Source: Candidatus Poribacteria bacterium
GTDB lineage: Bacteria; Poribacteria; WGA-4E; WGA-3G
Length of the DNA stretch: 64,000 bases
Direction: 5' to 3'
Assembly (NCBI GenBank): GCA_965215265.1
Contig: OZ244048.1
Location: 1,856,001-1,920,000 of the forward strand
Shown: positions 1-64,000 of the stretch, piece after piece
Numbering within the stretch: the stretch's first letter is position 1
Layout: every line of letters starts with the position of its first letter
Program-made: the position numbers and the translations under genes
The notes under the pieces: generated by a model
What the model saw: only the letters and a program-made list of their open reading frames with translations
What the model was told of the DNA's origin: nothing
Database searches by the model: none

Positions 1-40
1 ACTGCTGTAATTTTTCAAACAGAGAGAGCCAAATTACAAT

Positions 41-108
41 CTTTTGTATATCTCCGTACCATCAACGTCTAGGTAATCATAGCTCGTGTGTAAATCTCGT
101 CTGAGCCT
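41..108 (-). repeat. Dispersed intergenic repeat family R1, inverted copy
   Basis: Reverse complement contains GGCTCAGACGAGATTTACACACGAGC...CGTTGATGGTACGGAGATATACAAAA, matching copies at ~49763, ~58411 and ~59939. Confidence 0.8.
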
Positions 109-317
109 ACTTAGGCATAGTCTTTTGAAATCAAAGCATCAGAGGGCTCCGACGAGATTTGTAAAGGATTTAACATTGCAGCAGCCTTGTATCGGGCTCC
201 TGTAGACAAAAGACCTTTATGGGGCTCCTGTAGACGAAAGAACGAGATTTGTACTAGGGTGTTAGCTACATACGGCGTTATTGTGCTACTGTAGACGAAT
301 AGAGGAAATTCACGACT

Positions 318-638
318 ATGTCACAATTTGTAAAAGCTGCTACTACGGAGCAGGTCCAGCCCGGTAAATGTATCGGCGTGAAGGTAGAAGGCGTTTTTAT
401 CGGTATTTATAATGTTAAAGGTGAGTATTATGCCATGAACAATATCTGTCCACACCTCGGTGGGGTTTTGAGTTATGGCTTCCTTGATGACAAATGTGTC
501 ACGTGCCCCTTGCACATGTGGGAATTTGATGTAACGACTGGCGAATGCGTTTGGCCGGGCGAGGAACGCCTGCCGACGTATCCAGTTAAAGTTGAGGGTG
601 AGGATATCCTCGTGAATGTGGATGCTCCGCAAAAGTAG
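318..638 (+). CDS. Rieske [2Fe-2S] ferredoxin (dioxygenase ferredoxin/NirD-like)
   Basis: CPH...CPLH Rieske ligands, YPVKVEG C-terminus, GAGGA RBS upstream. Confidence 0.92.
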   Translation: MSQFVKAATTEQVQPGKCIGVKVEGVFIGIYNVKGEYYAMNNICPHLGGVLSYGFLDDKCVTCPLHMWEFDVTTGECVWPGEERLPTYPVKVEGEDILVNVDAPQK

Positions 639-673
639 GGCAGCGTTTGCATCCAATGAAAGGAGAAGAACTA

Positions 674-1624
674 ATGGCATATCTACTCACCGGTGGCATG
701 GGCTGCATCGGGAGTTACGTAATTCGCGATTTGCTTGCCGCCGGTGAAAAAGTGGTGGTTTACGACTCTGCTTATGACTTAACCATTCCCAACATGGTCC
801 TAACGCCTGACGAATTGGCTGGATTTACCTTTGTCCAGGGGGATATCACAGACCTGCCAAGCGTATTGCGCACCATCAAGGTACACGGGATTGAACACAT
901 TATCCATCTCGCGTCTTGGCAGGTACCGGCGTGCAACGCGAATCCACCGCAGGCTTTAAAGGTAGTCTGTGAAGGCACCATCAACATGTTAGAAGCCGCC
1001 CGAATTTTCAATATCAGACGCATCGTGTGGGCGAGCAGCGTCGCTGTGTTCGGTGCACCAGAGGATTATAACCACCAACAGATTCTCAACGACGCACCGC
1101 ACTATCCCAAGTTTATTTACGGGGCATGTAAATCGTTGAACGAAAGGTACGCGTCTCACTATTTTGATACGTACGGAGTAGATTCAATTGGACTTCGGTT
1201 TACTGCTGTCTATGGTGTCGGCAGGACACGGGGGATGAGTTCGTTCACGACACAGTTGATTGAGGCAGTCGCACTCGGACAACCACACGTGTGTCCGTTC
1301 GGGGACGATGCAGTTGATTGGCAGTACGTGGAAGATGTATCCCGTTCAATAGTGCTTGCGTGCACGTGTCCAACCACCCGGACGCGCGTTTTCAATGTGA
1401 AGGGCGGCATTCGTCCGGTTAAAGACGGTGTCGCGTATCTCAAAACGTTGGTGCCGGATGCACAGATTACGTTGAAGCCAGGGGTGTTCGGGATTTCGTG
1501 GGATTATGATGCCACGCAGATTGCGGAGGAGATGAACTTTACGCCTATGTATACGATGGAGCAGGGGATTCTGAAAACCTTGAATCTGTTTCGGGAACGT
1601 GCGGGGTTAGGGCAGTTGAAATAA
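674..1624 (+). CDS. NAD-dependent epimerase/dehydratase (extended SDR)
   Basis: LLTGGMGCIG Rossmann motif and YGACK catalytic YxxxK; start placed at ATG 674 after AGGAG. Confidence 0.9.
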   Translation: MAYLLTGGMGCIGSYVIRDLLAAGEKVVVYDSAYDLTIPNMVLTPDELAGFTFVQGDITDLPSVLRTIKVHGIEHIIHLASWQVPACNANPPQALKVVCEGTINMLEAARIFNIRRIVWASSVAVFGAPEDYNHQQILNDAPHYPKFIYGACKSLNERYASHYFDTYGVDSIGLRFTAVYGVGRTRGMSSFTTQLIEAVALGQPHVCPFGDDAVDWQYVEDVSRSIVLACTCPTTRTRVFNVKGGIRPVKDGVAYLKTLVPDAQITLKPGVFGISWDYDATQIAEEMNFTPMYTMEQGILKTLNLFRERAGLGQLK

Positions 1625-2173
1625 AAAAAGTTGAGAGTACCGCCCCGTTATAAAATTCACAGATATTTCATCTTTCCGCACTATCAAAAAAGATAACCTC
1701 TAAAATCAGTAGAATGCCCATTGCCGTGCAGTCGCCATTTGGTAAAAACTAAATAGCACTGTTCAGCTTAGGAACGGAAAGAAAAGTGATGAGACTGTTC
1801 GCTCTCAAGCTAGGAGAGTTTTGTCTCAATAATGATATTGTAGGGCCAAGCGAGCTGAAAACCTTTTCCAACTGGGCATCGTCACAATCTATCGTTTAAA
1901 TCATCGCACTCTGAGAAAAAATCAAGAAAAAAGCAAATTTATTTTTTTTCTTCAGAGGCATGCCGAGGAATCTCAGGAATTCGGCAAGACTCTACGCTAT
2001 TTTTCGCACCGATTCTCCGCATTGCTGCAGCAAGTGGTGAGCTTAGCCCGGGGATACGATTCGATTTGTGTTATCGGCACCTCTATCGCGAAGGTTTCGG
2101 CACCGGTCCATGACACGGCATTGCAATGAGAGACGCTGCCTTGGGTTAGCTCCTTGTGGAACAGCACGGGGAT

Positions 2174-3571
2174 TCAGATATCCGTTCGGAAGAACTTTAG
2201 GAACGCCAGGGTTGTAAACACGAGGGCGAAAAAACAGAGCAGCAGTAAATCTATCATGGAGAGATAGAGGGTTTCCGAGAACGATGCCGCTTTCAGGTCC
2301 GGTGGCAGAGCTATTTCCTTTGGTTTGCTCCTCATCATCATCGCAAAATCATCGTCTAAAATGCTCTGGAAATACGTTTCACTCAACTGATTATAGTAAC
2401 GCGTTGCGGTTTGAAAGTAAGTCTCCCGGGTCAACTTACCGGTTTGTGCGAGGTTCATCGTGGCATAAATCAAGCAAGATGTCGGGGTGATGCGGGAAAG
2501 GGTTTCTCCGAGCTGTTCTTGTCTGGCTTTTTCACGCTGATAGTCCCTATCAATGTCGCCGGCCCGTTCTTGGAATCGCTGCCAATACTCGGCATCAATT
2601 GGGGCCCTGAGTTCGCGGATTTTTGCCATCACCTCATCAGTGAAGCTGATCACGTTGCCGAAAGCTTCCTGCATTGTTCTCCCGAGTTGCCGTTTCTTAT
2701 CTTCATCGAGATTATTACGAATCACGGCTTTTTCCATATAGACGTTCTGTGCGGAACGCGTCGGCACGACGAGTTTGGCAGCCAGAAACCCCACCCGCGG
2801 CGCAATCAGCACCGCAAACACCCATACGGTAAAGGCAACGATGAGGGCCGTCTTGGCACTCTCTAAATAAGTGGAAATCACCAATCCCAATGTAAAAAAG
2901 ACGGCGATATAGAGCAGCGCTACCAGCGACACGCTAAGCACGCGGGGGAAAATGGCGGGCTCGCCGAGAGGAAATCCTTGCCAGACCAGCAAGAATAAGC
3001 CCACGAGAAATGAGAACAAGAACGGAACGACGAACACCAAGTATCCCCCAATCAACTTACTCCAGAGGAAAACGTCGCGAGGAATCGCGTTTGCCAAGGT
3101 GATCCGGAGGGTGCCTGCTTCCTTTTCGCCTGCAACGGCATCAAAGGTAAACAGCAGCGCTAGCAAACTGAAAACCGTGCTAATCAGGAACACAAAATCC
3201 AGCTGCCCTAAAGCCGAAGAGAGCGGGACATCGGAGAGCACTGCTGCCCCGTATTTTATGCCATTGCGTGCCATTCCGAGATAACTCGGAAGCGATTCTG
3301 CTAACCCCTTGGAGAACACGCTCAAAGGTGCCGGTTTGAGGGGCAGTTTAGAAACTTCAACGTCGGGTCCCGGGGCCTCTGGCGGGTCCTTCGAGGCAAA
3401 CGTGCGTGTCAGCTTGAGGGTTTCTTGATAATTCTCGCGGGTTTGGAGATAATCGTGATAACCAATAGAAAGGGTGAGTGGGACGAGCAAGAGGCACATC
3501 AATAAGAGTGCGACAAATCGGGCACTCAGAATATGATGCATCACCTCTTTTTGAATCAACGTTAGCAACAT
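2174..3571 (-). CDS. ABC-2 type transporter permease subunit
   Basis: FDAVAGEKEAGTLRITLAN motif, several TM helices, large extracytoplasmic loop. Confidence 0.85.
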   Translation of the reverse strand: MLLTLIQKEVMHHILSARFVALLLMCLLLVPLTLSIGYHDYLQTRENYQETLKLTRTFASKDPPEAPGPDVEVSKLPLKPAPLSVFSKGLAESLPSYLGMARNGIKYGAAVLSDVPLSSALGQLDFVFLISTVFSLLALLFTFDAVAGEKEAGTLRITLANAIPRDVFLWSKLIGGYLVFVVPFLFSFLVGLFLLVWQGFPLGEPAIFPRVLSVSLVALLYIAVFFTLGLVISTYLESAKTALIVAFTVWVFAVLIAPRVGFLAAKLVVPTRSAQNVYMEKAVIRNNLDEDKKRQLGRTMQEAFGNVISFTDEVMAKIRELRAPIDAEYWQRFQERAGDIDRDYQREKARQEQLGETLSRITPTSCLIYATMNLAQTGKLTRETYFQTATRYYNQLSETYFQSILDDDFAMMMRSKPKEIALPPDLKAASFSETLYLSMIDLLLLCFFALVFTTLAFLKFFRTDI

Positions 3572-3666
3572 GTCGCTTTCTCCTAGTGAAGTTATCCTTT
3601 AGAAAGGGATTCGTATTTCGCCACCTTAGACGTATCGAATTTGAGTACTTTTGAAAAAAGTACACA

Positions 3667-3725
3667 ATAAGTCGTTTTGGGATGGTGAAAAAAATGTGAA
3701 AAAGTGCTTTGACCTTTGATAAATA
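3667..3725 (+). repeat. ~60 bp direct repeat, copy 1 (possible IS/MITE end)
   Basis: AATAAGTCGTTTTGGGATGGTGAAAAAAATGTGAAAAAGTGCTTT.ACC.TTGATAAATA, repeated at 4243-4302. Confidence 0.85.
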
Positions 3726-4242
3726 ACGGCATCAGCGCCTAATCCTAAACCGGGGACGACTGCCATCTCACCAATGACAACCGAATCCAATTGACGTTCA
3801 CCAATCAATACCGCTCGGACTGAAGCGAGGGTGGACAAACAGCGAAGGTAAAACCATGAAAATCGCCCGCTGGAAACACACTGCTTGAAACATCGCGTGC
3901 GGAGGTAGACGTGAAGGCAGGCGACGAAAAATGCCGACATAACCTTTGTAAAATCATACTTAACATGTGTGAATGGGAAGGGGGGGGGGGATTAGGCTTA
4001 AAGAATAACCACCGGCGCACGAGTTCGAGAAGCGTGGCACCTCAGCTTCCGTGTGAATTCCACGGAGATATCTGCCTGTTTTAACGGCGACGTTAACAAT
4101 TCTTCGGCTATTCATCGGTTCTTGTTCCTATTCGCAAGATTTTTCAAAGCCTACGCACGGAAAATAGCACAACTCTACAAAATATCAGGTATAGTTTAAC
4201 ACATTTTGCTGAAAATGTCAAATTAAATTAATTAATTTTCGC

Positions 4243-4302
4243 AATAAGTCGTTTTGGGATGGTGAAAAAAATGTGAAAAAGTGCTTTAACCCTTGATAAA
4301 TA
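4243..4302 (+). repeat. ~60 bp direct repeat, copy 2
   Basis: Near-identical to 3667-3725; lies just upstream of the transposase remnant. Confidence 0.85.
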
Positions 4303-4477
4303 GAGGGTTTCTCGCTTGTTTAAAAGTGTGAAATCTGCTATAATATCGGGAGTTAAAAAGGGAAGCTGGGGACCCCCCTTTTAGTAAAAAGCGGCGTTGC
4401 TTTTCACAGCCGACTGTTATTGTAGCAAAAATCGCAAAAATAAAGCAATTCCTTTTGAAAAACAAAGGCGTTTTTTG

Positions 4478-4639
4478 ATGAATCTCATAGAATTCATGGA
4501 GCGGTTTCCTGACCAAGAGAGTCGTCCTGACCACTTGGAACGCCTCAGATTGCGAGGAACGCCTGCCTGTCTAAAGTGTGGTAGTGTAAGTATCAAATGC
4601 AAAAAAGAGGAGGGTGTAGGGCGTGAAAGTATAACATAA
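4478..4639 (+). mobile_element. Truncated IS1595-family transposase (N-terminal Zn-ribbon remnant)
   Basis: MNLIEFMERFPDQES...HLERLR...CLKCGS resembles the IS1595 N-terminus (F..E..C...L...RW...CP.CG); no DDE domain follows. Confidence 0.7.
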
Positions 4640-4767
4640 GTCCAAAAAATGTCATGAAAAAAAATCAGTCTGTTGTCTCAAAATCTTTGTTAAACAGACG
4701 GGCAGTGGCCCAACTAAATCAACGATGCCAGTGCCACACGGTACCCGGCGATGGGCAGGTTATCCGC

Positions 4768-5340
4768 CTATATAATACTGCGCGCGAAAATCAATCCGCT
4801 TACGACGACGATTGCCGTTAGCGTGCGTTTTTCGCTCTTCAAGGCACGCCCCCAAGAAAAATCGTGAGCAGAGGGTTGTGTATAAGGATGCAAACGGGGC
4901 AGAAAGCGCGGCACTTTTGTTCGATAGGTTTGATAGGCAGAACCGCATGACGCTAATAGATACCTCTCTTCAACAGCGATGATCGGGACGTATTGCAAGC
5001 CGTAGCCCAAGATGAGAAGCGGGACGAGCCAATAGACATTCGCAAAGAGGCAGACACCGAAACTCAGAAGAAAATTCCCGAGATAGAGCGGGTTTCGGAC
5101 GTAGCTGTAAGGGCCACTAGTAACGAGGTCGCGTGCGGCACCGAGGGTTCGTGCGCGGGTGGTGGCTCCAGCATAGCCGACTGCCCATATCCGTAAAAAT
5201 TCACCGAGAGCCATAAAGGGGATGCCGATCGCAATTGTGTACAATCTTGGCTGCGCGAAATAGAGGAGCGCAAGGATGAATGGAATTGGTGTAAAACTCC
5301 GAATTTTGAAAAAGAAGTTGCCGATTGTTTGTGGAGCCAT
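4768..5340 (-). CDS. Isoprenylcysteine carboxyl/phospholipid methyltransferase family protein (ICMT/PEMT)
   Basis: LVTSGPYSYVRNPLYLG, EERYL and Y..YRTKVPRF motifs. Confidence 0.88.
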   Translation of the reverse strand: MAPQTIGNFFFKIRSFTPIPFILALLYFAQPRLYTIAIGIPFMALGEFLRIWAVGYAGATTRARTLGAARDLVTSGPYSYVRNPLYLGNFLLSFGVCLFANVYWLVPLLILGYGLQYVPIIAVEERYLLASCGSAYQTYRTKVPRFLPRLHPYTQPSAHDFSWGRALKSEKRTLTAIVVVSGLIFARSII

Positions 5341-5352
5341 GCTTGGTTTTAT

Positions 5353-6414
5353 TTACTTCGGTGTTCGCCAAATCATGATGCTTCCAACACTCGCATAGAT
5401 GATATTCGCACCCCAGCATGCGACAAAAGGGTGAAGTTTGCCATTCTCACTAAGTCCTTCAAGTGTAGCGAAGGAGAGAGCCCAATAGATGAAGGCGAGG
5501 AAGAAAGCGATAACGAGTCCAGCGAAGAACCCGGCCCTACCGAAACGGATGGCGATGGGTGCGCCGAGCATCACGACGACAACAGCAGCGAACGGATACG
5601 CGGTTTTGTGGTACAACTTCACCTGTTCTAGGCGCGAGATCTGGCCCGCTTCCTGTTTGTATTCAATTTGTTGGCGGAGTTCTTTGATAGTCATTGCTCT
5701 CGGGTCTTTTGCACTGCCGATAAACTGGGCCGGGTCTTCGTGACGTTCAATCTGTCGTGTCGCAAAGGTTCCGTAAGCCACTTCTTTACCGTGTTCAAAG
5801 GTGCGGGTATATCCGTCAACCAATTTCCACTGCGTAGGTGTCCAAGTAGCAGAATTTGCAAAGATGACCCCGGCGAGCTGCCCTTGTTCGTCATATTCGT
5901 AAATAGTCAGTTGATTAATGCTTCGGTTTTCAAGGTCTATTCGCTGTGAGAAAAAGGTTCGGTTCTGCTTGCCTTTGAAAAGGATGTTTCTGCCGCGTCG
6001 GGGTTTGACGTTATTTTGCAATAGGTTTGCCTTATGGAAAGCCGGGGAGGCGACTCTGTTGTAAAAAATGGCGAAGATACAACAGATAAGGAGGGTGAAT
6101 GCAATAACAGGCACGAGGAGCCTGTAAACACTCACCCCGCCGGCTTTCATAGCCGTCAATTCGTTGCTTTGTACCATTCTGCCGAGGACAAAAAAGATTG
6201 CAATGAATCCTGACACGGGGACTACCTCCATAATCCGCCGTGGGGCTTGATAGAGAACGATTTTGACAGCGGTGATGTAGGTGATATCATCTTCAAATTT
6301 CTTGATGTCTTTGTCCAACAAGCGAACGATGACAACGAGTGCACTAAGGAAGAAGAGGGCTACAATGAAGGCTTTGATGTATTCTCGAAGCAGGTATCTG
6401 TCTAAAATATTCAA
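5353..6414 (-). CDS. lptG: LPS export ABC permease LptG (YjgP/YjgQ family)
   Basis: MNILDRYLLRE start, SNELTAMKAGGVS, YHKTAYPFA; in tandem with lptF. Confidence 0.88.
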   Translation of the reverse strand: MNILDRYLLREYIKAFIVALFFLSALVVIVRLLDKDIKKFEDDITYITAVKIVLYQAPRRIMEVVPVSGFIAIFFVLGRMVQSNELTAMKAGGVSVYRLLVPVIAFTLLICCIFAIFYNRVASPAFHKANLLQNNVKPRRGRNILFKGKQNRTFFSQRIDLENRSINQLTIYEYDEQGQLAGVIFANSATWTPTQWKLVDGYTRTFEHGKEVAYGTFATRQIERHEDPAQFIGSAKDPRAMTIKELRQQIEYKQEAGQISRLEQVKLYHKTAYPFAAVVVVMLGAPIAIRFGRAGFFAGLVIAFFLAFIYWALSFATLEGLSENGKLHPFVACWGANIIYASVGSIMIWRTPK

Positions 6415-6486
6415 GAGCTGCGTCCTACAAAAAGTGTTGTTTCGGTTTCGCGTGCGCCTTTATTTCATTGAATCGCTGTGGTGAGC

Positions 6487-7698
6487 TTATGTTCTGCTGC
6501 TTCCATGCTTAAAGGTGGGTTCAAGCACAACGCCACGGTCTCTATTGCGCCAGGTTCGGATTTTACCTTCTCCGATAACTATTAGGTTGACTCCTATTCC
6601 GAGAATACCGATAAGAAGGTTAGGAAGCCACATGGCGAGGACCGGCGGTAACATACCGCTAGATCCTGTGCTCTGTCCAAGTTGTAGTAGTAGATAGTAG
6701 ACGAGGATAAGTACTAATCCGAGACCAAATCCGATCATTCTGCCGTTCTGTTTCACCATTAACCCGAGGGGAACCCCCATTAATCCGAAGGCGAGACATG
6801 CAAACGGGATGGCGAACTTTTTGTGATACTCCACTTCGGCATAGCGGAGCCGGTTAAGGGTGTACTCAGGGTTTTGCGTTGTTTCCTGAACTTTTCTCAA
6901 ATTACCGATAAACGTCTTAAGTTGTGAGATGCTCATCGTACGTGGTGTCTGGTTCTGAAATTGTTTGCGTTCCAGGTCTTCCTTCAACTGGAGGGCAATT
7001 TGTTGTTTCTGAAACTTGGTGACGCGGAAGCTATCTGAATTGTCGGTTGCGGGTTCATAAGTGAGTCCGTCGTAAAGTGTCAACATGGCTCTCCCACTTT
7101 GAAAGTCGAGGTTCGCTTCGCGTGCGTGACTAAACCGCGGCTTCCCATTCCAGATGCTGTCCCAGATTTTGACGTTCTGCATGCGGCCGTTTTCTGCATT
7201 CGTTGATTCGTACATCCAGAGTTTTCCTTCGCTTTCCAATTCCTTCATGATTATTCCGGCTTCCAAAACGATTGCCGGATTATGCCGTTGGATGTCCCTC
7301 TGAAGTGCCCTATAAGCCTGATTTGCTTGTGGCAAGGCGTAATTCATCAATCCCAAGTCTATAATGCTTAATCCCGCAGCGGTTATTAAAAGGGGTGTCA
7401 TAATCTGGTAAAAGGCGATACCGTGTGCCTTCATTGCAACGATTTCGTTGTCTGTGGATAGACGGCCCAAGGCGAGGAGAATTGCAACGAGGCTTGCCAT
7501 CGGAATAGCTACCACAACCGTTGCTGGTAGGACATAGATAACCAATTCGAGGAGGTAGAGCGGACTTACCCCTTTCTTCACGAAAAGTTTTGTCAACCGA
7601 AACAGGTCATCGAAGATGAGGATAAAGGTGAAGCAGAGGAGTGTTATGATAAAGGGTGGAAAAAACTCTTTGAGTAGATACCTTGCTAATATTTTCAT
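6487..7698 (-). CDS. lptF: LPS export ABC permease LptF (YjgP/YjgQ family)
   Basis: GRLSTDNEIVAMKAHG, EYHKKFAIPFAC, AMWLPN. Confidence 0.88.
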   Translation of the reverse strand: MKILARYLLKEFFPPFIITLLCFTFILIFDDLFRLTKLFVKKGVSPLYLLELVIYVLPATVVVAIPMASLVAILLALGRLSTDNEIVAMKAHGIAFYQIMTPLLITAAGLSIIDLGLMNYALPQANQAYRALQRDIQRHNPAIVLEAGIIMKELESEGKLWMYESTNAENGRMQNVKIWDSIWNGKPRFSHAREANLDFQSGRAMLTLYDGLTYEPATDNSDSFRVTKFQKQQIALQLKEDLERKQFQNQTPRTMSISQLKTFIGNLRKVQETTQNPEYTLNRLRYAEVEYHKKFAIPFACLAFGLMGVPLGLMVKQNGRMIGFGLGLVLILVYYLLLQLGQSTGSSGMLPPVLAMWLPNLLIGILGIGVNLIVIGEGKIRTWRNRDRGVVLEPTFKHGSSRT

Positions 7699-7914
7699 AT
7701 TTTGTGTCGCGATGCTGGGACATCGTAAAAGGCAGATGTCCTGGCAATCCGTATAACCGCCAATTCAATCGTGCCTTCCGCGTGCGTGTTATCGTGATAA
7801 GTACTGTCCAATGGCTTTTAGGGCAATGATATTTTATTTTTAGTTGTTTTATATAGCAGAAACCTTCATAAATTTAATTTGGATATTTGCTTCGCACTGT
7901 GTTATCATGTGAAC

Positions 7915-8388
7915 ATGAAACTGAGTCTTACATCTATTCAACTTACAGCGGACGATTTATCGGATGTCGCAGCCCGGCATGCCTCTGCGCAAGAGCTTTA
8001 TTCACCCACAGCTCCCCGTCCGCCAGTTGCTGAATTTGGCTGGCGCGATAGATGGTGGTTAAACCAGACAGCGTCCCAACAGGTTGCACTCCATTATTGG
8101 TTTTTCACGTCGCCTGAAGCGGCACGCACGGCTGCGGATGAAGGCAGACTTCGGCTTTCAGCTCAAACTGTGAATAAATTCGGTGAGCACGAATCTATCT
8201 ATCAACCTCCGCTGCATGATGAGCAGCAACTTGGCGATGCGATGTGGCAGGCGGGTTCAAATTTCCTATTTGTTCGGCACACCGTTGTTATATTAGTCGC
8301 AGAAGTTGGCGGCGAGGTTTCCGTAGAAACAACCCGCCGCATCGCTTGCAGAGTGTTGGAGAAGATTGAGTCGGCACTGTCCTTGTAG
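7915..8388 (+). CDS. Hypothetical protein
   Basis: Clean ORF between divergent and convergent genes; start set at ATG 7915, just after a TATCAT -10-like box; no recognisable motif. Confidence 0.6.
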   Translation: MKLSLTSIQLTADDLSDVAARHASAQELYSPTAPRPPVAEFGWRDRWWLNQTASQQVALHYWFFTSPEAARTAADEGRLRLSAQTVNKFGEHESIYQPPLHDEQQLGDAMWQAGSNFLFVRHTVVILVAEVGGEVSVETTRRIACRVLEKIESALSL

Positions 8389-8393
8389 AGAAC

Positions 8394-9458
8394 CTAATAG
8401 TCGCTGTACCACGTTGCAGACTGCTTTTCAATCTTCACGTTTGCTCCCCCACCAAATTGGCGATGGTTGAACCATGGCATAGCGTTCTCGGCTGCAGCGT
8501 TGGCGTTCCTAAAATTCGTCGTTGCTTCATTTTCCAAGAAGTTATTGACAGCTTCGGTGTCCGGGTAGTATTGGACAGCATCTTTCCAGATAGCTCTACC
8601 GCAGAGGAACCCGCTCGCGCCTGCCTCGGTGGCGAGATGGACGTTTTCAATAAATTCCTCAATATCTACGCCCGCGCTCAAAATCACCCAAGGTAGGGTT
8701 GATGCTGCGTTTAATTCTTCGCAGATATCCTTGACTTCTGCGAGTGTATATGCGGTATCGCCTGCATAAAAGTCCCTATTCTGATAATCAGCGGTGTATT
8801 TAAGGTCTGCCGGGAATTCTAACTTCAGAATATCAACCTTATAGCTCGCGGCTGTGAATTCCTTGACACTACGGATGACAAGGTCCGGTTTCTGCTTTGC
8901 GAATTCAACGCTCTTCGTCGTACCTTGGAGTGCGTAGCTAACTAATTCTAATAGAAACGGCAGATCGTGTTTTTCACACTCGTCTCCGACGTGTTGCACG
9001 AAGGCTTGTTGGTGCTTGAGCGTTTCAGGCGAAGCATCAGGATGATAGTAGGCGAGGAGTTTAATTGCGTCCGCACTGGCGTGTTGTGCTTTTTCAATGC
9101 TCCAATTCTGAATTGGCTTGGAGAGTCGTTCGTTCTCGCCGACTCCTTCGCTGACGTATCCTGATTCTTCATAAGCCAATAGAAGTGCGACATCACGCGG
9201 GATCTCGGCAATAGAGTACGGATAACCGTAAATTGGATCGGTGAGTACAGCGGTTGCATTAGGTGCGAGGGTTCGCGTTATCAATGTTTTGAGAGCGGCG
9301 ATATCTTCGTATTGAACTTCGGTTTTATCCTTGTTAAGCACATCCGCGAGTGCTTGTACCATGGAGCCGCGTTGATCGATCGCCATCATTTTAAACCGTC
9401 CATGGGCATCGGCGAGTTTGATGATGCCGCGCAATTTTCCGGAGGAAATATCGTTCAT
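8394..9458 (-). CDS. lacD: Tagatose-1,6-bisphosphate aldolase family (LacD-like class I aldolase)
   Basis: MAIDQRGS, LLLAYEESGY, VDILKLEFP, PWVILSAGV, ASGFLCGRAIWKD. Confidence 0.88.
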   Translation of the reverse strand: MNDISSGKLRGIIKLADAHGRFKMMAIDQRGSMVQALADVLNKDKTEVQYEDIAALKTLITRTLAPNATAVLTDPIYGYPYSIAEIPRDVALLLAYEESGYVSEGVGENERLSKPIQNWSIEKAQHASADAIKLLAYYHPDASPETLKHQQAFVQHVGDECEKHDLPFLLELVSYALQGTTKSVEFAKQKPDLVIRSVKEFTAASYKVDILKLEFPADLKYTADYQNRDFYAGDTAYTLAEVKDICEELNAASTLPWVILSAGVDIEEFIENVHLATEAGASGFLCGRAIWKDAVQYYPDTEAVNNFLENEATTNFRNANAAAENAMPWFNHRQFGGGANVKIEKQSATWYSDY

Positions 9459-9551
9459 ACGTTTGAATATGGGCGGTGTGCGAGTTGCACTGTTGTAAGT
9501 CTCGCCCTACATCTCCTTTATTGGGCACGTTTCTAAGCGCCCCGTTTTGTG

Positions 9552-10631
9552 TTAATATTCGCGTTCAACGAAAAAGTTGATTAGGGATAAAAAGAGTTGC
9601 TTTGCCTTGCCTTCAGGAAGATTGGCAAAATTGTGTTTAAACTGTCCAGCGGCTTCTTGTAGGAGTGCTTTTGAACGTTGTTGTGCATACGCGATAGATT
9701 GATATTTCTTCATCAATTGGAGAACACTCTGCACTTCTGCTTCCGTTTTCTCCTCACGTGGGCGCGCCATGATGTCAATCACATGTTGTGAGTCTGCAGG
9801 CGTGCATGCATTAAAGAGGTGAATGAGCACGAGGGTTCGTTTGCCTTCGCTAATGTCGCCAGCGATTTCCTTGCCGTATCTGCCTACATCACCAATAAGG
9901 TTGAGAACATCATCCTGAATTTGGAATGCAACACCCAGGTCTTTTCCGAGGTCAACGAATGCTTCCACTTCAGACTCACTTGCTCCACCAATGATTGCGC
10001 CTACGCGACACGGGGTTATGCATGTATACCAGGCTGTTTTCTGGATGCACATCGTCAGGTAATCTTCTTCGTCAAGGTTCCACCGGTTATCGCTGACCCA
10101 GCTCAGTTCAATGTGTTGGCCTTCAACGACTTGGTTGCTCAGTTGGATGAATTCGGATAAAATACGGAAAGCGAGTTCGTGGCCGAGTATGTCCGTGTTT
10201 CGATGTAGCATCTCCCACATCTTACAGTGGAGCGCGTCGCCGACATTGATAGCCATCGGGATGCCGTGTTTTTGATGGAGGCACGGCTCCCCGCGGCGGA
10301 GTTCGGAACCGTCTTCAATATCGTCGTGAATGAGAAGCCAATTCTGTAGAAGTTCGAGGGCAGCAGCAGTATTGATGGCGCGTACCGGATCGCCTCCGAA
10401 GGCTTCACAGATGAGCAAACAGAGCGCGGGACGCAGTCCCTTCGCTGCACGCTGTGGATAGTCTAACATCATCTGGTAGAGCTGCCGCACGTCCGGGTGC
10501 TCATGCGTAGCAGGCAAAAAATCAAAAATACAGGTATCAACCTGGCTCTTGACATGACTGAGATATTCAGCGACGTGCTCTTTTGTGGTTACGGGTTTTT
10601 GTCCAGTTTTTTGGTATTGGTTCTCGAACAT
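9552..10631 (-). CDS. Polyprenyl diphosphate synthase (GGPP synthase-like)
   Basis: KGLRP, LIHDDIEDGSELRRG (FARM), FQIQDDVLN (SARM), DISEGKRT. Confidence 0.92.
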   Translation of the reverse strand: MFENQYQKTGQKPVTTKEHVAEYLSHVKSQVDTCIFDFLPATHEHPDVRQLYQMMLDYPQRAAKGLRPALCLLICEAFGGDPVRAINTAAALELLQNWLLIHDDIEDGSELRRGEPCLHQKHGIPMAINVGDALHCKMWEMLHRNTDILGHELAFRILSEFIQLSNQVVEGQHIELSWVSDNRWNLDEEDYLTMCIQKTAWYTCITPCRVGAIIGGASESEVEAFVDLGKDLGVAFQIQDDVLNLIGDVGRYGKEIAGDISEGKRTLVLIHLFNACTPADSQHVIDIMARPREEKTEAEVQSVLQLMKKYQSIAYAQQRSKALLQEAAGQFKHNFANLPEGKAKQLFLSLINFFVEREY

Positions 10632-10867
10632 AGTTGTCTTGGCATGTCGTCTTGGATGTTTATCGGACTGTCAATTTTGGTGGAAGTTCCTTGGCCACGT
10701 TCTTACGCAAACAGTTCCGACGTTTAACGCCGGGGCACTTGCATGCCAAGCCATCCTACTTTAAAGTAACCAGACAGATTTCTTAAATTATACCATAATT
10801 TTGGGTCAAAATCAAATTTTAATCAAAATGTCGGCATTTCCGTCTGCTTGTGCTGTATGACTGGAAA

Positions 10868-11086
10868 TTACGGGTTAAACAAATCTATGGTGATGAAGCG
10901 ATATCCGAGCGGTTTTATTCGTTTGACTATGGTTTCTCGCAATGCGAGCGCACGTTCAAACTGCGTTTCTGGGACCTGTATTCTTAATACTGGTTCGTGG
11001 TAGAAAAGGGATGCTCCTTCAAGCTGCAATTCGTTCAACACTTGTTTGAGACGGTCAAAGGCTTCCTTATTTTCTCGGTTTTCCAT
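10868..11086 (-). CDS. Small protein resembling the C-terminal domain of LarE (TIGR00268)
   Basis: LRIQVPETQFERAL..RETIVKRIKPLGYRFITIDL resembles the LarE C-terminus RIEV....F.......I...LK.LGF.YVTLDL. Confidence 0.6.
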   Translation of the reverse strand: MENRENKEAFDRLKQVLNELQLEGASLFYHEPVLRIQVPETQFERALALRETIVKRIKPLGYRFITIDLFNP

Positions 11087-11122
11087 GTTTTATGTTTGGC
11101 AGACATGTGCCTCGGACTCCTT

Positions 11123-11935
11123 CTATGAACGCCGTCTCCAGTCACTACCTGCCATAAACCCGCCATCAACGAAGACCATTTGGCCGGTAACAAAGTCGGA
11201 TGCATGAGAGGCAAAGAAGATTGTCAATCCGGCTAAATCTTCCGGTTCGCCCCATCGATAGGCCGGAGTCCGGTTGAGAATCCATTCGTTTCGTGCATCT
11301 TCGCGCGCAGGCGCTGTCATCTCCGTCCGGATGAAACCGGGGGCGATGCCGTTGACTTGAATGTTATGTTCTGCCCATTCCACAGCGAGGAGTTTGGTGA
11401 GCTGGAGGAGCCCGCCCTTCGCTGCGGTGTAAGCAACACTTGTCGGCAACCCGATCGCGGAGGTGAGGGAGAGGGTATTAATCACCTTACCGGCTTTCCG
11501 GTTTTGCATCACTCTGCCGCACGCTTGCGCGAGAAAGAACGCACCTTTCAGGTTCACATCGGTGACGAAATCCCAGTCGGCTTCAGAAAATTCCATGGCG
11601 GGGTTTCGGATATTGACACCGGCGTTGTTAACGAGCACGTCAATTTTACCCAGCGCGTCGACTGTCTGAGAAACCAACGCCTCAATCTCATTGAGAGCTC
11701 CAACGTCTGCTTGAATAGGCAGCACAGTCCGTCCGCTCTCGGCAGTAATCCGTTCAGCGACAGGTACAAGCGTCTCCATCTTCCTACCGACAATCACGAG
11801 CTCAGAGCCAGCACCGGCGAGCCCTTCTGCCATTGCGAGGCCAATACCCCGGCTTGCTCCGGTGACGAGGCTCACTTTGCCATCCAATCGAAATTGGTTA
11901 ATGATTCCAGTTGCAGATTTTTGATTCTTTTTCAT
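11123..11935 (-). CDS. Short-chain dehydrogenase (KduD/gluconate 5-dehydrogenase-like)
   Basis: VTGASRGIG, LVNNAG, YTAAKGG, VNGIAPG, RWGEPEDL, VDGG. Confidence 0.9.
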   Translation of the reverse strand: MKKNQKSATGIINQFRLDGKVSLVTGASRGIGLAMAEGLAGAGSELVIVGRKMETLVPVAERITAESGRTVLPIQADVGALNEIEALVSQTVDALGKIDVLVNNAGVNIRNPAMEFSEADWDFVTDVNLKGAFFLAQACGRVMQNRKAGKVINTLSLTSAIGLPTSVAYTAAKGGLLQLTKLLAVEWAEHNIQVNGIAPGFIRTEMTAPAREDARNEWILNRTPAYRWGEPEDLAGLTIFFASHASDFVTGQMVFVDGGFMAGSDWRRRS

Positions 11936-12000
11936 AATTGGGATTCAATCCGGATCGGTTCCAGTAGTCTGTATACTTAAGGATGCAGCGGCACCGTTTC

Positions 12001-13218
12001 TCATTGGCCATATTCCAACAATTTATCATGATCAATTGCTTTCAGTTGTCCGTTGTGTTGTTCAGCAAGGGAGACAAGTAGGTGCGCCCCAGGCGAAAGT
12101 CTAATATCGAGCTCAAGCGCGACAACGTAGATACTGGCATTGTTAACATTTTTTTCTTGAACGGTTGCGAGAATTTTCTGGACATCTGTCTCAATCTCAA
12201 TCGAATCATCATTACCTGTTGTGGGAAGGCCATCCGTACCTGTTGTGGGAAGGCCATCCGTAATGAGAACAACGACAGAGGGTTCCATAATTAGTGCGGT
12301 TGCAAGTGCGGAGAGGATGTCGGTATTCGAGTTCCCTTGGATGCTCTCCGGTGTGAACAGGTCAAGATACTTCAAGGTTCGCTTTATGTTTTTAGCATCC
12401 GCTGGCAGCATCTCGTTGCTCATGGCTTCAGCACCAATAGAAAACGTCACAACGTTGAACGTATCCTCACTGCCTAAGCTGAAAATAGAATCCTGGATAG
12501 ATTTGAGAGCCAAGTCCAATTTTTTAAGCCCAGCGGCTTGCATACTTGCCGAAATATCAAGACAGTAGACGACATCTTTGGGTGCCTCAAATTCGTCAAG
12601 GAAATTAATGATGCCGAGCCTGTCTGCGGTTCCATCAGCACCGCCACCTTCGAGAAGTCCGTCTCCGCCGCCTTGTCCGTCGCCCCGGAATCTGCCCATT
12701 CCGTCCCCGCGTGCACGAACGCGTCCTGTAACGAGCCCCCGGCCATCCGTCCGTCCGGGTTGCGCGATAAGCCTGCTGAGATTTGAGGCTTCTGCCTCGC
12801 GCAGGCGTGCATCTGTCATCAAATCCGGAACGATATCGTTCAGGGGTGCGTTGTTAACTTCGACATCTTCAAGTACAACGCGCTGGCTGAGTTTAACGAC
12901 TTCGTCCTGTTTATTCCTTGCGGCTTCAATTTTCTTTTGCATCGCGTTTCTTGCGAGTTGTTGGTTCGGATCGTATAATTTTTTTGTGAGCGGCGGTTTG
13001 GGTCTGGTTTTGCGTTTTTTGGGTGCCTCCGCATCCTTAATTAAGTCAATTGCGAGCACATCCGCTTGCTCATCAACTAAGCGATTCATTGGGATAAAAA
13101 GGTAGGCGATAATGACAAGCATGTGTAAAATCAGAGATAGCAAGATGATAGACCTGGTCCGAATTTTACGCCGCTGTGCGTTGATGTACCGCTCCGGCAG
13201 TTGATTTCGCATTCGCAT
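12001..13218 (-). CDS. Membrane-anchored von Willebrand factor A domain protein
   Basis: N-terminal TM (SLILH), Gly-rich linker, MIDAS LDISASM and ITDG. Confidence 0.85.
   Translation of the reverse strand: MRMRNQLPERYINAQRRKIRTRSIILLSLILHMLVIIAYLFIPMNRLVDEQADVLAIDLIKDAEAPKKRKTRPKPPLTKKLYDPNQQLARNAMQKKIEAARNKQDEVVKLSQRVVLEDVEVNNAPLNDIVPDLMTDARLREAEASNLSRLIAQPGRTDGRGLVTGRVRARGDGMGRFRGDGQGGGDGLLEGGGADGTADRLGIINFLDEFEAPKDVVYCLDISASMQAAGLKKLDLALKSIQDSIFSLGSEDTFNVVTFSIGAEAMSNEMLPADAKNIKRTLKYLDLFTPESIQGNSNTDILSALATALIMEPSVVVLITDGLPTTGTDGLPTTGNDDSIEIETDVQKILATVQEKNVNNASIYVVALELDIRLSPGAHLLVSLAEQHNGQLKAIDHDKLLEYGQ
12213..12262. repeat. 24 bp perfect tandem duplication inside the VWA gene
   Basis: TACCTGTTGTGGGAAGGCCATCCG x2, encoding TDGLPTTG-TDGLPTTG. 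Confidence 0.95.
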
Positions 13219-13313
13219 GGTTAGGTCCTTCCTGTTTGGTTATCGGTTTTTTATTAGGTTCAGCGTACAAGTTTTCCTGAGTGCATACTCGTCAGAAACG
13301 GCTCATGCTTCGT

Positions 13314-13808
13314 TTATGAATTTTCAAATGCTTCAAGCCACGTTCTGCCTTCGGGTGTAATTTCATAATAGGTATGGTTTCGGTGTTTAATCCACTTTCC
13401 TTTGACGATATTTTTTCGGTAATGGATGATTCGTGCTTCAACGCGCTTCAGTCCGCCGATTTCCCTTAGTTTTCGGTGCCGTTTGTACATCTCTTCTAAC
13501 GGGATGTTTAAGGTTTCGGCAACAACAATAGAATAGTCCATACCCATTTCTTGATGGTGTTTCAGTATAAAATAGTCGGTTTCGTCAAGTTCGTTGAATT
13601 CAGCGGCTATCGGGTTTTCCGGAATTTCAGCCGCCTGGATTTCTTGCCAAGTAACTTTGAGTAACCTTTCTGCCCGGAAACTTTGTACTGCACTGCATTC
13701 GGTTTGATGAACGGTGATAGTGCCGTTCTCTTTGAAATAGCCGACAAGCGGATCATTCTGTTGTGGGTTGCAGCATTTGGCAATTTTGTACGTCAGTTCC
13801 GGTACCAT
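13314..13808 (-). CDS. RelA/SpoT zinc-finger (RIS/CC)-like domain fused to a DUF2250-like winged HTH
   Basis: N-terminal IAKCCNP..DPLVGY....ITVH..EC; C-terminal DY.ILKH....DY...IPLEE...KHRNHTYYEITPEG. Confidence 0.75.
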   Translation of the reverse strand: MVPELTYKIAKCCNPQQNDPLVGYFKENGTITVHQTECSAVQSFRAERLLKVTWQEIQAAEIPENPIAAEFNELDETDYFILKHHQEMGMDYSIVVAETLNIPLEEMYKRHRKLREIGGLKRVEARIIHYRKNIVKGKWIKHRNHTYYEITPEGRTWLEAFENS

Positions 13809-13834
13809 TTTGACGTTTTTCTCATAGAAAAAGA

Positions 13835-15115
13835 TTAGCTTCGCCTGAGTGCACGGTATCCGATGTCGCCTCTGAAATGTGCGTCTGCAAAATTGATGGC
13901 TGCGACACCGTTGTATGCTTGTTGAATCGCGATTTCCAAATCACTTGCGACAGCAGTGACACCGAGTACGCGTCCGCCGTCGGTAGTCACGTGTCCGTTA
14001 TTAAGTTTGGTTCCGGCGTGAAAAACGGTAACACCTTCAATAGCCGCTGCGTCAGCCAAGCCTATAATTGTTTTTCCTGTTTGATAAAGGTCGGGATAGC
14101 CCCCGGAAGCCATCACAACACAAGCAGCCGCTCCATTGTGCCATTCAATATGGGGGTGCGAATCAAGCGTTCCGTCAATGCATGCCATGAGCAGCGGGAC
14201 TAAATCACTTTTGAGGCGCGGTAAGAGGACCTGGGCCTCCGGATCGCCAAAGCGACAGTTGAATTCAAGCACTTTAGGTCCTGTTTCTGTCATCATCAAT
14301 CCGACGTATAATACGCCTTTGAAGGGGTGCCCGATATCTGCCATGCCGTTGATAGTCGGGTAAACGACGTGTTTCATGACGTAGTCGTGCAATGCTGGTG
14401 TGAGCACTGGTGCCGGAGAGTATGCGCCCATTCCGCCGGTGTTCTTTCCCGTGTCGCCATCGTGGGACATCTTGTGGTCTTGGGAACTGACAAAAGGGAT
14501 ACAGGTATGTCCATCGGTGAGTACAGTAAAGGAGGCCTCTTCTCCGATGAGTTCTTCTTCAATCACGACGCTGTCGCCTGCTGCTCCGAATGCCTTGTCC
14601 ACTAAAACGGTTTTGACTGCCTGTATGGCTTCTGTGGGAGTCCTCCCGGGAATAACCCCTTTGCCGGCGGCGAGTCCGTTTGCCTTTACAAAAACTGGGA
14701 TATTGTGAGCTTTGATGTAGTCTATCGCGGCATCTGCATCGACAAACGTTTGGTACGCCGCAGTGGGTATCCCGTTTTTCACCATCAATCGTTTGGCGAA
14801 ATCTTTACTGGCTTCAAGTTGTGCAGCTTGCCGGTCAGGTCCAAATGCTTTGAGGCCGTGCTCTTGAAACGCATCCACAATACCTTCTGCTAAGGGTGCC
14901 TCTGGACCGACAACGGTTAAGTCAATGCGTTCGGATTTCGCCCAGTTGAGCAGTTTGACAAAACCGTTTTGGAGTGGTAATTCAACGCATGCTGCAATTT
15001 GGGCGATTCCAGCGTTTCCGGGCGTACAATATATTTTTTCGACGTGTGGGCTTTGTGCGAGCTTCCAGACAAGGGTATGTTCGCGTCCACCTTGCCCGAT
15101 AACTAGAATTTTCAT
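13835..15115 (-). CDS. purD: Phosphoribosylamine--glycine ligase
   Basis: IGQGGREH, VVGPEAPL, GLAAGKGV, NTGGMGAYSP, EFNCRFGDPE, GGRVL. Confidence 0.97.
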   Translation of the reverse strand: MKILVIGQGGREHTLVWKLAQSPHVEKIYCTPGNAGIAQIAACVELPLQNGFVKLLNWAKSERIDLTVVGPEAPLAEGIVDAFQEHGLKAFGPDRQAAQLEASKDFAKRLMVKNGIPTAAYQTFVDADAAIDYIKAHNIPVFVKANGLAAGKGVIPGRTPTEAIQAVKTVLVDKAFGAAGDSVVIEEELIGEEASFTVLTDGHTCIPFVSSQDHKMSHDGDTGKNTGGMGAYSPAPVLTPALHDYVMKHVVYPTINGMADIGHPFKGVLYVGLMMTETGPKVLEFNCRFGDPEAQVLLPRLKSDLVPLLMACIDGTLDSHPHIEWHNGAAACVVMASGGYPDLYQTGKTIIGLADAAAIEGVTVFHAGTKLNNGHVTTDGGRVLGVTAVASDLEIAIQQAYNGVAAINFADAHFRGDIGYRALRRS

Positions 15116-15513
15116 GTTAGGGGGTCCTTTTTTACGGCATTATAACATAATGTGTTCAAAAAATCAAGAATTTTGAATTAATTAAAAAAAACTATAGATG
15201 TGTTATACTTATGAGTAGAGAGATAAGCTGCCAGTGGAAGGAATTGCATTTGTCTCTAACAGAAGCTTGAACGATACGGAAGTAGGCATTCGCTGAGTTA
15301 TTGGAGAAATTCTCAAGATACTCGTGAGACTGAACGAAGGAGCAGGTGCTTTAAAAAAGTGGGAGAACATACAGGTTATGCTCATTCATCGCCGAACTAG
15401 TCAATTTGCTTCTGGATATGGCAACGAGTCTTAAGAAGATTGAGGCAAAATTGCCAACCGATTCAACGGATACGTCTACATCCAATTTATAACGTTAAGG
15501 GAGGAAACTAATT

Positions 15514-17520
15514 ATGGCAGAACAACATCACGAACTCGGCAACGTTTTTATGGATGTTTCAAGACGTGTAAATGACGCGCGAGGTGGAACCCCCCGAGAT
15601 CTCAATACCCCTTATACGTTCCCTGGGTATACTCAAGCAGAATGGGAGGAAAAAGCATCCGCCTTACGTCAACAAATCCGGGTTGCGACAGGCTTAGTGC
15701 CACTGCTTGAACCGACACCGCTTAACGCCACTGTCTTCGGAAAGATTGAACATGACGATTATACCGTGGAAAAGGTACATTTTGAACCGTTTCCCGGCTT
15801 CTTCACAACCGGAAACCTCTACCGTCCCAACGGAAAACAGGGTCCGTTTCCGGGGATTGTGAGCCCTCATGGGCATTGGGGACGCGGGCGGCTTGAGGAT
15901 ATTGAACGCGGTTCGATTCCCGCTCGCTGTATCAACTTTGCAAAGCAGGGCTATGTTATCTTCGCCTACGATATGCTCGGGTACAACGATAGCGGTAAAC
16001 AGATAGAGCATCGCTATGGGGGCGCACGCGAGGCACTGTGGGGCTTGAGTGCCATGGGACTCCAACTCTTGAACGGCATCCGTGCTATCGATTTTTTGGA
16101 AAGCTTACCCGATGTGGATGCTGAACAGCTCGGATGCACGGGGGCATCCGGAGGAGGCACGCAGACGTTTATCTTGACAGCCGTTGATGAGCGCATCAAG
16201 GTATCCGCTCCGGTCAATATGATTTCCGCTACGATGCAGGGTGGCTGTCTCTGTGAAAACGCACCGAATCTGCGGCTGGACGTGAGTAACATTGAAATTG
16301 GGACGTTGATGGCACCGCGCCCCCTCCTGCTTGTTTCTGCAACTGGCGATTGGACTGTCAATACACCGACTGTTGAATACCCAGCAATCCGAAGTATCTA
16401 TGCCCACTTTGGGGCAGAAGATAAGGTACATCAGGTTCAGGTAGATGCGGAGCATAACTATAATCGCGAAAGCCGCGAGGCGGTGTATGCCTGGTTTGCG
16501 AAATGGTTGTTGGGGGTGGATAACCTGTCCGAATTCAAAGAACTCGATTATCAGGTTGAATCTGACGAGGCTCTGTTGGTTTTCTCAGAGTGCGAGCTGC
16601 CGGTACATGCACTGAAGCAGGAGGAATTCCTACCGGCATGGGTGCACAGCGCACATCAAGAAATAGAAAAAAGGCACCCGGCAAATGAGGTAGAATTGGA
16701 GCAGTTTCGCGAGGAAATGGGGAGTATGCTACAGCACGCACTAGGGCTGCACCTGCCAGACAGTGAAGAAGTAACGCTTGTCGAACCGGAAGGGGCGTTC
16801 CCGACAACTTATCGCGATAACTTTTCTATGCAACATCTTGTCATCGGCAGGAAGGAAATTGGAGATACGATTCCAGCACTCCTATTTAGCCCAGAACCAC
16901 AAGTCGGACACGATCCGATTGATGTTATCGTGCATCCTGATGGCAAGGCAAAACTGATTGATTCAACCACGGGCGAACCTTCTCCGCTCATCAAAACTCT
17001 ACTCGAAGCCGACCGGAAGGTGCTTCTGATTGATGTCTTTGGAATTGGCGAGCACAGCAAATATGAACGGCACGAGGATACAAACTATTTTACTACCTAC
17101 AACCGCACGACTGCTGCGTTACGCGTGCAGGATATTGTGACAGCGTTGCACTGTTTTACAAGCAGGGGTGATGTGTCAGAGGTGAACTTAGTTGGGATAG
17201 GCGAAGCTGGACTCTGGAGCCTGCTCGCGGCCGGATTTTCGGATATTTCCAACGTCGTGGCGGATGCAGCACAATTTGATAATGGAAGTGACGCGTCCTA
17301 TTTAGCAACTTTGCCGATTCCGTCGCTTCGCCGTGCTGGCGATTTCCAGACAGCAGGAGCGCTAATTGCTCCACGGCACCTAACTATCCACAACACGGCC
17401 GGTGTGTTTGACGCGTCGTCGATTAAAGGGACTTACCGTAATCTGAAGACAGGTGCTTCTATGAGCGTGGAAACCCGCGTGTTATCTGATAGTGAGATTG
17501 TGGCTCGGTTAATCGGATAA
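15514..17520 (+). CDS. Acetylxylan esterase-like alpha/beta hydrolase (two-domain)
   Basis: SPHGHW, GASGGGTQT nucleophile elbow, QGGCLCE, EHNYN; GGGAGG RBS. Confidence 0.82.
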   Translation: MAEQHHELGNVFMDVSRRVNDARGGTPRDLNTPYTFPGYTQAEWEEKASALRQQIRVATGLVPLLEPTPLNATVFGKIEHDDYTVEKVHFEPFPGFFTTGNLYRPNGKQGPFPGIVSPHGHWGRGRLEDIERGSIPARCINFAKQGYVIFAYDMLGYNDSGKQIEHRYGGAREALWGLSAMGLQLLNGIRAIDFLESLPDVDAEQLGCTGASGGGTQTFILTAVDERIKVSAPVNMISATMQGGCLCENAPNLRLDVSNIEIGTLMAPRPLLLVSATGDWTVNTPTVEYPAIRSIYAHFGAEDKVHQVQVDAEHNYNRESREAVYAWFAKWLLGVDNLSEFKELDYQVESDEALLVFSECELPVHALKQEEFLPAWVHSAHQEIEKRHPANEVELEQFREEMGSMLQHALGLHLPDSEEVTLVEPEGAFPTTYRDNFSMQHLVIGRKEIGDTIPALLFSPEPQVGHDPIDVIVHPDGKAKLIDSTTGEPSPLIKTLLEADRKVLLIDVFGIGEHSKYERHEDTNYFTTYNRTTAALRVQDIVTALHCFTSRGDVSEVNLVGIGEAGLWSLLAAGFSDISNVVADAAQFDNGSDASYLATLPIPSLRRAGDFQTAGALIAPRHLTIHNTAGVFDASSIKGTYRNLKTGASMSVETRVLSDSEIVARLIG

Positions 17521-17580
17521 AAGCATAATGACCTGAGTATTTCTGATGAAACTGCGCCGTTTCACGCTAAGTTAGCGTAA

Positions 17581-17624
17581 AAAAAAACTGTGGGCGGATA
17601 TGGCAATCCGCCCACAGTTTTTTT
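17581..17624. terminator. Bidirectional intrinsic terminator
   Basis: AAAAAAACTGTGGGCGGAT-ATGGCA-ATCCGCCCACAGTTTTTTT between convergent genes. Confidence 0.92.
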
Positions 17625-17637
17625 GCAGAGAGTGTGA

Positions 17638-19038
17638 CTATAGGTTATAGCCGCGTTCGTTATGCTGAGACAGGTCGAGCCCCATGCGTTCTTCGTCGGT
17701 GTCAACGCGTAAGCCGACGATGGCATCAACGATTTTAAGGATGATAAACGAAAGCACACCGCTCCATACGAGGGTTATGATGATGCTGATGAACTGCATC
17801 AGGACCTGTGTGCCGATGCTTCTTCCGTCCAACCCAACTCCACCCAAGGCCTCTGCGGCGAAAACGCCGGTCAGTAGTGCACCGACAATACCTCCGACAC
17901 CGTGAACGCCGAATGCGTCTAACGAATCGTCATAACCGAATTGTGCTTTGAGACTCGTGGCAGCCCAGAAACAGACAGCCCCGGAGACGAACCCGATAAC
18001 AAGTGCGCCGATTGGGCCAACGTACCCGGAAGCAGGCGTAATAGCGACGAGCCCTCCAACAGCACCTGTTACGATGCCTAAAGCACTCGGTTTTCCGTGT
18101 TTGCCCCATTCAATGAACATCCATATTATCGCAGCCGCGGCTGTTGAAATCTGTGTGACAAGCATTGCCATGCCAGCGGCACCGTCCGCTGCAACTGCGC
18201 TGCCGGCATTGAAGCCGAACCAACCTACCCAGAGCATTGATGCCCCGACAACGGTCAGGGTTAAACTATGCGGCGGCATCGCGGTATTCGGATAGCCGAG
18301 GCGTTTACCTACCAATATCGCTGCAACTAATGCCGCAATACCCGCATTGATATGCACGACGGTTCCGCCCGCAAAATCGAATGCACCCAGAATATCGCCA
18401 AATAAAGACCCGTCGCCTGCCCAGGCCATGTGGCAAAGCGGGGCGTATACGACGAGAGACCAGACCGCGGAGAAGATGAGCATCGCGGAGAACTTCATCC
18501 GTTCCGCGAATGCACCAGCAATCAGCGCAGGTGTTATAATGGCAAATGTAAGTTGGAAGCAGACAAAGACGGTTTCCGGGATAGTCCCATTTAAACTATC
18601 TACACCCACACCACGTAAAAACATGGTACCGAGTCCGCCCACAAAGGATCCGACGGTGAGCTTTCCTGCTTCCATGCCAGCGGTATTGAAGGCGAGACTA
18701 TAGCCACAAATAATCCATAAGATTGTGATGAGCCCCGTCAATGCGAAGCATTGCATGAGTACAGACAGAACGTTCTGGACGCGCACCAGCCCGCCATAGA
18801 AAAGGGCGAGCCCGGGGATAGTCATAAATAGGACGAGAGCGGTTGCAGTGAGAAGCCAGGCCGTGTCACCAGAATCAGGCGCAGCTGCCTCTTGTGCCAA
18901 GGCAAGACTTGGAACGCCCAAAATTAGGAACACGAATATTAATGTGCTAATTCCTTTTGTAGTACGCCGCTCGCTTGAAAGCTGAACTGTGAAGTCAAAT
19001 CGTTTCTTTGCAGCGTGTGATGAACATCGTTGTTGCAT
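17638..19038 (-). CDS. amtB: Ammonium transporter (AmtB-type)
   Basis: FMTIPGLALFYGG, DFAGGTVVHINAG, WFGFNAGS, DDSLDAFGVHG; start set at ATG 19038 after GGAGGA. Confidence 0.95.
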   Translation of the reverse strand: MQQRCSSHAAKKRFDFTVQLSSERRTTKGISTLIFVFLILGVPSLALAQEAAAPDSGDTAWLLTATALVLFMTIPGLALFYGGLVRVQNVLSVLMQCFALTGLITILWIICGYSLAFNTAGMEAGKLTVGSFVGGLGTMFLRGVGVDSLNGTIPETVFVCFQLTFAIITPALIAGAFAERMKFSAMLIFSAVWSLVVYAPLCHMAWAGDGSLFGDILGAFDFAGGTVVHINAGIAALVAAILVGKRLGYPNTAMPPHSLTLTVVGASMLWVGWFGFNAGSAVAADGAAGMAMLVTQISTAAAAIIWMFIEWGKHGKPSALGIVTGAVGGLVAITPASGYVGPIGALVIGFVSGAVCFWAATSLKAQFGYDDSLDAFGVHGVGGIVGALLTGVFAAEALGGVGLDGRSIGTQVLMQFISIIITLVWSGVLSFIILKIVDAIVGLRVDTDEERMGLDLSQHNERGYNL

Positions 19039-19315
19039 CTGAATCCTCCATAAACGTTTTATATTCTGAAGGCAGCTTGAGCTCGCCTTAGAAACCGGGC
19101 GGTGCTGCAGGCCTCCAGAAAAATGATTTTGCTGAGTAGACTTTTTTGTCAACCCAGTCAATGTTTGTCCCAGGGAGCCCGCAAGGACTACCCCCGGATT
19201 AATTGCTTTGATAAGAGGTTATGCAAAGGCGGGCGCAAGCAGCACCCGCCGTACCGTTATTGTATTGTACAGTCTCGTAAAATCTAAAGCATGAGAAACC
19301 GTGTGATGATTTCCA

Positions 19316-20683
19316 TTAGCGAATTGCAGAGACATTAAAGTCAGGGTAGGCACTTGCACCATGCTCTCTGTAGTCAAGTCCTTCCTGTTCTTCCTCTTCA
19401 CTGACGCGTAATCCGGTAATCGCTTTAATACCGTAGAAGAGGATGAATCCAGTAACCAGGCACCATGCGAACACAGCTACGACTCCGACAAACTGGCTCC
19501 AGAGAAATCCCAGGCCGCTGCCATCGGTTGCGAAGAACACGCCCTTCTCAGCGTCGAAAAATCCGAGGAGGAGCGTACCCAACGCACCGCAGGTTCCATG
19601 TACGGAGATGGCACCAACCGGATCATCGATGCGGAGCCTCTCTAAAAACAGAACGCTAAGGACAACAACAATCCCACCAAGGAAACCGATGATAGCAGCA
19701 GAGGGTGGACTAACAGATGCACAACCTGCAGTGATTGCTACCAAGCCTGCGAGCGCACCGTTGAGTGCCATGCCAGCGTCCGGTTTGCCGAGAATCATCC
19801 AGGCAGTAATCATTGCTGCAATCGCACCTGCAGCAGCGGCAAGGTTCGTCGTTACGGCGATAGAAGAGATTGGACCTGCATCCGCACCCATCTGGCTACC
19901 CGGATTAAAGCCAAACCAACCGAGCCACAGAATGAACACACCCAGTGCAGCGAGCGGCAGGTTGTGCCCAGGAATCGGCCGTGGTTTGCCTTCGCCATCG
20001 TACTTGCCAATGCGCGGACCTAACACGATTGCACCTGTTAAGGCAAGCCAGCCCCCTGTTGAATGCACTACTGTTGAACCCGCAAAGTCTGACATGCCGA
20101 GGCTAGATAACCATCCGCCACCCCAAATCCAGTGCCCGACTATCGGATAGATGATACCCGTGATGAAAATGCTGTAAATAAGATAACTTTTGAACTGTGT
20201 ACGCTCTGCCATCGCACCGGAGACGATGGTCGCAGCGGTTGCAGCGAACACCAGCTGGAAAAGCCACGCCGCATGCGTCGGCACCGAACTCCATTCTAAT
20301 GAACTGAAAACACCAGAATCTGACGGGACGAACCATCCGCTTGTGCCCATGAACGCGTTTCCAGCTCCAAACATAATAGCAAACCCAATTGCCCAATAAG
20401 CAATCGAGCCCATTGAGAAGTCCAGCAGGTTCTTCATGAGAATATTCACTGCGTTTTTTGCACGGGTAAAGCCGGATTCAACCATGGCGAAGCCCGCTTG
20501 CATGAAGAAAACGAGAAATGCTGCGACGAGTACCCATAGCGTGTCTGCCATATATTTTGCGTCTGAAACCTTTTCGCCTTCAATAGACCCGTTGAGGGCA
20601 AAAGCATTCGTACTCAGCAGGCAGCTAGCGACTAACAGAACGATGATAATGCTTGTATAGTAACTTAGTGGAACTCTTGTCAT
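19316..20683 (-). CDS. amt: Ammonium transporter (second, divergent Amt paralogue)
   Basis: FMQAGFAMVESG, DFAGSTVVH, WFGFNPGS, IDDPVGAISVHG; AAGGAG RBS. Confidence 0.95.
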   Translation of the reverse strand: MTRVPLSYYTSIIIVLLVASCLLSTNAFALNGSIEGEKVSDAKYMADTLWVLVAAFLVFFMQAGFAMVESGFTRAKNAVNILMKNLLDFSMGSIAYWAIGFAIMFGAGNAFMGTSGWFVPSDSGVFSSLEWSSVPTHAAWLFQLVFAATAATIVSGAMAERTQFKSYLIYSIFITGIIYPIVGHWIWGGGWLSSLGMSDFAGSTVVHSTGGWLALTGAIVLGPRIGKYDGEGKPRPIPGHNLPLAALGVFILWLGWFGFNPGSQMGADAGPISSIAVTTNLAAAAGAIAAMITAWMILGKPDAGMALNGALAGLVAITAGCASVSPPSAAIIGFLGGIVVVLSVLFLERLRIDDPVGAISVHGTCGALGTLLLGFFDAEKGVFFATDGSGLGFLWSQFVGVVAVFAWCLVTGFILFYGIKAITGLRVSEEEEQEGLDYREHGASAYPDFNVSAIR

Positions 20684-20754
20684 ACTGTAATATCTCCTTT
20701 GATTTTTCTATCGCGGTATACCTACCTTACCACACGGAAAGCCTACTGAAGAGT

Positions 20755-21483
20755 TTACCAAGAACGGACGAACGTCATTCTTCCAGTAATGCCTGTGTCT
20801 TCATCTTCTTTTTGGGTTTCGTACCCGACAAAGACACCGAGTGTATTGTTTTCACCATACCCGACGTTCGCTCGTGCACCGGCTATCAGACTACTGAGCC
20901 CGCCCTCATCGCCTAAGCTGAGTGTGACTTCTACTTGCGGACCGATAGCGAGAGTGTCGTTGAGTGAGTACAAAATAAAATCGCGCGTATAAAAAGAATC
21001 CTCTGCTTCCTCATCGAAAGGTGAATTGAAGAATCCTTGTATCCACGATTCAAAATAGATGGACCCAGCGGTGAGATACGTGAACAACTGAGGGGCAATC
21101 AGGGAAGATGGACCATTTGGGGCAGCGTAGTCAAATCCGATGCCAACCATCGGTAATAAGCTGAGTTCAAGCTCTTCACTTTCAACAACCGGGATACCGA
21201 GCCCGACATCTAGCTCACCGAAGGTATCTACGATGTAAATATCAGTGTCAAGTGAGATATTGCCGAGGAAATCAGGCGAATGACTCGCACCAAACCAAAT
21301 TTGCGTACCTAAGCTATCCGTGTCCGTACGGAACCACCCTGAGATACTTGATTCCTCTTCCGCGCCGTCTTCATGCATTTCGTGTGCTTCATGTGCATCG
21401 GCAAAAACTGCCGGTGCTGCGGTAATTGTCATAAGACAAACGATTACCAGAATTTTAGTTAACCAAAACGTGTTGATTTTCAT
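20755..21483 (-). CDS. Putative small outer-membrane beta-barrel protein (porin-like)
   Basis: Signal peptide ending VFA, alternating beta-strand pattern, C-terminal aromatic (MTFVRSW); first gene of the amt operon. Confidence 0.65.
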   Translation of the reverse strand: MKINTFWLTKILVIVCLMTITAAPAVFADAHEAHEMHEDGAEEESSISGWFRTDTDSLGTQIWFGASHSPDFLGNISLDTDIYIVDTFGELDVGLGIPVVESEELELSLLPMVGIGFDYAAPNGPSSLIAPQLFTYLTAGSIYFESWIQGFFNSPFDEEAEDSFYTRDFILYSLNDTLAIGPQVEVTLSLGDEGGLSSLIAGARANVGYGENNTLGVFVGYETQKEDEDTGITGRMTFVRSW

Positions 21484-21688
21484 TAAAGTCTCCTTGTTAT
21501 ATAGTTAATGTAGGACGATGTTTGCAAGTCCAGCTTGATAAGCGCCTGGCATTGCACCCCTAAAATATGGGGGGCATCCGTGCTGTACGGTGGCACGTTG
21601 TATGCAAGTCTTCTGAACCTTTTCTTGCAACCCGCATCAATTTATGATAGAATGGGGACTGAACAGCGCACCTGCTACTATATTGTTG

Positions 21689-21705
21689 TGCAATTTGCAT
21701 GCCAA
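21689..21705 (-). promoter_or_regulatory. Sigma-54 (-24/-12) promoter facing the porin-amt-amt operon
   Basis: Minus strand reads TTGGCATGCAAATTGCA, i.e. TGGCAY-N5-TTGCA, about 205 bp upstream of ATG 21483. Confidence 0.75.
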
Positions 21706-21927
21706 TTGTGTACGAGAACCGATCCTAATGCAGTGAAACATGACTGTATAGAGCCGTTTAATGGTATTGCTAAAGCGTATATAGATGGGTGAAAAGGCAT
21801 ACCTACTCAACGGTTGTCGGTTTTTATACAGAGAAGTGATAAGGCTCGCCCGGTGTAGCGCTTCGCTTGTTCCTCTCGTAAAAGACGTTTCGGCTATTCA
21901 TTTTAAGGAGACAGGCCTCTGATAACT

Positions 21928-23331
21928 ATGCTGAAATTTTCATCAAAAAATTGCCCAAAAAAGATGCAAATAGTGCTTTTAAGTACCGTTGTGCTTTTGG
22001 GCACGTGCCTCAGATTCTGGGATTTAGGGGCGTGGAGTTTTTGGAAAGACGAGGTTTTCATGGTGTTAGATGCGGAACAGTTCTCATTGGAGAACATTCG
22101 CATTAATCCCCTGCCGTACCTACTTGTGAAACTATCTATCGCGATTGCAGGTAATAGCGAATGGGGGAGCCGTTTGATTCCTTGTGTGGTCGGAATTTTC
22201 TCAATTCTTTTAATCTTTGGGTTGGCACGGACGCTATTCAATTGGCGGGTCGGGCTGTTGGCAGCAGTGTTCGTTGCATTTGCAAGCTGGCATCTGTTTT
22301 GGTCACAGAATGCACGTGCTTCCTATATTTTGTGCTTTTTTTTCGCAGCATTGACAGCCTGGCTCTTCTACCTATCCCTAGAAAAAAGTTCTACGTTGTT
22401 GACGATCGCTGCATTTTTCAGTTGTGTCTGTCTAATTTTATCGCACTTCCTGACGGTGTTCATCGTTCCAGCATTTGCGATATATGGGTTGCTATGTCTA
22501 CAGCCACCGTCTTCCAGAAAACGGTGGCTGAATTTGCTCCTCTTTTTCGTTCCGTTTGCGTTGCCGATATTAACGCTCTTACACCCTCAGGTGCGCGGAT
22601 ACCTCTTTTCGGGTTGGGGCCTCAACGAATGGCGGCGGAGTCCGCTCTATATCGGACTGACACTCGTGCATGGGATTAGCGTACCCATCGCTGTCACAGC
22701 ATTTTTCGGTGGGATTGCGACAGCATCTAGTCGGCAAACCCGTTTTCTCATCTGCTATGCCGGTGTCCCTTTGTGTCTCTTTCTAATTGCCTCGCAGTTC
22801 CAGAATGTAGCGGGTTATTATCTTTTTTGGACAACACCCGCGTATTTCATTCTCGCTGCTGTGATATGTGACAGGATGTGGCATTGGAGCCGCGCAGAAG
22901 GTGCATCGAAATTATTGGGCACGCTTCTGACCTGCCTCCTTGTGGTGAATCTGGCAGCGCAGGATTACCTCTACTTCAACCTCGAAAATGGCGGACGGCC
23001 CAGGTGGCGTGAGGCGTTTGAAACCGTTCGAACGCAGATGGAATCTACCGATAAAGTGGTACTCTCGGTAACGGCGATGGGAACATACTATCTGCCGCAA
23101 TTGGAGCTAATTTATATCGGAGGATTGCTAAACGATGCAGCAGCATTTGAGAAGCAGTGGATATCTGACGCACACCGGTTGTGGTTCTTAGTAGACGTAG
23201 CGAATTTTAACGTGTTTGATGCAAACGAGAAGGTTCGCAATTGGATCCGCCAGCGCGGACGCTTGGTAAAAACAGTCCCAGCATTTTCCCGGGCGAGAGA
23301 TCGGACAATTCACGTCTATTTATTGGAGTAG
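21928..23331 (+). CDS. GT-C fold glycosyltransferase (GT39/ArnT/PMT_2-like)
   Basis: LRFWDLG..SFWKDE, SEWGSRL, SQNAR.Y, many TM helices. Confidence 0.85.
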   Translation: MLKFSSKNCPKKMQIVLLSTVVLLGTCLRFWDLGAWSFWKDEVFMVLDAEQFSLENIRINPLPYLLVKLSIAIAGNSEWGSRLIPCVVGIFSILLIFGLARTLFNWRVGLLAAVFVAFASWHLFWSQNARASYILCFFFAALTAWLFYLSLEKSSTLLTIAAFFSCVCLILSHFLTVFIVPAFAIYGLLCLQPPSSRKRWLNLLLFFVPFALPILTLLHPQVRGYLFSGWGLNEWRRSPLYIGLTLVHGISVPIAVTAFFGGIATASSRQTRFLICYAGVPLCLFLIASQFQNVAGYYLFWTTPAYFILAAVICDRMWHWSRAEGASKLLGTLLTCLLVVNLAAQDYLYFNLENGGRPRWREAFETVRTQMESTDKVVLSVTAMGTYYLPQLELIYIGGLLNDAAAFEKQWISDAHRLWFLVDVANFNVFDANEKVRNWIRQRGRLVKTVPAFSRARDRTIHVYLLE

Positions 23332-23415
23332 CGATAATAGCAAAAAACAAGATACACACCGGTTGCTTTACGTAGGTAGAACGCATGTTATCCATAACTG
23401 TTCGGTGTCGTAGGG

Positions 23416-26400
23416 TTAACGTTTTTTGACGAATGCAGCACTGCAAATGACTTGAGGCTGCGCGCTGTTTTGCTGCTCGGGGTTAGCAGGACGGTTTACC
23501 ACCGCCGTTAGGTTATAGCGTTGATAGAGGTTTTTCAGTTCAGTGAGTAACGGACTGCTTGTGATTTTGTCGCGATAGATGCGGTTGATTTCTCGTTTGA
23601 GGGCTTCTGTCGGATGTGCACGGAAGGCTTGTTCAAGGTATCCTATTGCTTTATCTGTCTCGGTGTTAGCAAGAATTTTTAACTGGTTCAAGATGTACTT
23701 TTGTGCCCGGGTCAAGTGCTGTTTCGGGAAGAGCGTTTTCATAGCTCTGATTCGGGCAGCAAACTGTTTTTGGGTTTTTGTGACGAGCGCGTTGTGGGTT
23801 GGCGGAATAGGCTCCCCGGGCAATTCCGGGGCACACTCAAGGTAGCGAAGCATTTCTGAGATATCGGTGGTAAGTTCGATGCCGTTTTCATCAAACAGCA
23901 CAAGATGCTTGTTCTGTTGGGAGCGGCAGAAGACATAAGTACCTTCAATCTCCGCCGGGATACCTGTGCGGATGCCGTCTCTCAAATCTGCGATGCGCTG
24001 ATATTCGTCTGGGTTTTGTCGTTTTAATTGTCGCAACATCTCTTCTGCTTCGCTTAAACCGAAACTGGCTTCCTCTGTTTCTTCAAAGCTGCTGAGCTCT
24101 TCGCCGTTCTGTTCATATATAGCGTACATGGTGCTTTCGTTGAGCTGCTCGGTGTTATCAAGGATCGCCGCATCTTCGCCAATGGTATCGTGAATTTCTT
24201 GTATGCGATGGGTGAGTTTTTCACGGAGCCCGAGGTTGCGCTCAATGCCGAGCTCTGGAAGGAAGTTGAAGCCGTGAATTTCGTCAAACCGGCTGCCTAT
24301 TCTGTCAATGCGTCCAAAACGTTGGATTAATCTGACTGGGTTCCAGTGTAAATCGTAGTTGATGAGCATGCCGCAATCTTGCAAGTTCAACCCCTCAGCG
24401 AGCACATCTGTGGTAATCAACGTATTAATCTCATTTTCGCCCGGTTTGAGTTTGTATCCATTTGACTTAGGTGAGAACAAGCCGACGACATGCGGTTTCT
24501 TCGTCTTTTTGTTGCTATGAATGACCTCAGTATTGCTATCCGTTAGGTTCTCAGAAAGATAAAGCGCGGTATCAATATACTGCGTAAAGATTAAGCGTTT
24601 TTTGCCGTGCAACGGTGGGTTCTCAAGCTGCTTTTTGAGGGTTTGAAGCTTAGCATCCTGCGCCGGGGTGATAGAGCGCACGCTCTCTAAAATCTCCGCT
24701 AAGATTTCAATATCATGTTTTATCGCGGCACGTAGTCTAGTGACGTTAAAGTCCCGGATTTTGTATTGTTCTGAGGTTTCACGCAATTGATCCAGAACGG
24801 TGCTAATGTCTTGTTCTTCGGCGGTGAGGTCCGTTTCCTCGGCTGTAGCTGCTTCATAGAGAATTTTTTGCGCACCGTCACCAGCAGGCACAACCCCGTT
24901 TTCAAGGGCACTGAGGAACTCAACATGCACGTTGTGGAATCGGGAGATAGTGGTTTTAAAAGCATAGACGCTGGATTCAAACCGTTTGAAGAGAAGGATG
25001 CGCATCAGGCCGCGTAGGTTCCTTCCAGCACTCTGTAAATCCTGATAAGGCGATAGTCCCTGTTTTTCACGTTTGACGTAGTGCCAAAGCCCATAGCGCG
25101 CATAACTCAATTGGGGGACTGTGGTAGCCTCAGTTGTGCCGATATATTCTCTAATCCGTTGATAAAGCCCTTGGTAGGTCTCCTCAATGCTATATTCTAT
25201 CGTCTTGAGGCACCGCTTTGGAAAGAACTGTTTTGCACCACCAACTCGGACGTAGGCACGGCGTTGGCGGTGCAAATAATCCCCAAATTGCGTCGCATCC
25301 ACCGGTTCATCTGTCTCCGCATCATATCCATACCATCGCAGAATATGGTTTCGCGTACGACGGATGAGAATGTGCTGCAAGAGTTTAGTGAGGCAGGACT
25401 CCCCGGCCTCAATCATACGGAAATATTGCCGGAGATTAGATTCCTCTAACGGGAGCTGTGTCTCATCGGTAATATGAAAAAGCTTGAGCTGATGGTAGAT
25501 GTCCCACGCACTTTTATTCCGCGGCGTTGCCGTGAGCAAGCAGCACTTTTTCGCACCGCTGGCCAAAAATTCCTGCAAGATGCGGTAACGCTGTGTATTA
25601 GCGTTTCGGAAATGATGACTTTCATCAATGAGAACAAAATCGCACTGTCTATACCGAATGTCCTCAAACAGGCGCTGCCTCGCATCCTCTGCTCCACTAC
25701 TCAAAAGTCCTGTTGAGAGAATTTCAGCGTGGAGCCTATAGGTAGCGTTATACTCTCTCCACATCGGAATGAGACCGGGCGGACAGAGAATCAGCGGACG
25801 AGCCGCCTCAGATACCTCAAAATGCTTGATAATTGCAGAACCGATGTAACTCTTACCCAAACCCACAACATCCGAGATGAAGACACCACCGTACTCATTA
25901 ATCAACTTGATTGCTTGGGATACGGCGACTTGTTGAAAATCTGTCAACTGCTCAAGCAGTTCGTCCGAGGACGAGACATCAATTCCTTCATCCGCCTCAA
26001 TGCTCTCTTTCACCAATTCATAAATCGTTTTCATGTAGATATCGTACGGACGGACAAGGGCAAGTGCCCAAGAGGTTTTTAACTCCTCCATCAAAGCAGC
26101 TGCGAACTCCTCTGATTCATCCCATAATTCGTCAAACCAGTTTCGGAGTTGTTCCTGATTCGCTTTGCCATGGACGACGACGTTTAGTTCTGTGTTACTT
26201 GTTAACCCAGCGAGGGTAAGGTTCGATGAGCCGACAATAGAAATGCCTGATTCATATTTATTGTCTTTATAGTCAAAAATATACGCCTTGGCGTGAAGGC
26301 GTTCCTTAGTATAAACCTTGACTTTTAACTGCCCGCTGGCGATGAGATCCACGAGGGTTTTGATGAACCGCTCAGAGGTATCCAATTGCGGCATCGTTTC

Positions 26401-26724
26401 GATGCAGGCCCTGAGGTTTTGTGTTGTTTCTTGGGCACGCGCTTTGTGCTCCGTGCTTTTCAAATAACGATTTGATTGAATCGTTTCTTCAACAGACCTC
26501 AACTGTTGATATCCCTCAGCAAGTTGTTCAATGGTTTCGCGGGTGCTGGTGTTGCCAATCAGCAGGCGAAGCTCCGTGACGTTTTGGAGCGGCTCCGCAA
26601 TACCTTCAAAACCAGAGAGAAAAAAGTAGCCGACGGCGAAACGCGCACGCTCAGTTTCATCTAAAATGAGGTTGACGTGCTCTAGCAGTTTTTCGTGACG
26701 GTTGTCAATAATGTCGTGTGGCAT
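23416..26724 (-). CDS. PLD nuclease-SNF2 helicase fusion (restriction-modification associated)
   Basis: LHAKAYIFD...GSSNLT (HKD), DVVGLGKS, IDESHHF, LTATP, EGLNLQ, WNPVRLIQRFGRIDR; start at MPHDIIDNR. Confidence 0.9.
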   Translation of the reverse strand: MPHDIIDNRHEKLLEHVNLILDETERARFAVGYFFLSGFEGIAEPLQNVTELRLLIGNTSTRETIEQLAEGYQQLRSVEETIQSNRYLKSTEHKARAQETTQNLRACIETMPQLDTSERFIKTLVDLIASGQLKVKVYTKERLHAKAYIFDYKDNKYESGISIVGSSNLTLAGLTSNTELNVVVHGKANQEQLRNWFDELWDESEEFAAALMEELKTSWALALVRPYDIYMKTIYELVKESIEADEGIDVSSSDELLEQLTDFQQVAVSQAIKLINEYGGVFISDVVGLGKSYIGSAIIKHFEVSEAARPLILCPPGLIPMWREYNATYRLHAEILSTGLLSSGAEDARQRLFEDIRYRQCDFVLIDESHHFRNANTQRYRILQEFLASGAKKCCLLTATPRNKSAWDIYHQLKLFHITDETQLPLEESNLRQYFRMIEAGESCLTKLLQHILIRRTRNHILRWYGYDAETDEPVDATQFGDYLHRQRRAYVRVGGAKQFFPKRCLKTIEYSIEETYQGLYQRIREYIGTTEATTVPQLSYARYGLWHYVKREKQGLSPYQDLQSAGRNLRGLMRILLFKRFESSVYAFKTTISRFHNVHVEFLSALENGVVPAGDGAQKILYEAATAEETDLTAEEQDISTVLDQLRETSEQYKIRDFNVTRLRAAIKHDIEILAEILESVRSITPAQDAKLQTLKKQLENPPLHGKKRLIFTQYIDTALYLSENLTDSNTEVIHSNKKTKKPHVVGLFSPKSNGYKLKPGENEINTLITTDVLAEGLNLQDCGMLINYDLHWNPVRLIQRFGRIDRIGSRFDEIHGFNFLPELGIERNLGLREKLTHRIQEIHDTIGEDAAILDNTEQLNESTMYAIYEQNGEELSSFEETEEASFGLSEAEEMLRQLKRQNPDEYQRIADLRDGIRTGIPAEIEGTYVFCRSQQNKHLVLFDENGIELTTDISEMLRYLECAPELPGEPIPPTHNALVTKTQKQFAARIRAMKTLFPKQHLTRAQKYILNQLKILANTETDKAIGYLEQAFRAHPTEALKREINRIYRDKITSSPLLTELKNLYQRYNLTAVVNRPANPEQQNSAQPQVICSAAFVKKR

Positions 26725-26787
26725 TTTTATCTTCAGAAAAAAGTTTAGGATCGGCAAAATTGATCGCGGTTAGGCACATCCTGTTTT

Positions 26788-29700
26788 TTAAGTTTTTGCC
26801 TTTGCAAGGCGGGTTTCGACGAGCCGGTCCACTGCTTCGTAGACTCCGTCGCGTTCACCTTGGGTTAGTTGTAAGATGTCAAATATGAGATTGTCAAGGG
26901 CGAGACGTGCTGGGGAAGGTTGTAAAACATCCCAATTTTCTGATTCGAGGAGGGTTAAATTAAGATTTACCCCCCCCCATCAATGTTAAGTAAATTGGGA
27001 TTAACACATAGTAAATCCACCAAATCAGAAGTTTGAAGTTCTAAAACCCCATATCCGAGGCTGGAGCGGCCGCTCACGTTCACCATTAACTGAAACAGAG
27101 ACGAATTTAGCGAGAAACAGAGAGGCACTCTCAACTCAGCAGGAGCATTAACTTCTACAAATTTATCTAAGGCGTAACACCCTTCAGTGGAGTATAGGGT
27201 TCGCGCTGAGGAAGGAATCCGGCGCGGAAAAAAGAGATAGGGGAGCGGACGTTTTCCTACATCATACCACCTTGACCTGTTTCGGCAACTGGGCCTCTTA
27301 TGAAAGTTTTGCGATTCACCCCATTTGATATACTCTAGCGCAGATGTTCCGCTCAAAACGCTTTTTTCTTTCAGACACATAAATAATTGTTTCGGGAGTT
27401 GTTCCGGATTAACCCTAAGACTGTTCACGTTTTTCGGACTGGCGATAAAAGGCCGTAAAAATTCTGCTTCAATATTCCACGCTGAAATTGTTTCGGAGTC
27501 GAGAATGAAAAACCTGTTTGCACCAGTTTTTAATCCCATACGAACCTCAGCGATATCTCCTACCCGCACCAGTTTATCCTTTCCTTTTTCCAAGAGGGAC
27601 CAGTAGATGTCGGGGGCGCGGAGGTATTTTCCGCCCCATTTGTTGCCTGCATATTTCCCCTTTTCATCCATTCCGTTGTCTAAAAGTGTTCTCTGCGAAA
27701 CGGGGTGAATGCGGTGTTCCGGTGTGCTTGTGCGTTCGGTTGCGGTTTCAATTTCGTAGAAAACCACCGGATCCAGAATTGCCTCAAACGGTTCGGTGAA
27801 GTTAACGAACCGCGCCGTTTTTTGCAAGCCGGACCCTGGGTTTTTATCGGGCGCGGAAATCAGACAGATAACAGTGTTAATATTTACGCCTTTGAAGGAG
27901 CGACGTGCTTGGTTGTCTAAAACCATCTTACAGTGGCACTGCTTGAGCAAAAACTCCTTCAAATTTTTGCCAAAGTAGGCATCTAGCCATGAGTTGGAGG
28001 TGATGGTACAGAAGGTGCCCTTTAAGTTGAGCAGAGAGAGCCCATGAAAGTAGAAGTAGACGTAGAGATCGCTTTTCGCATCTAGCATCTGTTTGACAGC
28101 AGATGCAGGATTTTCTTTCATATCTTTTTCGGGTTGGTACCCAAAAAAATTAGGAAATGCTTGATAGACCGAACGCGCCAACTTTGCCTTATACGTTTTT
28201 TTGTTAGCGGCTCTCACTTCTGCGCTTGGCAGTGTTGGGTCGGCAATCTGTTCTTGACGGATGTACGGTGGATTTTCAACGACGATATCAAAACCGCCGC
28301 GTTGATTGAAGATTTCCACAAAGGCGATGTCCCAGACGAAAGGCGGCGTTGTGTTTGATGAGAGGGCCTCATGAACGCGGCGTACTTGCACGAGGTTTTC
28401 TTCGAGTTTCGCGAGTTCGTCCCGCTTCTCAAGCGTCTCAAAGTCTAATTGGTATTCAGCGATTTGCATCCCAGGGAGTGATATCTGTTCGCTGGGATCT
28501 TCTAGCCACGCTTTTCCAGCCCTGATATCTTTGGAAAGGCGGATGTCATAGCTCTGGAGGAGTTCTCGGAAGAGTCTATGTTCTGCATCTTGGAGCTCGT
28601 ATTTTTCGGTGTATTTCCTATCTTCCTTGCCGTTGTAAAACTTGAGTTTCTCTGTCTGGAGGTTGGTAATTTTGCGCTTGATGTCCCTCGGTACACCGCT
28701 ACCGAGTGCACGCGTCTGCGCGAGGTTCATCCCACCGATGTCCTGTACAATGCTATCGCCGTCTCGGATATTGAAGGAGAAATCAGGGAGTAGCGGTTCA
28801 TTTCTGACGTTCAATTCTCCAGGCGTGTATTCCGCATCGATAATTAGCGCGAGCCAGAGTCGAAGTTCTGTGACTTTGCATGCCCACTGTTTTACATCAA
28901 CGCCGTATAAATTTTTGCCGATGATCGCTTTTTTCCGTTCAAAGGGAGCGGTAGGTGTGGAACCGAGGTGACGTTCGGCTCGCATGTGCAGTTCATGAAG
29001 AATGTGAAGCATTCCGACAAGGAAGGAGCCGCTGCCACAGGCCGGGTCGAGGATCGTGATTGCGTTGAGGTGTTGCGATATTGCTTCCCACTGATCGGCG
29101 AGATGGGCATCGGCAAGCTCTTTGTCGGTTTCGTCAAGGCTGAAGAGTGCTTCGTATAAGGCGTGTTTGTGCTCGTCGCCTATATGATTCATCAGATTGT
29201 CAACGAGTGCAAGCCTGCACATCAGATCTATTTCGATACGAGGCGTGTAGAAGATACCTGCATCGCCGCGTTCATTGGTTTCGTCAGAAACGCTGACGAG
29301 GCTTTCGTAGACTTTGCCTATCATCTCTGGGTCAACAGCTACCTCTTGGTCCAGCGGTGTATCTTCAGCGATGGTGAAGTTGTATCTCTCAAAGAAAGTG
29401 AATATCTGCTGCCATAGTTCGTCGGAAATTTTGACAGTATAGGCGGTATCGAGTTCATTTTCTCGGAACAAGCCACCGTTGAGATAAGGTGCGAGTTGCA
29501 ATGTTTCGCGGATGCTTTCAGGGAAATATCGGTATCCGCCGTGAAACAGGTTGTTGAAAGCTTTGAAGAAGAGGATGTTTAGCCATTTTTCTACGAAGGT
29601 GTCTGCGGCTTGTGCTGTATTTTTATATTCTTCCCAGCAGGTTCGGAGGAATTCGGTATCGTCGCGGAGCCATCGCTTTCGCTGGATAAAATAGAGAAAG

Positions 29701-30392
29701 AGGCATCGGCTGAGGAATTGTTGTGCGTAATCGTGTGCCCATTTTGGGTTGTCTGTTTGGTTTTTCAATTCTGTTTGGAGTGTTTTGAAAACGCCCTTAT
29801 ATTCTTGAAAGAAAGCCTCAGTGACTGCTTCAACGTCAAAGGCATCGTCATGTAATTTGGCAATTTCAATCGGTGTGACAGTGTCATCAGCTGTGAATAG
29901 GTTTTCCGCATGGCTGTCGTGCAACATCTCGATATCGAGCATTGCAATGCGTTCCGCAGCGGTTCGGAGCCTTTCATGAGATGCGATGGTGATACGCCGG
30001 AAGAGGTATTTTGGCTTTAGTTCTTTACGTTTAGCAGAGACGGCCTTTACGTTGACGAAGTGCCAATGGTCTTGCGCCGGATTGCTAAAGATGTAGAGTG
30101 CGTGGGGGAAACGGGTCTGGCAGTGGGCGATAAACCTGCGTTCGTCTGTTTTTTGAGGTTTATCCGTGCGAAGTTGCGTGTATATAATATTAAAACCGTT
30201 ATTAATACCAGCCGCCGCAAAACAGCTCGGGGGTTCTTTAATCCGTTCGTTAATAGCTTCAGGCAGTTCGTGAATGGGGCTATCAATCTGATTGTAGTTG
30301 AGCTCTACCCAGAGAAGTTGTCTGAGCTTGTCAATGCCGCGAAACTTTTGTAAAAGTTGAAGGATGCGTTGTACCTTTTCCGGTGTTGGCAT
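26788..30392 (-). CDS. Eco57I/type IIG-like N6-adenine DNA methyltransferase, frameshifted at a G9 tract near the 3' end
   Basis: YLNGGLF, GIFYTP, ILDPACGSGSF, GVD, ENPPYIRQE, KSDLYVYF; ORF stops at 26967 right after G9, and the conserved tail (ALDNLIFDILQLTQGERDGVYEAVDRLVETRLAKA) continues in another frame to 26788. Confidence 0.88.
26970..26978 (-). repeat. G9 homopolymer tract (candidate phase-variation SSR)
   Basis: C9 on the plus strand; G7 or G10 would restore the MTase frame. Confidence 0.7.
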
Positions 30393-30432
30393 TTTTAGGG
30401 TTCTCTATTCGTTAAGGCCCGCGGACGTGGCT

Positions 30433-31125
30433 TTATAGATTCGTTTCCGCGCTTTCGACTTGTGACATCAGTTGTTCAAGTTTCTGTTTATCTTTGACCC
30501 CTTTCGTGGCTTCCACGCCTGAGCAGAGGTCGATGCCGTAGGGCCGGAGCGTCTCAATCGCTGCTTTGACGTTCTCCGGACGGATGCCACCTGCGAAGAA
30601 CACCGGGAGTGGGCTCCTCTCGATGAGCTCTGCCGCAACGTTCCAATCGCAGGTTTTGCCGGTACCGCCGTATCGCGGTTTTTTGAGGCTCACGTCGACG
30701 CTGTCAAATAGAAAGAAATCGGTGCCAGCATCGTGATACGCTCTCATATCTGTCTGAACTGCTGGCATATCTACGTTTTGTGGACTACCAGCGGGCAGAT
30801 AGATCGATTTCCAGAGTTGACAGCAGACGGTCCGTTTTAGAGTTTCCACTTGTTCCGGCGGTTCGTGTCCGAGGAGCTGAACCGCGAAAGGTTGTATCTG
30901 GGCAACTGCTGCTTGAATGTCTGCCGTGCTACGATTAAATAAGAGCAGGACGGTTGGAATGGGACTCGCCGCTGCGATTTCCACGGCTTGGACAGGGCTG
31001 CGTGAACGTTCTGAGACGGCAACATCAACGAGTACGCCAGAGTAATCTGCACCGGCTTCGGCGGCGAGATGAGCATCATGGATGGTAGTGGTGCCGCAAA
31101 TTTTGACTTTGCATCGGGTGTCCAT
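30433..31125 (-). CDS. trpF: Phosphoribosylanthranilate isomerase
   Basis: KVKICG, VQLLG.E, GGTGKT.DW, FAGGIRPENV, GIDLCSGVE. Confidence 0.93.
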   Translation of the reverse strand: MDTRCKVKICGTTTIHDAHLAAEAGADYSGVLVDVAVSERSRSPVQAVEIAAASPIPTVLLLFNRSTADIQAAVAQIQPFAVQLLGHEPPEQVETLKRTVCCQLWKSIYLPAGSPQNVDMPAVQTDMRAYHDAGTDFFLFDSVDVSLKKPRYGGTGKTCDWNVAAELIERSPLPVFFAGGIRPENVKAAIETLRPYGIDLCSGVEATKGVKDKQKLEQLMSQVESAETNL

Positions 31126-31137
31126 AGTACAAAACCC

Positions 31138-31497
31138 CTATTCACAGAAGACTGTCTGCCTGTCAGCATCCGAATAGCAGATAATCATGGTAACAGGTTG
31201 CCACCCGGTGTTGACGGCATTGTGTTTAACGTTGCGCGGGATACGCAGCATCATGCCGGGTTTCAACGGGATCACTTCCTCTCCCAACTTATGGTCGCAT
31301 TCACCGGAGAGGACATAGATGAGCTCTTCACAGTTCGGATGATAGTGCGTCGGATTGCGTTCGCCTGCATTAATGTACACAACCCCGAAGGTCATCTCTG
31401 CTTCCGCATCAATCTGGTCGTTGCAGAGCCATTTTATGGCACCCCATGAAAATTCAAGTGCACCGGCATCGTTGCTATTCGTTAGCGTTATTTCCAT
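31138..31497 (-). CDS. Cupin domain protein
   Basis: HYHPNCEELIYVLSG and IPRNVKHN cupin motifs; start set at MEITL. Confidence 0.9.
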   Translation of the reverse strand: MEITLTNSNDAGALEFSWGAIKWLCNDQIDAEAEMTFGVVYINAGERNPTHYHPNCEELIYVLSGECDHKLGEEVIPLKPGMMLRIPRNVKHNAVNTGWQPVTMIICYSDADRQTVFCE

Positions 31498-31681
31498 GTT
31501 ATCTGGTTCCTTTAATCCTTTGAATTTATAAAGGTGTTGAATTGTAGCGTTCCTACCTACGGTAAAAAAATCTTCATTAATAAGGATACCATATCTGCAA
31601 AAAAATGTCACGTGGATAATTTGTCTGAATTAGAATTTTCAGAAGACATTAGACATTGATGGCGATGGGCGGGGTAAACGT

Positions 31682-32545
31682 TTATAAATCGTGCCTGCAA
31701 GGGGCATCGGCGATTGAGAAACAGGTTAATCGGTGTTCCGCGTAATCCTTCAATCCAGTGGGCGGTTCCTCGTGCAGGTAGCCGATCGGGGCACAGATCG
31801 CTCTAACATTGCCAACGTAACAGTTGAGCGGCTGATGTGTGTGCCCGAAAAGAACATGTGTGACGAGGGGTTCGCTCAGGCAGCATTCACCGAGACGTTT
31901 ACTCCCCATGAAAGCCCGAAAGAAATCCCACGGTAATTCACCGTGGTATTGAATGCACGTCCGAAAAGGGACATGGTGTGTGACGACAATGATCTGTGAA
32001 ACGTGGGGACGGAGGGCGGTGAGTTGTTCGGCAAGTCTGTTTTCAAAACGGATGGTGAGCTCTGCATCCGTGTGTGCCCATTTCGCGTATCGTTTATCAT
32101 TCCAGACCGCGCCCATGAGCTGCTTCTCTGCGTAGTCTGAATCGGAGAAGTCGTAGCCGTCCGGTGCGAAGGAGTAGTCGTACCAGCCGATGGTGCCACA
32201 AAAACCGACGCTCGCTTTCACAAACGGTTTATCCATGAGTGGATGAAAACCTGCTTCATAGCAGAGCTGTGAAATAATGTCGCATTTCTGTTCGCTTGTG
32301 ACGGTTGGTGTTTCAATTGCCCAGATGTCATGGTTTCCAGGGACGAAGAGTTTATCACTGGCCAGCTCCGCTTTTTGGAAAGCGTTGAGGGTTTCAGCGA
32401 GTGTTGTTAAATGCCGTGCCACATCGCCTGCGATGATGAACACGTCAAGTTGTGCTGCTTTGACAGCATTAATGAGATGCGGGATGAGTGCCTTATTTCT
32501 CGGATTCACGTCCGTATGCAGATCTGAAATGAGCCCAATTTTCAT
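31682..32545 (-). CDS. Calcineurin-like metallophosphoesterase
   Basis: SDLH, AGD, PGNHD, THHVP, FGHTH. Confidence 0.92.
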   Translation of the reverse strand: MKIGLISDLHTDVNPRNKALIPHLINAVKAAQLDVFIIAGDVARHLTTLAETLNAFQKAELASDKLFVPGNHDIWAIETPTVTSEQKCDIISQLCYEAGFHPLMDKPFVKASVGFCGTIGWYDYSFAPDGYDFSDSDYAEKQLMGAVWNDKRYAKWAHTDAELTIRFENRLAEQLTALRPHVSQIIVVTHHVPFRTCIQYHGELPWDFFRAFMGSKRLGECCLSEPLVTHVLFGHTHQPLNCYVGNVRAICAPIGYLHEEPPTGLKDYAEHRLTCFSIADAPCRHDL

Positions 32546-32619
32546 GACGTTAGCAGTCTGTCCGGGCAGGAGCTGGCCTCGCAATTGCTGTGCACGTTAC
32601 ATCCGAGAGATACTTGGGG

Positions 32620-34071
32620 TTACCTCGCTTCAAGTGGACGGTTTTGGAAGAGCTCCTCAAGGAACACGCGAATTCCGGTGTTGTCTTGTTCGAATCGTTG
32701 GAGCTGACGTTGGAGTGCTGCGAGTGCCGGTGCATCCCCGATTTTTGCGATTGCATCAACGAGTGTAAGTTGAATTGCGGGTTCCTCGGTGTTTTCCAAG
32801 GCATCAATCAAGAGTGTCCGTGCTTTTGTTCCGCCGATATCCCCGAGCGCGGATGCCGCCATGTCTTTGGTGCTGGTGTCCTGTCCTTCAAAAACGGAGA
32901 TGAGTTGCGCGACAGCGGGTTCTCCAATTTTACTGAGCGCGAGGGAGGCTTGGAAGCGGATGCCGGGGATTTCTGCAGGGTTTTTAAGGACAGCGATGAG
33001 CGCATCAATGGCAGATGTCGGCTTAAGAATTCCGAGTATCTCGAGGCATGCTCTCCGGATTTCTTGTTCAGGTTCCTGCTGAAGTTGTATGTGCTGTGCT
33101 GCGAGTGTCATCAATTGCCCTTCGTTAATTTTCTGATAGAGCGTCTGGGCACGGTGGCGGAATTGCGTCCCGAATGGGGCTTTTAGTGTCGCCTTGTTTT
33201 CAGCAAGATCGAAGGTCAGCAAACCGAGGATAGCAGCGGCTTCTAACTGTTGTAGCTGGAGGGTATCAGCGGGGAGTTCGTTGACATCTGCGTTTTGAAA
33301 TTGCTGGAAGAGTACGTTTAGCGCACTCAATTCAACGAGCCGCTCTAAGCTTTTTGCAGCCTCTTTTCGCAGCGAGAGCTCTGTGCTATTTTTGAAGATG
33401 TTGATGAGCGGTTCCACCGCCCGCGTATCCCCGAGTTCGCCGAGTGCGTTGACTGCAGCGATTTTCACGCCGATGAGCTCAGAAGTCCGGAAGGTAATTT
33501 GCTGTTTTCTGAATTCGTCAATAGAGTTCTTATAGTCACCAAGGCTATAAATTTTGCGTTCATCCACGATTTTTTGGACGACATCTCCAAGTTGGATATC
33601 GGCGTTTGCAGCAGATGTACCAGGTTGTATCTCTTTCACACGGACAATGCCGTTGCCTTCAACCTTGAGCCCGACCTTATCTCCAGATCTGCGCAGTGCA
33701 ATTCGCAGCGGTGGTTTATCTTTCAGATAAAGGATGAAGTTATTGTCCTGATCGAGTGCCTTTTTGAGTGCAGTGTTAAAACCTCTTGTGCTTTGAATCG
33801 GATATTCAGCGATGATATAAGAGATGAGCTCGCCTTGTTTGAGCCCTGCTTTATGAGCGGGTCCATTAGTTTCGGTATTTAGGACAACGACACCACTCGT
33901 GGACCAGCGATTCTCCAAGTCGCTGTCAAGCTGCTGCACCTCCATTTTCATGCGTTGATCGTAGTAGCGATTCTCGCATCCGAGTACGATGACAAGCGCG
34001 AGAAAGAGAAAGGGCAAGCCCAATAGTTGAAAGCATAGATTTCGGTTTTGAAATGAGAGTATTTTAATCAT
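32620..34071 (-). CDS. PDZ + HEAT-repeat lipoprotein
   Basis: Lipobox VLGC; two PDZ-like segments (GPAHKAGLKQGE, GTSAANADIQLGD); HEAT repeats ALGELGDTRAVEPL. Confidence 0.8.
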   Translation of the reverse strand: MIKILSFQNRNLCFQLLGLPFLFLALVIVLGCENRYYDQRMKMEVQQLDSDLENRWSTSGVVVLNTETNGPAHKAGLKQGELISYIIAEYPIQSTRGFNTALKKALDQDNNFILYLKDKPPLRIALRRSGDKVGLKVEGNGIVRVKEIQPGTSAANADIQLGDVVQKIVDERKIYSLGDYKNSIDEFRKQQITFRTSELIGVKIAAVNALGELGDTRAVEPLINIFKNSTELSLRKEAAKSLERLVELSALNVLFQQFQNADVNELPADTLQLQQLEAAAILGLLTFDLAENKATLKAPFGTQFRHRAQTLYQKINEGQLMTLAAQHIQLQQEPEQEIRRACLEILGILKPTSAIDALIAVLKNPAEIPGIRFQASLALSKIGEPAVAQLISVFEGQDTSTKDMAASALGDIGGTKARTLLIDALENTEEPAIQLTLVDAIAKIGDAPALAALQRQLQRFEQDNTGIRVFLEELFQNRPLEAR

Positions 34072-34085
34072 ATCAGCTCCTTTGC

Positions 34086-35069
34086 TTAGTTGGCCAATGG
34101 TATGACAACTTCTCGGGTGCTCTGTTCTTCTAAAGCGTCTAAGAGCGGGAGTACTGCTTTTTCATCCCCGAGTGTTGAGAGTGCGCGAATCGCATCCACC
34201 CGGAGGGATGAGCCTTTATTCTCCACAATTTTTACGAGTTCGGGGACAGCGGCACCCCCGATTTTGCCGAGTGCCTCAACTGCGAGTTGTCGGACTTCTG
34301 GTTTTTCTCGGTCACGTTTCCATTTGGCAGATCCAGACTCAATCAGTGCAGCAAGCGCCGGAATTGCCTCTTCACTGCCGACTTCTCCAAGTGCCTTGAC
34401 AGCGTTCAAGCGCGTTTCCATCCTTCTGTGTTTAAGCAGTTTGACTAATATCGGCACAAAGGTTGCAGGGTTTTCTTTGCCGAGGTGCCCCATGACCCAA
34501 TGTGCGTCGTGGCGGTCCCGATTATCTTTAGATTTAATCGCCTTTTGGAGTTGGCTGAGAAGTTGTGCCCTATTGCCTTGGGCATATACGAGCTTTAACG
34601 CTTCAAGTGCGGCGTTTTGCACCTCTATGTCGTCGTCTCGAAGTGTTTCAAAAATAAGGATTTCAAGGTATTTTCGGGGCTCGGCTTGGTATGCGCGAAA
34701 CATGTGCTTGCCGCGTTCGGCTATAGCTGCCTTCTCCCAATCGGCTGTGCCGAGTTCGTAAAATTCTTGTGAATTATAAAAGCCGAGCAGATAGTGTGCT
34801 TCAGCATTATTGGGCTCTTGTCGTATTGCTTGTTTAAATTCTCGGACGGCACGTTCCTCTTTCCTCCGTTTATCCGATTTAATCAATTCCTTTCCTTTAG
34901 AGAGGTTTTCGTTCTGTGTACCGCATCCGATGATGAAGGCAACAAGCGCGATGGCCATCCAAATATAATACGGTTTGCGCGCTTTTAAAATTTTAAGGTT
35001 TCGGCTATCTTTCGTGGGGCTGCTGAAGCATTGCGGACGGTCTGTTTTCATGGCATTTCTCCTATGCAA
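34086..35069 (-). CDS. TPR/HEAT-repeat lipoprotein
   Basis: Lipobox IIGC; EPNNAEAHYLLG TPR; AVKALGEVG and AVEALGKIG HEAT repeats. Confidence 0.8.
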   Translation of the reverse strand: MHRRNAMKTDRPQCFSSPTKDSRNLKILKARKPYYIWMAIALVAFIIGCGTQNENLSKGKELIKSDKRRKEERAVREFKQAIRQEPNNAEAHYLLGFYNSQEFYELGTADWEKAAIAERGKHMFRAYQAEPRKYLEILIFETLRDDDIEVQNAALEALKLVYAQGNRAQLLSQLQKAIKSKDNRDRHDAHWVMGHLGKENPATFVPILVKLLKHRRMETRLNAVKALGEVGSEEAIPALAALIESGSAKWKRDREKPEVRQLAVEALGKIGGAAVPELVKIVENKGSSLRVDAIRALSTLGDEKAVLPLLDALEEQSTREVVIPLAN

Positions 35070-35185
35070 GCACGCTTTTCAGATGCGCTTCTAATTGTGG
35101 GTTATGTGCTATATTTGTCGCTGAACCCACTATTCCACCGCGATGAGGGCGGCAGTGCTATATTTGCCGCCCTGAAGGTTTTCGG

Positions 35186-35716
35186 TTAGGTACCAAGAAG
35201 CTCCTGCTGTTCACCGTCGGTAGCGGCATCGATTTCAGTTTCCGGACTCTCCTCGGCGGGAGCCTCATCTGCTCCGATCGTCTTTTGCAGGACAACGGTA
35301 GGTTTTTCAGTGAACCCCCAATCCTTATATCTCTGAACAACCGGTCCTTCTGAAGATGCAATTTCTATTTCGAGGGTTTTTATGCCGTTCTCAGCAGAGG
35401 TTGCCTCGGCTGCTTTGATGAGATGGTCTGCGACACCGAGCTGTCGGAAGGGGCCGGAGACAGCGAGTTCTCCAATTTGTCCGATTTTTTTATCAGTAGG
35501 ATGCTGCTTAACTTTTATTTGCCCGATAGCATACCCGCTTGCCTCTGCAACGAGCCGGTATACGTTGCTTCCCTCTGCGAGGTCTGCTTTGAGTTCATCG
35601 GTGACCTGCTTTTTTGTTTTCTCAGTGAGACAATATACATGTAAAGTTTCAGCATCGGTCGCTTTGGCTTCTCGGATTTGGAGTACACCAGTCAGGTTGA
35701 AGTTTTGGTTTGCCAT
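35186..35716 (-). CDS. GNAT family N-acetyltransferase
   Basis: LAVSGPFRQLGVADHLI motif A and YKDWGF; AAGGAG RBS. Confidence 0.85.
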   Translation of the reverse strand: MANQNFNLTGVLQIREAKATDAETLHVYCLTEKTKKQVTDELKADLAEGSNVYRLVAEASGYAIGQIKVKQHPTDKKIGQIGELAVSGPFRQLGVADHLIKAAEATSAENGIKTLEIEIASSEGPVVQRYKDWGFTEKPTVVLQKTIGADEAPAEESPETEIDAATDGEQQELLGT

Positions 35717-35947
35717 GTTAATTCTCCTTTATAATTTGAGCACATCGTGCGTTGGTTCGGCGCGAACTTTTTTGTTATCGTATTGCCAACAGCCTCTGTT
35801 CGTCACGGGCACGCCAAACCATGCTTATCGCTTTCCAATATAAGAATTGTAACATATTTTTTTCTTTTCTACAAGGAAAAAGTAGAGAATAGAATTGATT
35901 TTATCTACCGTACATTTTTGTTTTGTATTTGTAATCCATATGTATAT

Positions 35948-38323
35948 TTATTCTGTCTGCGTTTCCGGTTGCGCTGTATCTTCCTGCCCGATGCGTAGCT
36001 GGCGTTCAGCATCGACAACATCGCGATTAATTTTATCTATGCATCGTTTGAGTTTATCAATCAGCGCTGTATGCCCATCCATGGCACGTAGGATTTGCCG
36101 GAGCTGGTCGATGACGAGTCTAAAGGTTCGGACGAAATCGCCTGGATCCATGTCAGCGTACTTCTCAAGTGTGTCGAAGTCACAGCCACTGCTCCAAGCG
36201 AGCATCGCACTACAGAGCTGCGGTTCTAACATCGGTACGGTTTCTGCGATGTTATGCTTCCGTTCTAAGTGCTGAAGGCTTAAAATTTCATCAGCGACAG
36301 CGGACAGCGTATCCAATAGGCGTTGATTTTTTAAACGTTTGTAGTAAGTATCTTTGCGAGGTTCTGAGACAATGGCTACCATCATACAATTAATTTCATT
36401 TTCAGTGAGTCGCTCAAAAAAATCTCTAAATAGCAATTGTGTAAGCTGCAGCTCATATCCGTAGATGTGTGAGGCGATTTTCCCCCGTGGGAGCAAGGTT
36501 TGACCTTCGATATATCCGAGCTCCTTGAGCACTTTAAGTTTTGCGGCTATCTGAGTACGTGGATAATTTTCAATGACCATTGTCTCTCTTTTGAGTTTTT
36601 GCACGCGCCGTTCTTGTCTTCGAATCCTTTTATATCTTCCGTTGCACTGTTTAAATTGGGTGCATTCTTCGCAGAGGCTTTGTATTGCAGTATTTTGAAT
36701 TTGCTTGATGCGTTTAAATATCGGTGCGAGCTTTTTGACGCGGAGCGCTTTTTTCTTTTTGCCGCGCGTCTCTGATTTAATCCGTGCCATTTCTGCATGC
36801 ACCCGTTGAAGTTCTCTGTCTGTATCTCTTTTGAGGCGATAGTGGGTCTCAATTTGTTCGGTTGCGTCAACACCTTCGTGAATGCATGTTGGGCGCGCCA
36901 GCGCTTGACATCTTTCATCAAGCACCTGAATCTGGTTATTGAGTCCAGCGATGCGCGTATAATTTTGATGATTGCTGAGGCTCATGGTATACACATCGTA
37001 AATGTCCTCGCCATACTTCTCATAGAGATTGAGTATGCTGGAATAAGAGAGATTAAACTGGCTCTCTATCGGTTCTATTTTATTATTTACGACATTTCTG
37101 ACAGCTTCTCTATCAATGTAGCGCGGCGGGATTTGTGCGTAAACGTAGCCGATGGTATCAATGCCGCGTCTACCTGCTCGGCCTGCCATCTGGTGATATT
37201 CGCGCGCCCTCAGGTGCCGGAAGCCGACTCCGTCGTATTTTTCCAAACTATCAAACACAACGGTGCATGCAGGCATGTTGATGCCGACAGCAAACGTCTC
37301 TGTGGTAAAGAGAAGTTGAATTAACCCTGAAGTGAATAAACGTTCAACGACCTCCTTAAGCGTCGGTAACATGCCGGCGTGGTGATACGCGATTCCGTTG
37401 CTGATGAGTCTGCGAAATTCGGCAATCTCCTTGTCTGCAGCGATGTCAAATTGAGTACAAAGTGCGTCAAATTGTTCGAGAATCTCTGCTTGCTGTGACG
37501 GATTGAGCAAGCTATCATGCACACCGGAGCCATAATAGCGTGCATTGGATTCACAGCCTTTTCGACTAAAACAGAAATAGAGACAAGGGAGCCGCCGTTC
37601 ACTTTGGAGATACGGAATCAGTTCTGTCTGTATCATTCCCGCGGGCAGGGTCGGTTTACTTTCATTCCGCTTCGATTCTTTGCACTTGTTCTGCAAAGCC
37701 ATCTTCTGGATTGTCTCCACATGTTTTAGCGTACCGATGCCGTAACCCGGAAAATAGAGGTGATGTTCCAAAGGCACAGGACGATTGCCTTCCTCAACCA
37801 CCTCAATCTCAATTTCTCGGATGCTTTGCATCCATTCGGCAAAATGATTGATATTCGGAATAGTGGCACTCAGACAGACGAATTTAATATGTTGTGGGCC
37901 GAAGATAAGGCTTTCTTCCCAGACGGTGCCGCGCTCAATATCATTGATATAGTGGATCTCGTCAAAAATAACGTAGGAGACATCGTTGAGCCGCTCAATG
38001 TCGTCAAAGATCATGTTCCGGAAGATCTCAGTTGTCATGAGCAGCACTTGCGAGTACGGATTTAGGACGATGTCGCCTGTGACAATGCCGATCTTTTCTC
38101 CGTATTCGGCATAAAAATCTCTATATTTCTGATTGCTAAGTGCTTTAATAGGGGCAGTGTAGATAACGCGGTGGTTTTCTTGGATACATTTTTCGACAGC
38201 GTATTCGGCGATGACTGTCTTACCTGCACCGGTGGGTGCAGTGACAATCACAGAGTTATCCCGATTTATGGCTTCAAGTGCTTCTTCTTGGAATCGATCG
38301 AGTTGTAATCCTTTATAAATCAT
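35948..38323 (-). CDS. Ski2-like DEAD/DEAH box RNA helicase (HelY-like)
   Basis: APTGAGKT, PIKALSNQKY, FDEIHY, LSAT, TETFAVGINMP, QMAGRAGRRG, DSHCT-like tail. Confidence 0.93.
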   Translation of the reverse strand: MIYKGLQLDRFQEEALEAINRDNSVIVTAPTGAGKTVIAEYAVEKCIQENHRVIYTAPIKALSNQKYRDFYAEYGEKIGIVTGDIVLNPYSQVLLMTTEIFRNMIFDDIERLNDVSYVIFDEIHYINDIERGTVWEESLIFGPQHIKFVCLSATIPNINHFAEWMQSIREIEIEVVEEGNRPVPLEHHLYFPGYGIGTLKHVETIQKMALQNKCKESKRNESKPTLPAGMIQTELIPYLQSERRLPCLYFCFSRKGCESNARYYGSGVHDSLLNPSQQAEILEQFDALCTQFDIAADKEIAEFRRLISNGIAYHHAGMLPTLKEVVERLFTSGLIQLLFTTETFAVGINMPACTVVFDSLEKYDGVGFRHLRAREYHQMAGRAGRRGIDTIGYVYAQIPPRYIDREAVRNVVNNKIEPIESQFNLSYSSILNLYEKYGEDIYDVYTMSLSNHQNYTRIAGLNNQIQVLDERCQALARPTCIHEGVDATEQIETHYRLKRDTDRELQRVHAEMARIKSETRGKKKKALRVKKLAPIFKRIKQIQNTAIQSLCEECTQFKQCNGRYKRIRRQERRVQKLKRETMVIENYPRTQIAAKLKVLKELGYIEGQTLLPRGKIASHIYGYELQLTQLLFRDFFERLTENEINCMMVAIVSEPRKDTYYKRLKNQRLLDTLSAVADEILSLQHLERKHNIAETVPMLEPQLCSAMLAWSSGCDFDTLEKYADMDPGDFVRTFRLVIDQLRQILRAMDGHTALIDKLKRCIDKINRDVVDAERQLRIGQEDTAQPETQTE

Positions 38324-38805
38324 CGTTTATTTCTTAAACCGATAAGTGTTGCAGGGCATTCACGCGTGTGGACGAGTTTCGTCTCTGAATTTATCTGTTT
38401 TTTCGTCCATAGTCACTCCAATATACACTAACGTGAGTTTGATAGAAACCGGGTGAATTTGCTCACAGTGAAAGAACGTCTCGTGGTATAATCAATACCT
38501 TCACGAAAGAAAACAGTGGATTTAACCGGCGAGTTATCCTAAAGTGAAGGTAAACAACTTCATCACTTTGAAAGCACAATTCCTCTCTAAAAACATTATA
38601 ACACATTTTGGCTGTTTGCAGCAATAGCGGTAAATGAGATTTTTTCTGGGCGACTCCGTCCTCGTTTTTTTTAGATTCCGTGGTAGGTTAAGGATAAAAA
38701 GAAAAAAATAATATTTTTGTCCAATTTTGTCTTTAATTTTCGTCATGTCATTATAGAAGGCAGCACATCAATTGCTGCGATAAGACGGACGGGAGGTAAA
38801 TCTGA

Positions 38806-39594
38806 ATGAATGAGGTAGAACTCAATCGGCATTTCTTAGAAACAGGGGACACAGACAGTTTCACGCGGATTTTTAAAAGGTATTACCACGGCGTGTTTAA
38901 GGCTGCGTTCCGCATTTTAAGAAATCCGCAGGATGCTGAGGAGGTTGCTAACGACACCTTCAGTAAAGCCTTCCAAGGGCGCGAAAACATCGTGCACCCG
39001 GAGAAGTTACCGGGGTGGTTATATAAAACCGCCCAGAATGTCGCGATTGATAGACGAAGAGCCGCTCTGAGCAGAGCAGACCACCTGCCAGAAGGTGCCC
39101 GGTTCGTCTCTTTAGATGCACTGCCACATGCCGAACAAGCGATAGGGTCAGCGTCTATTGACGCAGCGAGGCAGACAGAACAAGAGCAGGCCCGTCGCGA
39201 GCGATTGGCTCGACTCCTGCGCCTCCTTTCCGATATAGACTAGTCAATGATGGACCTCTTTTTAGACGGGTTCAAGCCTGTAGAAATAGCGGAAGCGTTA
39301 GGCTTAACGCCGGGTGCGACGCGAAAAAGACTGAAACCGGCGGAGGCGTGGTTAAGAAGCATCGCCCCGCAGTTGGAGGAGTTGCTCCGTTCTCTGCCTG
39401 CGGCAGAATTCAAAATAATGGAGCGGTATTTAGACGGACAATCTCCGGCGGAGATTGCCAAACATGTAGCTTTTTCCGCTCAAGCGGTGAGTGATAAAGT
39501 GGCGCGTGTGATAAAACAGTGGAGAACATCCACGAGAGAACCCGCCACGGTTTCATTCTCCACAAAGGTTCGTCGCAGAATTAACAGGGGATAG
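38806..39594 (+). pseudogene. ECF sigma factor with two tandem sigma-4 HTHs, interrupted by in-frame TAG at 39241
   Basis: DAEEVANDTF...GWLYKTAQNVAID (region 2); EIAEALG and EIAKHVA HTHs; the paralogue at ~47290 has CAG at the stop position; GGGAGG RBS. Confidence 0.88.
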
Positions 39595-39658
39595 AGATGT
39601 TAATGTATAGTGACTGCAAAACAGTATACGAAACTTGTTGTTTTTTTCATTGAATTTA
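38978..39658 (+). repeat. ~680 bp direct repeat, copy 1 (sigma gene plus downstream sequence)
   Basis: Near-identical to 47027-47707. Confidence 0.95.
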
Positions 39659-39842
39659 TTGAGAGGTGCGCCGAGGATGTCACTAGCAATCCTAGACGCT
39701 GCACTGCCATAACTTGGACAGCGTGAACCTAAGTTGTATTATAGAATGGATGCATTTTGTGGCACTTTTTGGTTAGCACCTTATAGGGAGATTATCAGAT
39801 CTTTCCTGACAGCAGTCCCCGAAAAATAAAGGAGAACATGAA

Positions 39843-40211
39843 ATGAAAATGTCTTTATGCCAGATAATTGCGATTGTCTGCATGCTCGTCGTAGGGTTCA
39901 TGACGGTTACACCTTTTGTGCCCCTCACGGAAGCAGGCTGGGATAGGGCTTCATCCCACGTCGTTACCGTCGATGTTTATGATATGTTTGATAACTACTG
40001 CGGTTCTTATGGGTACGGTTACTATGTGCCCGATACGACCACCACTCACTACAAGTATTATCACAGGGGCCCAACAACGCCTGATACTCATCCGCATCCA
40101 CATCTCGGGACTATCACAAGTACGCACTGGCATATAACGAGTAGAGACTTGGATACCTTGTGTGATGGAACTTACCCTATGTACGCATCGGGATCCTCGA
40201 CGAGTAGTTAA
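39843..40211 (+). CDS. Small secreted His/Tyr/Thr-rich protein (cassette protein A1)
   Basis: AAGGAG RBS, Sec signal ending TEA, THPHPH, two Cys in the mature part, Ser tail SSTSS. Confidence 0.8.
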   Translation: MKMSLCQIIAIVCMLVVGFMTVTPFVPLTEAGWDRASSHVVTVDVYDMFDNYCGSYGYGYYVPDTTTTHYKYYHRGPTTPDTHPHPHLGTITSTHWHITSRDLDTLCDGTYPMYASGSSTSS

Positions 40212-40240
40212 AACCGCAATCTGAAGCGTGTCAAAACGCC

Positions 40241-40272
40241 GACAGCGTTAAGAAGCCGTTCTTAACGCTGTC
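40241..40272 (+). terminator. Stem-loop between A1 and its partner gene
   Basis: GACAGCGTTAAGAA-GCCG-TTCTTAACGCTGTC, perfect 14 bp stem, no U-tract. Confidence 0.75.
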
Positions 40273-40294
40273 ACCCCTTAGAAAGGAAAAAACC

Positions 40295-40912
40295 ATGCGA
40301 ATTCTCGTTCCTTTTTTTATAGTTTGTGCACTTGCAATTGGATGGTCTCTCTATCTTGAGTATGACACAAACAAGTTCATCGACAGTCTGCCCAAGCCGC
40401 CAGCTCCTATAGACGAGACTGCCACGGATTCTCGAACGAATGAACAACCCGTCTTGGAAACAGAGGCGGCCCCTTCAGGAATAGATGAGTCCCCTGTCGT
40501 TTCGAGCACTGAAGAAACGGCGACGGCACCACATCCACAGCCGCATCCTCATGAACATCAGGACACCGTACAGATTCCTTTGAAGGACATTAACGATTGG
40601 AGAACGGATAGGAGACCTTATACACCACCTCAAGCAAAGCAGGATCCCTTTGTACAGAGAAAAGTGCCCTTTGAAGGGCTCAGAGAACGTCTTGTTGAAA
40701 AACATGGAGATATTCCAGAAGTTCATCAATATATAGAACTTCAGCGGAAACACCACAACAGGGAACAGCTGAGACAGGATGAGGTGATGACTTATTGGGA
40801 GTTAACGGTAAAATTCCATCCAACGAAGCGAAATCTAGAAACCTACGAACTGATAAAAAGGTTGACAGAAGCCGCAGATCCGGAGAGCTTCCACTTGGAG
40901 TATTATGACTAA
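40295..40912 (+). CDS. Membrane-anchored GDIPEV-family partner protein P1
   Basis: N-terminal TM plus YLEYDTNKFIDSLPKPP, PHPHEH linker, KHGDIPEVHQY domain. Confidence 0.85.
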   Translation: MRILVPFFIVCALAIGWSLYLEYDTNKFIDSLPKPPAPIDETATDSRTNEQPVLETEAAPSGIDESPVVSSTEETATAPHPQPHPHEHQDTVQIPLKDINDWRTDRRPYTPPQAKQDPFVQRKVPFEGLRERLVEKHGDIPEVHQYIELQRKHHNREQLRQDEVMTYWELTVKFHPTKRNLETYELIKRLTEAADPESFHLEYYD

Positions 40913-41120
40913 GCCTTCTTATCTTTATTCTTGAATTTCTCGCGCAGCGATAAGTACGTACATGGTGTGGAGTGTGGCCGTTGTGGTGGTGAGGTCTGGC
41001 CCTGCATTGCATTAATGATGATCATCACAAGAGTTCGTAAAATACTTAACAGAGGAGAGTAGAGATGTTAACGTATAGTGAATGCAAAACAGTAAATGTC
41101 CGAAACTTGTTGTTTTTTTG

Positions 41121-41149
41121 TTGACTTTAATGCAGGAGTGTGTTATACT
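41121..41149 (+). promoter_or_regulatory. Sigma-70-type promoter upstream of cassette protein A2
   Basis: TTGACT-17 bp-TATACT with extended -10 TG. Confidence 0.7.
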
Positions 41150-41184
41150 GTTTTACATCTCCTGCGAAATGAAAGGAGTTACTT

Positions 41185-41530
41185 TTGAAATCTATTTTCT
41201 TGAAACGCCTTGCGATTGTTATCATTCTCTCAGCCAGTTTGCTGGAGATGAGTCCCTTTTTGAAATGGCCCCCGACCTCGGATGCACATCCAGCTGAAAG
41301 GTGGTGGCATTTTCACCTCATTGTATGTGCAGAATGGGATGGAACAGACCACACCTACTGTAGCCACCCCCTATGAATTTAGTCTCCTCACTAGGGACCC
41401 GGAGCCAAACAACCCCAGCTCTGAGGATGATCCAAACCATAACGGGCACAGTCAGGTGGGGCTCCCTGATGTGCACACCTCTGAACTTGAACGCGTAGAC
41501 GATTGCGACGACTGCTCGACTTCGAGTTGA
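41185..41530 (+). pseudogene. Small secreted His/Cys-rich protein A2, +1 frameshift at a C5 run (41367-41371)
   Basis: AAGGAG RBS; signal ...TSDA|HPAERWWHFHLIVCAEWDGTDHTYCSHP joins YEFS...NHNGHS...VDDCDDCSTSS when one C is removed. Confidence 0.8.
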
Positions 41531-41631
41531 GCACAAAAACTCATCGACGCGTTAGGGGGGTACTCTCGCATGTGAGTGCCCCGCTCATTTGAAAACGCGT
41601 CGTGCAGCCGAAAAAGGAGAAAAGATTTCCT

Positions 41632-42366
41632 ATGCGTATTCTCTTTAGAATCACAATTGTCATTGTTGTGGCACTCCTTGGAGTGGCCATCTATACCACG
41701 CTTCGATCCCAAACGTTGATTCCAGCCGTCCCGCCATTGCAAGTTGAAAAATCCACACCGCTATTACAAGTTGAAAAATCCGCACCGTCTGAAAAATTGC
41801 CGACACCGTTAGACAGCGAACTCCCACGTGCGGAACAGCCCGCCGCAAGGTTCGAGGAGGTGTCAGACGAAGAACCGGTACCGGACACAACAGACCTCGC
41901 TCCCGATCCGGAAAACGCGGCATCGCCCCTCCCCGACTGGCGAACTGATGATGAAACGGCACAGCCCCAATCATCAGACCTGTGGCAGCAGGAAGACATG
42001 AGCATGAAATTTGTGGAGTGGGACGGATTGTCAGAAGACAAGCAGTTGAGTATTTTAGAGAAAGGGCTACTTCAGCAATACGGCGATACGCCGGCGGTCC
42101 GGAAGGTCATCGACTTTCAGAACAAACCGAAACATCTCCCTACACCAATTGATGATGCGATCGTCTTGGCCGAAGCGTTCCTTGAGTTGTGGCCAAGTGA
42201 AAAAGCGCGTCAAAATGTGATAGAGCTTAAAACGACTCAAAGCGGAGGGATTCGAAGGATTTCCGGGCGCACGACCGGCACCCTGAGAACATTGTCACGT
42301 ATTCGTTATCGGCGGGGTGCCCCTGGACGCGTTTCATCATTTTCCCTATCCTTGGAGATTCGGTAA
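41632..42366 (+). CDS. Membrane-anchored partner protein P2 (possible frameshift near 42230)
   Basis: TM, DWRTD motif shared with P1, QYGDTPAVRKV...LWPS; removing one A near 42230 gives the tail ELKRLKAEGFEGFPGARPAP* ending at 42286. Confidence 0.8.
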   Translation: MRILFRITIVIVVALLGVAIYTTLRSQTLIPAVPPLQVEKSTPLLQVEKSAPSEKLPTPLDSELPRAEQPAARFEEVSDEEPVPDTTDLAPDPENAASPLPDWRTDDETAQPQSSDLWQQEDMSMKFVEWDGLSEDKQLSILEKGLLQQYGDTPAVRKVIDFQNKPKHLPTPIDDAIVLAEAFLELWPSEKARQNVIELKTTQSGGIRRISGRTTGTLRTLSRIRYRRGAPGRVSSFSLSLEIR

Positions 42367-42604
42367 ATCCAGACGTGTGCCATGCCGTTGAGGACGGACA
42401 ACTGCTTCCAATTCTCCGTTGAGTGTCCCTGTCTGTGGACACGTCCGATTTGTGAGTCTCGGATATAGATGACTTCATATTGTGCATGAAGTATTATAGG
42501 CAGACTGACTGGATAAGCGTGTCCATCAAAATAGTGTTTATTGATTTGTGCGAAGGATACCGTATCTGTCTTTGTGCGCCAAGAAAAAATGAGGATATTT
42601 TTTG

Positions 42605-42633
42605 TTGACGCTTTTTCAGAAAAGTGTTATACT
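42605..42633 (+). promoter_or_regulatory. Sigma-70-type promoter upstream of cassette protein A3
   Basis: TTGACG-17 bp-TATACT with extended -10 TG; same layout as 41121. Confidence 0.7.
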
Positions 42634-42668
42634 TGACGAGGGTTAATCAAAGATAAGACAAGAGGAGC

Positions 42669-42934
42669 ATGAGGGACCTCTATCTTATCATCAATTTACC
42701 GAAAACCCTTAAACAAACGCGCATCCGAAACGCCTTGACTACACCCATACAACATATTGGTGTCATGAGAAATCGGGAGAGCTCCCGCGCTTTGTAAAAG
42801 TTGGAATTCCTCGAGGTCGCGTGCGGTGTGGCCTTGGGACGAGTGACGGTAATCACAAACCTCACTCTATCGAGAAAAATCAACATTCTTATGACAATGA
42901 GAGTTACACTGTCTCGAATTGTAGTAAATGCTAA
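42669..42934 (+). pseudogene. Degenerate secreted His/Cys-rich protein A3 (absent from the ORF track)
   Basis: AGGAG+ATG 42669; the frame from 42719 reads A|HPKRLDYTHTTYWCHEKSGE...GNHKPHSIEKNQHSYDNESYTVSNCSKC*, aligning with A2. Confidence 0.75.
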
Positions 42935-43006
42935 GCGTGTTTAATGTTACGTTGATGCAAGAGTGAAGAGACTCCTGCATCACTTGGCACTCAGAGGAGA
43001 ATTAAG

Positions 43007-43648
43007 ATGAGAAAATGGTTGATAGCATCTATAATCTTTGTCGCTTTTGCGGCTAGCGTTTTTATCTACACGCAGTGGGCGAACCGAAGATTTGCCGCCT
43101 CATTGCCAAAACTGCCACCTGTAGAACAACAATCTGTAGACACACATCCACACGATGCTTCACATCCGCATGAGGATCCCGTCCCTACAACACCCTCAAA
43201 CGCCAACGTGTTGGACACTCAAACGATTATCACAGAAAAATCAGTCTCCCCGGAAACGATTGCAGAGGAGAACGCGCAAGTGGCGACTGAGGAAGAAACC
43301 TTTTCTGTGGAAGAAAGCCCCCCGGCGCGGCTAACCGGTGATGAGCACGAGCATAAACCCACTAAGGACCCGTTTGCAAAGGAAATAAAACGGATTGATG
43401 ATATGGATGCAGATGAGTACAGAGAGATGATACTTGGCGGGCTACTTGAAAAATTCGGCGACATCCCCGAGGTTCACACATTTATGGAGTTTACCGTAAA
43501 AATAAGAAAGAAAGAGGAACTCAGCTTGGATGAACGCATTGAATTTACGAGCGCCCAGTACTATTTGTGGCCACACCCTGAAACCAAGAAAACGCTTGAG
43601 ATTTTCTTGAAGGAAAGAACCTCTGAAAACGTAAGGAGAACACAATGA
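43007..43648 (+). CDS. Membrane-anchored partner protein P3
   Basis: TM plus YTQWANRRFAASLPKLPP, HPHDASHPHE, EKFGDIPEVHTF...LDERI...LWP. Confidence 0.85.
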   Translation: MRKWLIASIIFVAFAASVFIYTQWANRRFAASLPKLPPVEQQSVDTHPHDASHPHEDPVPTTPSNANVLDTQTIITEKSVSPETIAEENAQVATEEETFSVEESPPARLTGDEHEHKPTKDPFAKEIKRIDDMDADEYREMILGGLLEKFGDIPEVHTFMEFTVKIRKKEELSLDERIEFTSAQYYLWPHPETKKTLEIFLKERTSENVRRTQ

Positions 43649-44145
43649 AATTTTTCAAGACGTTACTCGTTTTTTTTCTCTTTGTCACCGTGCTCTCGGG
43701 TTGCAGTGTGAGGCAGGGCAATGAACCTGACAAAAATGAACCGCTTCCAAACACAGCTGATGTCCGTGATAAACAAGCGGCTCCTAAAGCAGATTTTATC
43801 CCCGGGTTCCATCCGTTTAAGGATGACCCAGACAATCTGAGTCCGCACAATCCATTCGTCCGGAAGTTCGGGGATATCCCAGAAGTCCGCACCTATATCC
43901 GACTCAAGCGGAAACTGGGACTCGGACACGGACTGAACATTGATGAGGCAATAGAACTCTATACCGCAGAATACCACCTCTATCCCTCAGATACCACAAA
44001 AGCAAACTTAAAAAAGTGGAAAAAGGAAAAAGAACGATACATCAAACTGGGGATCGATATAGGTGGACCTGTACTCACTGACAGCAGATATCCGATCGTA
44101 GATGCGAGTGCTGAAGAGCAGGCAGACACGAAATCGGAGGATTAA
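43645..44145 (+). CDS. Lipoprotein carrying the GDIPEV domain (P4)
   Basis: Lipobox LSGC; RKFGDIPEVRTY...IDEAI...LYP; ATGA overlap with P3. Confidence 0.85.
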   Translation: MKFFKTLLVFFLFVTVLSGCSVRQGNEPDKNEPLPNTADVRDKQAAPKADFIPGFHPFKDDPDNLSPHNPFVRKFGDIPEVRTYIRLKRKLGLGHGLNIDEAIELYTAEYHLYPSDTTKANLKKWKKEKERYIKLGIDIGGPVLTDSRYPIVDASAEEQADTKSED

Positions 44146-44302
44146 TCTCCTTGAAAAGAAGGCATACGTCAAGTCTGAACTTTACCCATTGGGTCGTGCC
44201 ACGTTTCTTACCCATGGTAGCAATACTTTTGGAACACCGGGCGAGAAAAACGGGGATCAGGAAACATTCTGGAACAATGGCTAGCATTTAGAGGAAAAAA
44301 AG

Positions 44303-46080
44303 TTGGATGTGTCCGGAAAAAAAAGACTTGGAGAACGGGCAGCATCGCCGCCCGCTTATTAGGTTATCTCAAACCGTATTGGGGGTTAGCCCTGCTGTGT
44401 GTGTTCCTCTATGTCGGTTTCCGGGCCACCTACTTCGTCAACCCCTGGGTGGAAGGGCAACTTCTTGACCGCGTCTTTGGTGAAAAAGATGCCGACTTTC
44501 TACTCGTCCTGGTGGTTTTCTGGATGGGTATTGCGCTTGCCACTTATCTCCTAAATCTGGGTTTGTCGTCTTTTGTATCCAAGGTCACCGGTCAAACTCG
44601 CCGGGATATGCAACTGCAAGTCTACCAACATCTGCGCTTTTTGCCCAGCCGTTTTTACGACGACCACACAACGGGACAGATTATGGCTTACGTCAATTCC
44701 GATACAACGTCCGCTGCGGAAGGGATTTTGGCAAGCGGATGGATTCTCCTCGCAGGGGTTGAATTTGCCATGACTCTATTTGTTATGTTCTGGGTGAATC
44801 CCTGGTTGGGCCTTTTTAGTATTCCTTTTGCCTTTGCTGTGGTTTGCCTTCCGGTTCTTTTGCGAAGGCCTGTGCAAAACGCGTCAAAGCAGGTCTTGCA
44901 GGAAAGAGAAAAGATTTCATCACGGCTCCAAGAAGGAATCGCCGGGTCACGAGAGATTAAATCTCTCGGGCATGAGATGCGAGACATGGGGTTTATCCGC
45001 CGTTCAATAGATACCCTTGTCCGGGCAGAAGTCTATCAAACGATTATTGGGTGCCTAACAGGAGTTAGTATCTTTTCTTCTTGGTTTGGCAATGCCCTTT
45101 TCTTCCTCATCGGTGGGAAAATGGTGCTCGACGGGCACATCAGCGTCGGTTTTCTGTGGATGGCAAACCGGTATTTGAATCTGCTCACCTACCCCTTACA
45201 TCAAGTCCAAAATGAATATCAAAAACTCCTCCGAACCGGAGAAGCAGCAAAACGTGTGTTTGCTTTCCTCGACGAAAACCGAACCGAACCGAAAGATGGA
45301 CTTGTTTCTGTCACTTTACAAGGAAAGGTCCGGTTTGAAAACGTCTACTTCACCTACAATGAAAACGCGGAAGTCCTCCAGGACGTTAATTTTGAGGTGG
45401 TGCCAGGGCAACTGGTGGCACTCGTAGGTCCCAGCGGTGCAGGGAAAAGCACCCTCCTTAACCTCATTCCACGTTTCTACCAACCCACCCGAGGACAGAT
45501 TTATGTTGATGAGCACGATATCACGACACTCAACCTGAGTACCCTCCGCGCTCAGATTGGCACAGTGTTTCAAGACCCTTATCTCTTCTCTGGTTCGATT
45601 GAGGAAAATATCCGAATGGGGGCTCGGCATCCAGAGGCTGTGAAAACGGCGGACATTGTTGCTGCTGCCACGGCTGCAAACGCCCATGGATTTATCACGC
45701 AATTCAAAGACGGATACGCGACAGAGATAGGGGAGCGAGGCATCAAACTCTCCGGTGGCGAGCGGCAACGGATTGCTATTGCTCGTGTGCTGATGCGGGA
45801 TCCGAACATTCTCCTGCTAGATGAAGCCACTTCTGCGCTGGACTCAGAGACAGAGCAGGTTGTGACGGAGGCGTTGGAGCGGTTGATGCGAGGACGGACA
45901 TCGTTTGTTATCGCACATCGGTTGTCTACCGTGCTGAATGCGGATGTGATTCTGGCCGTGGAAGACGGCAACATTGTGGAACAAGGCACGCATCAGGAGC
46001 TGCTGAATCAAGGTGGACTCTATGCCCGGTTGTATCACTTACAATTTGCGGCACCTGCTGGCTACTCAAAAGAGCAATAA
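44303..46080 (+). CDS. ABC exporter, fused permease/ATPase (MsbA/Sav1866-like, no C39 peptidase)
   Basis: GPSGAGKS, LSGGERQR, LLLDEATSALD, IAHRLST; frame is open upstream of 44401 (RLLGYLKPYW), with a likely start at TTG 44303 and a slip in an A8 run. Confidence 0.88.
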
Positions 46081-46403
46081 CCGATTCATCGTTGTAAAGT
46101 CCTTCGGTGTCGAGTTATGAAATACTCAAAATCTCTTCAACTTTCAATCCCCGAACATGTGCGTTCGGTCCGTTTTGATGAAAAAGATGGACTTCCTTCG
46201 TCAGTAACCGTTTTAAATTACGAAACCGGAGAATTTTACGCTTTAGATAAAGTTGGTTTTGATTTTTGGTGTCTTGTTGAAAAAAAAAGCGTCTAGAAGA
46301 AATTGTCACTGCGTTAATCTCAACATACGACATTAGCGCAGACCAACTCTGGATAGATAATGATGGATAAAAAATTGAATCTTAAAGGCGTTGGAGACAC
46401 GAT

Positions 46404-46967
46404 ATGCGTTTTGATTGAAGGGGTATTCATTGGGCTCTCTGCAATCCGTGCAAACAAGATGCGCTCTTTGCTCACTCTGCTCGGGGTCATCATCGGTGTC
46501 GCCTCGGTGCTTTTGAGATGCGTTTAGCCATGGCGCAGTTGGAAAAAATCAGTCAAGTCATAAAGATTACACTCGGCAGCATTGCGGGCTTTTCGCTGCT
46601 TGTCGGCGGCATCGGCATTATGAATATGATGTTAGTCGCCGTGAGTGAAAGAACGCGCGAAATCGGACTCCGGAAAGCCCTCGGTGCAAAGCGCCTAGAC
46701 ATTCTGGTGCAGTTTCTCCTGGAAGCCGTTGTGATGTGTGGCGTAGGTGGCACGATTGGCGTTGCGGTGGGCATCCTTGCCGGCCAAGGCATGGCACGGC
46801 TTGCTGTCAAAATCGTCAAAATCGTCCCTGAATGGCCGGCAGTCCTCTCGACAGAATGGATGTTGATATCGGTCTCCTTTTCAGCACTCATCGGTATCGG
46901 CTTTGGGTTGTATCCTGCGATAAAAGCATCATCGCTCTCGCCGATGGATGCCTTACGCACAGATTAA
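46404..46967 (+). pseudogene. MacB/FtsX-like ABC permease with the periplasmic domain deleted
   Basis: N-terminal AIRANKMRSLLTLLGVIIGVASVL joined out of frame near 46514 to C-terminal LLVGGIGIMNMMLVAVSERTREIGLRKALGA. Confidence 0.85.
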
Positions 46968-47026
46968 CTCCTGATGATTTACCACCCCATGATACGACGA
47001 AAACACAAAATGATGAACGTGACGCT

Positions 47027-47707
47027 GGCGTGAAAACATCGTGCACCCTGAGAAGTTACCGGGGTGGTTATATAAAACCGCCCAGAATGCCGCGATTAAT
47101 AGACGAAAAGCTGCTCAGAGCAGAGCAGACCACCTGCCAGAAGGTGCCCGGTTCGTCTCTTTAGATGCACTGCCACATGCCGAGCAAGCGATAGGGTCAG
47201 CGTCTATTGACGCAGCGAGGCAGATGGTACAAAAGCAGGAAAGGCGCGAGCGATTGGCTCGACTCCTGCGCCTCCTTTCCGGTAGGGACCAGTCAATGAT
47301 GGACCTCTTTTTAGATGGGTTCAAGCCTATAGAGATAGCGGAAGCGTTAGGCTTAACGCCGGGTGCGACGCGAAAAAGACTGAAACCGGCGGAGGCGTGG
47401 TTAAGAAGCATCGCCCCGCAGTTGGAGGAGTTGCTCCGTTCTCTGCCTGCGGCAGAATTCAAAATAATGGAGCGGTATTTAGATGGGCAATCTCCGGCGG
47501 AGATTGCCAAACATGTAGCTTTTTCCGCTCAAGCGGTGAGTGATAAAGTGGCGCGTGTGATAAAACAGTGGAGAACATCCACGAGAGAACCCGCCACGGT
47601 TTCATTCTCCACAAAGGTTCGTCGCAGAATTAACAGGGGATAGAGATGTTAATGTATAGTGACTGCAAAACAGTATACGAAACTTGTTGTTTTTTTCATT
47701 GAATTTA
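47027..47707 (+). repeat. ~680 bp direct repeat, copy 2
   Basis: Near-identical to 38978-39658. Confidence 0.95.
47041..47643 (+). pseudogene. 5'-truncated copy of the ECF sigma factor
   Basis: Lacks the first ~57 codons (most of region 2) but has no internal stop. Confidence 0.85.
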
Positions 47708-47885
47708 AGGTAGGTAATGTGATAAGATAATTCACGTCTCCTGCAAGTAGTTTTTAGAACAACCTTAGCTAGGACAAGCAAAGCCAAGGCATGGACTTTG
47801 TCTATGCCTCTGCTTACACCTTCGATCCTTACCACCAATCTAGCCCCGCACGGCGGTGTGCCACACTAACAGAGAGGATAAACAA

Positions 47886-48395
47886 ATGCGCCTTTTTTAC
47901 CTGATTTGTATCGGCATTGTCCTTCTTAGCGGTATTGGAAGTCTATACTTGTATCTGGATACGAAACGGTTTTCTGAAAATCTTCAAAAAACCCCACACC
48001 GGTTAAAAGCGTTGACAGGCGCTCCTACAACGCTTCAGGAAAAAATTGAGCGTGCGGAAGCGAGCAACAAGTTGTTTCCGAATCCAACAACGCAAAGAAC
48101 TCTTACCCAACTCTATGCCGCTCGCTCTTACGAGATTGATAAAATCATGCCGTTTGTAGATACCCCGAAAGATGAACGTTTCGCAGATGTCATTCCGTTC
48201 TTTGAGGGAAAACGTCCGGAGGAAGGGTTCCGGGCCCTGAGAGCGGTCAGCCCGAATCGCGCTGCGGAGCTTGAACAGTTTCTGCTGCAGGAAAGCGAAA
48301 AAAAATCCTTCGTCCTAGTAGAGTTTGTCTCATTAAAGGTGAAAGACGATTGCCGGTCCGGTCCTTTTTCGTCACAGAATCTGAATGTTGTTTAG
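47886..48395 (+). CDS. Partner protein P5 (apparently internally deleted)
   Basis: TM plus YLYLDTKRFSENL, then directly LQEKIERAEASNKLFPNPTTQRTL; linker and GDIPEV are missing. Confidence 0.7.
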   Translation: MRLFYLICIGIVLLSGIGSLYLYLDTKRFSENLQKTPHRLKALTGAPTTLQEKIERAEASNKLFPNPTTQRTLTQLYAARSYEIDKIMPFVDTPKDERFADVIPFFEGKRPEEGFRALRAVSPNRAAELEQFLLQESEKKSFVLVEFVSLKVKDDCRSGPFSSQNLNVV

Positions 48396-48469
48396 ATATC
48401 CAACAAATTTAGCGTGAGGTGTACTCTCTTGCTGTGCACCTCACGTGCCGCCAGATAAAGGAGATAAAA

Positions 48470-49279
48470 ATGCGTTACTTGACACTCATTGTTGTTAGTT
48501 TTATTGTCTTAATAGCGGCTGGAAGTATCTACCTCTATATAGATACAAAACGGTTTATTGAGAATTCCGTGCAACCTCCAAGACAAGACACTACACCCCC
48601 TGAGGGCTCGCCTTCTCTTCAAAATCAACTTTCGGAGCACACCGTCCCCCCATTGGATACACCGTCAACTCCCCCAACGCAGAGGAAAAACGGGACTGAG
48701 CCAGTCGAATGGTGGGACGATGGGGCAGATGCAGAGCAGACTCACGCCCATGGAGATGCATCGAAACAGAATCAGACCTCTGACATCAAAGAGGAAGAAA
48801 GTGTTAATTGGCTGGACCTTACAACCCCGTATGAGCGAGCAGACGCTTTACGCGCCTCACTCCTCAGACAGTTTGGAGATGTCCCCGAGGTGGATGCTGT
48901 TGTAGAAGGATTTTTAAATGTATGGACGCAGACATCGATGGACACAGCTGAACGTCTCCGGTTCAATAGAGCCCTAAACACCTTCTGGCCAGCCGAAAGT
49001 ACACAAAAAGTGATTGAATATCTCGAAACAGGAAAACTCCCCACTCACACTCAACCGAGTGGGCCATTCCTGAATCTTCGACATCAATTCCCTGACTTCG
49101 AACCATTCGTGGCGGAGTATGGATTTGAAGCAGGGGTTCTCAGGTTTGCGGAGCAGAATCCAGAGAGAGCCCTTGAATTTAAACGGGCCCTCTGGCAAAC
49201 GCATGAAGTTCAAAGCCGGCTTGAAGAAATGTCTGAGGAGGCCAGAAGGTTTTTCAAGGAAATCACATCACAAGAGTAA
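48470..49279 (+). CDS. Membrane-anchored partner protein P6
   Basis: AAGGAG RBS; TM plus YLYIDTKRFIEN, HAHGD, RQFGDVPEV...FWP. Confidence 0.85.
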   Translation: MRYLTLIVVSFIVLIAAGSIYLYIDTKRFIENSVQPPRQDTTPPEGSPSLQNQLSEHTVPPLDTPSTPPTQRKNGTEPVEWWDDGADAEQTHAHGDASKQNQTSDIKEEESVNWLDLTTPYERADALRASLLRQFGDVPEVDAVVEGFLNVWTQTSMDTAERLRFNRALNTFWPAESTQKVIEYLETGKLPTHTQPSGPFLNLRHQFPDFEPFVAEYGFEAGVLRFAEQNPERALEFKRALWQTHEVQSRLEEMSEEARRFFKEITSQE

Positions 49280-49297
49280 ACAATGAGACAACATTTC

Positions 49298-49410
49298 ACT
49301 CCGTCTCTGCCTGAGGCAGAATTCAAGATAATGGAGTGGTATTTGGATGGACAATCTCCTGATGAGATTGCCAAACATGTTGCTCTTTCCCCTCAACGGG
49401 TGTGATAAGC
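49298..49410 (+). pseudogene. Third, diverged fragment of the ECF sigma gene (second HTH)
   Basis: TCTCTGCCTGAGGCAGAATTCAAGATAATGGAGTGGTATTTGGATGGACAATCTCC...GAGATTGCCAAACATGT aligns to ~39391-39498. Confidence 0.85.
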
Positions 49411-49450
49411 AAGTTGCGAGATAGGTTATCTTTTTCTCGCAACCCACTAG

Positions 49451-49630
49451 GTGGAGAAAAATAGATATGCTGGTTCTGAATGTTCAAGCGTAATATGGTT
49501 GTATACAGTCTGGTCCTATGAGGAAACACGAACTTACACAGATGGCGAGGGACACTGCGGGGCCGTGCATGTGATCGTTGCAGCTACCCCATGTGGCCTC
49601 TGCGACTCTTGTGAAGGATCTTCTTCTTAG
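49451..49630 (+). pseudogene. C-terminal remnant of a Cys-rich cassette protein (A4)
   Basis: Reads ...ECSSVIWLYTVWSYEETRTYTDGEGHCGAVHVIVAATPCGLCDSCEGSSS*, the same CxxC plus Ser tail as A2; an R2 repeat sits where the 5' end should be. Confidence 0.6.
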
Positions 49631-49762
49631 TCCCTAGCGCGAGCAGGGTGGGGATCCGCGGGAGATTGAGGAACTTGTTTTGAAAGCAATTCGTGATGAT
49701 GATAAAGAGGAGGAGAAGGAGTCCGTTGAGGAGGAAGGTGATATTTAGAGTCAATACATCGA

Positions 49763-49830
49763 ACGGCTCAGACGAGATTTACACACGAGTTATCATTACA
49801 TAGGCGTTGATGGTACGGAGATATACGAAT
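49763..49830 (+). repeat. Dispersed repeat family R1 copy
   Basis: GGCTCAGACGAGATTTACACACGAG...CGTTGATGGTACGGAGATATAC. Confidence 0.85.
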
Positions 49831-50031
49831 ATTTGACGAAAAATGCTATTTTTGATTCATAACCTAGCACTGCTTTGGCGAGATTTGTAAAGATTTTAGA
49901 AAAACATAGAGCGTTGATGTGCTACAGTATACAAAAAGGCGTTTTTCCTCATGAAACTTGACTGCGTTCCTGAGACACACTGCAATTGTCCGATGGATGT
50001 CTCAGGGATGCATAAACAAAGGAAAATTCTA

Positions 50032-50694
50032 ATGAAAAAAGTGATTTTCACTGCGATACTCTCACTCGTTTTGGGCACGGCTTGGATGCTCTACTTGGAG
50101 TCTGATAATAGGCGGTTTATAGAGCAGCTTCCGAAACTACCTGCCAATGTTACACGACCCGTTGACACCGCCGATGCCCCTGTAACGCCAGAAAGCGGCG
50201 AAACCATTACCACAGCCACCTCTCCCTTAGAACCCGCGTCTGACACCCAAGTTGCGGACAGGTTCACAGAGCGAGTCCCTGTCCAGCCGGAGACATACAC
50301 GGACGGAACCTCACAAACAGAGACGACAGATTTTCTGTCTGAAGAGAACATGTCTGAAACAGTTTTTGAAGATGTTGCTGAGCGTTCCACGCGTCTTTCA
50401 GCGAAAGAGTTTCTTATGAAAGAGTTGGGACTCTCTGAGGCAGAAATAGATGCCAAGAAAGAAGCGTATAAGGATCTAAACAGACTGTTTTGGGCGAAAC
50501 CCGAAAATTGGGCAAGCGGCCGGCCGGGTGAGGTAGGTTTTCGATTCGAAGTCTGGACGAAAGAAGATCATGAAGTGATTCGGCGAGCACTTGGTTCTCC
50601 GCCCTTGCCCCCTGCACTGCCCGAGCAAACGCCAGCTGTGAAGATGCGTGAACCCCAGTTACCTGCACACGAAGTTTTCCCTGAAGACGATTGA
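50032..50694 (+). CDS. Membrane-anchored partner-like protein P7 (same N-terminus, different C-terminal domain)
   Basis: TM plus YLESDNRRFIEQLPKLP as in P1/P3; no GDIPEV motif. Confidence 0.8.
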   Translation: MKKVIFTAILSLVLGTAWMLYLESDNRRFIEQLPKLPANVTRPVDTADAPVTPESGETITTATSPLEPASDTQVADRFTERVPVQPETYTDGTSQTETTDFLSEENMSETVFEDVAERSTRLSAKEFLMKELGLSEAEIDAKKEAYKDLNRLFWAKPENWASGRPGEVGFRFEVWTKEDHEVIRRALGSPPLPPALPEQTPAVKMREPQLPAHEVFPEDD

Positions 50695-50915
50695 TGACGG
50701 TATTCAAGAGCTTGCTGCGGTGTGATGTCAGTCATGCCGCGGAGATTCTCGTCGTTTTAGGTTCATTTCTGCTTGTGTGTGTGCCACGCGTAATCTCTTT
50801 AGATGCACATGGGTCTAGTGGTGAAGCAAAGTGGTTACTCCGGAGCGCGCAGTTCATGTCTACTGTCAAGCAGGTGAGTTCTCTGAAACCCTCATCATAC
50901 ATCACCCTGGTGTGA
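50691..50915 (+). pseudogene. Probable degenerate cassette protein A5
   Basis: Hydrophobic signal ending SLDA|HGSSGE; alternate frame VHVYCQAGEF; followed by a hairpin at 50930-50972. Confidence 0.5.
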
Positions 50916-51009
50916 CGACGATGTGGCTTGCGTTAGAAGAAAACCCTTTGAAAAGGGTTTTCTTTCTAACGCACCTTTTTTATGGAGCCGTGCCTGAATG
51001 TTGAGAACC

Positions 51010-51412
51010 TCCCAGTGGGTTGCGAGTAAAAGGTTAGCTTTTCTGTCCTTCAGGACAGAAAAAGAATACCTATCTCGCAACTTTTGAAAAGTTAAGTCCT
51101 GATTCTATTACCGACGATATGGATGGCTACTCTATCTTCCCGAGCCACGAGCGGCGGAATGGGCAGAACAGTGAGTCTAAAAACTCTACGAGTCGCCCTA
51201 CCGGCATCGGATCTCATTGCAACATTACATAATAGTGTTTCCTGATTCGCAGGACACGTGACAACTGCCCAATGGGTGGCGAGTAAAAGGTTATCCCAAT
51301 GGGTGGCGAGTAAAAGGTAGCATAACGTGTCCTTCAGGACACGCGTAAACTACCTATCTCGCAACTTTTCTGTCCTTCAGGACAGAAAAAGAATACCTAT
51401 CTCGCAACTTTT
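51010..51412 (+). repeat. Cluster of R2 repeat copies (MITE/REP-like)
   Basis: CCCA.TGGGT.GCGAGTAAAAGG x3 and TGTCCTTCAGGACA...TACCTATCTCGCAACTTTT x3. Confidence 0.85.
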
Positions 51413-51487
51413 TTGCCTTCATGTAAACCTGCATCTCGTTTTTTGCGTTAGATTTGTTTAGTTTAGGGCAAAATTGACAAATCCATT

Positions 51488-54400
51488 TTGCCAATTTATA
51501 AAATTAGAACCGGAGTATCATTCTTGCAGCCATACATAGTATCCCGTAAAAAGAGCGAGAGCCCCCAGCCGCTAGGGTCCCTTGTACTCGTTTACCTTGT
51601 TATCCTACTCTCTCTTATTTCCCTTCAAACTTATGCAAAAAATAAAGAAACGGTAGAAGAAGCAGGTAAACCGTCTCCTCCGTCGGAGAAGGTATCTGTC
51701 GAACAGCATAAGGTCAATGCTGCTCCGCCAACAGAACAAAACGGATACTCTCAAAATCCTTACTTCATCTGGCAAACCGATTTCAAGCATTTCCGTGACT
51801 GGCAGCCGGAAAGCGTTAAAGTGACGATACCTCCGCCCGAGCCAGAAAATCAGATAGAGGGTTACTTAGACAGTCTACGCCGATGGAACTACGCACCGAC
51901 GCTGATTGATACAGAAGAACTCTACGATTGGAAGCCGCGAACCAAACGCGATGAAAAAGGTATAGACCTGCCGATGGATTCTAACCTGCAAGTAACAGGC
52001 AACCTGTCCGTCACGGTAGAGGCGAACAAGACACACTACTTCGGTGATGGTGACCTAAATCGTTATGGCGGATATGCATACGGAGGCGGTTATGGTGGCT
52101 ACAGTTCCGGACTGGACTTAGGCTTAACCTCTTCCTACGGTTATGAGGATTTCGGTTACGGAAGTGGCTTCGGCGACAGTTACGGAAGTAGTTATAGCCG
52201 TTACGGAAGTAGTTCCGGCGGCTATAGTAGTTACGGTAGTGGCGGGGTCCCGCGTGCCTCAGGGATTAACATCCGGCAAACACAACAGATTGGATTGCAT
52301 GGACGCGTCGGCGAACGTACACACATCGCTGTCGATTACAGTGCGGGGACTCCTTTCGGAGGGTACGGAAGCAGCTACGGCGGTTACGGCGGCGGCTATG
52401 GCGGCGGCTATGGGCTCGGTGGTACTAAGGAACAGAAACTAAAAATCTGGTATGAAGGCAAACCGGACAGCATCATCAAAACTATCTCTTTCGGAGACAT
52501 CACGCTGACACTCCCGAATACCCGGTTCTTGAACATTAACCGAAACCTGTTTGGGCTTGAAGGCGTGTTTGAGTGGAAAAACACCCGTCTCACCGCCTTC
52601 GGTTCGCGCAGCCGCGGGATTAGAGAAGTCCGCACCTTTCGTGGGCAATCGAGGCGAGCCGGTGGCAGCTACGGCTACGGGACACCCGGCATCCAAATCG
52701 CCGACGCGAACTACGTCAAAAATAGATTCTATCTCATTTACAAAGCGGAAGACGGCTTGTTACACGAAGACTACCTCCCTATCAAAGCAGGAAGCGAGGA
52801 AATTTACATTGACGACGGTGTCTTCGGAAATAACCAAGGCGGAAAGCGCACAAGCAAAGGCTACTTCAATCCGCAATTTCCGGGGCAGGACTACAATATT
52901 GACTATGAAACCGGTGAGCTCGAATTCTTAACCCCGGTATCAGCGAACTACACAATAGTGGTCGCTTACGAATACCTCGGGGCAGGCGGTGGCACTGTAG
53001 GAATGCCAGGGAACGTTTTTCCAGAGGAAGAAAGATCCGCGACTGCGGAGACGACCTTACCCCCTCAAAGCGAGGAAGAGACAGACGTGAGTCAACCGCA
53101 GAACTACGTTGTTCTTAAAGAGAAAGGATTCCGCGGTACAGAGGCAAGCCATGTGTATCGGCTCGGTACAGGGAATATCAATCCACGCGACTTTCAACTG
53201 ACAATAGTCCGGCAAGGACAAAGCGCAACGTTTGGGACAGACAGCGGGAGCGTGCCATACATTGAAATCTTCGGATTGGACCAAAACAGGGACGGCAATA
53301 TAGACGCACAGTTTATTGATTACGACCGTGGACTCCTACGTTTCCCAACCTTTCGACCCTTTGAAATCAGCGATCCGGGACACCCGTATTACCAGTACCG
53401 GGAATCGCTCAACAACGCAGCTATCTATCAAGAGAGCCTCCGAACCACAGACCAGATTTATACAATAATTGCCGACTACTCTTATCAATCCGAAACTTAC
53501 AACGTCGGGTTATTCGTGATTCCCAACAGCGAAACGGTCCGATTGAACGGGCGGACGCTCACACGAGATGCGGACTACATGATGGTTTATGAAGTCGGCA
53601 GCATAAGGTTTTTCACAAAACTTGACGAATTTGACGAGATTGTTGTCGAATTTGAAAAAACCCCGTTCGGCGGTTCATCTCAACAAGCCGTTGCGGGTGT
53701 CTGGGTAGAATATAGCCATAAACCAAAATCCAAATCTGCAAGGGAACAAAACCTTGAAGATAGATTTAATCGACTCGGCGGCATGCAGTTTCCTACGCAA
53801 GATGGGACCACAGATGTAGAAATTGGGGGTAACGTGTTTTCAGGACGAGACACAGGCCGATTCGGCCGTTCTGGTTTTGGCAGCGGTGGATACAGCGGTT
53901 TTGGTGGTGGATATGGCATGAGTGGTTTCGGCAGCGGTGGATACAGCGGTTTTGGCGGACGTTCGAGAAGTTACATCGGCACGTATGGGGGCGGCATGAA
54001 CTATTTCAACCCGGTCTTCCAAAAAGGTTTTACGCTTTCAACAGGTTACATTCTCAATACGGGACAACAACCGGCAGAAATTCCAGATGTCAACAGCGTC
54101 CCGAATCGCTTACAAGCAGTCAATATCAATACCAATTTCGGACGCGCATTTAACATGGCCTGGTTGATAAACCCGTTGCCGTTTGTGAACGTACGGAATT
54201 TTCCGCTGTCAATTGACTTCAGCGGGGAGACAGCATACTCGCATAATAATCCAAATAGTGTCGGTCTTGCTATAATTGATAGTATGGAAGGCGCAAAGGA
54301 AACCACAACCGTGCCAACGCTTAAGTACAATTGGAAGCCGTGCAGTGTCCCCGTAGGCGTTGCACTTCTCCTTTCTGGACAGCAGGAACGGATTGTGCCG

Positions 54401-57400
54401 ACACACGAGAATCGGGTCCTCTTTAACGTCGTACGAAAAGATAAAGATGAATCGGAGGCAACAGGCAACTATATGCGCAACCGTGATGTACCCGCATCTT
54501 CCATTCAACCTCTCTCTCTCTCAACCGAAGAACGTCTCATCATGGAACTCGGATACGAGTTTACCGACTTGGTGCAGGAGTGGGGCGGTTTTTCAAACGG
54601 ACTCTCAAGTGCAGGTGCCGACTTTTCTGAACGCGGCTTTATGGAACTCTGGATGCGTGTCCAAGGAGACGACGCTGTAACTCTCTTCCTCGACCTCGGG
54701 GTTGTGAGCGAGGATGCCGACAAAGATGGACGACTCGACAGCGAAGACCTGCCGGAGAACTTAGTGGATACCAATGGAGACAACGTCGTTGACGCACTTG
54801 ACTTGGACTTGGAAAACATCTCTAACGAACAGCGATACCGCGGAAACGGAACACTAGATACAGGGGAAGACACCGGATGGACATACAACGGAACGTTTGA
54901 CACGACAAGCTTTGGCGAGAACAATCAGGCACTGGATACCGAAGACCTCAACGGAGACGGTGTACTTGATAATATTGATGCATACTTCCAACTCTCCGTT
55001 CCACTTAACGAAATTCCCAAGGAATGGATTAAAAGTAAAAGCAAAAATGGATGGACGTTCCTCAGCATTCCCCTCTCCAAATTTATGCCTCAAGGCACAC
55101 GTCTGCCGAGTTTAGTATTTGTGCAGCACTTCCGATTCTGGCTCATCAAGAACCGGCCGGGGACCATACAAGGGACCTTTCAATGGGCATCCATCGAAAT
55201 TGTTGGAAATAAATGGGAACAAGGAATTATCACTCGCTCGCAACTCGGCGGCATTCCCAGCACCGGCGAGTTAGATGCAGAAGACGCGCTCTCAGAGAGG
55301 ACAGTCGTTGAAGATACGCTCGAAAAATTTATCGTTGGTACAAAGGATAACTTCAGTTATGACAAATATCAGAGCGCGTATCTCGAAATTGAGGATAATG
55401 AACTCTTCAAAAAACTACACCCATTCACGGCAACATCGCTCGGTTTTCAAACTCAACAGCAACGAGAACAGACACTGAGCCTTGAATACTATCTCTTTCC
55501 TGGGTCATACGGCATCACCTCCAAACCCCTTAAAGGCTTAACACAAAGCGAGGGACAGGATTTTAGTAAACATGATACACTCCGGCTCTGGCTCTATGGA
55601 GATAAAAGCTACACCACATTCGTCTTACAACTCGCCCCAAGCGTCCGAACTGGATACCGAAGCACATTTTACAATACCGACCCGTTTCTTGATAGAACGC
55701 AGGAAGAGGAAGATGTCAATGTGTTTGAGAACCTCACAGACTATTATGAGTACACACTGCCGATTGACTTTGACGGGTGGAAACTGATTGAAATCGATCT
55801 ACGCGATGGGAAGAAAAACGCGGCCCCTGATGTCATAGAAAGTGCACAATCACAGAATATTGGCGGAGATGTCTCCACAACATTCACGCCGAACACAATA
55901 GTACCTGAACCTTTAGATGACAAACCCGACGGCCATCCAGACGGTTTCGTCATCCGGGGTAAAACGGCTACTCAACTCTCTATTAAAAACATTGGCGGCA
56001 TCCTGCTGGGTATCCGGAACGATACAGAACGCGAAATCAGCGGAGAAGTCTGGGTGAACGAAATCCATCTTGGGCATCCACTCATTCGTTCCGGATGGGC
56101 ACGTCGTGGGAATATGTCTGTTTCATTAGGAAACCTATTAAAAGTACGCGGGGGCTACGCCAGCCAAGACAAAGATTTTGAAAGTGGAGCAGGCGAAATC
56201 GGACGCCAACGTCTCTCCTCACGCGGGTATAGCACCACCAATAATGATTACAACATCAACGCAGATGTTACCCTTTTTCCATGGTTACCGATTCAATACT
56301 CCGTCCGACAGCAGGAATCCGAAACCGAAGCCCGACGCGGCAGTTACACCAGCTTCCAAAGCGGAAAAAGCGAGACGCGCAATAGAGATATCTCCATTCA
56401 ATTTAACCGCACTCCTTATCCCAACCTTGGCTTTGCCTATAACTATCAGGATTTTTGGAACGAGAGCCGAGGCACGCAGATTAGCCACCTCTACACCAGT
56501 ATTTTTAGATACAACCTTGGTAGGAAACTTGGAATGAACGTGCAATATCGCCATGAAGATGTTATCGCGAAACCTGAAACCGCAACAGGCACTTCTACAA
56601 CAACTACATCTTACTATAGCTACGGCTATGGTAGAAATAGAGATGAAAAGACAGATAGTGGTTCAATAACATTTGATATTAGCCCGACAGACCTCTTTAG
56701 CCTTAATCCGAGCTACGATGTACGCCGGACACTTGAGAGACGTGAGCCGAGACAGACTACCACGGGCAACACGCCTCTACCGTTAGATGGAACTACTCAC
56801 CCTGACACGCCGGAGGCCGCTACGCCTATAGATTTTTCAATTGCTGAACGGGAACATAGACTTTCACTCACACCGCGCCTGAATCGTGACCTTTTGGGGA
56901 TACGCCCTACCGTGACAAGCCGATTGAATTTTAGAGAAAACTGGTTCAGTGAACAGAAAAGTGCCTCCCTGAACGGGAACGTCAGCATAGGTCTAAATCT
57001 GCGTATCCAAAAGTGGTTCGGGTGGCTTCTTCCGTCCGAAGCGGAAGCAGACAGACAGACAGGTAGCATTGGAAACGGTTTTCCTAACCGAATTGAGGAG
57101 ACTGCGAAACCTAATAGTCAAGCGAAAACCGCTACTCAGCAGGAAGGAACAATTGACTCCTTACGCGAACAAGGGATTGACGAAACTCAAATCCAAGAAT
57201 TAGAAGAGGAGCGCGGAGATTGGATTGAACGGGATAAAAAGGAAATTCAGAACACAAGCAGTGCGAATATAAAGACAGAGAGGATCTTTCATCGCCTCCT
57301 TAAAACCTTTACCGTCACTACCAATGCTAACTTCAATGCCACCGAATCTTATCGGCAGCTTGCCTCCGGGCTCTCCGCTTTAGAAATCTGGCAGCTTGAT

Positions 57401-58111
57401 GAGGATGCGCAGGAACGAACACACTCACGGCGCAGTCATCGCTACACCGTCCGGACCTCCATGCATCCGTGGACATGGGCATCCTTCGGCACGAACGTGA
57501 GTACTACCGGCAGCTTTCGGAAAAGCGCCGGCAGTACCTACCTCACGGCCGCGGATACCTACGAGGCAGACATTAAAATCACGGCACAAGAAGGTACCAA
57601 TTTTCAACTCCGCTATAGTTATACGACGCGCAACACTGCAAATTTAGAAACCGTGCTGAATGAGAGTGAAGCCCATACCCCTTCCCTGAGCTGGATACAC
57701 AAATGGGGGCAAGAGACTCGCACATCGTTAGGTATCCGAACGACACTCCGTGAGCAACAGCGAAGCAGCATTGAAAGCAACGCATTAATCGTGACACCTA
57801 ATTTTAGTATCGACTACCGGTATCGGACTGAAAACGGCCTCCGGGTTCCGTTTTTCGGAAGCATCCCGCTGAAGCACGATATTGAGCTCACTAACACGCT
57901 CTCCTGGGCAATCCGCAGAGAAGAATTTGGCACGAACCGCGAGGAACGGTCTGAACGTTATGAAACCACTTTACGGATGGGATATAAACTGAGCACGCAT
58001 ATCACCGCGAATCTTCACCTCGGCCTGAGTTACAACAACGATCGGGTTGAAGAAGGGAGAGATTTTTTCTCTATTGCCAGTGCCCTCACTGTGACTGGGC
58101 AACTGCAGTAG
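51488..58111 (+). CDS. SprA/Sov-like giant outer-membrane beta-barrel (type IX secretion translocon-like)
   Basis: 2207 aa; IWYEG..D.IIK.I.FGDI.L.LP, LFG, DYMMVYEVGSI, DLGVVSED, DTEDLNGDGVLD, GEVWVNE; long beta-strand-rich C-terminus; start codon uncertain. Confidence 0.75.
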   Translation: MPIYKIRTGVSFLQPYIVSRKKSESPQPLGSLVLVYLVILLSLISLQTYAKNKETVEEAGKPSPPSEKVSVEQHKVNAAPPTEQNGYSQNPYFIWQTDFKHFRDWQPESVKVTIPPPEPENQIEGYLDSLRRWNYAPTLIDTEELYDWKPRTKRDEKGIDLPMDSNLQVTGNLSVTVEANKTHYFGDGDLNRYGGYAYGGGYGGYSSGLDLGLTSSYGYEDFGYGSGFGDSYGSSYSRYGSSSGGYSSYGSGGVPRASGINIRQTQQIGLHGRVGERTHIAVDYSAGTPFGGYGSSYGGYGGGYGGGYGLGGTKEQKLKIWYEGKPDSIIKTISFGDITLTLPNTRFLNINRNLFGLEGVFEWKNTRLTAFGSRSRGIREVRTFRGQSRRAGGSYGYGTPGIQIADANYVKNRFYLIYKAEDGLLHEDYLPIKAGSEEIYIDDGVFGNNQGGKRTSKGYFNPQFPGQDYNIDYETGELEFLTPVSANYTIVVAYEYLGAGGGTVGMPGNVFPEEERSATAETTLPPQSEEETDVSQPQNYVVLKEKGFRGTEASHVYRLGTGNINPRDFQLTIVRQGQSATFGTDSGSVPYIEIFGLDQNRDGNIDAQFIDYDRGLLRFPTFRPFEISDPGHPYYQYRESLNNAAIYQESLRTTDQIYTIIADYSYQSETYNVGLFVIPNSETVRLNGRTLTRDADYMMVYEVGSIRFFTKLDEFDEIVVEFEKTPFGGSSQQAVAGVWVEYSHKPKSKSAREQNLEDRFNRLGGMQFPTQDGTTDVEIGGNVFSGRDTGRFGRSGFGSGGYSGFGGGYGMSGFGSGGYSGFGGRSRSYIGTYGGGMNYFNPVFQKGFTLSTGYILNTGQQPAEIPDVNSVPNRLQAVNINTNFGRAFNMAWLINPLPFVNVRNFPLSIDFSGETAYSHNNPNSVGLAIIDSMEGAKETTTVPTLKYNWKPCSVPVGVALLLSGQQERIVPTHENRVLFNVVRKDKDESEATGNYMRNRDVPASSIQPLSLSTEERLIMELGYEFTDLVQEWGGFSNGLSSAGADFSERGFMELWMRVQGDDAVTLFLDLGVVSEDADKDGRLDSEDLPENLVDTNGDNVVDALDLDLENISNEQRYRGNGTLDTGEDTGWTYNGTFDTTSFGENNQALDTEDLNGDGVLDNIDAYFQLSVPLNEIPKEWIKSKSKNGWTFLSIPLSKFMPQGTRLPSLVFVQHFRFWLIKNRPGTIQGTFQWASIEIVGNKWEQGIITRSQLGGIPSTGELDAEDALSERTVVEDTLEKFIVGTKDNFSYDKYQSAYLEIEDNELFKKLHPFTATSLGFQTQQQREQTLSLEYYLFPGSYGITSKPLKGLTQSEGQDFSKHDTLRLWLYGDKSYTTFVLQLAPSVRTGYRSTFYNTDPFLDRTQEEEDVNVFENLTDYYEYTLPIDFDGWKLIEIDLRDGKKNAAPDVIESAQSQNIGGDVSTTFTPNTIVPEPLDDKPDGHPDGFVIRGKTATQLSIKNIGGILLGIRNDTEREISGEVWVNEIHLGHPLIRSGWARRGNMSVSLGNLLKVRGGYASQDKDFESGAGEIGRQRLSSRGYSTTNNDYNINADVTLFPWLPIQYSVRQQESETEARRGSYTSFQSGKSETRNRDISIQFNRTPYPNLGFAYNYQDFWNESRGTQISHLYTSIFRYNLGRKLGMNVQYRHEDVIAKPETATGTSTTTTSYYSYGYGRNRDEKTDSGSITFDISPTDLFSLNPSYDVRRTLERREPRQTTTGNTPLPLDGTTHPDTPEAATPIDFSIAEREHRLSLTPRLNRDLLGIRPTVTSRLNFRENWFSEQKSASLNGNVSIGLNLRIQKWFGWLLPSEAEADRQTGSIGNGFPNRIEETAKPNSQAKTATQQEGTIDSLREQGIDETQIQELEEERGDWIERDKKEIQNTSSANIKTERIFHRLLKTFTVTTNANFNATESYRQLASGLSALEIWQLDEDAQERTHSRRSHRYTVRTSMHPWTWASFGTNVSTTGSFRKSAGSTYLTAADTYEADIKITAQEGTNFQLRYSYTTRNTANLETVLNESEAHTPSLSWIHKWGQETRTSLGIRTTLREQQRSSIESNALIVTPNFSIDYRYRTENGLRVPFFGSIPLKHDIELTNTLSWAIRREEFGTNREERSERYETTLRMGYKLSTHITANLHLGLSYNNDRVEEGRDFFSIASALTVTGQLQ

Positions 58112-58264
58112 GTTTCCTGTGGTGGCGCCCACCCGCCCAACTCCTCTCTCCTTTCAGGAGAGACTGGAAAAGGGTGGGTGGGCACCATTTGTATATTTAA
58201 GCACATCACCTTTTTTTCTATACAAGAGCCCAATAAAGGCTGCTATGTTAAATCCTGTACAAAT

Positions 58265-58480
58265 CTCGCTAGTGGCAGGATAGGTATCTTTCTCTGTCCT
58301 CGAGGAGAGATAAGATAACCTTTTACTCGCCACCCATTGGGAATACCGAACTTGCCAACCCACTGGGAGGGTTCTGATGTTTAGATTTTTAAAGACATAA
58401 CCTAAGTCATCTCCGACGAGATTTACACACGAGCCGTCAAAATCATAAGCGTTGACAGTACCAAGATATACAAAAAAGTG
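58265..58480. repeat. R2 (inverted) plus R1 repeat copies
   Basis: AGTGGCAGGATAGGT...TCCTCGAGGA...CCTTTTACTCGCCACCCATTGGG, then CCGACGAGATTTACACACGAGC. Confidence 0.85.
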
Positions 58481-58531
58481 ATTTTGAAAGACGAGGTTAA
58501 ATGAAGATAAAAAAGGAAAAAGGGACTGCTT

Positions 58532-59767
58532 TTATACATACGGTGCAAGTGCTGTCTTAACGGAACACGCATTCGGAAACCATCCAACAATCTTCTGTAG
58601 CACTTCATCAAGCAGAACGTCCGGACACGACGCACCTGCAGTCAAAACAATGTCAATTGGTGTGCCATCATCATGTCGAGTGGGTAGCCATCCTTCTGTC
58701 ACTTGAACCTGTTTTGTCTTAAGTGCAAGATGCCGGATACGTTCGGGGCTCAGCAACTCATCAGCATCTCGAATAAAATAGGTAGGCAGCTGTCCTTCAC
58801 AGAGTTCTACCAGATGACTCGTGTTAGACGAGTTGTACCCCCCGACAACAACGGCGATATCGCCGCCCTCTGTAATGAGTGCCAACGTTGCATCCTGATT
58901 TTCCTTGGTGGCGTAGCAGAGGGTATCTTTGGTATCCGCAAAGTGTTCGGAGAGGTTCCCTTTCCCGTACCGTTCAATGATGGAGTTGCGGAGTAAATCG
59001 GCAATAGCTTGTGTTTCCGTAGCGAGCATCGTTGTCTGGTTGACAACGCCAATCCGTTTCAGATGAACAGCCGGATCGAAGCCAGCGGAGTACCGGTCTG
59101 CGAAGTTTTGAAAGAAAAAGTGACTATCGGCTTCCGCGCGGATGACCTTTGCCAATTTTTTCGCCTCTTCCATATCGCGAACAACGACAACATGCGCCTC
59201 TGCTTGCGCGTGCGAAAACGTCGCCCGTGTCTCCTCATGATACCTTTTTCCGTGGACAATCACGGTATAGTCTAGTCGCCCAATCTCTTGGCTCCGCTTC
59301 CAAACCTTCTCAACAAACGGACAGGTGGTATTGTAGGCTGAAAGTTTGACTCCGCGTTCATGGAGTGCGGTTTCGATCTCTAACGTTGTACCGAATGCCG
59401 GTACGATAACAACATCTTCTGGTGTCAAGAGATCGAAGGGGAGAAGCGAATTGCCAGCCGTATCGGATAGGAATTGTACGCCGTGGGAGCGCAAATTCTC
59501 GTTAACACGTGGGTTATGAATGATTTCAGAGAGCAAGAAAATCCGTTTGCCGGGATTCTCTTCCAGGGCCTGATACGCTATCTCCACTGCATTCTCAACC
59601 CCGTAACAAAATCCGAAATGGCGTGCAATTTTAAACCGGACGGGTCCGAAATCCAACAAAGATGGGGACAGGTCACGTTTGCGCGCATCGCTGCTTCGGC
59701 GCGTCTGTTTGACAACCGAAATGATAGGGCTCTGATAAAAGTGTGGAAGATTAAAAGTTCTGGGCAT
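58532..59767 (-). CDS. ispH: 4-hydroxy-3-methylbut-2-enyl diphosphate reductase
   Basis: FGFCYGV, EIIHNP, TTCPFV, NQTT, TLCYAT, GGYNSSNT, TAGASCP. Confidence 0.96.
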   Translation of the reverse strand: MPRTFNLPHFYQSPIISVVKQTRRSSDARKRDLSPSLLDFGPVRFKIARHFGFCYGVENAVEIAYQALEENPGKRIFLLSEIIHNPRVNENLRSHGVQFLSDTAGNSLLPFDLLTPEDVVIVPAFGTTLEIETALHERGVKLSAYNTTCPFVEKVWKRSQEIGRLDYTVIVHGKRYHEETRATFSHAQAEAHVVVVRDMEEAKKLAKVIRAEADSHFFFQNFADRYSAGFDPAVHLKRIGVVNQTTMLATETQAIADLLRNSIIERYGKGNLSEHFADTKDTLCYATKENQDATLALITEGGDIAVVVGGYNSSNTSHLVELCEGQLPTYFIRDADELLSPERIRHLALKTKQVQVTEGWLPTRHDDGTPIDIVLTAGASCPDVLLDEVLQKIVGWFPNACSVKTALAPYV

Positions 59768-59835
59768 TTTCTAAAAATTTTTCGTCCAGTTCAGCCCAAT
59801 AAAGGCTGCCGCTATTTACAAACCTTTACAAAACT

Positions 59836-60235
59836 CGCCAGTGGCAGGATAGGTTTTCTTGTCTCTCCTGCAAGGAGAGACAAGAAAACCTTTTACCTGC
59901 CACCCACTGGGAGCCGCTTTATGCTATGCCTAAGGAATCTCCGACGAGATTTACACAAGAGCAGCGTTGTAAAATCATAACCTTTGATGGTACGGAGATA
60001 TACAAAAAAGCGATTTCATCCGTCTCAAAAATTGGGAGCGGGTGAAGAATTCACCCTGCAAAGCAGGGAGAACTTCAAATCCGGCTACCATCGGCACTTT
60101 CCAGCGATATACCATGCGCTGGCGGGAAAAACTCACCGATGCCTGCTGCGTGGATGCACTCTGCCCTTCGGGTGGCAGGCAAAAGGTAGCAATCGCGTGT
60201 CCTCGAGGACACGCGATACTACCTATCCTGCCACT
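59836..60235. repeat. R2 (inverted), R1 and R2 (direct) repeat copies
   Basis: Same motifs as 58265-58480 and 51268-51412. Confidence 0.85.
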
Positions 60236-60331
60236 GCAAGTGCATCGCAAATTTCTTCGCGTTTTGTTGATTCACATGCTATTAATAGTGCTCCGGAGCC
60301 GATGATTCCGAGGGCGTTGAGCCCAAAAAAT

Positions 60332-61235
60332 TCACAGAGTGTAGCGGTTACTGATGAACAGATTCCTGTTTTCCGAATAGACAACAACGCCTAGCCCAGC
60401 TGCCATTGCCAATTCATGAACGGCGATTGCGACACCGCCTTCTGTTACATCGTGCATCGCATGCACGCCGCCGGTTACAACCGCAATTTGTGCATCCTTT
60501 AGCACGGAGATTCCGGGTTGTGTGAGGTTGAGAGATAGGTAGTTCATGAAACCTTCAAGGGAAGGGAAGGATGGGAATTCATCCGCTTTGGGGATTCCTC
60601 CCTGCGAGCAGGGAGGAATCCCCTCTCGTAAACTTACCTTTTACTCTCAACTTCGTAATCTCGCGCCTGCGCCAATAAGACATCATCAAACTTGCCGTGT
60701 AATCGGGTTGCTCCTTCGCGTGCCATAATAGCAGTCGCTTCGAGCCCGAGCCCCTTCGTCAGGATTAATGCATCGCCGGCACATGCACCTGCCGATGTGA
60801 CAACAGCCTCTTTTTTTACGACACCGAGCATAGTTCCTACCACAACCGGCTGTGTGCCAGCCGCCGTAACTTCGGTATGTCCTCCACAGAGAACGATGTC
60901 GAATGCTTCACATGCTTCTTGCAATTGCATCATAATCTTGCACACCAACCCTTCTGTTGTCACGCTCTCAGGAAGGAGGAGCGTAACAAGCATCCACTTA
61001 GGTGTAGCTCCCATTGCGGCGACATCGTTGCTATTGACGCAGACAGCGTACCATCCGGGTCCGAGGAGGAAAAAGTCATCGCATCGCTGGTTGAAACAAG
61101 ACAGTTATCATCAAACGCCAATATAGCCGCGTCTTCGCCTAATTGTGGGCCGACAATGATGCCGGACTTGCATTTATTTGGCGGTAAAAGTTGTTTTAGA
61201 AAATCGGGGTTCAACTTTCCAACAGGCAGCATCAT
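60332..61235 (-). pseudogene. AIR synthase/HypE-related protein, disrupted
   Basis: GKL..LGEDAA, NDVAAMG, GGHTEVT, GDALILTKG, AMHDVTEGG; frameshift near 61055, insertion at 60525-60653, 3' truncation. Confidence 0.88.
60525..60653. mobile_element. ~130 bp MITE-like insertion with imperfect terminal inverted repeats (R2 family)
   Basis: AGGTTGAGAGATAGGTAGTT...AACTTACCTTTTACTCTCAACTT; internal hairpin at 60591-60622; splits ARDY|LTQPGISV. Confidence 0.75.
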
Positions 61236-61431
61236 GATTTATGTAACGAATGAGGGTGCACTCACTTTCAGCACTGGTCGATTTAGTTCTAATTTATGAA
61301 CGTGTGCTAAATATCGAGCCGGTCCGGATTACGGCACCTGTGGCAGATCCACGAAAATGTCGAAAACTAAATGGCATTAAAGGTGACAACGCAAATCCCA
61401 AAAAACTGCGCGAATAGTGCGTGGGGCGGTT

Positions 61432-61566
61432 TTATGCACTAATCACTTTACGTCCCTTTGCACGTCGACGGGCAATCATTCGCCTACCATGCCGCGTAGA
61501 CATCCGCTTGCGGAACCCCATTTTGTTTTTCCGTTTCCGCCGATGCGGTTGATAAGTTCGTTTCAT
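61432..61566 (-). CDS. rpmH: 50S ribosomal protein L34 (below the ORF-track cutoff)
   Basis: Translates to [44 protein letters not shown]; divergent from dnaA. Confidence 0.97.
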
Positions 61567-61854
61567 CATTCTTTCCTTTCACATTTTTTTGGTGTGCGAA
61601 TCCAATATATTAATAATACTTCATTTTTTCGTGGATGTCAAATTTTTCTTGATTAAAATTTCAATTTTAAGGCATAATAGAATTTGAAAAAAAATTGTGT
61701 CAAAATTTAAATTTGATCGGATGGAAAAATGTTAGAATATAGTTATAAACCACATTTATATCGGTTTTTCAAGAAAGCTTCTGAGCAAGATTCGTTTTCA
61801 AGGAGCAAAGTATTTAGTGAACTTTATGGAAATAGGACTTAGGAATAGACACGC

Positions 61855-63192
61855 ATGCGGCAACTACTTCCCCAACTCTGGTTAGAAATATTGGAAGAAA
61901 TTGGCGATCAAGCTGGGCAAGATGTCTATCTCCGCCAGGCGGTCCCTTTTTCTTTATCTACAGATGCATTGAATCTGGAGGTTCCCTCCTTATACACGCA
62001 GGATCGAATTGAGGGGCGCTATGGTCCCGAAATCCGGCGTGCCCTAGCCTCGCGCATGGGTGAACAATGCCAATTAATTTTCACGATTAACGAGACGGCA
62101 CAAGCAGAGATTAGCGAGGCGACATCGGAAGGCACTGCCGCAAATGCCTACCCAAACGAGGAAACCGGGCTGAATCCGAAGTACCTTTTTGAAAGGTTCA
62201 TCGTCGGGTCCAGCAACCGTATCTGTCACGCAGCAGCTTTAAGGGTATCAGAAAATCCGGGTCAAGACTACAATCCACTATTTATCTATGGCGGTGTAGG
62301 TTTAGGCAAAACGCATTTGCTACATGCGATTGGAAATCGGCTCCAAGTTACACAGCCGCAAAAGAAGGTCTTGTATGTGACTTCTGAAACGTTTATGAAT
62401 GAATATGTAGAGTCTATCGCGAATCGCGCCACGGCACAAGGATTCCGTGCAAAGTACCGGACGGTGGATATGCTCCTGATTGATGACATTCAGTTTTTAC
62501 AACGAAAAGAAGGCACACAAGAAGAATTTTTCAATACCTTCAACCACTTACATTTGAACTCAAACCAGATTGTCATGAGCAGTGATCGGCCGCCGGCTAC
62601 TCTTAGAACGCTTGAGGAACGTCTAAAATCCCGGTTTGAATGGGGGATGGTAGCCGAAATTGACCGGCCGCAGTACGAAATGCGCATCGCTATCCTCCGG
62701 CAAAAATGCGAAGACCAGGGATTAGACAACCTAAACGATGATGTACTCAGTTACATCGCTGAAGTTGTCTCTACCAACATCCGAGAACTAGAAGGCACAC
62801 TGACGCGCCTCATGGCGCAAGCGAGTATTTTGAAAGAAGATCTAAACCTCGATTTTGCAAGACGAGTCTTGAACGATGTCTCTTCGCATGATATTTCGCT
62901 ACAGCGGAGAACTGCCACACCACAAGGAATTCAAAAAGCAGTTGCAGACTATTTCAGGCTTGAACCGGATGACTTGATCTCTCACAAACGGACAAAAGCA
63001 CTTGTGCTACCGCGCCAAATCGCTATGTACCTTTGTAGGGAATTGACGCAGATGTCACTTACCGATATTGCAACTGTCTTTAACAGGCAGAATCATACCA
63101 CGGTACTCCACGCTTGCACGCGGATTGAAGACTCTTCACAAGATGAAGAATTAAAGCGAATCCTTGACGAACTGCGCGACCAATTCAGATAA
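61855..63192 (+). CDS. dnaA: Chromosomal replication initiator DnaA
   Basis: YNPLFIYGGVGLGKTHL, LLIDDIQF, QEEFF, SRFEWG, NIRELEG, RQIAMYL, HTTVLHA. Confidence 0.98.
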   Translation: MRQLLPQLWLEILEEIGDQAGQDVYLRQAVPFSLSTDALNLEVPSLYTQDRIEGRYGPEIRRALASRMGEQCQLIFTINETAQAEISEATSEGTAANAYPNEETGLNPKYLFERFIVGSSNRICHAAALRVSENPGQDYNPLFIYGGVGLGKTHLLHAIGNRLQVTQPQKKVLYVTSETFMNEYVESIANRATAQGFRAKYRTVDMLLIDDIQFLQRKEGTQEEFFNTFNHLHLNSNQIVMSSDRPPATLRTLEERLKSRFEWGMVAEIDRPQYEMRIAILRQKCEDQGLDNLNDDVLSYIAEVVSTNIRELEGTLTRLMAQASILKEDLNLDFARRVLNDVSSHDISLQRRTATPQGIQKAVADYFRLEPDDLISHKRTKALVLPRQIAMYLCRELTQMSLTDIATVFNRQNHTTVLHACTRIEDSSQDEELKRILDELRDQFR

Positions 63193-63254
63193 TTTAATTT
63201 ATCATAAATCAGGGTTTCATGGACAAACTCATAGCGGTACATTAGTCAATTTCC

Positions 63255-63511
63255 TGTTGATAACCTGTGCATAAGTCCTTGACAAATTGTGCATAACTTG
63301 TTAATAACTTGTGCATAACTTAAATTAAACTGCCTCCTGTTGATAACTTGTGCATAACTCTTAAAGTTATCAACAGGTTATCAACAGGTATTTTGCTTAG
63401 TACCACAAAGGTTCATGCCACTTATGCACTTATGCACACCCCCTACTAATACTACTAAAGTACAATTTATATATTAATTGTAACTAGTAACAATAATAGA
63501 AATGTGCATAA
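63255..63511. other. Replication origin oriC (DnaA-box cluster, DnaA-trios, AT-rich DUE)
   Basis: About 12 DnaA-box-like 9-mers; box 63430 is followed by CCCCC, CTA-CTA-ATA-CTA-CTA trios and an AT-rich stretch. Confidence 0.92.
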
Positions 63512-63617
63512 TTCACGCTTAAAATTGTTTGACAAACACACATTACACTCTGATTATTGAATCAGGGAATTCTCCTTTCCATATCGCTTTTGCGATTGGG
63601 AAAGGGGGAAGGAAAAA

Positions 63618-64000
63618 ATGAATTTAACACACATTGTCTTACGCAACTTCCGTAACTATGTTAATTGCGAAGTCAATTTTCCGAAGCCTGTTAATTTAAT
63701 TATTGGCGGGAACGCGCACGGAAAGACCAGTCTACTTGAAGCAATCTATTTTCTCTGTACGGCAGAATCCCATCGTGCCTATCCTGATGCAGAATTGATT
63801 CGGCATAACGAGGCTGGATTTTATCTCAAAGGCGTGTTCAACAGTTGTGATGATAATGTGACATTTCTTGAAGCGATGAAATCAGCAAACGGGCAGTTTA
63901 AACTAAAAAAGAACGGCGTGCTTCAAGCCAAACGTTCTGAATGGATGGGACAGTTCAATGTAGTTTTTTTCTCCCCGGAGTCGTTGACTTTAGTAAAAGG
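63618..64000 (+). CDS. recF: DNA replication/repair protein RecF (runs off the window)
   Basis: MNLTHIVLRNFRNY...IIGGNAHGKTSLLEAIY...ESHR...VVFFSPE. Confidence 0.93.
   Translation, partial: MNLTHIVLRNFRNYVNCEVNFPKPVNLIIGGNAHGKTSLLEAIYFLCTAESHRAYPDAELIRHNEAGFYLKGVFNSCDDNVTFLEAMKSANGQFKLKKNGVLQAKRSEWMGQFNVVFFSPESLTLVK

Follow-up and report, generated by a model that had tools for sequence, protein, structure and literature searches.

TPR modules recruit acceptors in the TMTC and OGT glycosyltransferases, and TPR domains are what the partner proteins described here weakly resemble. The window analyzed, 64,000 nucleotides of a contig of the sponge symbiont Candidatus Poribacteria bacterium, carries an island where a lineage-specific gene pair has been duplicated and in part broken; in this pair, the gene for a small exported His/Cys-rich protein (A) is followed by that for a membrane-tethered helical partner (P). 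Neither family matches a Pfam or NCBIfam model, in agreement with a sequence-only reading of this DNA, which had recognized neither and had also placed the ORFs correctly. The cassettes are real, and mostly decayed in the window.

With respect to distribution, that reading's guess of Poribacteria was right: 57 of 61 related loci come from entries titled Poribacteria and the other four from one MAG titled "uncultured bacterium"; with that one exception, both families are restricted to Poribacteria MAGs in the collections searched.

Results

A is predicted to be a Sec-exported, His/Cys/Tyr-rich beta protein of roughly 70-95 residues after signal-peptide removal, hence a small protein and not the peptide suggested earlier. 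His, Cys, and Tyr make up 6.0%, 5.1%, and 8.3% of mature A versus 2.6%, 1.3%, and 3.2% in the genome's long ORFs, and alignments of both A subfamilies have fully or almost fully conserved His and Cys columns. Some A-like proteins have no Cys at all and are still His-rich. Predicted signal cleavage leaves His as the first mature residue in many members, although this N-terminal His is not universal. A profile built from other loci (A1's own locus included, A2 and A3 left out) matches A1, the N-terminal half of A2, and the mature part of A3 (E 1.7e-28, 9.1e-8, and 4.6e-10).

P is predicted to be periplasmic, with an N-terminal anchor or lipoprotein signal and a C-terminal four-helix "GDIPEV" domain of about 70 aa. 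This domain (~74 aa in the iterated HMM) is common to P1, P2, P3, P4, and P6 (domain E 1.5e-20 to 6e-27) and was found genome-wide 26 times in 22 ORFs. The proposed homology of members is supported for these five P and for A1, A2, and A3, and unsupported for A4 and A5. Only about 2-8 residues of P lie on the cytoplasmic side, judging from the sequences; P4-type members carry a lipoprotein signal, and in the lipoprotein forms the domain is periplasmic. P linkers contain 5.2% His and about 20% Asp+Glu. Furthermore, the anchor motif is conserved across proteins with differing C-terminal domains (9 ORFs in genome G000), and another A subtype is found with anchored partners of a second kind, which bear a C-terminal "YGPEEGL" motif (L094, L107, L113). 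Across genomes, orthologues of A and of P remain fairly stable (A1, five clusters at 57-63% identity by BLASTP; P3, 39-75%).

Only one cassette in the window, A1-P1, is fully intact:

39843..40211, + strand, A1, intact small exported protein of 122 aa with signal peptide (A profile E 1.7e-28)
40241..40272, + strand, A1-P1 intercistronic stem-loop, 14 bp, no T run after it
40295..40912, + strand, P1, N-terminal membrane anchor, His/acid-rich linker, and GDIPEV domain (domain E 1.5e-23; anchor motif E 9e-6)

Two Cys and several His are invariant among A1 orthologues, with W, D, H, and C columns conserved. For the stretch 40209-40297 the folding energy is -29.6 kcal/mol (z -6.76), a stability reached by 0 of 200 shuffles.

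The next two cassettes are damaged:

41026..41179, + strand, sigma 3'-end remnant and sigma-70-type promoter-like site before A2, with 77-83% identity to the 3' end of each of the three sigma copies (repeats D4, D6)
41185..41530, + strand, A2, frameshifted, one frame encoding the signal peptide and N-terminal half, another the CxxC-bearing C-terminal part
41545..41602, + strand, A2-P2 stem-loop (z -4.44; 0/200 shuffles as stable)
41632..42366, + strand, P2, anchored GDIPEV protein with atypical C-terminal tail (domain E 1.5e-20)
42669..42934, + strand, A3 pseudogene, mature part recognizable, signal peptide lost (A-profile positions 29-104 only, E 4.6e-10)
42953..42981, + strand, A3-P3 stem-loop, conserved in orthologous loci (z -2.95)
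43007..43648, + strand, P3, anchored GDIPEV protein (database matches at E<=1e-3: 27 proteins, counting the window's own)
43645..44145, + strand, P4, lipoprotein-type GDIPEV protein, signal ending LSGC (domain E 1.6e-25; 4-nt overlap with the P3 stop)

The frame of A2 splits at a C5 run (41367-41371); its first frame covers A-profile positions 2-57 (E 9.1e-8), and the other matches positions 73-104 weakly (E 0.16). In A3 a TAA (42710-42712) stands just upstream of the profile match, and a third-frame piece (42769-42843) matches positions 53-69 weakly (E 1.1); A3 probably contains internal frame changes as well. Intact A3 orthologues lie upstream of P3 orthologues, e.g., in L024, L028, L031, and L032. 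P2 carries a 27-nt tandem duplication (41731-41784, repeat D7). The AF2 model of P3 has a transmembrane helix (3-32), a disordered stretch (39-116), and four helices (135-212) at pLDDT mostly above 90; HPHPHE-type runs are conserved among its orthologues, and the P3/P4 overlap of 4 nt recurs in several related loci (e.g., L023, L025, L027-L029, L033). In four public runs (three samples of one study, the source sample possibly among them), contigs match 39827-44088 with 0 differences and 0 gaps; the lesions in A2 and A3 are hence not errors of this assembly alone. By the same absence of sequence variation in the contigs of these three samples, strong within-population polymorphism is not seen.

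The recurring unit proposed earlier (promoter, A, stem-loop, ribosome-binding site, P) is thus partly borne out: stem-loops, Shine-Dalgarno-like runs upstream of cassette gene starts, and homologous sigma-70-type promoter-like sites before A2 (41121-41149, TTGACT-17-TATACT) and A3 (42605-42633), which together form repeat D6, are present, whereas A2 is frameshifted and A3 has lost its signal peptide. The region's total of sigma-70-type sites is not above shuffles (14 versus 14.4). For the stem-loops, z is -6.8 (A1-P1), -4.4 (A2-P2), and -2.95 (A3-P3) against 200 shuffles each, and 10 of 11 intergenic stretches folded gave z between -1.8 and -6.8, the exception being the one after A4 (+0.3). 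In a 10-locus alignment of the A3-P3 hairpin, five of seven predicted pairs are preserved in one or more loci where both bases have changed; the hairpin between A and P is conserved.

Sigma and transporter genes surround and interrupt the array:

38806..39594, + strand, ECF-like sigma copy 1, region 2 and two region-4-like HTHs (Pfam Sigma70_r2 1.6e-11, Sigma70_r4_2 1.7e-10)
44401..46080, + strand, MsbA/HlyB-like ABC half-transporter, no peptidase domain
46117..46296, + strand, 59-aa ORF, faint PqqD-like match (Pfam PqqD E 0.11, below threshold), possibly a gene fragment
46360..46967, + strand, MacB/FtsX-like permease in two frames (MacB model positions 247-287 and 512-646 only; FtsX 1.3e-19)
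47027..47643, + strand, sigma copy 2, 5'-truncated, 96% identical to 38978-39658
49299..49408, + strand, third sigma fragment, 110 nt, region 4 only, 87% identical to the other copies

Sigma copies do bracket the array, as had been claimed, but both are defective: copy 1, about 90% identical to an intact 262-aa copy at genome 2411261-2412049, has an in-frame nonsense change relative to the other two copies (CAG>TAG, 39241-39243), and copy 2 is without about the first 60 codons, i.e., most of region 2. The ABC exporter and MacB-like permease, earlier taken for parts of the module, are damaged in the window, were not found beside A/P in the 61 related loci, and are not conserved module parts. 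No ATG, GTG, or TTG lies upstream of the exporter's first membrane helix, and a chimeric gene at genome 2886504-2886743 shares 97% identity with the exporter's 3' end (45849-46088); the permease gene consists of two fragments, with the periplasmic domain absent. The exporter stands where relatives' cassette runs on into an STT3-like glycosyltransferase gene. Duplications, deletions, and fragments give the island a mosaic structure.

Downstream lie the putative remnants:

47886..48395, + strand, P5, copied recently from a P gene at genome 2.0015-2.0025 Mb (partial domain E 2.9e-11)
48470..49279, + strand, P6, anchored GDIPEV protein with extra C-terminal extension (domain E 3.8e-21)
49451..49630, + strand, "A4" ORF, Cys-rich, not supported as an A-family member
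50032..50694, + strand, P7, N-terminal anchor/juxtamembrane motif only (anchor HMM E 3.2e-6), C-terminal part different
50691..50915, + strand, "A5" ORF, unsupported

P6 keeps the domain; P5 is 97-99% identical to its source gene, with an internal deletion of about 333 nt that took the first half of the domain; and P7 has the anchor, with no GDIPEV match in the iterated HMM. Neither "A4" nor "A5" matches the A profile at E<=10. The 3' end of "A4" fails to align with A1 or A2, and folding against shuffles gave no hairpin after it; "A5" has no paralogue by tblastn. The sequence-only reading had called all five remnants of the array.

The same reading had made adjacency of A and P in other genomes its check, and adjacency was found. 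The A-profile search covered 61 genomes of the family, with matches in 17; 13 of the 16 strong matches from other genomes (E<=5.6e-12) are followed immediately by a GDIPEV gene on the same strand, and the remaining three show an anchor motif and then a contig end, a contig end, and a 368-aa opposite-strand gene between A and P. In G000, all five A-profile matches adjoin a gene for an N-terminally anchored protein (three intact GDIPEV, one frameshifted P-like, one 388-aa anchored partner of the second type). Viewed from P, an A lies alongside in at least 17 of the 61 loci, with none in the remainder; genomes of genus g2 have 13-17 P matches and no A-profile match. Disrupted A genes beside intact P occur in the window (A2, A3), L023, L036/L106, and L102/L112.

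Discussion

As the best reading, held tentatively and at less than even confidence, we propose that A acts as an effector, abundant and exported, for which P serves in the periplasm as the cognate holder or an immunity-like partner, the island being a duplicated, decaying array of a Poribacteria-specific operon type. The operon would run from an optional tandem-region-4 ECF-like sigma gene through a sigma-70-type promoter of its own, A, the stem-loop, and P (often an anchored P, then a lipoprotein P) to, in relatives, the STT3-like GT-C glycosyltransferase; the earlier observation that modifying enzymes are lacking applies to this window but not to that operon. By stabilizing or partly terminating the A message, the stem-loop may let A be made in excess over P. 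Exported by Sec and cut after a small-x-small site, A would fold in the periplasm as a small beta protein, disulfide cross-linked in most subfamilies, and P, facing the periplasm and held at the inner membrane by its N-terminal helix or lipid anchor, would bind its own A through the four-helix TPR-like domain and neutralize it, in effector-immunity-like logic. Such protection would mean that A needs a P, with P genes persisting as orphans and tandem arrays.

For one cognate pair (L024; A residues 31-129, P residues 105-217), complex prediction gave a score of 0.51 versus 0.00 for the best of three controls, a value in the range in which a pass is wrong more often than not, unless the pair is likely to begin with. 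Among 80 solved complexes 58 attained the mark, as did two of 110 mismatched pairs, with only seven of the 80 and both passing mismatches at 0.60 or under; these counts hold only roughly here, as the pair was run with its own alignments. The runs agree in at least 65% of contacts (partner pLDDT at least 68). As a whole, the prediction weakly suggests that A binds its cognate P and lends that much to the ligand/cognate-partner idea of the sequence-only reading. Against an effector with immunity, A and P match no toxin, bacteriocin, or immunity family and no solved fold, no conserved outer-membrane route or lysis gene lies beside the cassettes in the 61 loci, orthologues are fairly stable, some A-like proteins are without Cys, and an immunity role leaves unexplained the recurrent STT3-like gene, the sigma gene, and P's conserved membrane/juxtamembrane motif.

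It is improbable that A and P have no specific partnership and are co-transcribed envelope proteins of a fast-evolving lineage-specific repertoire, with segmental duplication and decay producing the array. The mosaic island, the many P genes without A, and the weakness of the binding prediction fit this, but P follows A in 13 of 16 strong cases with contig ends or an inserted gene explaining the others, the hairpin is conserved with compensatory changes, and the second A subtype has its own kind of anchored partner. Metal handling is likewise doubtful: A would be a periplasmic metal-binding protein, with the mature N-terminal His of many members, other conserved His, and the C-terminal CxxC as candidate ligands, and the His/acid-rich linker of P would pass or buffer the metal. 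His enrichment in mature A and P linkers, the near-invariant His/Cys columns, the HPHPHE-type runs, and the His-rich Cys-less proteins speak for it; against it, no metallochaperone family or fold matched A or P, the N-terminal His is not universal, no recurrent metal pump or metal regulator was found near P loci, and multi-copy, fast-diverging, often pseudogenized genes would be unusual in metal homeostasis. We consider it very unlikely that A is a secreted cue sensed by P as an extracytoplasmic TPR-like receptor that signals via a membrane partner to the neighboring ECF-like sigma. An ECF-type sigma is the commonest other neighbor (18 genes in 12 of 61 P loci), G000 has three sigma-A units, the order sigma-A-P-A also occurs in genus g2 (L005), and of the 27 orthologous sigma loci that have an ORF downstream, 21 encode a protein with a hydrophobic N-terminal segment in one of the first two genes after sigma. 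However, the short cytoplasmic side of P cannot hold a sigma factor, a domain search found no anti-sigma domain, the sites before A2 and A3 are sigma-70-type and not ECF-type, an A-profile match follows only three of 30 sigma loci examined, and P genes remain intact in the window with both bracketing sigma copies defective.

Somewhat unlikely, too, is that P is a membrane-tethered TPR-like recruiter for the STT3-like GT-C enzyme, docking to it via the conserved membrane/juxtamembrane motif, with each variable C-terminal domain presenting its own acceptor A, or the Thr/Ser/Pro-rich linker of P. The STT3-like gene occurs in seven of 61 P loci, following A-P-P on the same strand 12 nt past P4 in L023 and L024, although the seven are not independent, being one orthologous locus in related genomes; most A-P loci have no such gene within 5 kb. 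G000 has 10 STT3-like genes or gene fragments, of which four have a P-type gene no more than about 1 kb away, the order varying from case to case (STT3-A-P at 4.49 Mb; A-P-STT3 chimera at 2.885 Mb; P, then an STT3 fragment, at 2.453 Mb; STT3-like beside the anchor-only gene at 2.824 Mb), but these four may be copies of one segment and hence not independent; an STT3 fragment-P arrangement occurs in another genus (L006). The anchor motif kept across differing C-terminal domains, and the many P genes versus only one or two intact STT3-like genes in G000, are in line with an adaptor, whereas the L024 enzyme is without the WWD motif and N-x-S/T sequons are not enriched in mature A (16 observed versus 20.3 expected, 36 sequences).

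Compared with known systems, then, the effector and cognate partner that we prefer would share their logic with effector-immunity pairs. The STT3-like gene scores 2.1e-16 with Pfam STT3 and 1e-19 with TIGR04154, far below that model's cut-off, and the GDIPEV profile finds its best solved-structure match in a designed consensus TPR (E 0.0019), TPR domains also forming the top Foldseek rows, all at E>1.

Gene content of the island

A and P are two lineage-restricted, uncharacterised protein families with a clear, conserved operon grammar, in which an exported small protein is followed by a stem-loop and a tethered helical partner. Here A stands for the genes of small, Sec-exported proteins rich in His, Cys and Tyr, P for those of their N-terminally anchored or lipoprotein partners, and sigma for an ECF-like sigma gene with two region-4-like helix-turn-helix (HTH) domains. 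The genome (G000) is one contig of 4.83 Mb, of which the window covers bases 1856001-1920000; window content was read from the ORF listing, a three-frame reading and the DNA itself.

Features of the island (window coordinates)
38806-39594, + strand: sigma gene, copy 1
39843-40211, + strand: A1
40295-40912, + strand: P1
41185-41530, + strand: A2, split over two frames
41632-42366, + strand: P2
42669-42934, + strand: A3
43007-43648, + strand: P3
43645-44145, + strand: P4, overlapping P3 by 4 nt
44401-46080, + strand: ABC half-transporter
46117-46296, + strand: 59-aa ORF between the ABC gene and the MacB-like fragments
Downstream of the 59-aa ORF, + strand: MacB/FtsX-type permease, two fragments
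47027-47643, + strand: sigma gene, copy 2, 5'-truncated
After sigma copy 2, + strand: P5, P6, third sigma fragment, candidate A4, P7 and candidate A5

Within the window, Pfam assigns names to the sigma, ABC and FtsX parts alone, and all A and P genes are without a match in Pfam and NCBIfam scans. Rfam at the gathering threshold returned no match in 38000-52000, and a sigma-54 promoter pattern was dropped, as it matched 37 times in the window against 33.8 expected. We also observe a 27-nt tandem duplication within P2 (41731-41784, 89% identity), which repeats a nine-residue stretch of the linker, and a faint PqqD-like match (E 0.11) in the 59-aa ORF at 46117-46296, which could derive from a decayed peptide-maturation gene.

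The P family

An HMM built from the C-terminal ~74 residues of P1, P2, P3, P4 and P6, iterated to convergence on the six-frame ORFs of the genome, found 26 domains in 22 ORFs. The domain, of about 70 residues and called GDIPEV here, has a near-invariant core of G-D-I-P-x-V with L-x-P ~30 residues later. With respect to its distribution, P3 has 27 database matches at E ≤ 1e-3 (its own entry included), none of which carries a Pfam domain, and among 31 genomes of the order it is matched in 13 of 18 from the window's own family and in none of 12 from three other families. A back-translated pattern scan of 185,579 species genomes yielded 61 loci; the record title says Poribacteria for 57 of these, and the remaining four belong to one MAG titled "uncultured bacterium". 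Searched against 1.84 billion representatives (one protein per 50%-identity cluster), the GDIPEV profile reached E ≤ 0.001 for 374 proteins and E ≤ 1e-10 for 221 of them. The best 150 of the 374 span just 67-351 residues, so there is no large fusion partner among these 150 listed matches.

In the AF2 model of P3, a membrane helix (3-32) leads through a disordered linker (39-116) to four helices (135-212), for which pLDDT is mostly >90. P4-type members have a lipoprotein signal ending in LSGC in place of the membrane helix, which places the GDIPEV domain outside the cytoplasm. The membrane helix and the motif next to it (aromatic-x-x-aromatic ... R/K-F ... L-P-x-P) are conserved in P, and this anchor motif is common to proteins with other C-terminal parts, including P7 (nine ORFs of the genome, four with GDIPEV). 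The linker is rich in Pro, Thr and Ser and contains 5.2% His and about 20% Asp plus Glu. The sole hints at a fold, taken from profiles and a predicted model, suggest that the domain may be TPR-like. The GDIPEV profile weakly matched a designed consensus TPR among solved-structure sequences (a single row, E 0.0019 over 23 positions), and the Foldseek list for P3 is headed by TPR domains, yet at E 1.2 or more. No Pfam family matches the domain at E ≤ 0.01, structure searches with P3 gave no significant match (Foldseek E ≥ 1, VIA Z ≤ 5.5), and its ESM Atlas rows, at 0.79 or less, are all unnamed clusters.

Two further observations concern P-type genes. A second C-terminal motif family (...RFNRA...YGPEEGLRRLK..DPE...) occurs on N-terminally anchored proteins of 130-450 aa in loci L094, L107, L113, L015, L018, L023, L029 and L046, directly downstream of an A-profile gene in L094, L107 and L113 and beside an STT3-like gene in L018. 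Moreover, a two-gene unit, in which a P with one domain precedes a lipoprotein P with two, is present in the genome in four near-identical copies, which points to a recently multiplied segment; an A-like gene at 2914630 comes after one of them.

Copies of the two-gene P unit (genome coordinates)
2298917-2300039: two-gene P unit
2629468-2630914: two-gene P unit
2697154-2698276, - strand: two-gene P unit
2912999-2914508: two-gene P unit

The A family

In other genomes, the gene upstream of P3 orthologues encodes a protein of 105-130 aa whose signal peptide is well conserved and has a small-x-small cleavage site, often followed by His as the first residue; of its four conserved Cys, the last two form a CxxC near the C-terminus. 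A profile made from these proteins, with added matches from other genomes, scores A1 at E 1.7e-28, the N-terminal half of A2 at 9.1e-8 and the mature part of A3 at 4.6e-10. For A1 itself, BLASTP gives five clusters of orthologues at 57-63% identity, in which many W, D, H and T columns and two C columns are invariant. His, Cys, Tyr and Trp are over-represented in mature A, so the description of these proteins as His/Cys-rich in the sequence-only reading is borne out, and "mini-protein" suits them better than "peptide", given the ~70-95 residues left once the signal peptide is removed. Candidates A4 and A5 of that same reading are dropped from the family, having no match to the profile at E ≤ 10.

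The AF2 model of A (pLDDT 72) shows a signal helix, a long beta hairpin and two short strands, with a C-terminal helix in the subgroup of the related locus L024. It has no significant match among solved folds (Foldseek E ≥ 1, VIA Z ≤ 3.5), the A profile finds nothing below E 0.7 among solved-structure sequences, and the ESM Atlas gave no usable match for A1.

Pairing of A with P and the intervening stem-loop

Across 61 genomes of the family, the A profile matched in 17. For 13 of the 16 matches at E ≤ 5.6e-12, a GDIPEV gene lies directly downstream on the same strand; the remaining three are followed by the P anchor motif and then the contig end, by the contig end, and by an opposite-strand 368-aa gene between A and P. 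Taking all 30 fetched A loci (29 distinct places), the domain is encoded downstream in 18 (17 places), and in three more (L094, L107, L113) the next gene is for the second anchored protein kind, with the YGPEEGL motif at its end. Seen from the other side, A stands beside P in at least 17 of the 61 P-centred loci and is absent from the others. Genomes of another genus have 13-17 P matches each and zero A-profile matches; in one of its loci (L005), sigma is followed by P flanked on both sides by small, His-rich exported proteins without Cys. A is thus nearly always accompanied by P, and P is often alone or in tandem, an asymmetry of adjacency that follows from both counts.

The stretch between A and P is predicted to fold in most cases, with 10 of 11 folded intergenic stretches more stable than their shuffles. 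In the window, z is -6.8 for A1-P1, -4.4 for A2-P2 and -2.95 for A3-P3, and the stretch after candidate A4 shows no stable fold against shuffles (z +0.3); in the other loci, z is -4.2 (L028), -5.7 (L031), -6.4 (L032), -3.9 (L035), -4.0 (L041), -2.8 (L024) and -1.8 (L048). The alignment of A3-type intergenic stretches (10 loci) has a predicted 7-bp core, in which five pairs are kept through two-sided changes in at least one locus. Because no T run follows any of the three A-P stem-loops of the window, they are probably partial terminators or message-stabilising elements, and by either action A would outnumber P.

Recurrent neighbours

In the related loci L023 and L024, the order is A, anchored P, lipoprotein P and, 12 nt after P4, an 800-aa STT3-like GT-C protein (Pfam STT3, 2.1e-16). 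This A-P-P-STT3 arrangement is found in seven of the 61 loci, all representing one orthologous locus. The window contains no STT3-like sequence between P4 and the ABC gene. The L024 locus ends at a homologue of the window's 2207-aa protein (of its C-terminus), so that the neighbourhood is syntenic and the A3-P3-P4 site next to that gene is probably ancestral, with the STT3-like gene replaced here. The 2207-aa protein itself (51488-58111, + strand) has low-complexity stretches rich in Gly, Tyr and Ser and matches SprA_N below threshold (E 6e-6; 25.9 bits, cut-off 27).

Elsewhere in the genome, P-type genes are found within ~1 kb of four of the 10 STT3-like genes or fragments, in differing orders, with STT3, A-like and P following one another at 4.49 Mb. 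Of the set, one copy is intact and close, one is a distant paralogue (30% identity) and about eight are fragments, including a chimera in which an STT3-like 5' part is joined to the 3' end of an ABC transporter. WWD and WWE are absent from the one protein examined (799 aa, L024), and N-x-S/T sequons are not enriched in A (16 observed against 20.3 expected from shuffles, 36 mature sequences).

STT3-like GT-C genes and fragments
L024, 6264-8663: STT3-like gene
Genome, 4494357-4496420: STT3-like gene, intact
Genome, 2885638-2886504: STT3-like gene or fragment
Genome, 2453307-2453742: STT3-like gene or fragment
Genome, further places: others of the set

ECF-type sigma is the commonest other neighbour of P (18 genes in 12 of the 61 loci). 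The window's own sigma carries the two domains of an ECF factor (Sigma70_r2, 1.6e-11; Sigma70_r4_2, 1.7e-10) and, beyond the ECF norm, an additional second region-4-like HTH; its intact paralogue matches TIGR02937 at 3.5e-24. Exported or anchored proteins are encoded downstream of sigma genes with two such HTHs in 21 of 27 loci having a downstream ORF, and an A-profile protein in 3 of 30 sigma orthologue loci examined. No anti-sigma family was matched, and the proteins downstream of sigma have few residues before their membrane helix.

ECF-like sigma proteins of ~260 aa with two consecutive region-4-like HTHs are encoded at 2411261-2412049 of the genome (L014/L114) and in loci L115-L143, and full-length orthologues at 35-47% identity occur in many genomes of the family. 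They are often followed, 2-25 nt on, by a protein of ~250 aa whose membrane helix comes after only ~8 residues. Many open frames of ~900-1060 aa, several per genome, start with an ECF sigma-like domain (query residues 2-196), for example in genomes G034, G036, G038 and G070; in these, a very long C-terminal region is fused to the sigma domain.

Decay and mosaicism in the window

The module is largely degenerate in this window, where none of the sigma copies has an intact frame: copy 1 is interrupted by a CAG>TAG change (TAG at 39241-39243), copy 2 is without its 5' part (~the first 60 codons, most of region 2) and the third piece measures ~110 nt. Downstream of the sole intact sigma copy of the genome, at 2.41 Mb, come genes for a 93-aa A-like protein and an anchored protein of 388 aa. 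As 150 nt of a sigma 3' end survive ahead of A2, each cassette probably originated as sigma-A-P. In A2 the frame shifts at a C5 run, the signal peptide of A3 is gone, and P5 copies a distant gene almost identically, apart from a deletion of ~333 nt. Outside the window, A genes are mostly intact; disrupted A stands beside intact P in L023/L108, L036/L106 and L102/L112, and in L010 a P4 signal carries a fused A remnant.

The ABC exporter and MacB-like permease, which the sequence-only reading had noted in the array, were discarded as parts of the system, being damaged here and not conserved beside A or P in the 61 loci. The ABC gene has no canonical start ahead of its first helix, and its 3' end recurs at 2.886 Mb (97% identical), fused to the initial ~290 codons of an STT3-like gene. 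The MacB-like gene covers model positions 247-287 and 512-646 only, in two frames and with the periplasmic domain missing.

Over 39827-44088, the sequence is reproduced exactly by contigs of four public runs (from three samples of one study); at 49826-49879, public-run contigs break or join differently. Short interspersed repeats lie at 49728-49830, 51008-51085 and 51265-51412, the first with well over a hundred genomic copies (75-97% identity) and the other two with dozens, and inverted copies of the second kind (49411-49454 and 51008-51083) flank the segment of P7 and candidate A5. The window illustrates the rapid duplication, recombination and decay of such cassettes.

Possible functions of the A/P module

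P would bind its own A in the periplasm, a proposal based on the asymmetric adjacency, the conserved hairpin, the periplasmic tethering of the helical domain and a weak complex prediction (0.51 for the cognate pair against 0.00 for the best of three controls, with our own alignments). We tentatively regard an effector with a protective partner as the best fit, because A decays while P persists and P forms orphan arrays; the STT3-like gene, the sigma gene and the conserved anchor motif are left unexplained by it. All three would be accounted for if A were the acceptor and P the adaptor of the STT3-like enzyme, a reading that comes without any sign of glycosylation and that we consider rather doubtful. 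In an extended and still less probable form, the P proteins would form a set of exchangeable mini-TPR adaptors, docked at the membrane and serving one bacterial STT3-like GT-C enzyme, each encoded with its own secreted acceptor A. If true, a bacterium would thereby possess a protein-glycosylation system that is split, modular and served by multiple adaptors, that has expanded among sponge symbionts and that is linked to an unusual ECF-like sigma factor carrying two region-4 domains.

Metal handling by A and P, to which composition and the conserved His and Cys alone point, is unlikely. Neither protein has a sequence or fold match to metallochaperones of the CusF/CopC kind. Mere co-expression of A and P would fit the mosaic nature of the island but is at odds with the conservation, and we hold it to be similarly improbable. 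Signalling to sigma, for which a transducer is lacking, appears the least probable. Compared with these, effector and protective partner continues to be our preferred, if tentative, reading.

Poribacteria are uncultivated sponge symbionts, in which most lineage-specific genes have no assigned role. Two protein families without Pfam or NCBIfam match are defined here, together with their recurrent neighbours, the STT3-like enzyme gene and the ECF-like sigma gene with two region-4 domains, and A1-P1, along with better-preserved pairs in relatives, offers a concrete pair for study. Either an effector-immunity or a modular glycosylation system, if true, would bear on symbiont competition or envelope shaping inside the host.

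Comparison with known systems

The titles and opening lines of abstracts that we considered contain no description of this module. Colicin M/Cmi and type VI periplasmic effectors with Tsi/Tai-type immunity involve anchored or lipoprotein immunity proteins that face the periplasm. Like effector- or bacteriocin-immunity operons, the module has a secreted-protein gene followed by a hairpin and a gene for a small, tethered, periplasm-facing protein; its paralogues are diverged, P genes are also orphan and tandem, A decays while P stays, and the downstream gene is conserved across genomes (13 of 16), as in immunity pairs. Unlike in such operons, no toxin or immunity family or fold is recognised in A or P (no Pfam/NCBIfam match; best rows Z 3.5 for A and Z 5.5 for P), A carries a plain Sec signal, with no dedicated exporter, lysis gene or secretion-system context, and genes for an STT3-like enzyme and sigma recur nearby. 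The module also differs from peptide bacteriocins and RiPPs, since the signal of A is Sec-type and the window is without a modifying enzyme; the ABC protein aligns to bacteriocin and HlyB models only past their peptidase region, and the PqqD-like ORF reaches only E 0.11. Nor does the window hold, in one frame, the FtsX part and large periplasmic domain of a MacB-type permease.

TPR-assisted glycosyltransferases include GT-C enzymes with luminal TPRs, such as TMTC, and OGT. The module resembles these and STT3/PglB/AglB in that one operon encodes a GT-C STT3-like enzyme, small secreted proteins and helical, possibly TPR-like modules that lie outside the cytoplasm. It differs in that the helical module is a separate small protein instead of a fused repeat array, and, with respect to STT3/PglB/AglB, in that the enzyme examined is without the WWD motif and A without sequon enrichment. 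CnrYXH is an ECF sigma module with a periplasmic sensor protein; here too, small envelope proteins, among them an N-terminally anchored, helical, His-bearing one, are encoded next to an ECF-type sigma gene, whereas no anti-sigma with a cytoplasmic domain was recognised, a second region-4-like domain is present and both window copies of sigma are defective.

In RRNPP cassettes (Rap-Phr, NprR-NprX, PlcR-PapR), a secreted pro-peptide gene lies beside a TPR receptor gene, and NprR is among the non-significant structural rows for P3 (Z 4.9). Both kinds of cassette pair a small Sec-exported product with a helical-repeat partner, a possible one in the case of P, in a multiplying, diverging two-gene unit. 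In contrast to RRNPP, P keeps its helical domain on the extracytoplasmic side and is without an output domain; A, at roughly 70-95 residues, is a folded protein and not a short peptide, the two genes come in the opposite order, and the module belongs to a Gram-negative lineage. Without membership in any tested family, the A/P module resembles effector-immunity or ligand-receptor two-gene cassettes most.

Follow-up and report, generated by a model that had tools for sequence, protein, structure and literature searches.

A signal peptide followed by an N-terminal histidine is an established mark of a metal chelator and has been used to find new metalloprotein families; excerpts of PMC12537917 describe how this “signal strapping” uncovered the DUF4198, DUF6702, Ang-1, and Ang-2 proteins. 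The same excerpts present Ang-1 and Ang-2 as “anglerases,” in which a domain beginning with the histidine, in Ang-1 an eight-stranded Ig-like sandwich, is fused to a HupE/UreJ-2 permease for membrane-tethered catching of metal ions. In the histidine brace, a second histidine completes a T-shaped copper site together with the amino terminus (excerpts of PMC10952591). Further, according to excerpts of PMC12362106, the YcnI and YcnJ proteins of Bacillus subtilis are encoded side by side as membrane-associated extracytoplasmic proteins, one of which has an N-terminal-His copper site, and a metal exchange has been proposed for them.

Here we consider a gene pair, A and B, in a window of DNA from a Candidatus Poribacteria bacterium, “the window” being the whole stretch of 64,000 nucleotides that was analyzed. 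Working from the letters of this window, an earlier note had proposed that it hides a family of mini-proteins that have a histidine at the N terminus, an NHxxHS motif, and four spaced cysteines. Our analysis confirms A2 (41185-41530) and A3 (42669-42934) as damaged copies belonging to a genuine family of small secreted proteins; the family is previously undescribed and comes from sponge-symbiont bacteria. The features of the two genes are as follows.

41121..41149, + strand: sigma-70-like promoter TTGACT-17-TATACT, 5' of A2 (10/12 matches, TG before the -10 hexamer)
41185..41376, + strand: A2 5' part, with signal peptide, predicted cleavage between SDA and HP, His1, Cys1, Cys2, and a stop at 41374-41376
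41367..41371, + strand: C5 run, the site of the A2 frame break, with the tail in the +1 frame; the same break is found in P0002
41372..41530, + strand: A2 3' part in the +1 frame, with NHNGHS (His-x2-His), C-terminal CDDC, then STSS and a stop
42605..42633, + strand: sigma-70-like promoter TTGACG-17-TATACT, 5' of A3 (78% identity to the A2 promoter; repeat D5)
42669..42721, + strand: A3 start-codon remnant (MRDLYLIINLPKTLKQT...), with the hydrophobic core of the signal peptide gone and a frame unlike that of the mature part
42722..42934, + strand: A3 mature-part remnant, with the His1 codon at 42722, Cys1, and a -1 shift near 42786 (ALCKSW)

The reading frames, breaks, and tails of both genes were recovered where the earlier note had placed them. 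A2 starts with TTG at 41185 and reads MKSIFLKRLAIVIILSASLL...SDA and, past the predicted cleavage site, HPAERWWHFHLIVCAEWDGTDHTYCSHPL; its tail, ...NHNGHSQVGLPDVHTSELERVDDCDDCSTSS followed by a stop, uses the +1 frame as far as 41530. Joining the two parts by one shift at the C5 run (41367-41371) gives a read-through protein, P0001, which as the query of a homologue search (10 candidates) returned a single protein, the tail ORF of a relative; the break itself is common to P0002, an 82-aa ORF of a relative. In A3, the frame from 42713 reads TNAHPKRLDYTHTTYWCHEKSGELP, with ALCKSW lying one frame back, and the proposed -1 shift is borne out by a related locus, L006, which reads ...GLWMVLCKSWT in one frame. 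Beyond ALCKSW, a second shift near 42835 leads to GNHKPHS, CSKC, and the stop at 42932-42934, giving the tail GNHKPHSIEKNQHSYDNESYTVSNCSKC that ends at 42934. The distance from the -10 hexamer to the His codon is ~86 nt in A3 versus ~135 nt in A2. Neither gene retains an uninterrupted frame running from a start codon and signal peptide to a stop; hence, as judged from their sequences, A2 appears to be a pseudogene with one frameshift and A3 a pseudogene that has lost its signal peptide and acquired two frameshifts.

One alternative, which we regard as very unlikely, is that A2 is still expressed, with the C5 run serving either phase variation or a +1 shift on a slippery site and the T7 run of L006 likewise allowing a -1 slip. 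The A2 break is indeed found in two assemblies and the 52-codon tail remains open; CCC-C lets tRNA-Pro re-pair in the +1 frame, and the U UUU UUU of L006 is a perfect -1 heptamer. However, in-frame CCC-C is common here in ordinary genes (18 of 95 CCC codons across 19 long ORFs), CTA makes up 8.6% of Leu codons and is therefore no great rarity, the sites of breakage vary between loci, with that of L004 lying away from any run, A3 carries multiple lesions, and in the neighboring sigma gene the lesion is a simple nonsense substitution. The codon counts lend no support to programmed +1 frameshifting at CCC-CUA-UGA. The breaks in homopolymer runs (C5 in A2, T7 in L006, A4 in B2) could partly reflect assembly errors.

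Seventeen intact relatives of 105-129 aa anchor the family, two at Poribacteria loci (L013:9603-9917 and L001:9581-9931) and 15 from the protein library; among members with a known taxon, the A2/A3-type family is so far found only in Poribacteria. The 18 matches of an exhaustive profile search at E<=1e-3 comprise 15 secreted proteins that are intact (106-129 aa), a relative's A2 tail, and two repeat proteins, which were excluded. The family can be defined by a signal peptide, the spacing His-x12-Cys, another Cys 9-14 residues further along, a pair of invariant His, and C-x2-C at the C terminus, all of which are found in A2 when read across its single break and in A3 when two shifts are allowed. 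In the family alignment of 19 rows, Cys14, Cys26, His49, His52, Cys71, and Cys74 are present in every row, so that both the Cys..Cys and the C-x2-C elements are seen in 19/19, as is the constant 12-residue spacing of the His-x12-Cys element between position 1 and Cys14. His1 itself is kept in 17/19 rows, the exceptions among intact relatives being Asn (P0027) and Thr (P0031), and His42 in 16/19, with A2 and P0034 among those lacking it. The motif that the earlier note had read as shared by A2 and A3 is therefore a family-wide one, save for the spacing of its histidine pair: His-x2-His holds for 9/10 rows of the A2/A3 subgroup, whereas the pair is separated by x6 in 9/9 rows of the other subgroup. 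The site before His1 complies with the -3/-1 rule of signal peptidase, with A/G/S at -1 in 18/19 rows and T/S/A/V at -3 in 19/19, and the predicted mature proteins, of 74-98 residues, continue with Pro, Tyr, Ala, or Trp at position 2 (Pro in 9/19). An objection to the earlier metal-site idea on grounds of conservation fails because the His pair and four Cys are invariant and His1 is conserved in the intact homologues.

The likeness of A2 to A3, when the two are aligned directly, is weak (z=2.3, a score reached by 31/1000 shuffles), and on its own would agree with a chance resemblance in noncoding DNA. We hold this to be extremely improbable given the 17 intact relatives and the preserved gene order with B. 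A profile built from 17 relatives, with every window sequence left out, was run against all 1,879 six-frame segments of the window and ranked the A pieces first to fourth: A1 (E 1.5e-6; see below), then the segment from A3 (8.1e-6), and after it the tail (0.035) and head (0.75) of A2, whose two matches are colinear on the profile. Further, A3 matches the intact L013 gene with 40% identity over 77 aa (E 3.7e-12) and the L006 gene with 31% over 86 aa (E 4.5e-5). The hidden family of the earlier note is thus real. An ORF at 49451-49630, ending in CGLCDSCEGSSS, resembles A by eye, yet neither of the two family profiles matched it even at E 10. A search of the ESM Atlas gave no usable match, and literature searches on Poribacteria with copper or pseudogenes, on N-terminal His, and on the histidine brace yielded no account of the A2/A3-type family; the pseudogene passages among the excerpts of PMC8546597 deal with a different symbiont.

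The AlphaFold2 model of the family (pLDDT 90.3, pTM 0.63, four of five models at 87-90) is a three-stranded beta structure with strands predicted at 4-17, 23-37, and 58-68, in keeping with the beta-rich scaffold previously envisaged. Residue 17 lies opposite residue 23 in the predicted strand register, which places Cys14 facing Cys26, so that a cross-strand disulfide probably links them. Searched against the PDB with Foldseek, the model gave 0 matches at E<=0.001, and the family members show no Pfam family under E 0.01 and no match to PDB sequences.

With CopC, the LPMOs, YcnI, DUF4198, DUF6702, Ang-1, and Ang-2, the A proteins share a signal peptide followed by a conserved His, additional conserved His residues, and a small, beta-rich, extracytoplasmic character; neither in sequence nor in fold do they match any of these proteins, and the putative metal site of A would be accompanied by an extra invariant C-terminal C-x2-C. 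CopC is a beta-barrel of ~100 aa with a site formed by His1 plus Asp/His, and both CopC and LPMO folds are larger beta structures. A resembles CopC only in its N-terminal His-Pro start and lacks a profile or fold match: PF04234 (CopC) is absent from all 19 members at E<=1, and no CopC chain occurs among the 50 Foldseek matches listed. An LPMO catalytic domain spans roughly 150 aa or more, whereas mature A, at 74-98 aa and three predicted strands, has neither the Ig/FnIII-like beta-sandwich of the AA9/AA10 LPMOs nor a match to their profiles. The nickel superoxide dismutase hook is an N-terminal His-Cys-x-x-Pro-Cys, whereas the first Cys of A lies at position 14 in 19/19 rows; the ATCUN motif places His at position 3 with the backbone amides of positions 2 and 3 free, whereas none of the 19 N-termini of A has His there. 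Candidates for the second His of a brace-like site in A are His42, His49, and His52. No family member matches PF13795 in Pfam. The predicted three strands of A also differ from the eight of the Ang-1 sandwich (excerpts of PMC12537917), and A is a stand-alone protein of 105-129 aa rather than a domain fused to a permease; its tether would be the separate, noncovalently bound B. A complex of A on B would nevertheless come down to the kind of tethered metal catching that Ang-1 and Ang-2 perform. The A-B pair would share with YcnI-YcnJ (excerpts of PMC12362106) the adjacent genes for two membrane-associated extracytoplasmic proteins; it differs in that the families are unrelated, B lacks a transporter domain, and the locus lacks a copper regulator.

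The surroundings of A2 and A3 are made up of the following elements.

38806..39594, + strand: ECF-type sigma factor gene at the head of the array (Pfam Sigma70_r2 and Sigma70_r4_2, with two region-4 matches)
39843..40211, + strand: A1, small, secreted, and intact (122 aa), occupying the equivalent position; five homologues at 57-63% identity
40295..40912, + strand: B1, a membrane-anchored protein of the partner type: TM helix at the N terminus, His-rich tract (PHPQPHPHEH), and conserved domain (GDIPEVH...P) at the C terminus
41008..41119, + strand: remnant of a sigma-gene 3' end plus a conserved downstream element, aligning with the ends of both sigma copies (repeats D1 and D3)
41545..41602, + strand: stable stem-loop between A2 and B2 (folding energy of the spacer 41528-41634: -41.4 kcal/mol)
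41632..42366, + strand: B2, a partner-type protein with its C terminus frameshifted at the A4 run 42229-42232
42954..42981, + strand: stem-loop in the A3-B3 spacer (z -2.7), its GAUGCAGGAG/CUCCUGCAUC stem being of a type shared with L013
43007..43648, + strand: B3, of the partner type and intact; His-rich tract THPHDASHPHED
43645..44145, + strand: B4, a short paralogue of B that has a lipoprotein-like LSGC signal and begins within the last 4 nt of B3

The sigma gene is broken by an in-frame TAG at 39241-39243, where a 94%-identical copy at 47041-47643 has Gln. The remnant at 41008..41119 implies that the duplicated unit was sigma-A-B, and an 18-nt core has three copies in the window where 0.04 would be expected; A2 and A3 sit within a decaying, duplicated sigma-A-B array. 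A1 is the only intact A gene of this array. Its mature part differs (GWDRASSH..., two Cys, neither N-terminal His nor C-x2-C) and its signal peptide is shared, the match to the external profile covering the entire signal peptide. As a candidate same-family member, A1 was not upheld: when its family was compared with A2 by hhalign, the probability was 0.3 and the E value 0.18 across 6 columns, shuffling of the mature parts showed no significance, and the AlphaFold2 model (6 rows, pLDDT 46.2) was unusable. A1 is thus tied to the A2/A3-type family by its signal peptide and gene position only. The lack of an N-terminal His in A1, the Asn or Thr at position 1 of two intact relatives, the predicted docking on B described below, and the pseudogene state of both copies in a decaying array are features beyond the earlier account.

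The window has three cases of an A gene directly 5' of a membrane-anchored B gene, at a distance of 67-102 nt, and the same pairing is seen in L001, L004, L006, and L013. B2 matches P0011 up to ...IELK and diverges beyond, and its +1 frame from 42233 reads RLKAEGFEGFPGARPAP followed by a stop, which resembles P0011. Every A-B spacer contains a stem-loop, with z<=-2.7 in 6/7; that of A2-B2 has z -4.9, with 0/200 shuffles equally stable, and that of L013 has z -3.8. His-rich tracts, defined as at least 4 His per 12 residues, occur in 11/49 B homologues versus 9/399 other ORFs, an enrichment that might hint at metal; neither B2 nor the B proteins paired with A proteins of the L001/L004 type have them.

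Docking predictions place A on the conserved C-terminal domain of B, with ipSAE values of 0.77, 0.77, and 0.80 against 0.01 for the best of 3 controls, partner pLDDT of 73-76, and agreement between runs in at least 66% of contacts. The mark set for this tool is reached by 116/157 solved complexes and 2/215 mismatched pairs, counts that are only rough here, our own alignments having been supplied. As neither chain has a solved relative, this pass would not stem from a structure that the tool had already learned. The predicted interface joins B residues 127-202 with A residues 7-17 (odd), 21-32, and 57-67, and the A-contacting part of B is its most conserved part.

The main rival to a metal-binding role is a bacteriocin/immunity-like function of the pair. 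Bacteriocins or periplasmic toxins with membrane-anchored immunity proteins form a general type in which a small, exported, disulfide-bonded protein is encoded beside a membrane-anchored binder, and their arrays resemble those of A and B in having tandem diverged pairs, solitary binder genes, and decaying small-protein genes. By analogy, A would be an exported, disulfide-stabilized toxin and B the anchored binder that neutralizes it, with arrays diversifying, toxin genes decaying, and orphan immunity genes persisting. Such a bacteriocin/immunity-like pair agrees with the tandem diverged A-B pairs in the window and an own B subtype for each A subtype; with the breakage of 4/7 A2/A3-type genes seen as DNA (A2 and A3 of the window, L004, and L006), while all B partners match the family profile and only the C-terminal tail of B2 is shifted; and with the presence of an A2/A3-type gene at just 4/28 B loci, many B genes standing without an A gene. 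The ABC exporter immediately 3' of the array, the predicted binding of A to B, and the intergenic stem-loop, which would permit A in excess over B, also fit. Nevertheless, we consider it unlikely: there is no match to a toxin or bacteriocin family in Pfam, NCBIfam, or the PDB; the contact region of B is conserved, whereas immunity interfaces are usually hypervariable; the fixed-position N-terminal His and the invariant His pair are left unexplained; and a Sec signal alone would strand A in the periplasm of a two-membrane cell, which we take Poribacteria to have.

Another possibility, also improbable in our estimation, is that A is a nonmetal ligand or structural subunit on B, such as a signal for the adjacent ECF sigma or a component of a surface layer, with its His and Cys serving only the fold or pH-dependent binding. 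The module has been duplicated along with an ECF sigma gene, an STT3-like oligosaccharyltransferase adjoins the pair in L013 and L006, and the predicted docking on B did not include a metal. Against this, B has almost no cytoplasmic residues, which makes a role as a classical anti-sigma factor impossible, the A2 and A3 promoters are sigma-70-like rather than ECF-like, and four His positions kept across both subgroups exceed the usual need of such a small fold.

We tentatively favor, at somewhat short of an even chance, the explanation that A2 and A3 are pseudogenes of a Sec-exported family whose A-B pair is a membrane-tethered periplasmic unit for metal capture or metal relay. Mature A would start with a His freed by signal peptidase and form a three-stranded sheet, its first hairpin probably stapled by the Cys-Cys bond and its chain ending in C-x2-C. 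One face of this sheet would dock on the conserved, helical (TPR-like) C-terminal domain of B, which is predicted to be held at the inner membrane by a single N-terminal helix and a long acidic linker, often His-rich. The free face would bear His1 and the invariant His residues, with C-x2-C nearby in sequence, and together these may form a Cu/Ni/Zn site; metal binding through the N-terminal His is plausible from the sequence signature. The sigma-A-B units would have been duplicated in this genome and now be decaying, with promoters and B genes retained. Several observations run against the metal reading: two intact relatives have Asn or Thr at position 1 and A1 lacks His1; domain annotation recognizes no metal transporter or metal regulator near the array, and Rfam over 38300-51500 gave four weak matches, all far under gathering scores, and no riboswitch; and broken A genes with B genes alone are also the pattern of a toxin/immunity array. 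The earlier interpretation as a whole is therefore partly supported. A bolder form of the metal-handling proposal, which we put forward as possible but doubtful, is that A and B make up a periplasmic device of a new kind, combining a previously unseen fold, an N-terminal-His site, noncovalent attachment to a TPR-like tethered receptor, and a His-rich leash, carried in sponge symbionts as diverged cassettes, possibly one per metal or condition.

For the annotation of these genomes, several short or odd ORFs can be recognized as fragments of one decaying gene family. The 74-residue domain and its predicted partner domain are of a size that suits direct biochemistry and structural work. If the metal site is real, a very small and structurally new scaffold joins the N-terminal-His metalloproteins and provides a case in which the catcher and the membrane tether are separate, coevolving proteins. 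Poribacteria are uncultivated sponge symbionts with few characterized envelope systems, and the A-B pair would offer a first functional handle on a cassette that has multiplied in them.

Duplicated modules fill the whole interval between 38.8 and 50.7 kb; in them, genes or remnants for small secreted proteins (A1 to A3) stand beside genes for membrane-anchored, partner-type proteins (B1 to B4):

38806-39594, + strand, ECF-type sigma gene at the head of the array
39843-40211, + strand, A1
40295-40912, + strand, B1
41185-41530, + strand, A2
41632-42366, + strand, B2
42669-42934, + strand, A3
43007-43648, + strand, B3
43645-44145, + strand, B4
44401-46080, + strand, ABC exporter

B4, whose start shares 4 nt with the end of B3, has a lipoprotein-like signal (…VLSGC) at its N-terminus and, judged by this sequence, may be a lipid-anchored form of the B domain. 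Farther along, an FtsX-type permease ORF (46518-46967) looks truncated, with its C-terminal domain alone and fragments in upstream frames; then come a second sigma copy and three more distant B-like genes (47856-48395, 48419-49279, and 49951-50694; E 2e-7 to 3e-16 with the B profile). The short ORF at 49451-49630 has an end, CGLCDSCEGSSS, reminiscent of the CDDCSTSS end of A2, and the family profiles do not support its identity as A-like.

The 5' part of A2 encodes a signal peptide, then SDA|HP and two Cys, with a stop at 41374-41376, and its tail with NHNGHS and CDDC lies in the +1 frame, all as the earlier note described; a single shift at the C5 run 41367-41371 links the two parts. In A3 the start codon stands behind a good promoter, and the hydrophobic core of the signal peptide is missing; two shifts are needed to read the mature part, one of -1 near 42786 (ALCKSW) and another near 42835. 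The first of these repairs, which the note had proposed, is confirmed by the A gene of a relative (locus L006), where GLWMVLCKSWT is read within one frame.

Taken by themselves, A2 and A3 are only marginally similar (z 2.3, a score reached by 31 of 1,000 shuffles), and we therefore searched for relatives. Running the B profile against one genome per species yielded 28 loci (24 titled Poribacteria and 4 “uncultured bacterium”), four of which (L001, L004, L006, and L013) carry an A2/A3-type gene directly upstream of the B gene. It is intact in L013 (9603-9917; 105 aa, 40% identity with A3 across 77 aa at E 3.7e-12) and L001 (9581-9931); in L006 the signal peptide is out of frame at a T7 run, and in L004 the frame is shifted right behind AEAHYN. 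Searched exhaustively with a profile, 1.84 billion representatives returned 18 matches at E<=1e-3: 15 intact proteins 106-129 aa long, each with a signal peptide, one A2 tail ORF of a relative, and two repeat proteins, which were dropped from the family. With a profile of 17 outside sequences, none from the window, the top four among 1,879 six-frame window segments were A1 (E 1.5e-6), A3 (8.1e-6), the A2 tail (0.035), and the A2 head (0.75). The mini-protein family proposed from A2 and A3 is thereby confirmed as an observation, and its interpretation as a disulfide-stapled, beta-rich scaffold with putative metal binding is partly supported. Searches with the family gave no Pfam family below E 0.01, no NCBIfam match for the three members tested, a best PDB sequence match of only E 1.5, and no lead in the Atlas; nor was a description of it found in Pfam, NCBIfam, the PDB, or the searched literature on Poribacteria and N-terminal His proteins. 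As far as these sources show, the family is undescribed.

Four Cys and two His are invariant in a 19-row alignment, and a third His (His42 in the mature numbering of the L013 protein) is present in 16 rows. The proposed His at the predicted mature N-terminus (His1) holds in 17 rows, the exceptions being Asn in the homologue P0027 and Thr in P0031, and the proposed spacing of the His pair holds in one of two subgroups: His-x2-His is found in 9 of 10 rows (including A2 and A3) and His-x6-His in 9 of 9 (including L001). The spacing His1-x12-first Cys is exact in all 19 rows. Signal peptidase I requires particular residues at -3 and -1 of its site, and such residues are present here, with A, G, or S at -1 in 18 rows and T, S, A, or V at -3 in 19. 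For the mature form of the L013 protein, with a 20-row alignment, AlphaFold2 predicted strands (4-17, 23-37, and 58-68), with C-x2-C in a short helical turn (pLDDT 90.3, pTM 0.63). The three strands agree with the beta-rich scaffold envisaged earlier. The strand limits suggest a disulfide staple: with residue 17 opposite residue 23, Cys14 would face Cys26, making a cross-strand disulfide likely, and the same limits would put His1 close to His42 and to where strand 2 ends. The best Foldseek matches of this model, E 1.2 in the PDB and E 0.47 among viral models, fell short of the threshold of E<=0.001.

B1 to B4 are paralogues of one another (26-33% identity). All have a membrane helix at the N-terminus, a long acidic linker, and, in the C-terminal part, a conserved domain that bears a GDIPEVH motif; the profile of this domain is similar to a designed TPR repeat (E 3.2e-6, 32 positions). 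In all seven A-B pairs the genes are 67-102 nt apart, and every spacer (window 40209-40297, 41528-41634, and 42932-43009, and those of L001, L004, L006, and L013) holds a strong stem-loop (z<=-2.7 in six of seven) with a stem of 10-14 bp and a sequence that varies among loci; as an attenuator or as a stabiliser of mRNA ends, it may fix the A:B ratio. Complex prediction for residues 25-215 of the L013 B with the mature L013 A gave ipSAE of 0.77, 0.77, and 0.80, the best control reaching 0.01; of 157 solved complexes 116 reach the tool's mark, as do 2 of 215 mismatched pairs, counts that are only rough here because the alignments were self-supplied. Partner pLDDT was 73-76, with at least 66% of contacts common between runs, and there is no solved relative of either protein, so that the model is not reproducing a known complex. 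A is thus predicted to dock on the B C-terminal domain, one face of its sheet (the odd residues of 7-17, all of 21-32, and all of 57-67) lying against B 127-202, the conserved domain, with His1, His42, His49, His52, and C-x2-C outside the confident interface.

L006:4264-4530 encodes another small secreted Cys-rich protein, whose signal peptide shows 74% identity to the A1 signal peptide across 31 residues and whose mature part is unrelated; the A1-type signal peptide seems, from these sequences, to be reused as a cassette. The next gene (4618-5688) encodes a membrane-anchored His-rich protein. A further secreted type, about 115 aa long, contains Cys as well as His-x2-His-x2-His, gives only weak A-profile matches (E 0.5-8), and lies beside B homologues (L027:1609-1956, L014:10390-10743, L020:2283-2636, and L018:10355-10771). 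Directly 3' of A-B3-B4, L013 has an STT3-like oligosaccharyltransferase (11146-13557; PF02516, E 3e-13), whose L006 counterpart (11113-12892) is broken into several ORFs and in whose place the window has the ABC exporter.

The window copies A2 and A3 are relics. The A2 break is common to a relative, whose 82-aa ORF P0002 has the identical out-of-frame N-terminal part with one substitution. In that relative the B2 end is intact (P0011), whereas an extra A in the A4 run 42229-42232 swaps the last 17 residues of the window's B2 for a longer, unrelated tail; the extra A may be a genuine mutation or an assembly error at the homopolymer, and some other breaks at such runs may likewise be assembly errors. 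The ECF-type sigma, with two region-4 matches, occurs as three copies or fragments: 38806-39594 with an in-frame TAG (CAG in the 94%-identical second copy), 47041-47643 without its N-terminal part or an in-frame region 2, and 49283-49405, a region-4 fragment only. A sigma 3' remnant lies upstream of A2, and therefore the duplicated unit was sigma-A-B. The A2 and A3 promoters were probably retained for serving B2 and B3/B4.

The chief rival to a metal-related role is a bacteriocin/immunity-like pair, which would accord with the tandem, diverged cassettes, the numerous B genes without A, the adjoining exporter, and the breakage of four of the seven A2/A3-type genes seen as DNA, but leaves unexplained both the fixed His positions and the conservation of the B contact domain. 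Against the metal reading, His1 is not universal and A1 lacks the signature; no metal genes or riboswitch were found near the array. Of 49 B homologues, 11 have His-rich tracts, against 9 of 399 other ORFs; B1 and B3 have one and B2 none. Behind a signal peptide, an N-terminal His is well established as a chelator, and its use as a search handle led to four classes of bacterial metalloproteins, of which two are tethered “anglerases” (PMC12537917). On the best reading, A and B would form a two-protein envelope unit presenting a putative metal-binding His cluster: B would tether A at the inner membrane, and A would display the cluster, with the free amino-terminal His among its members.
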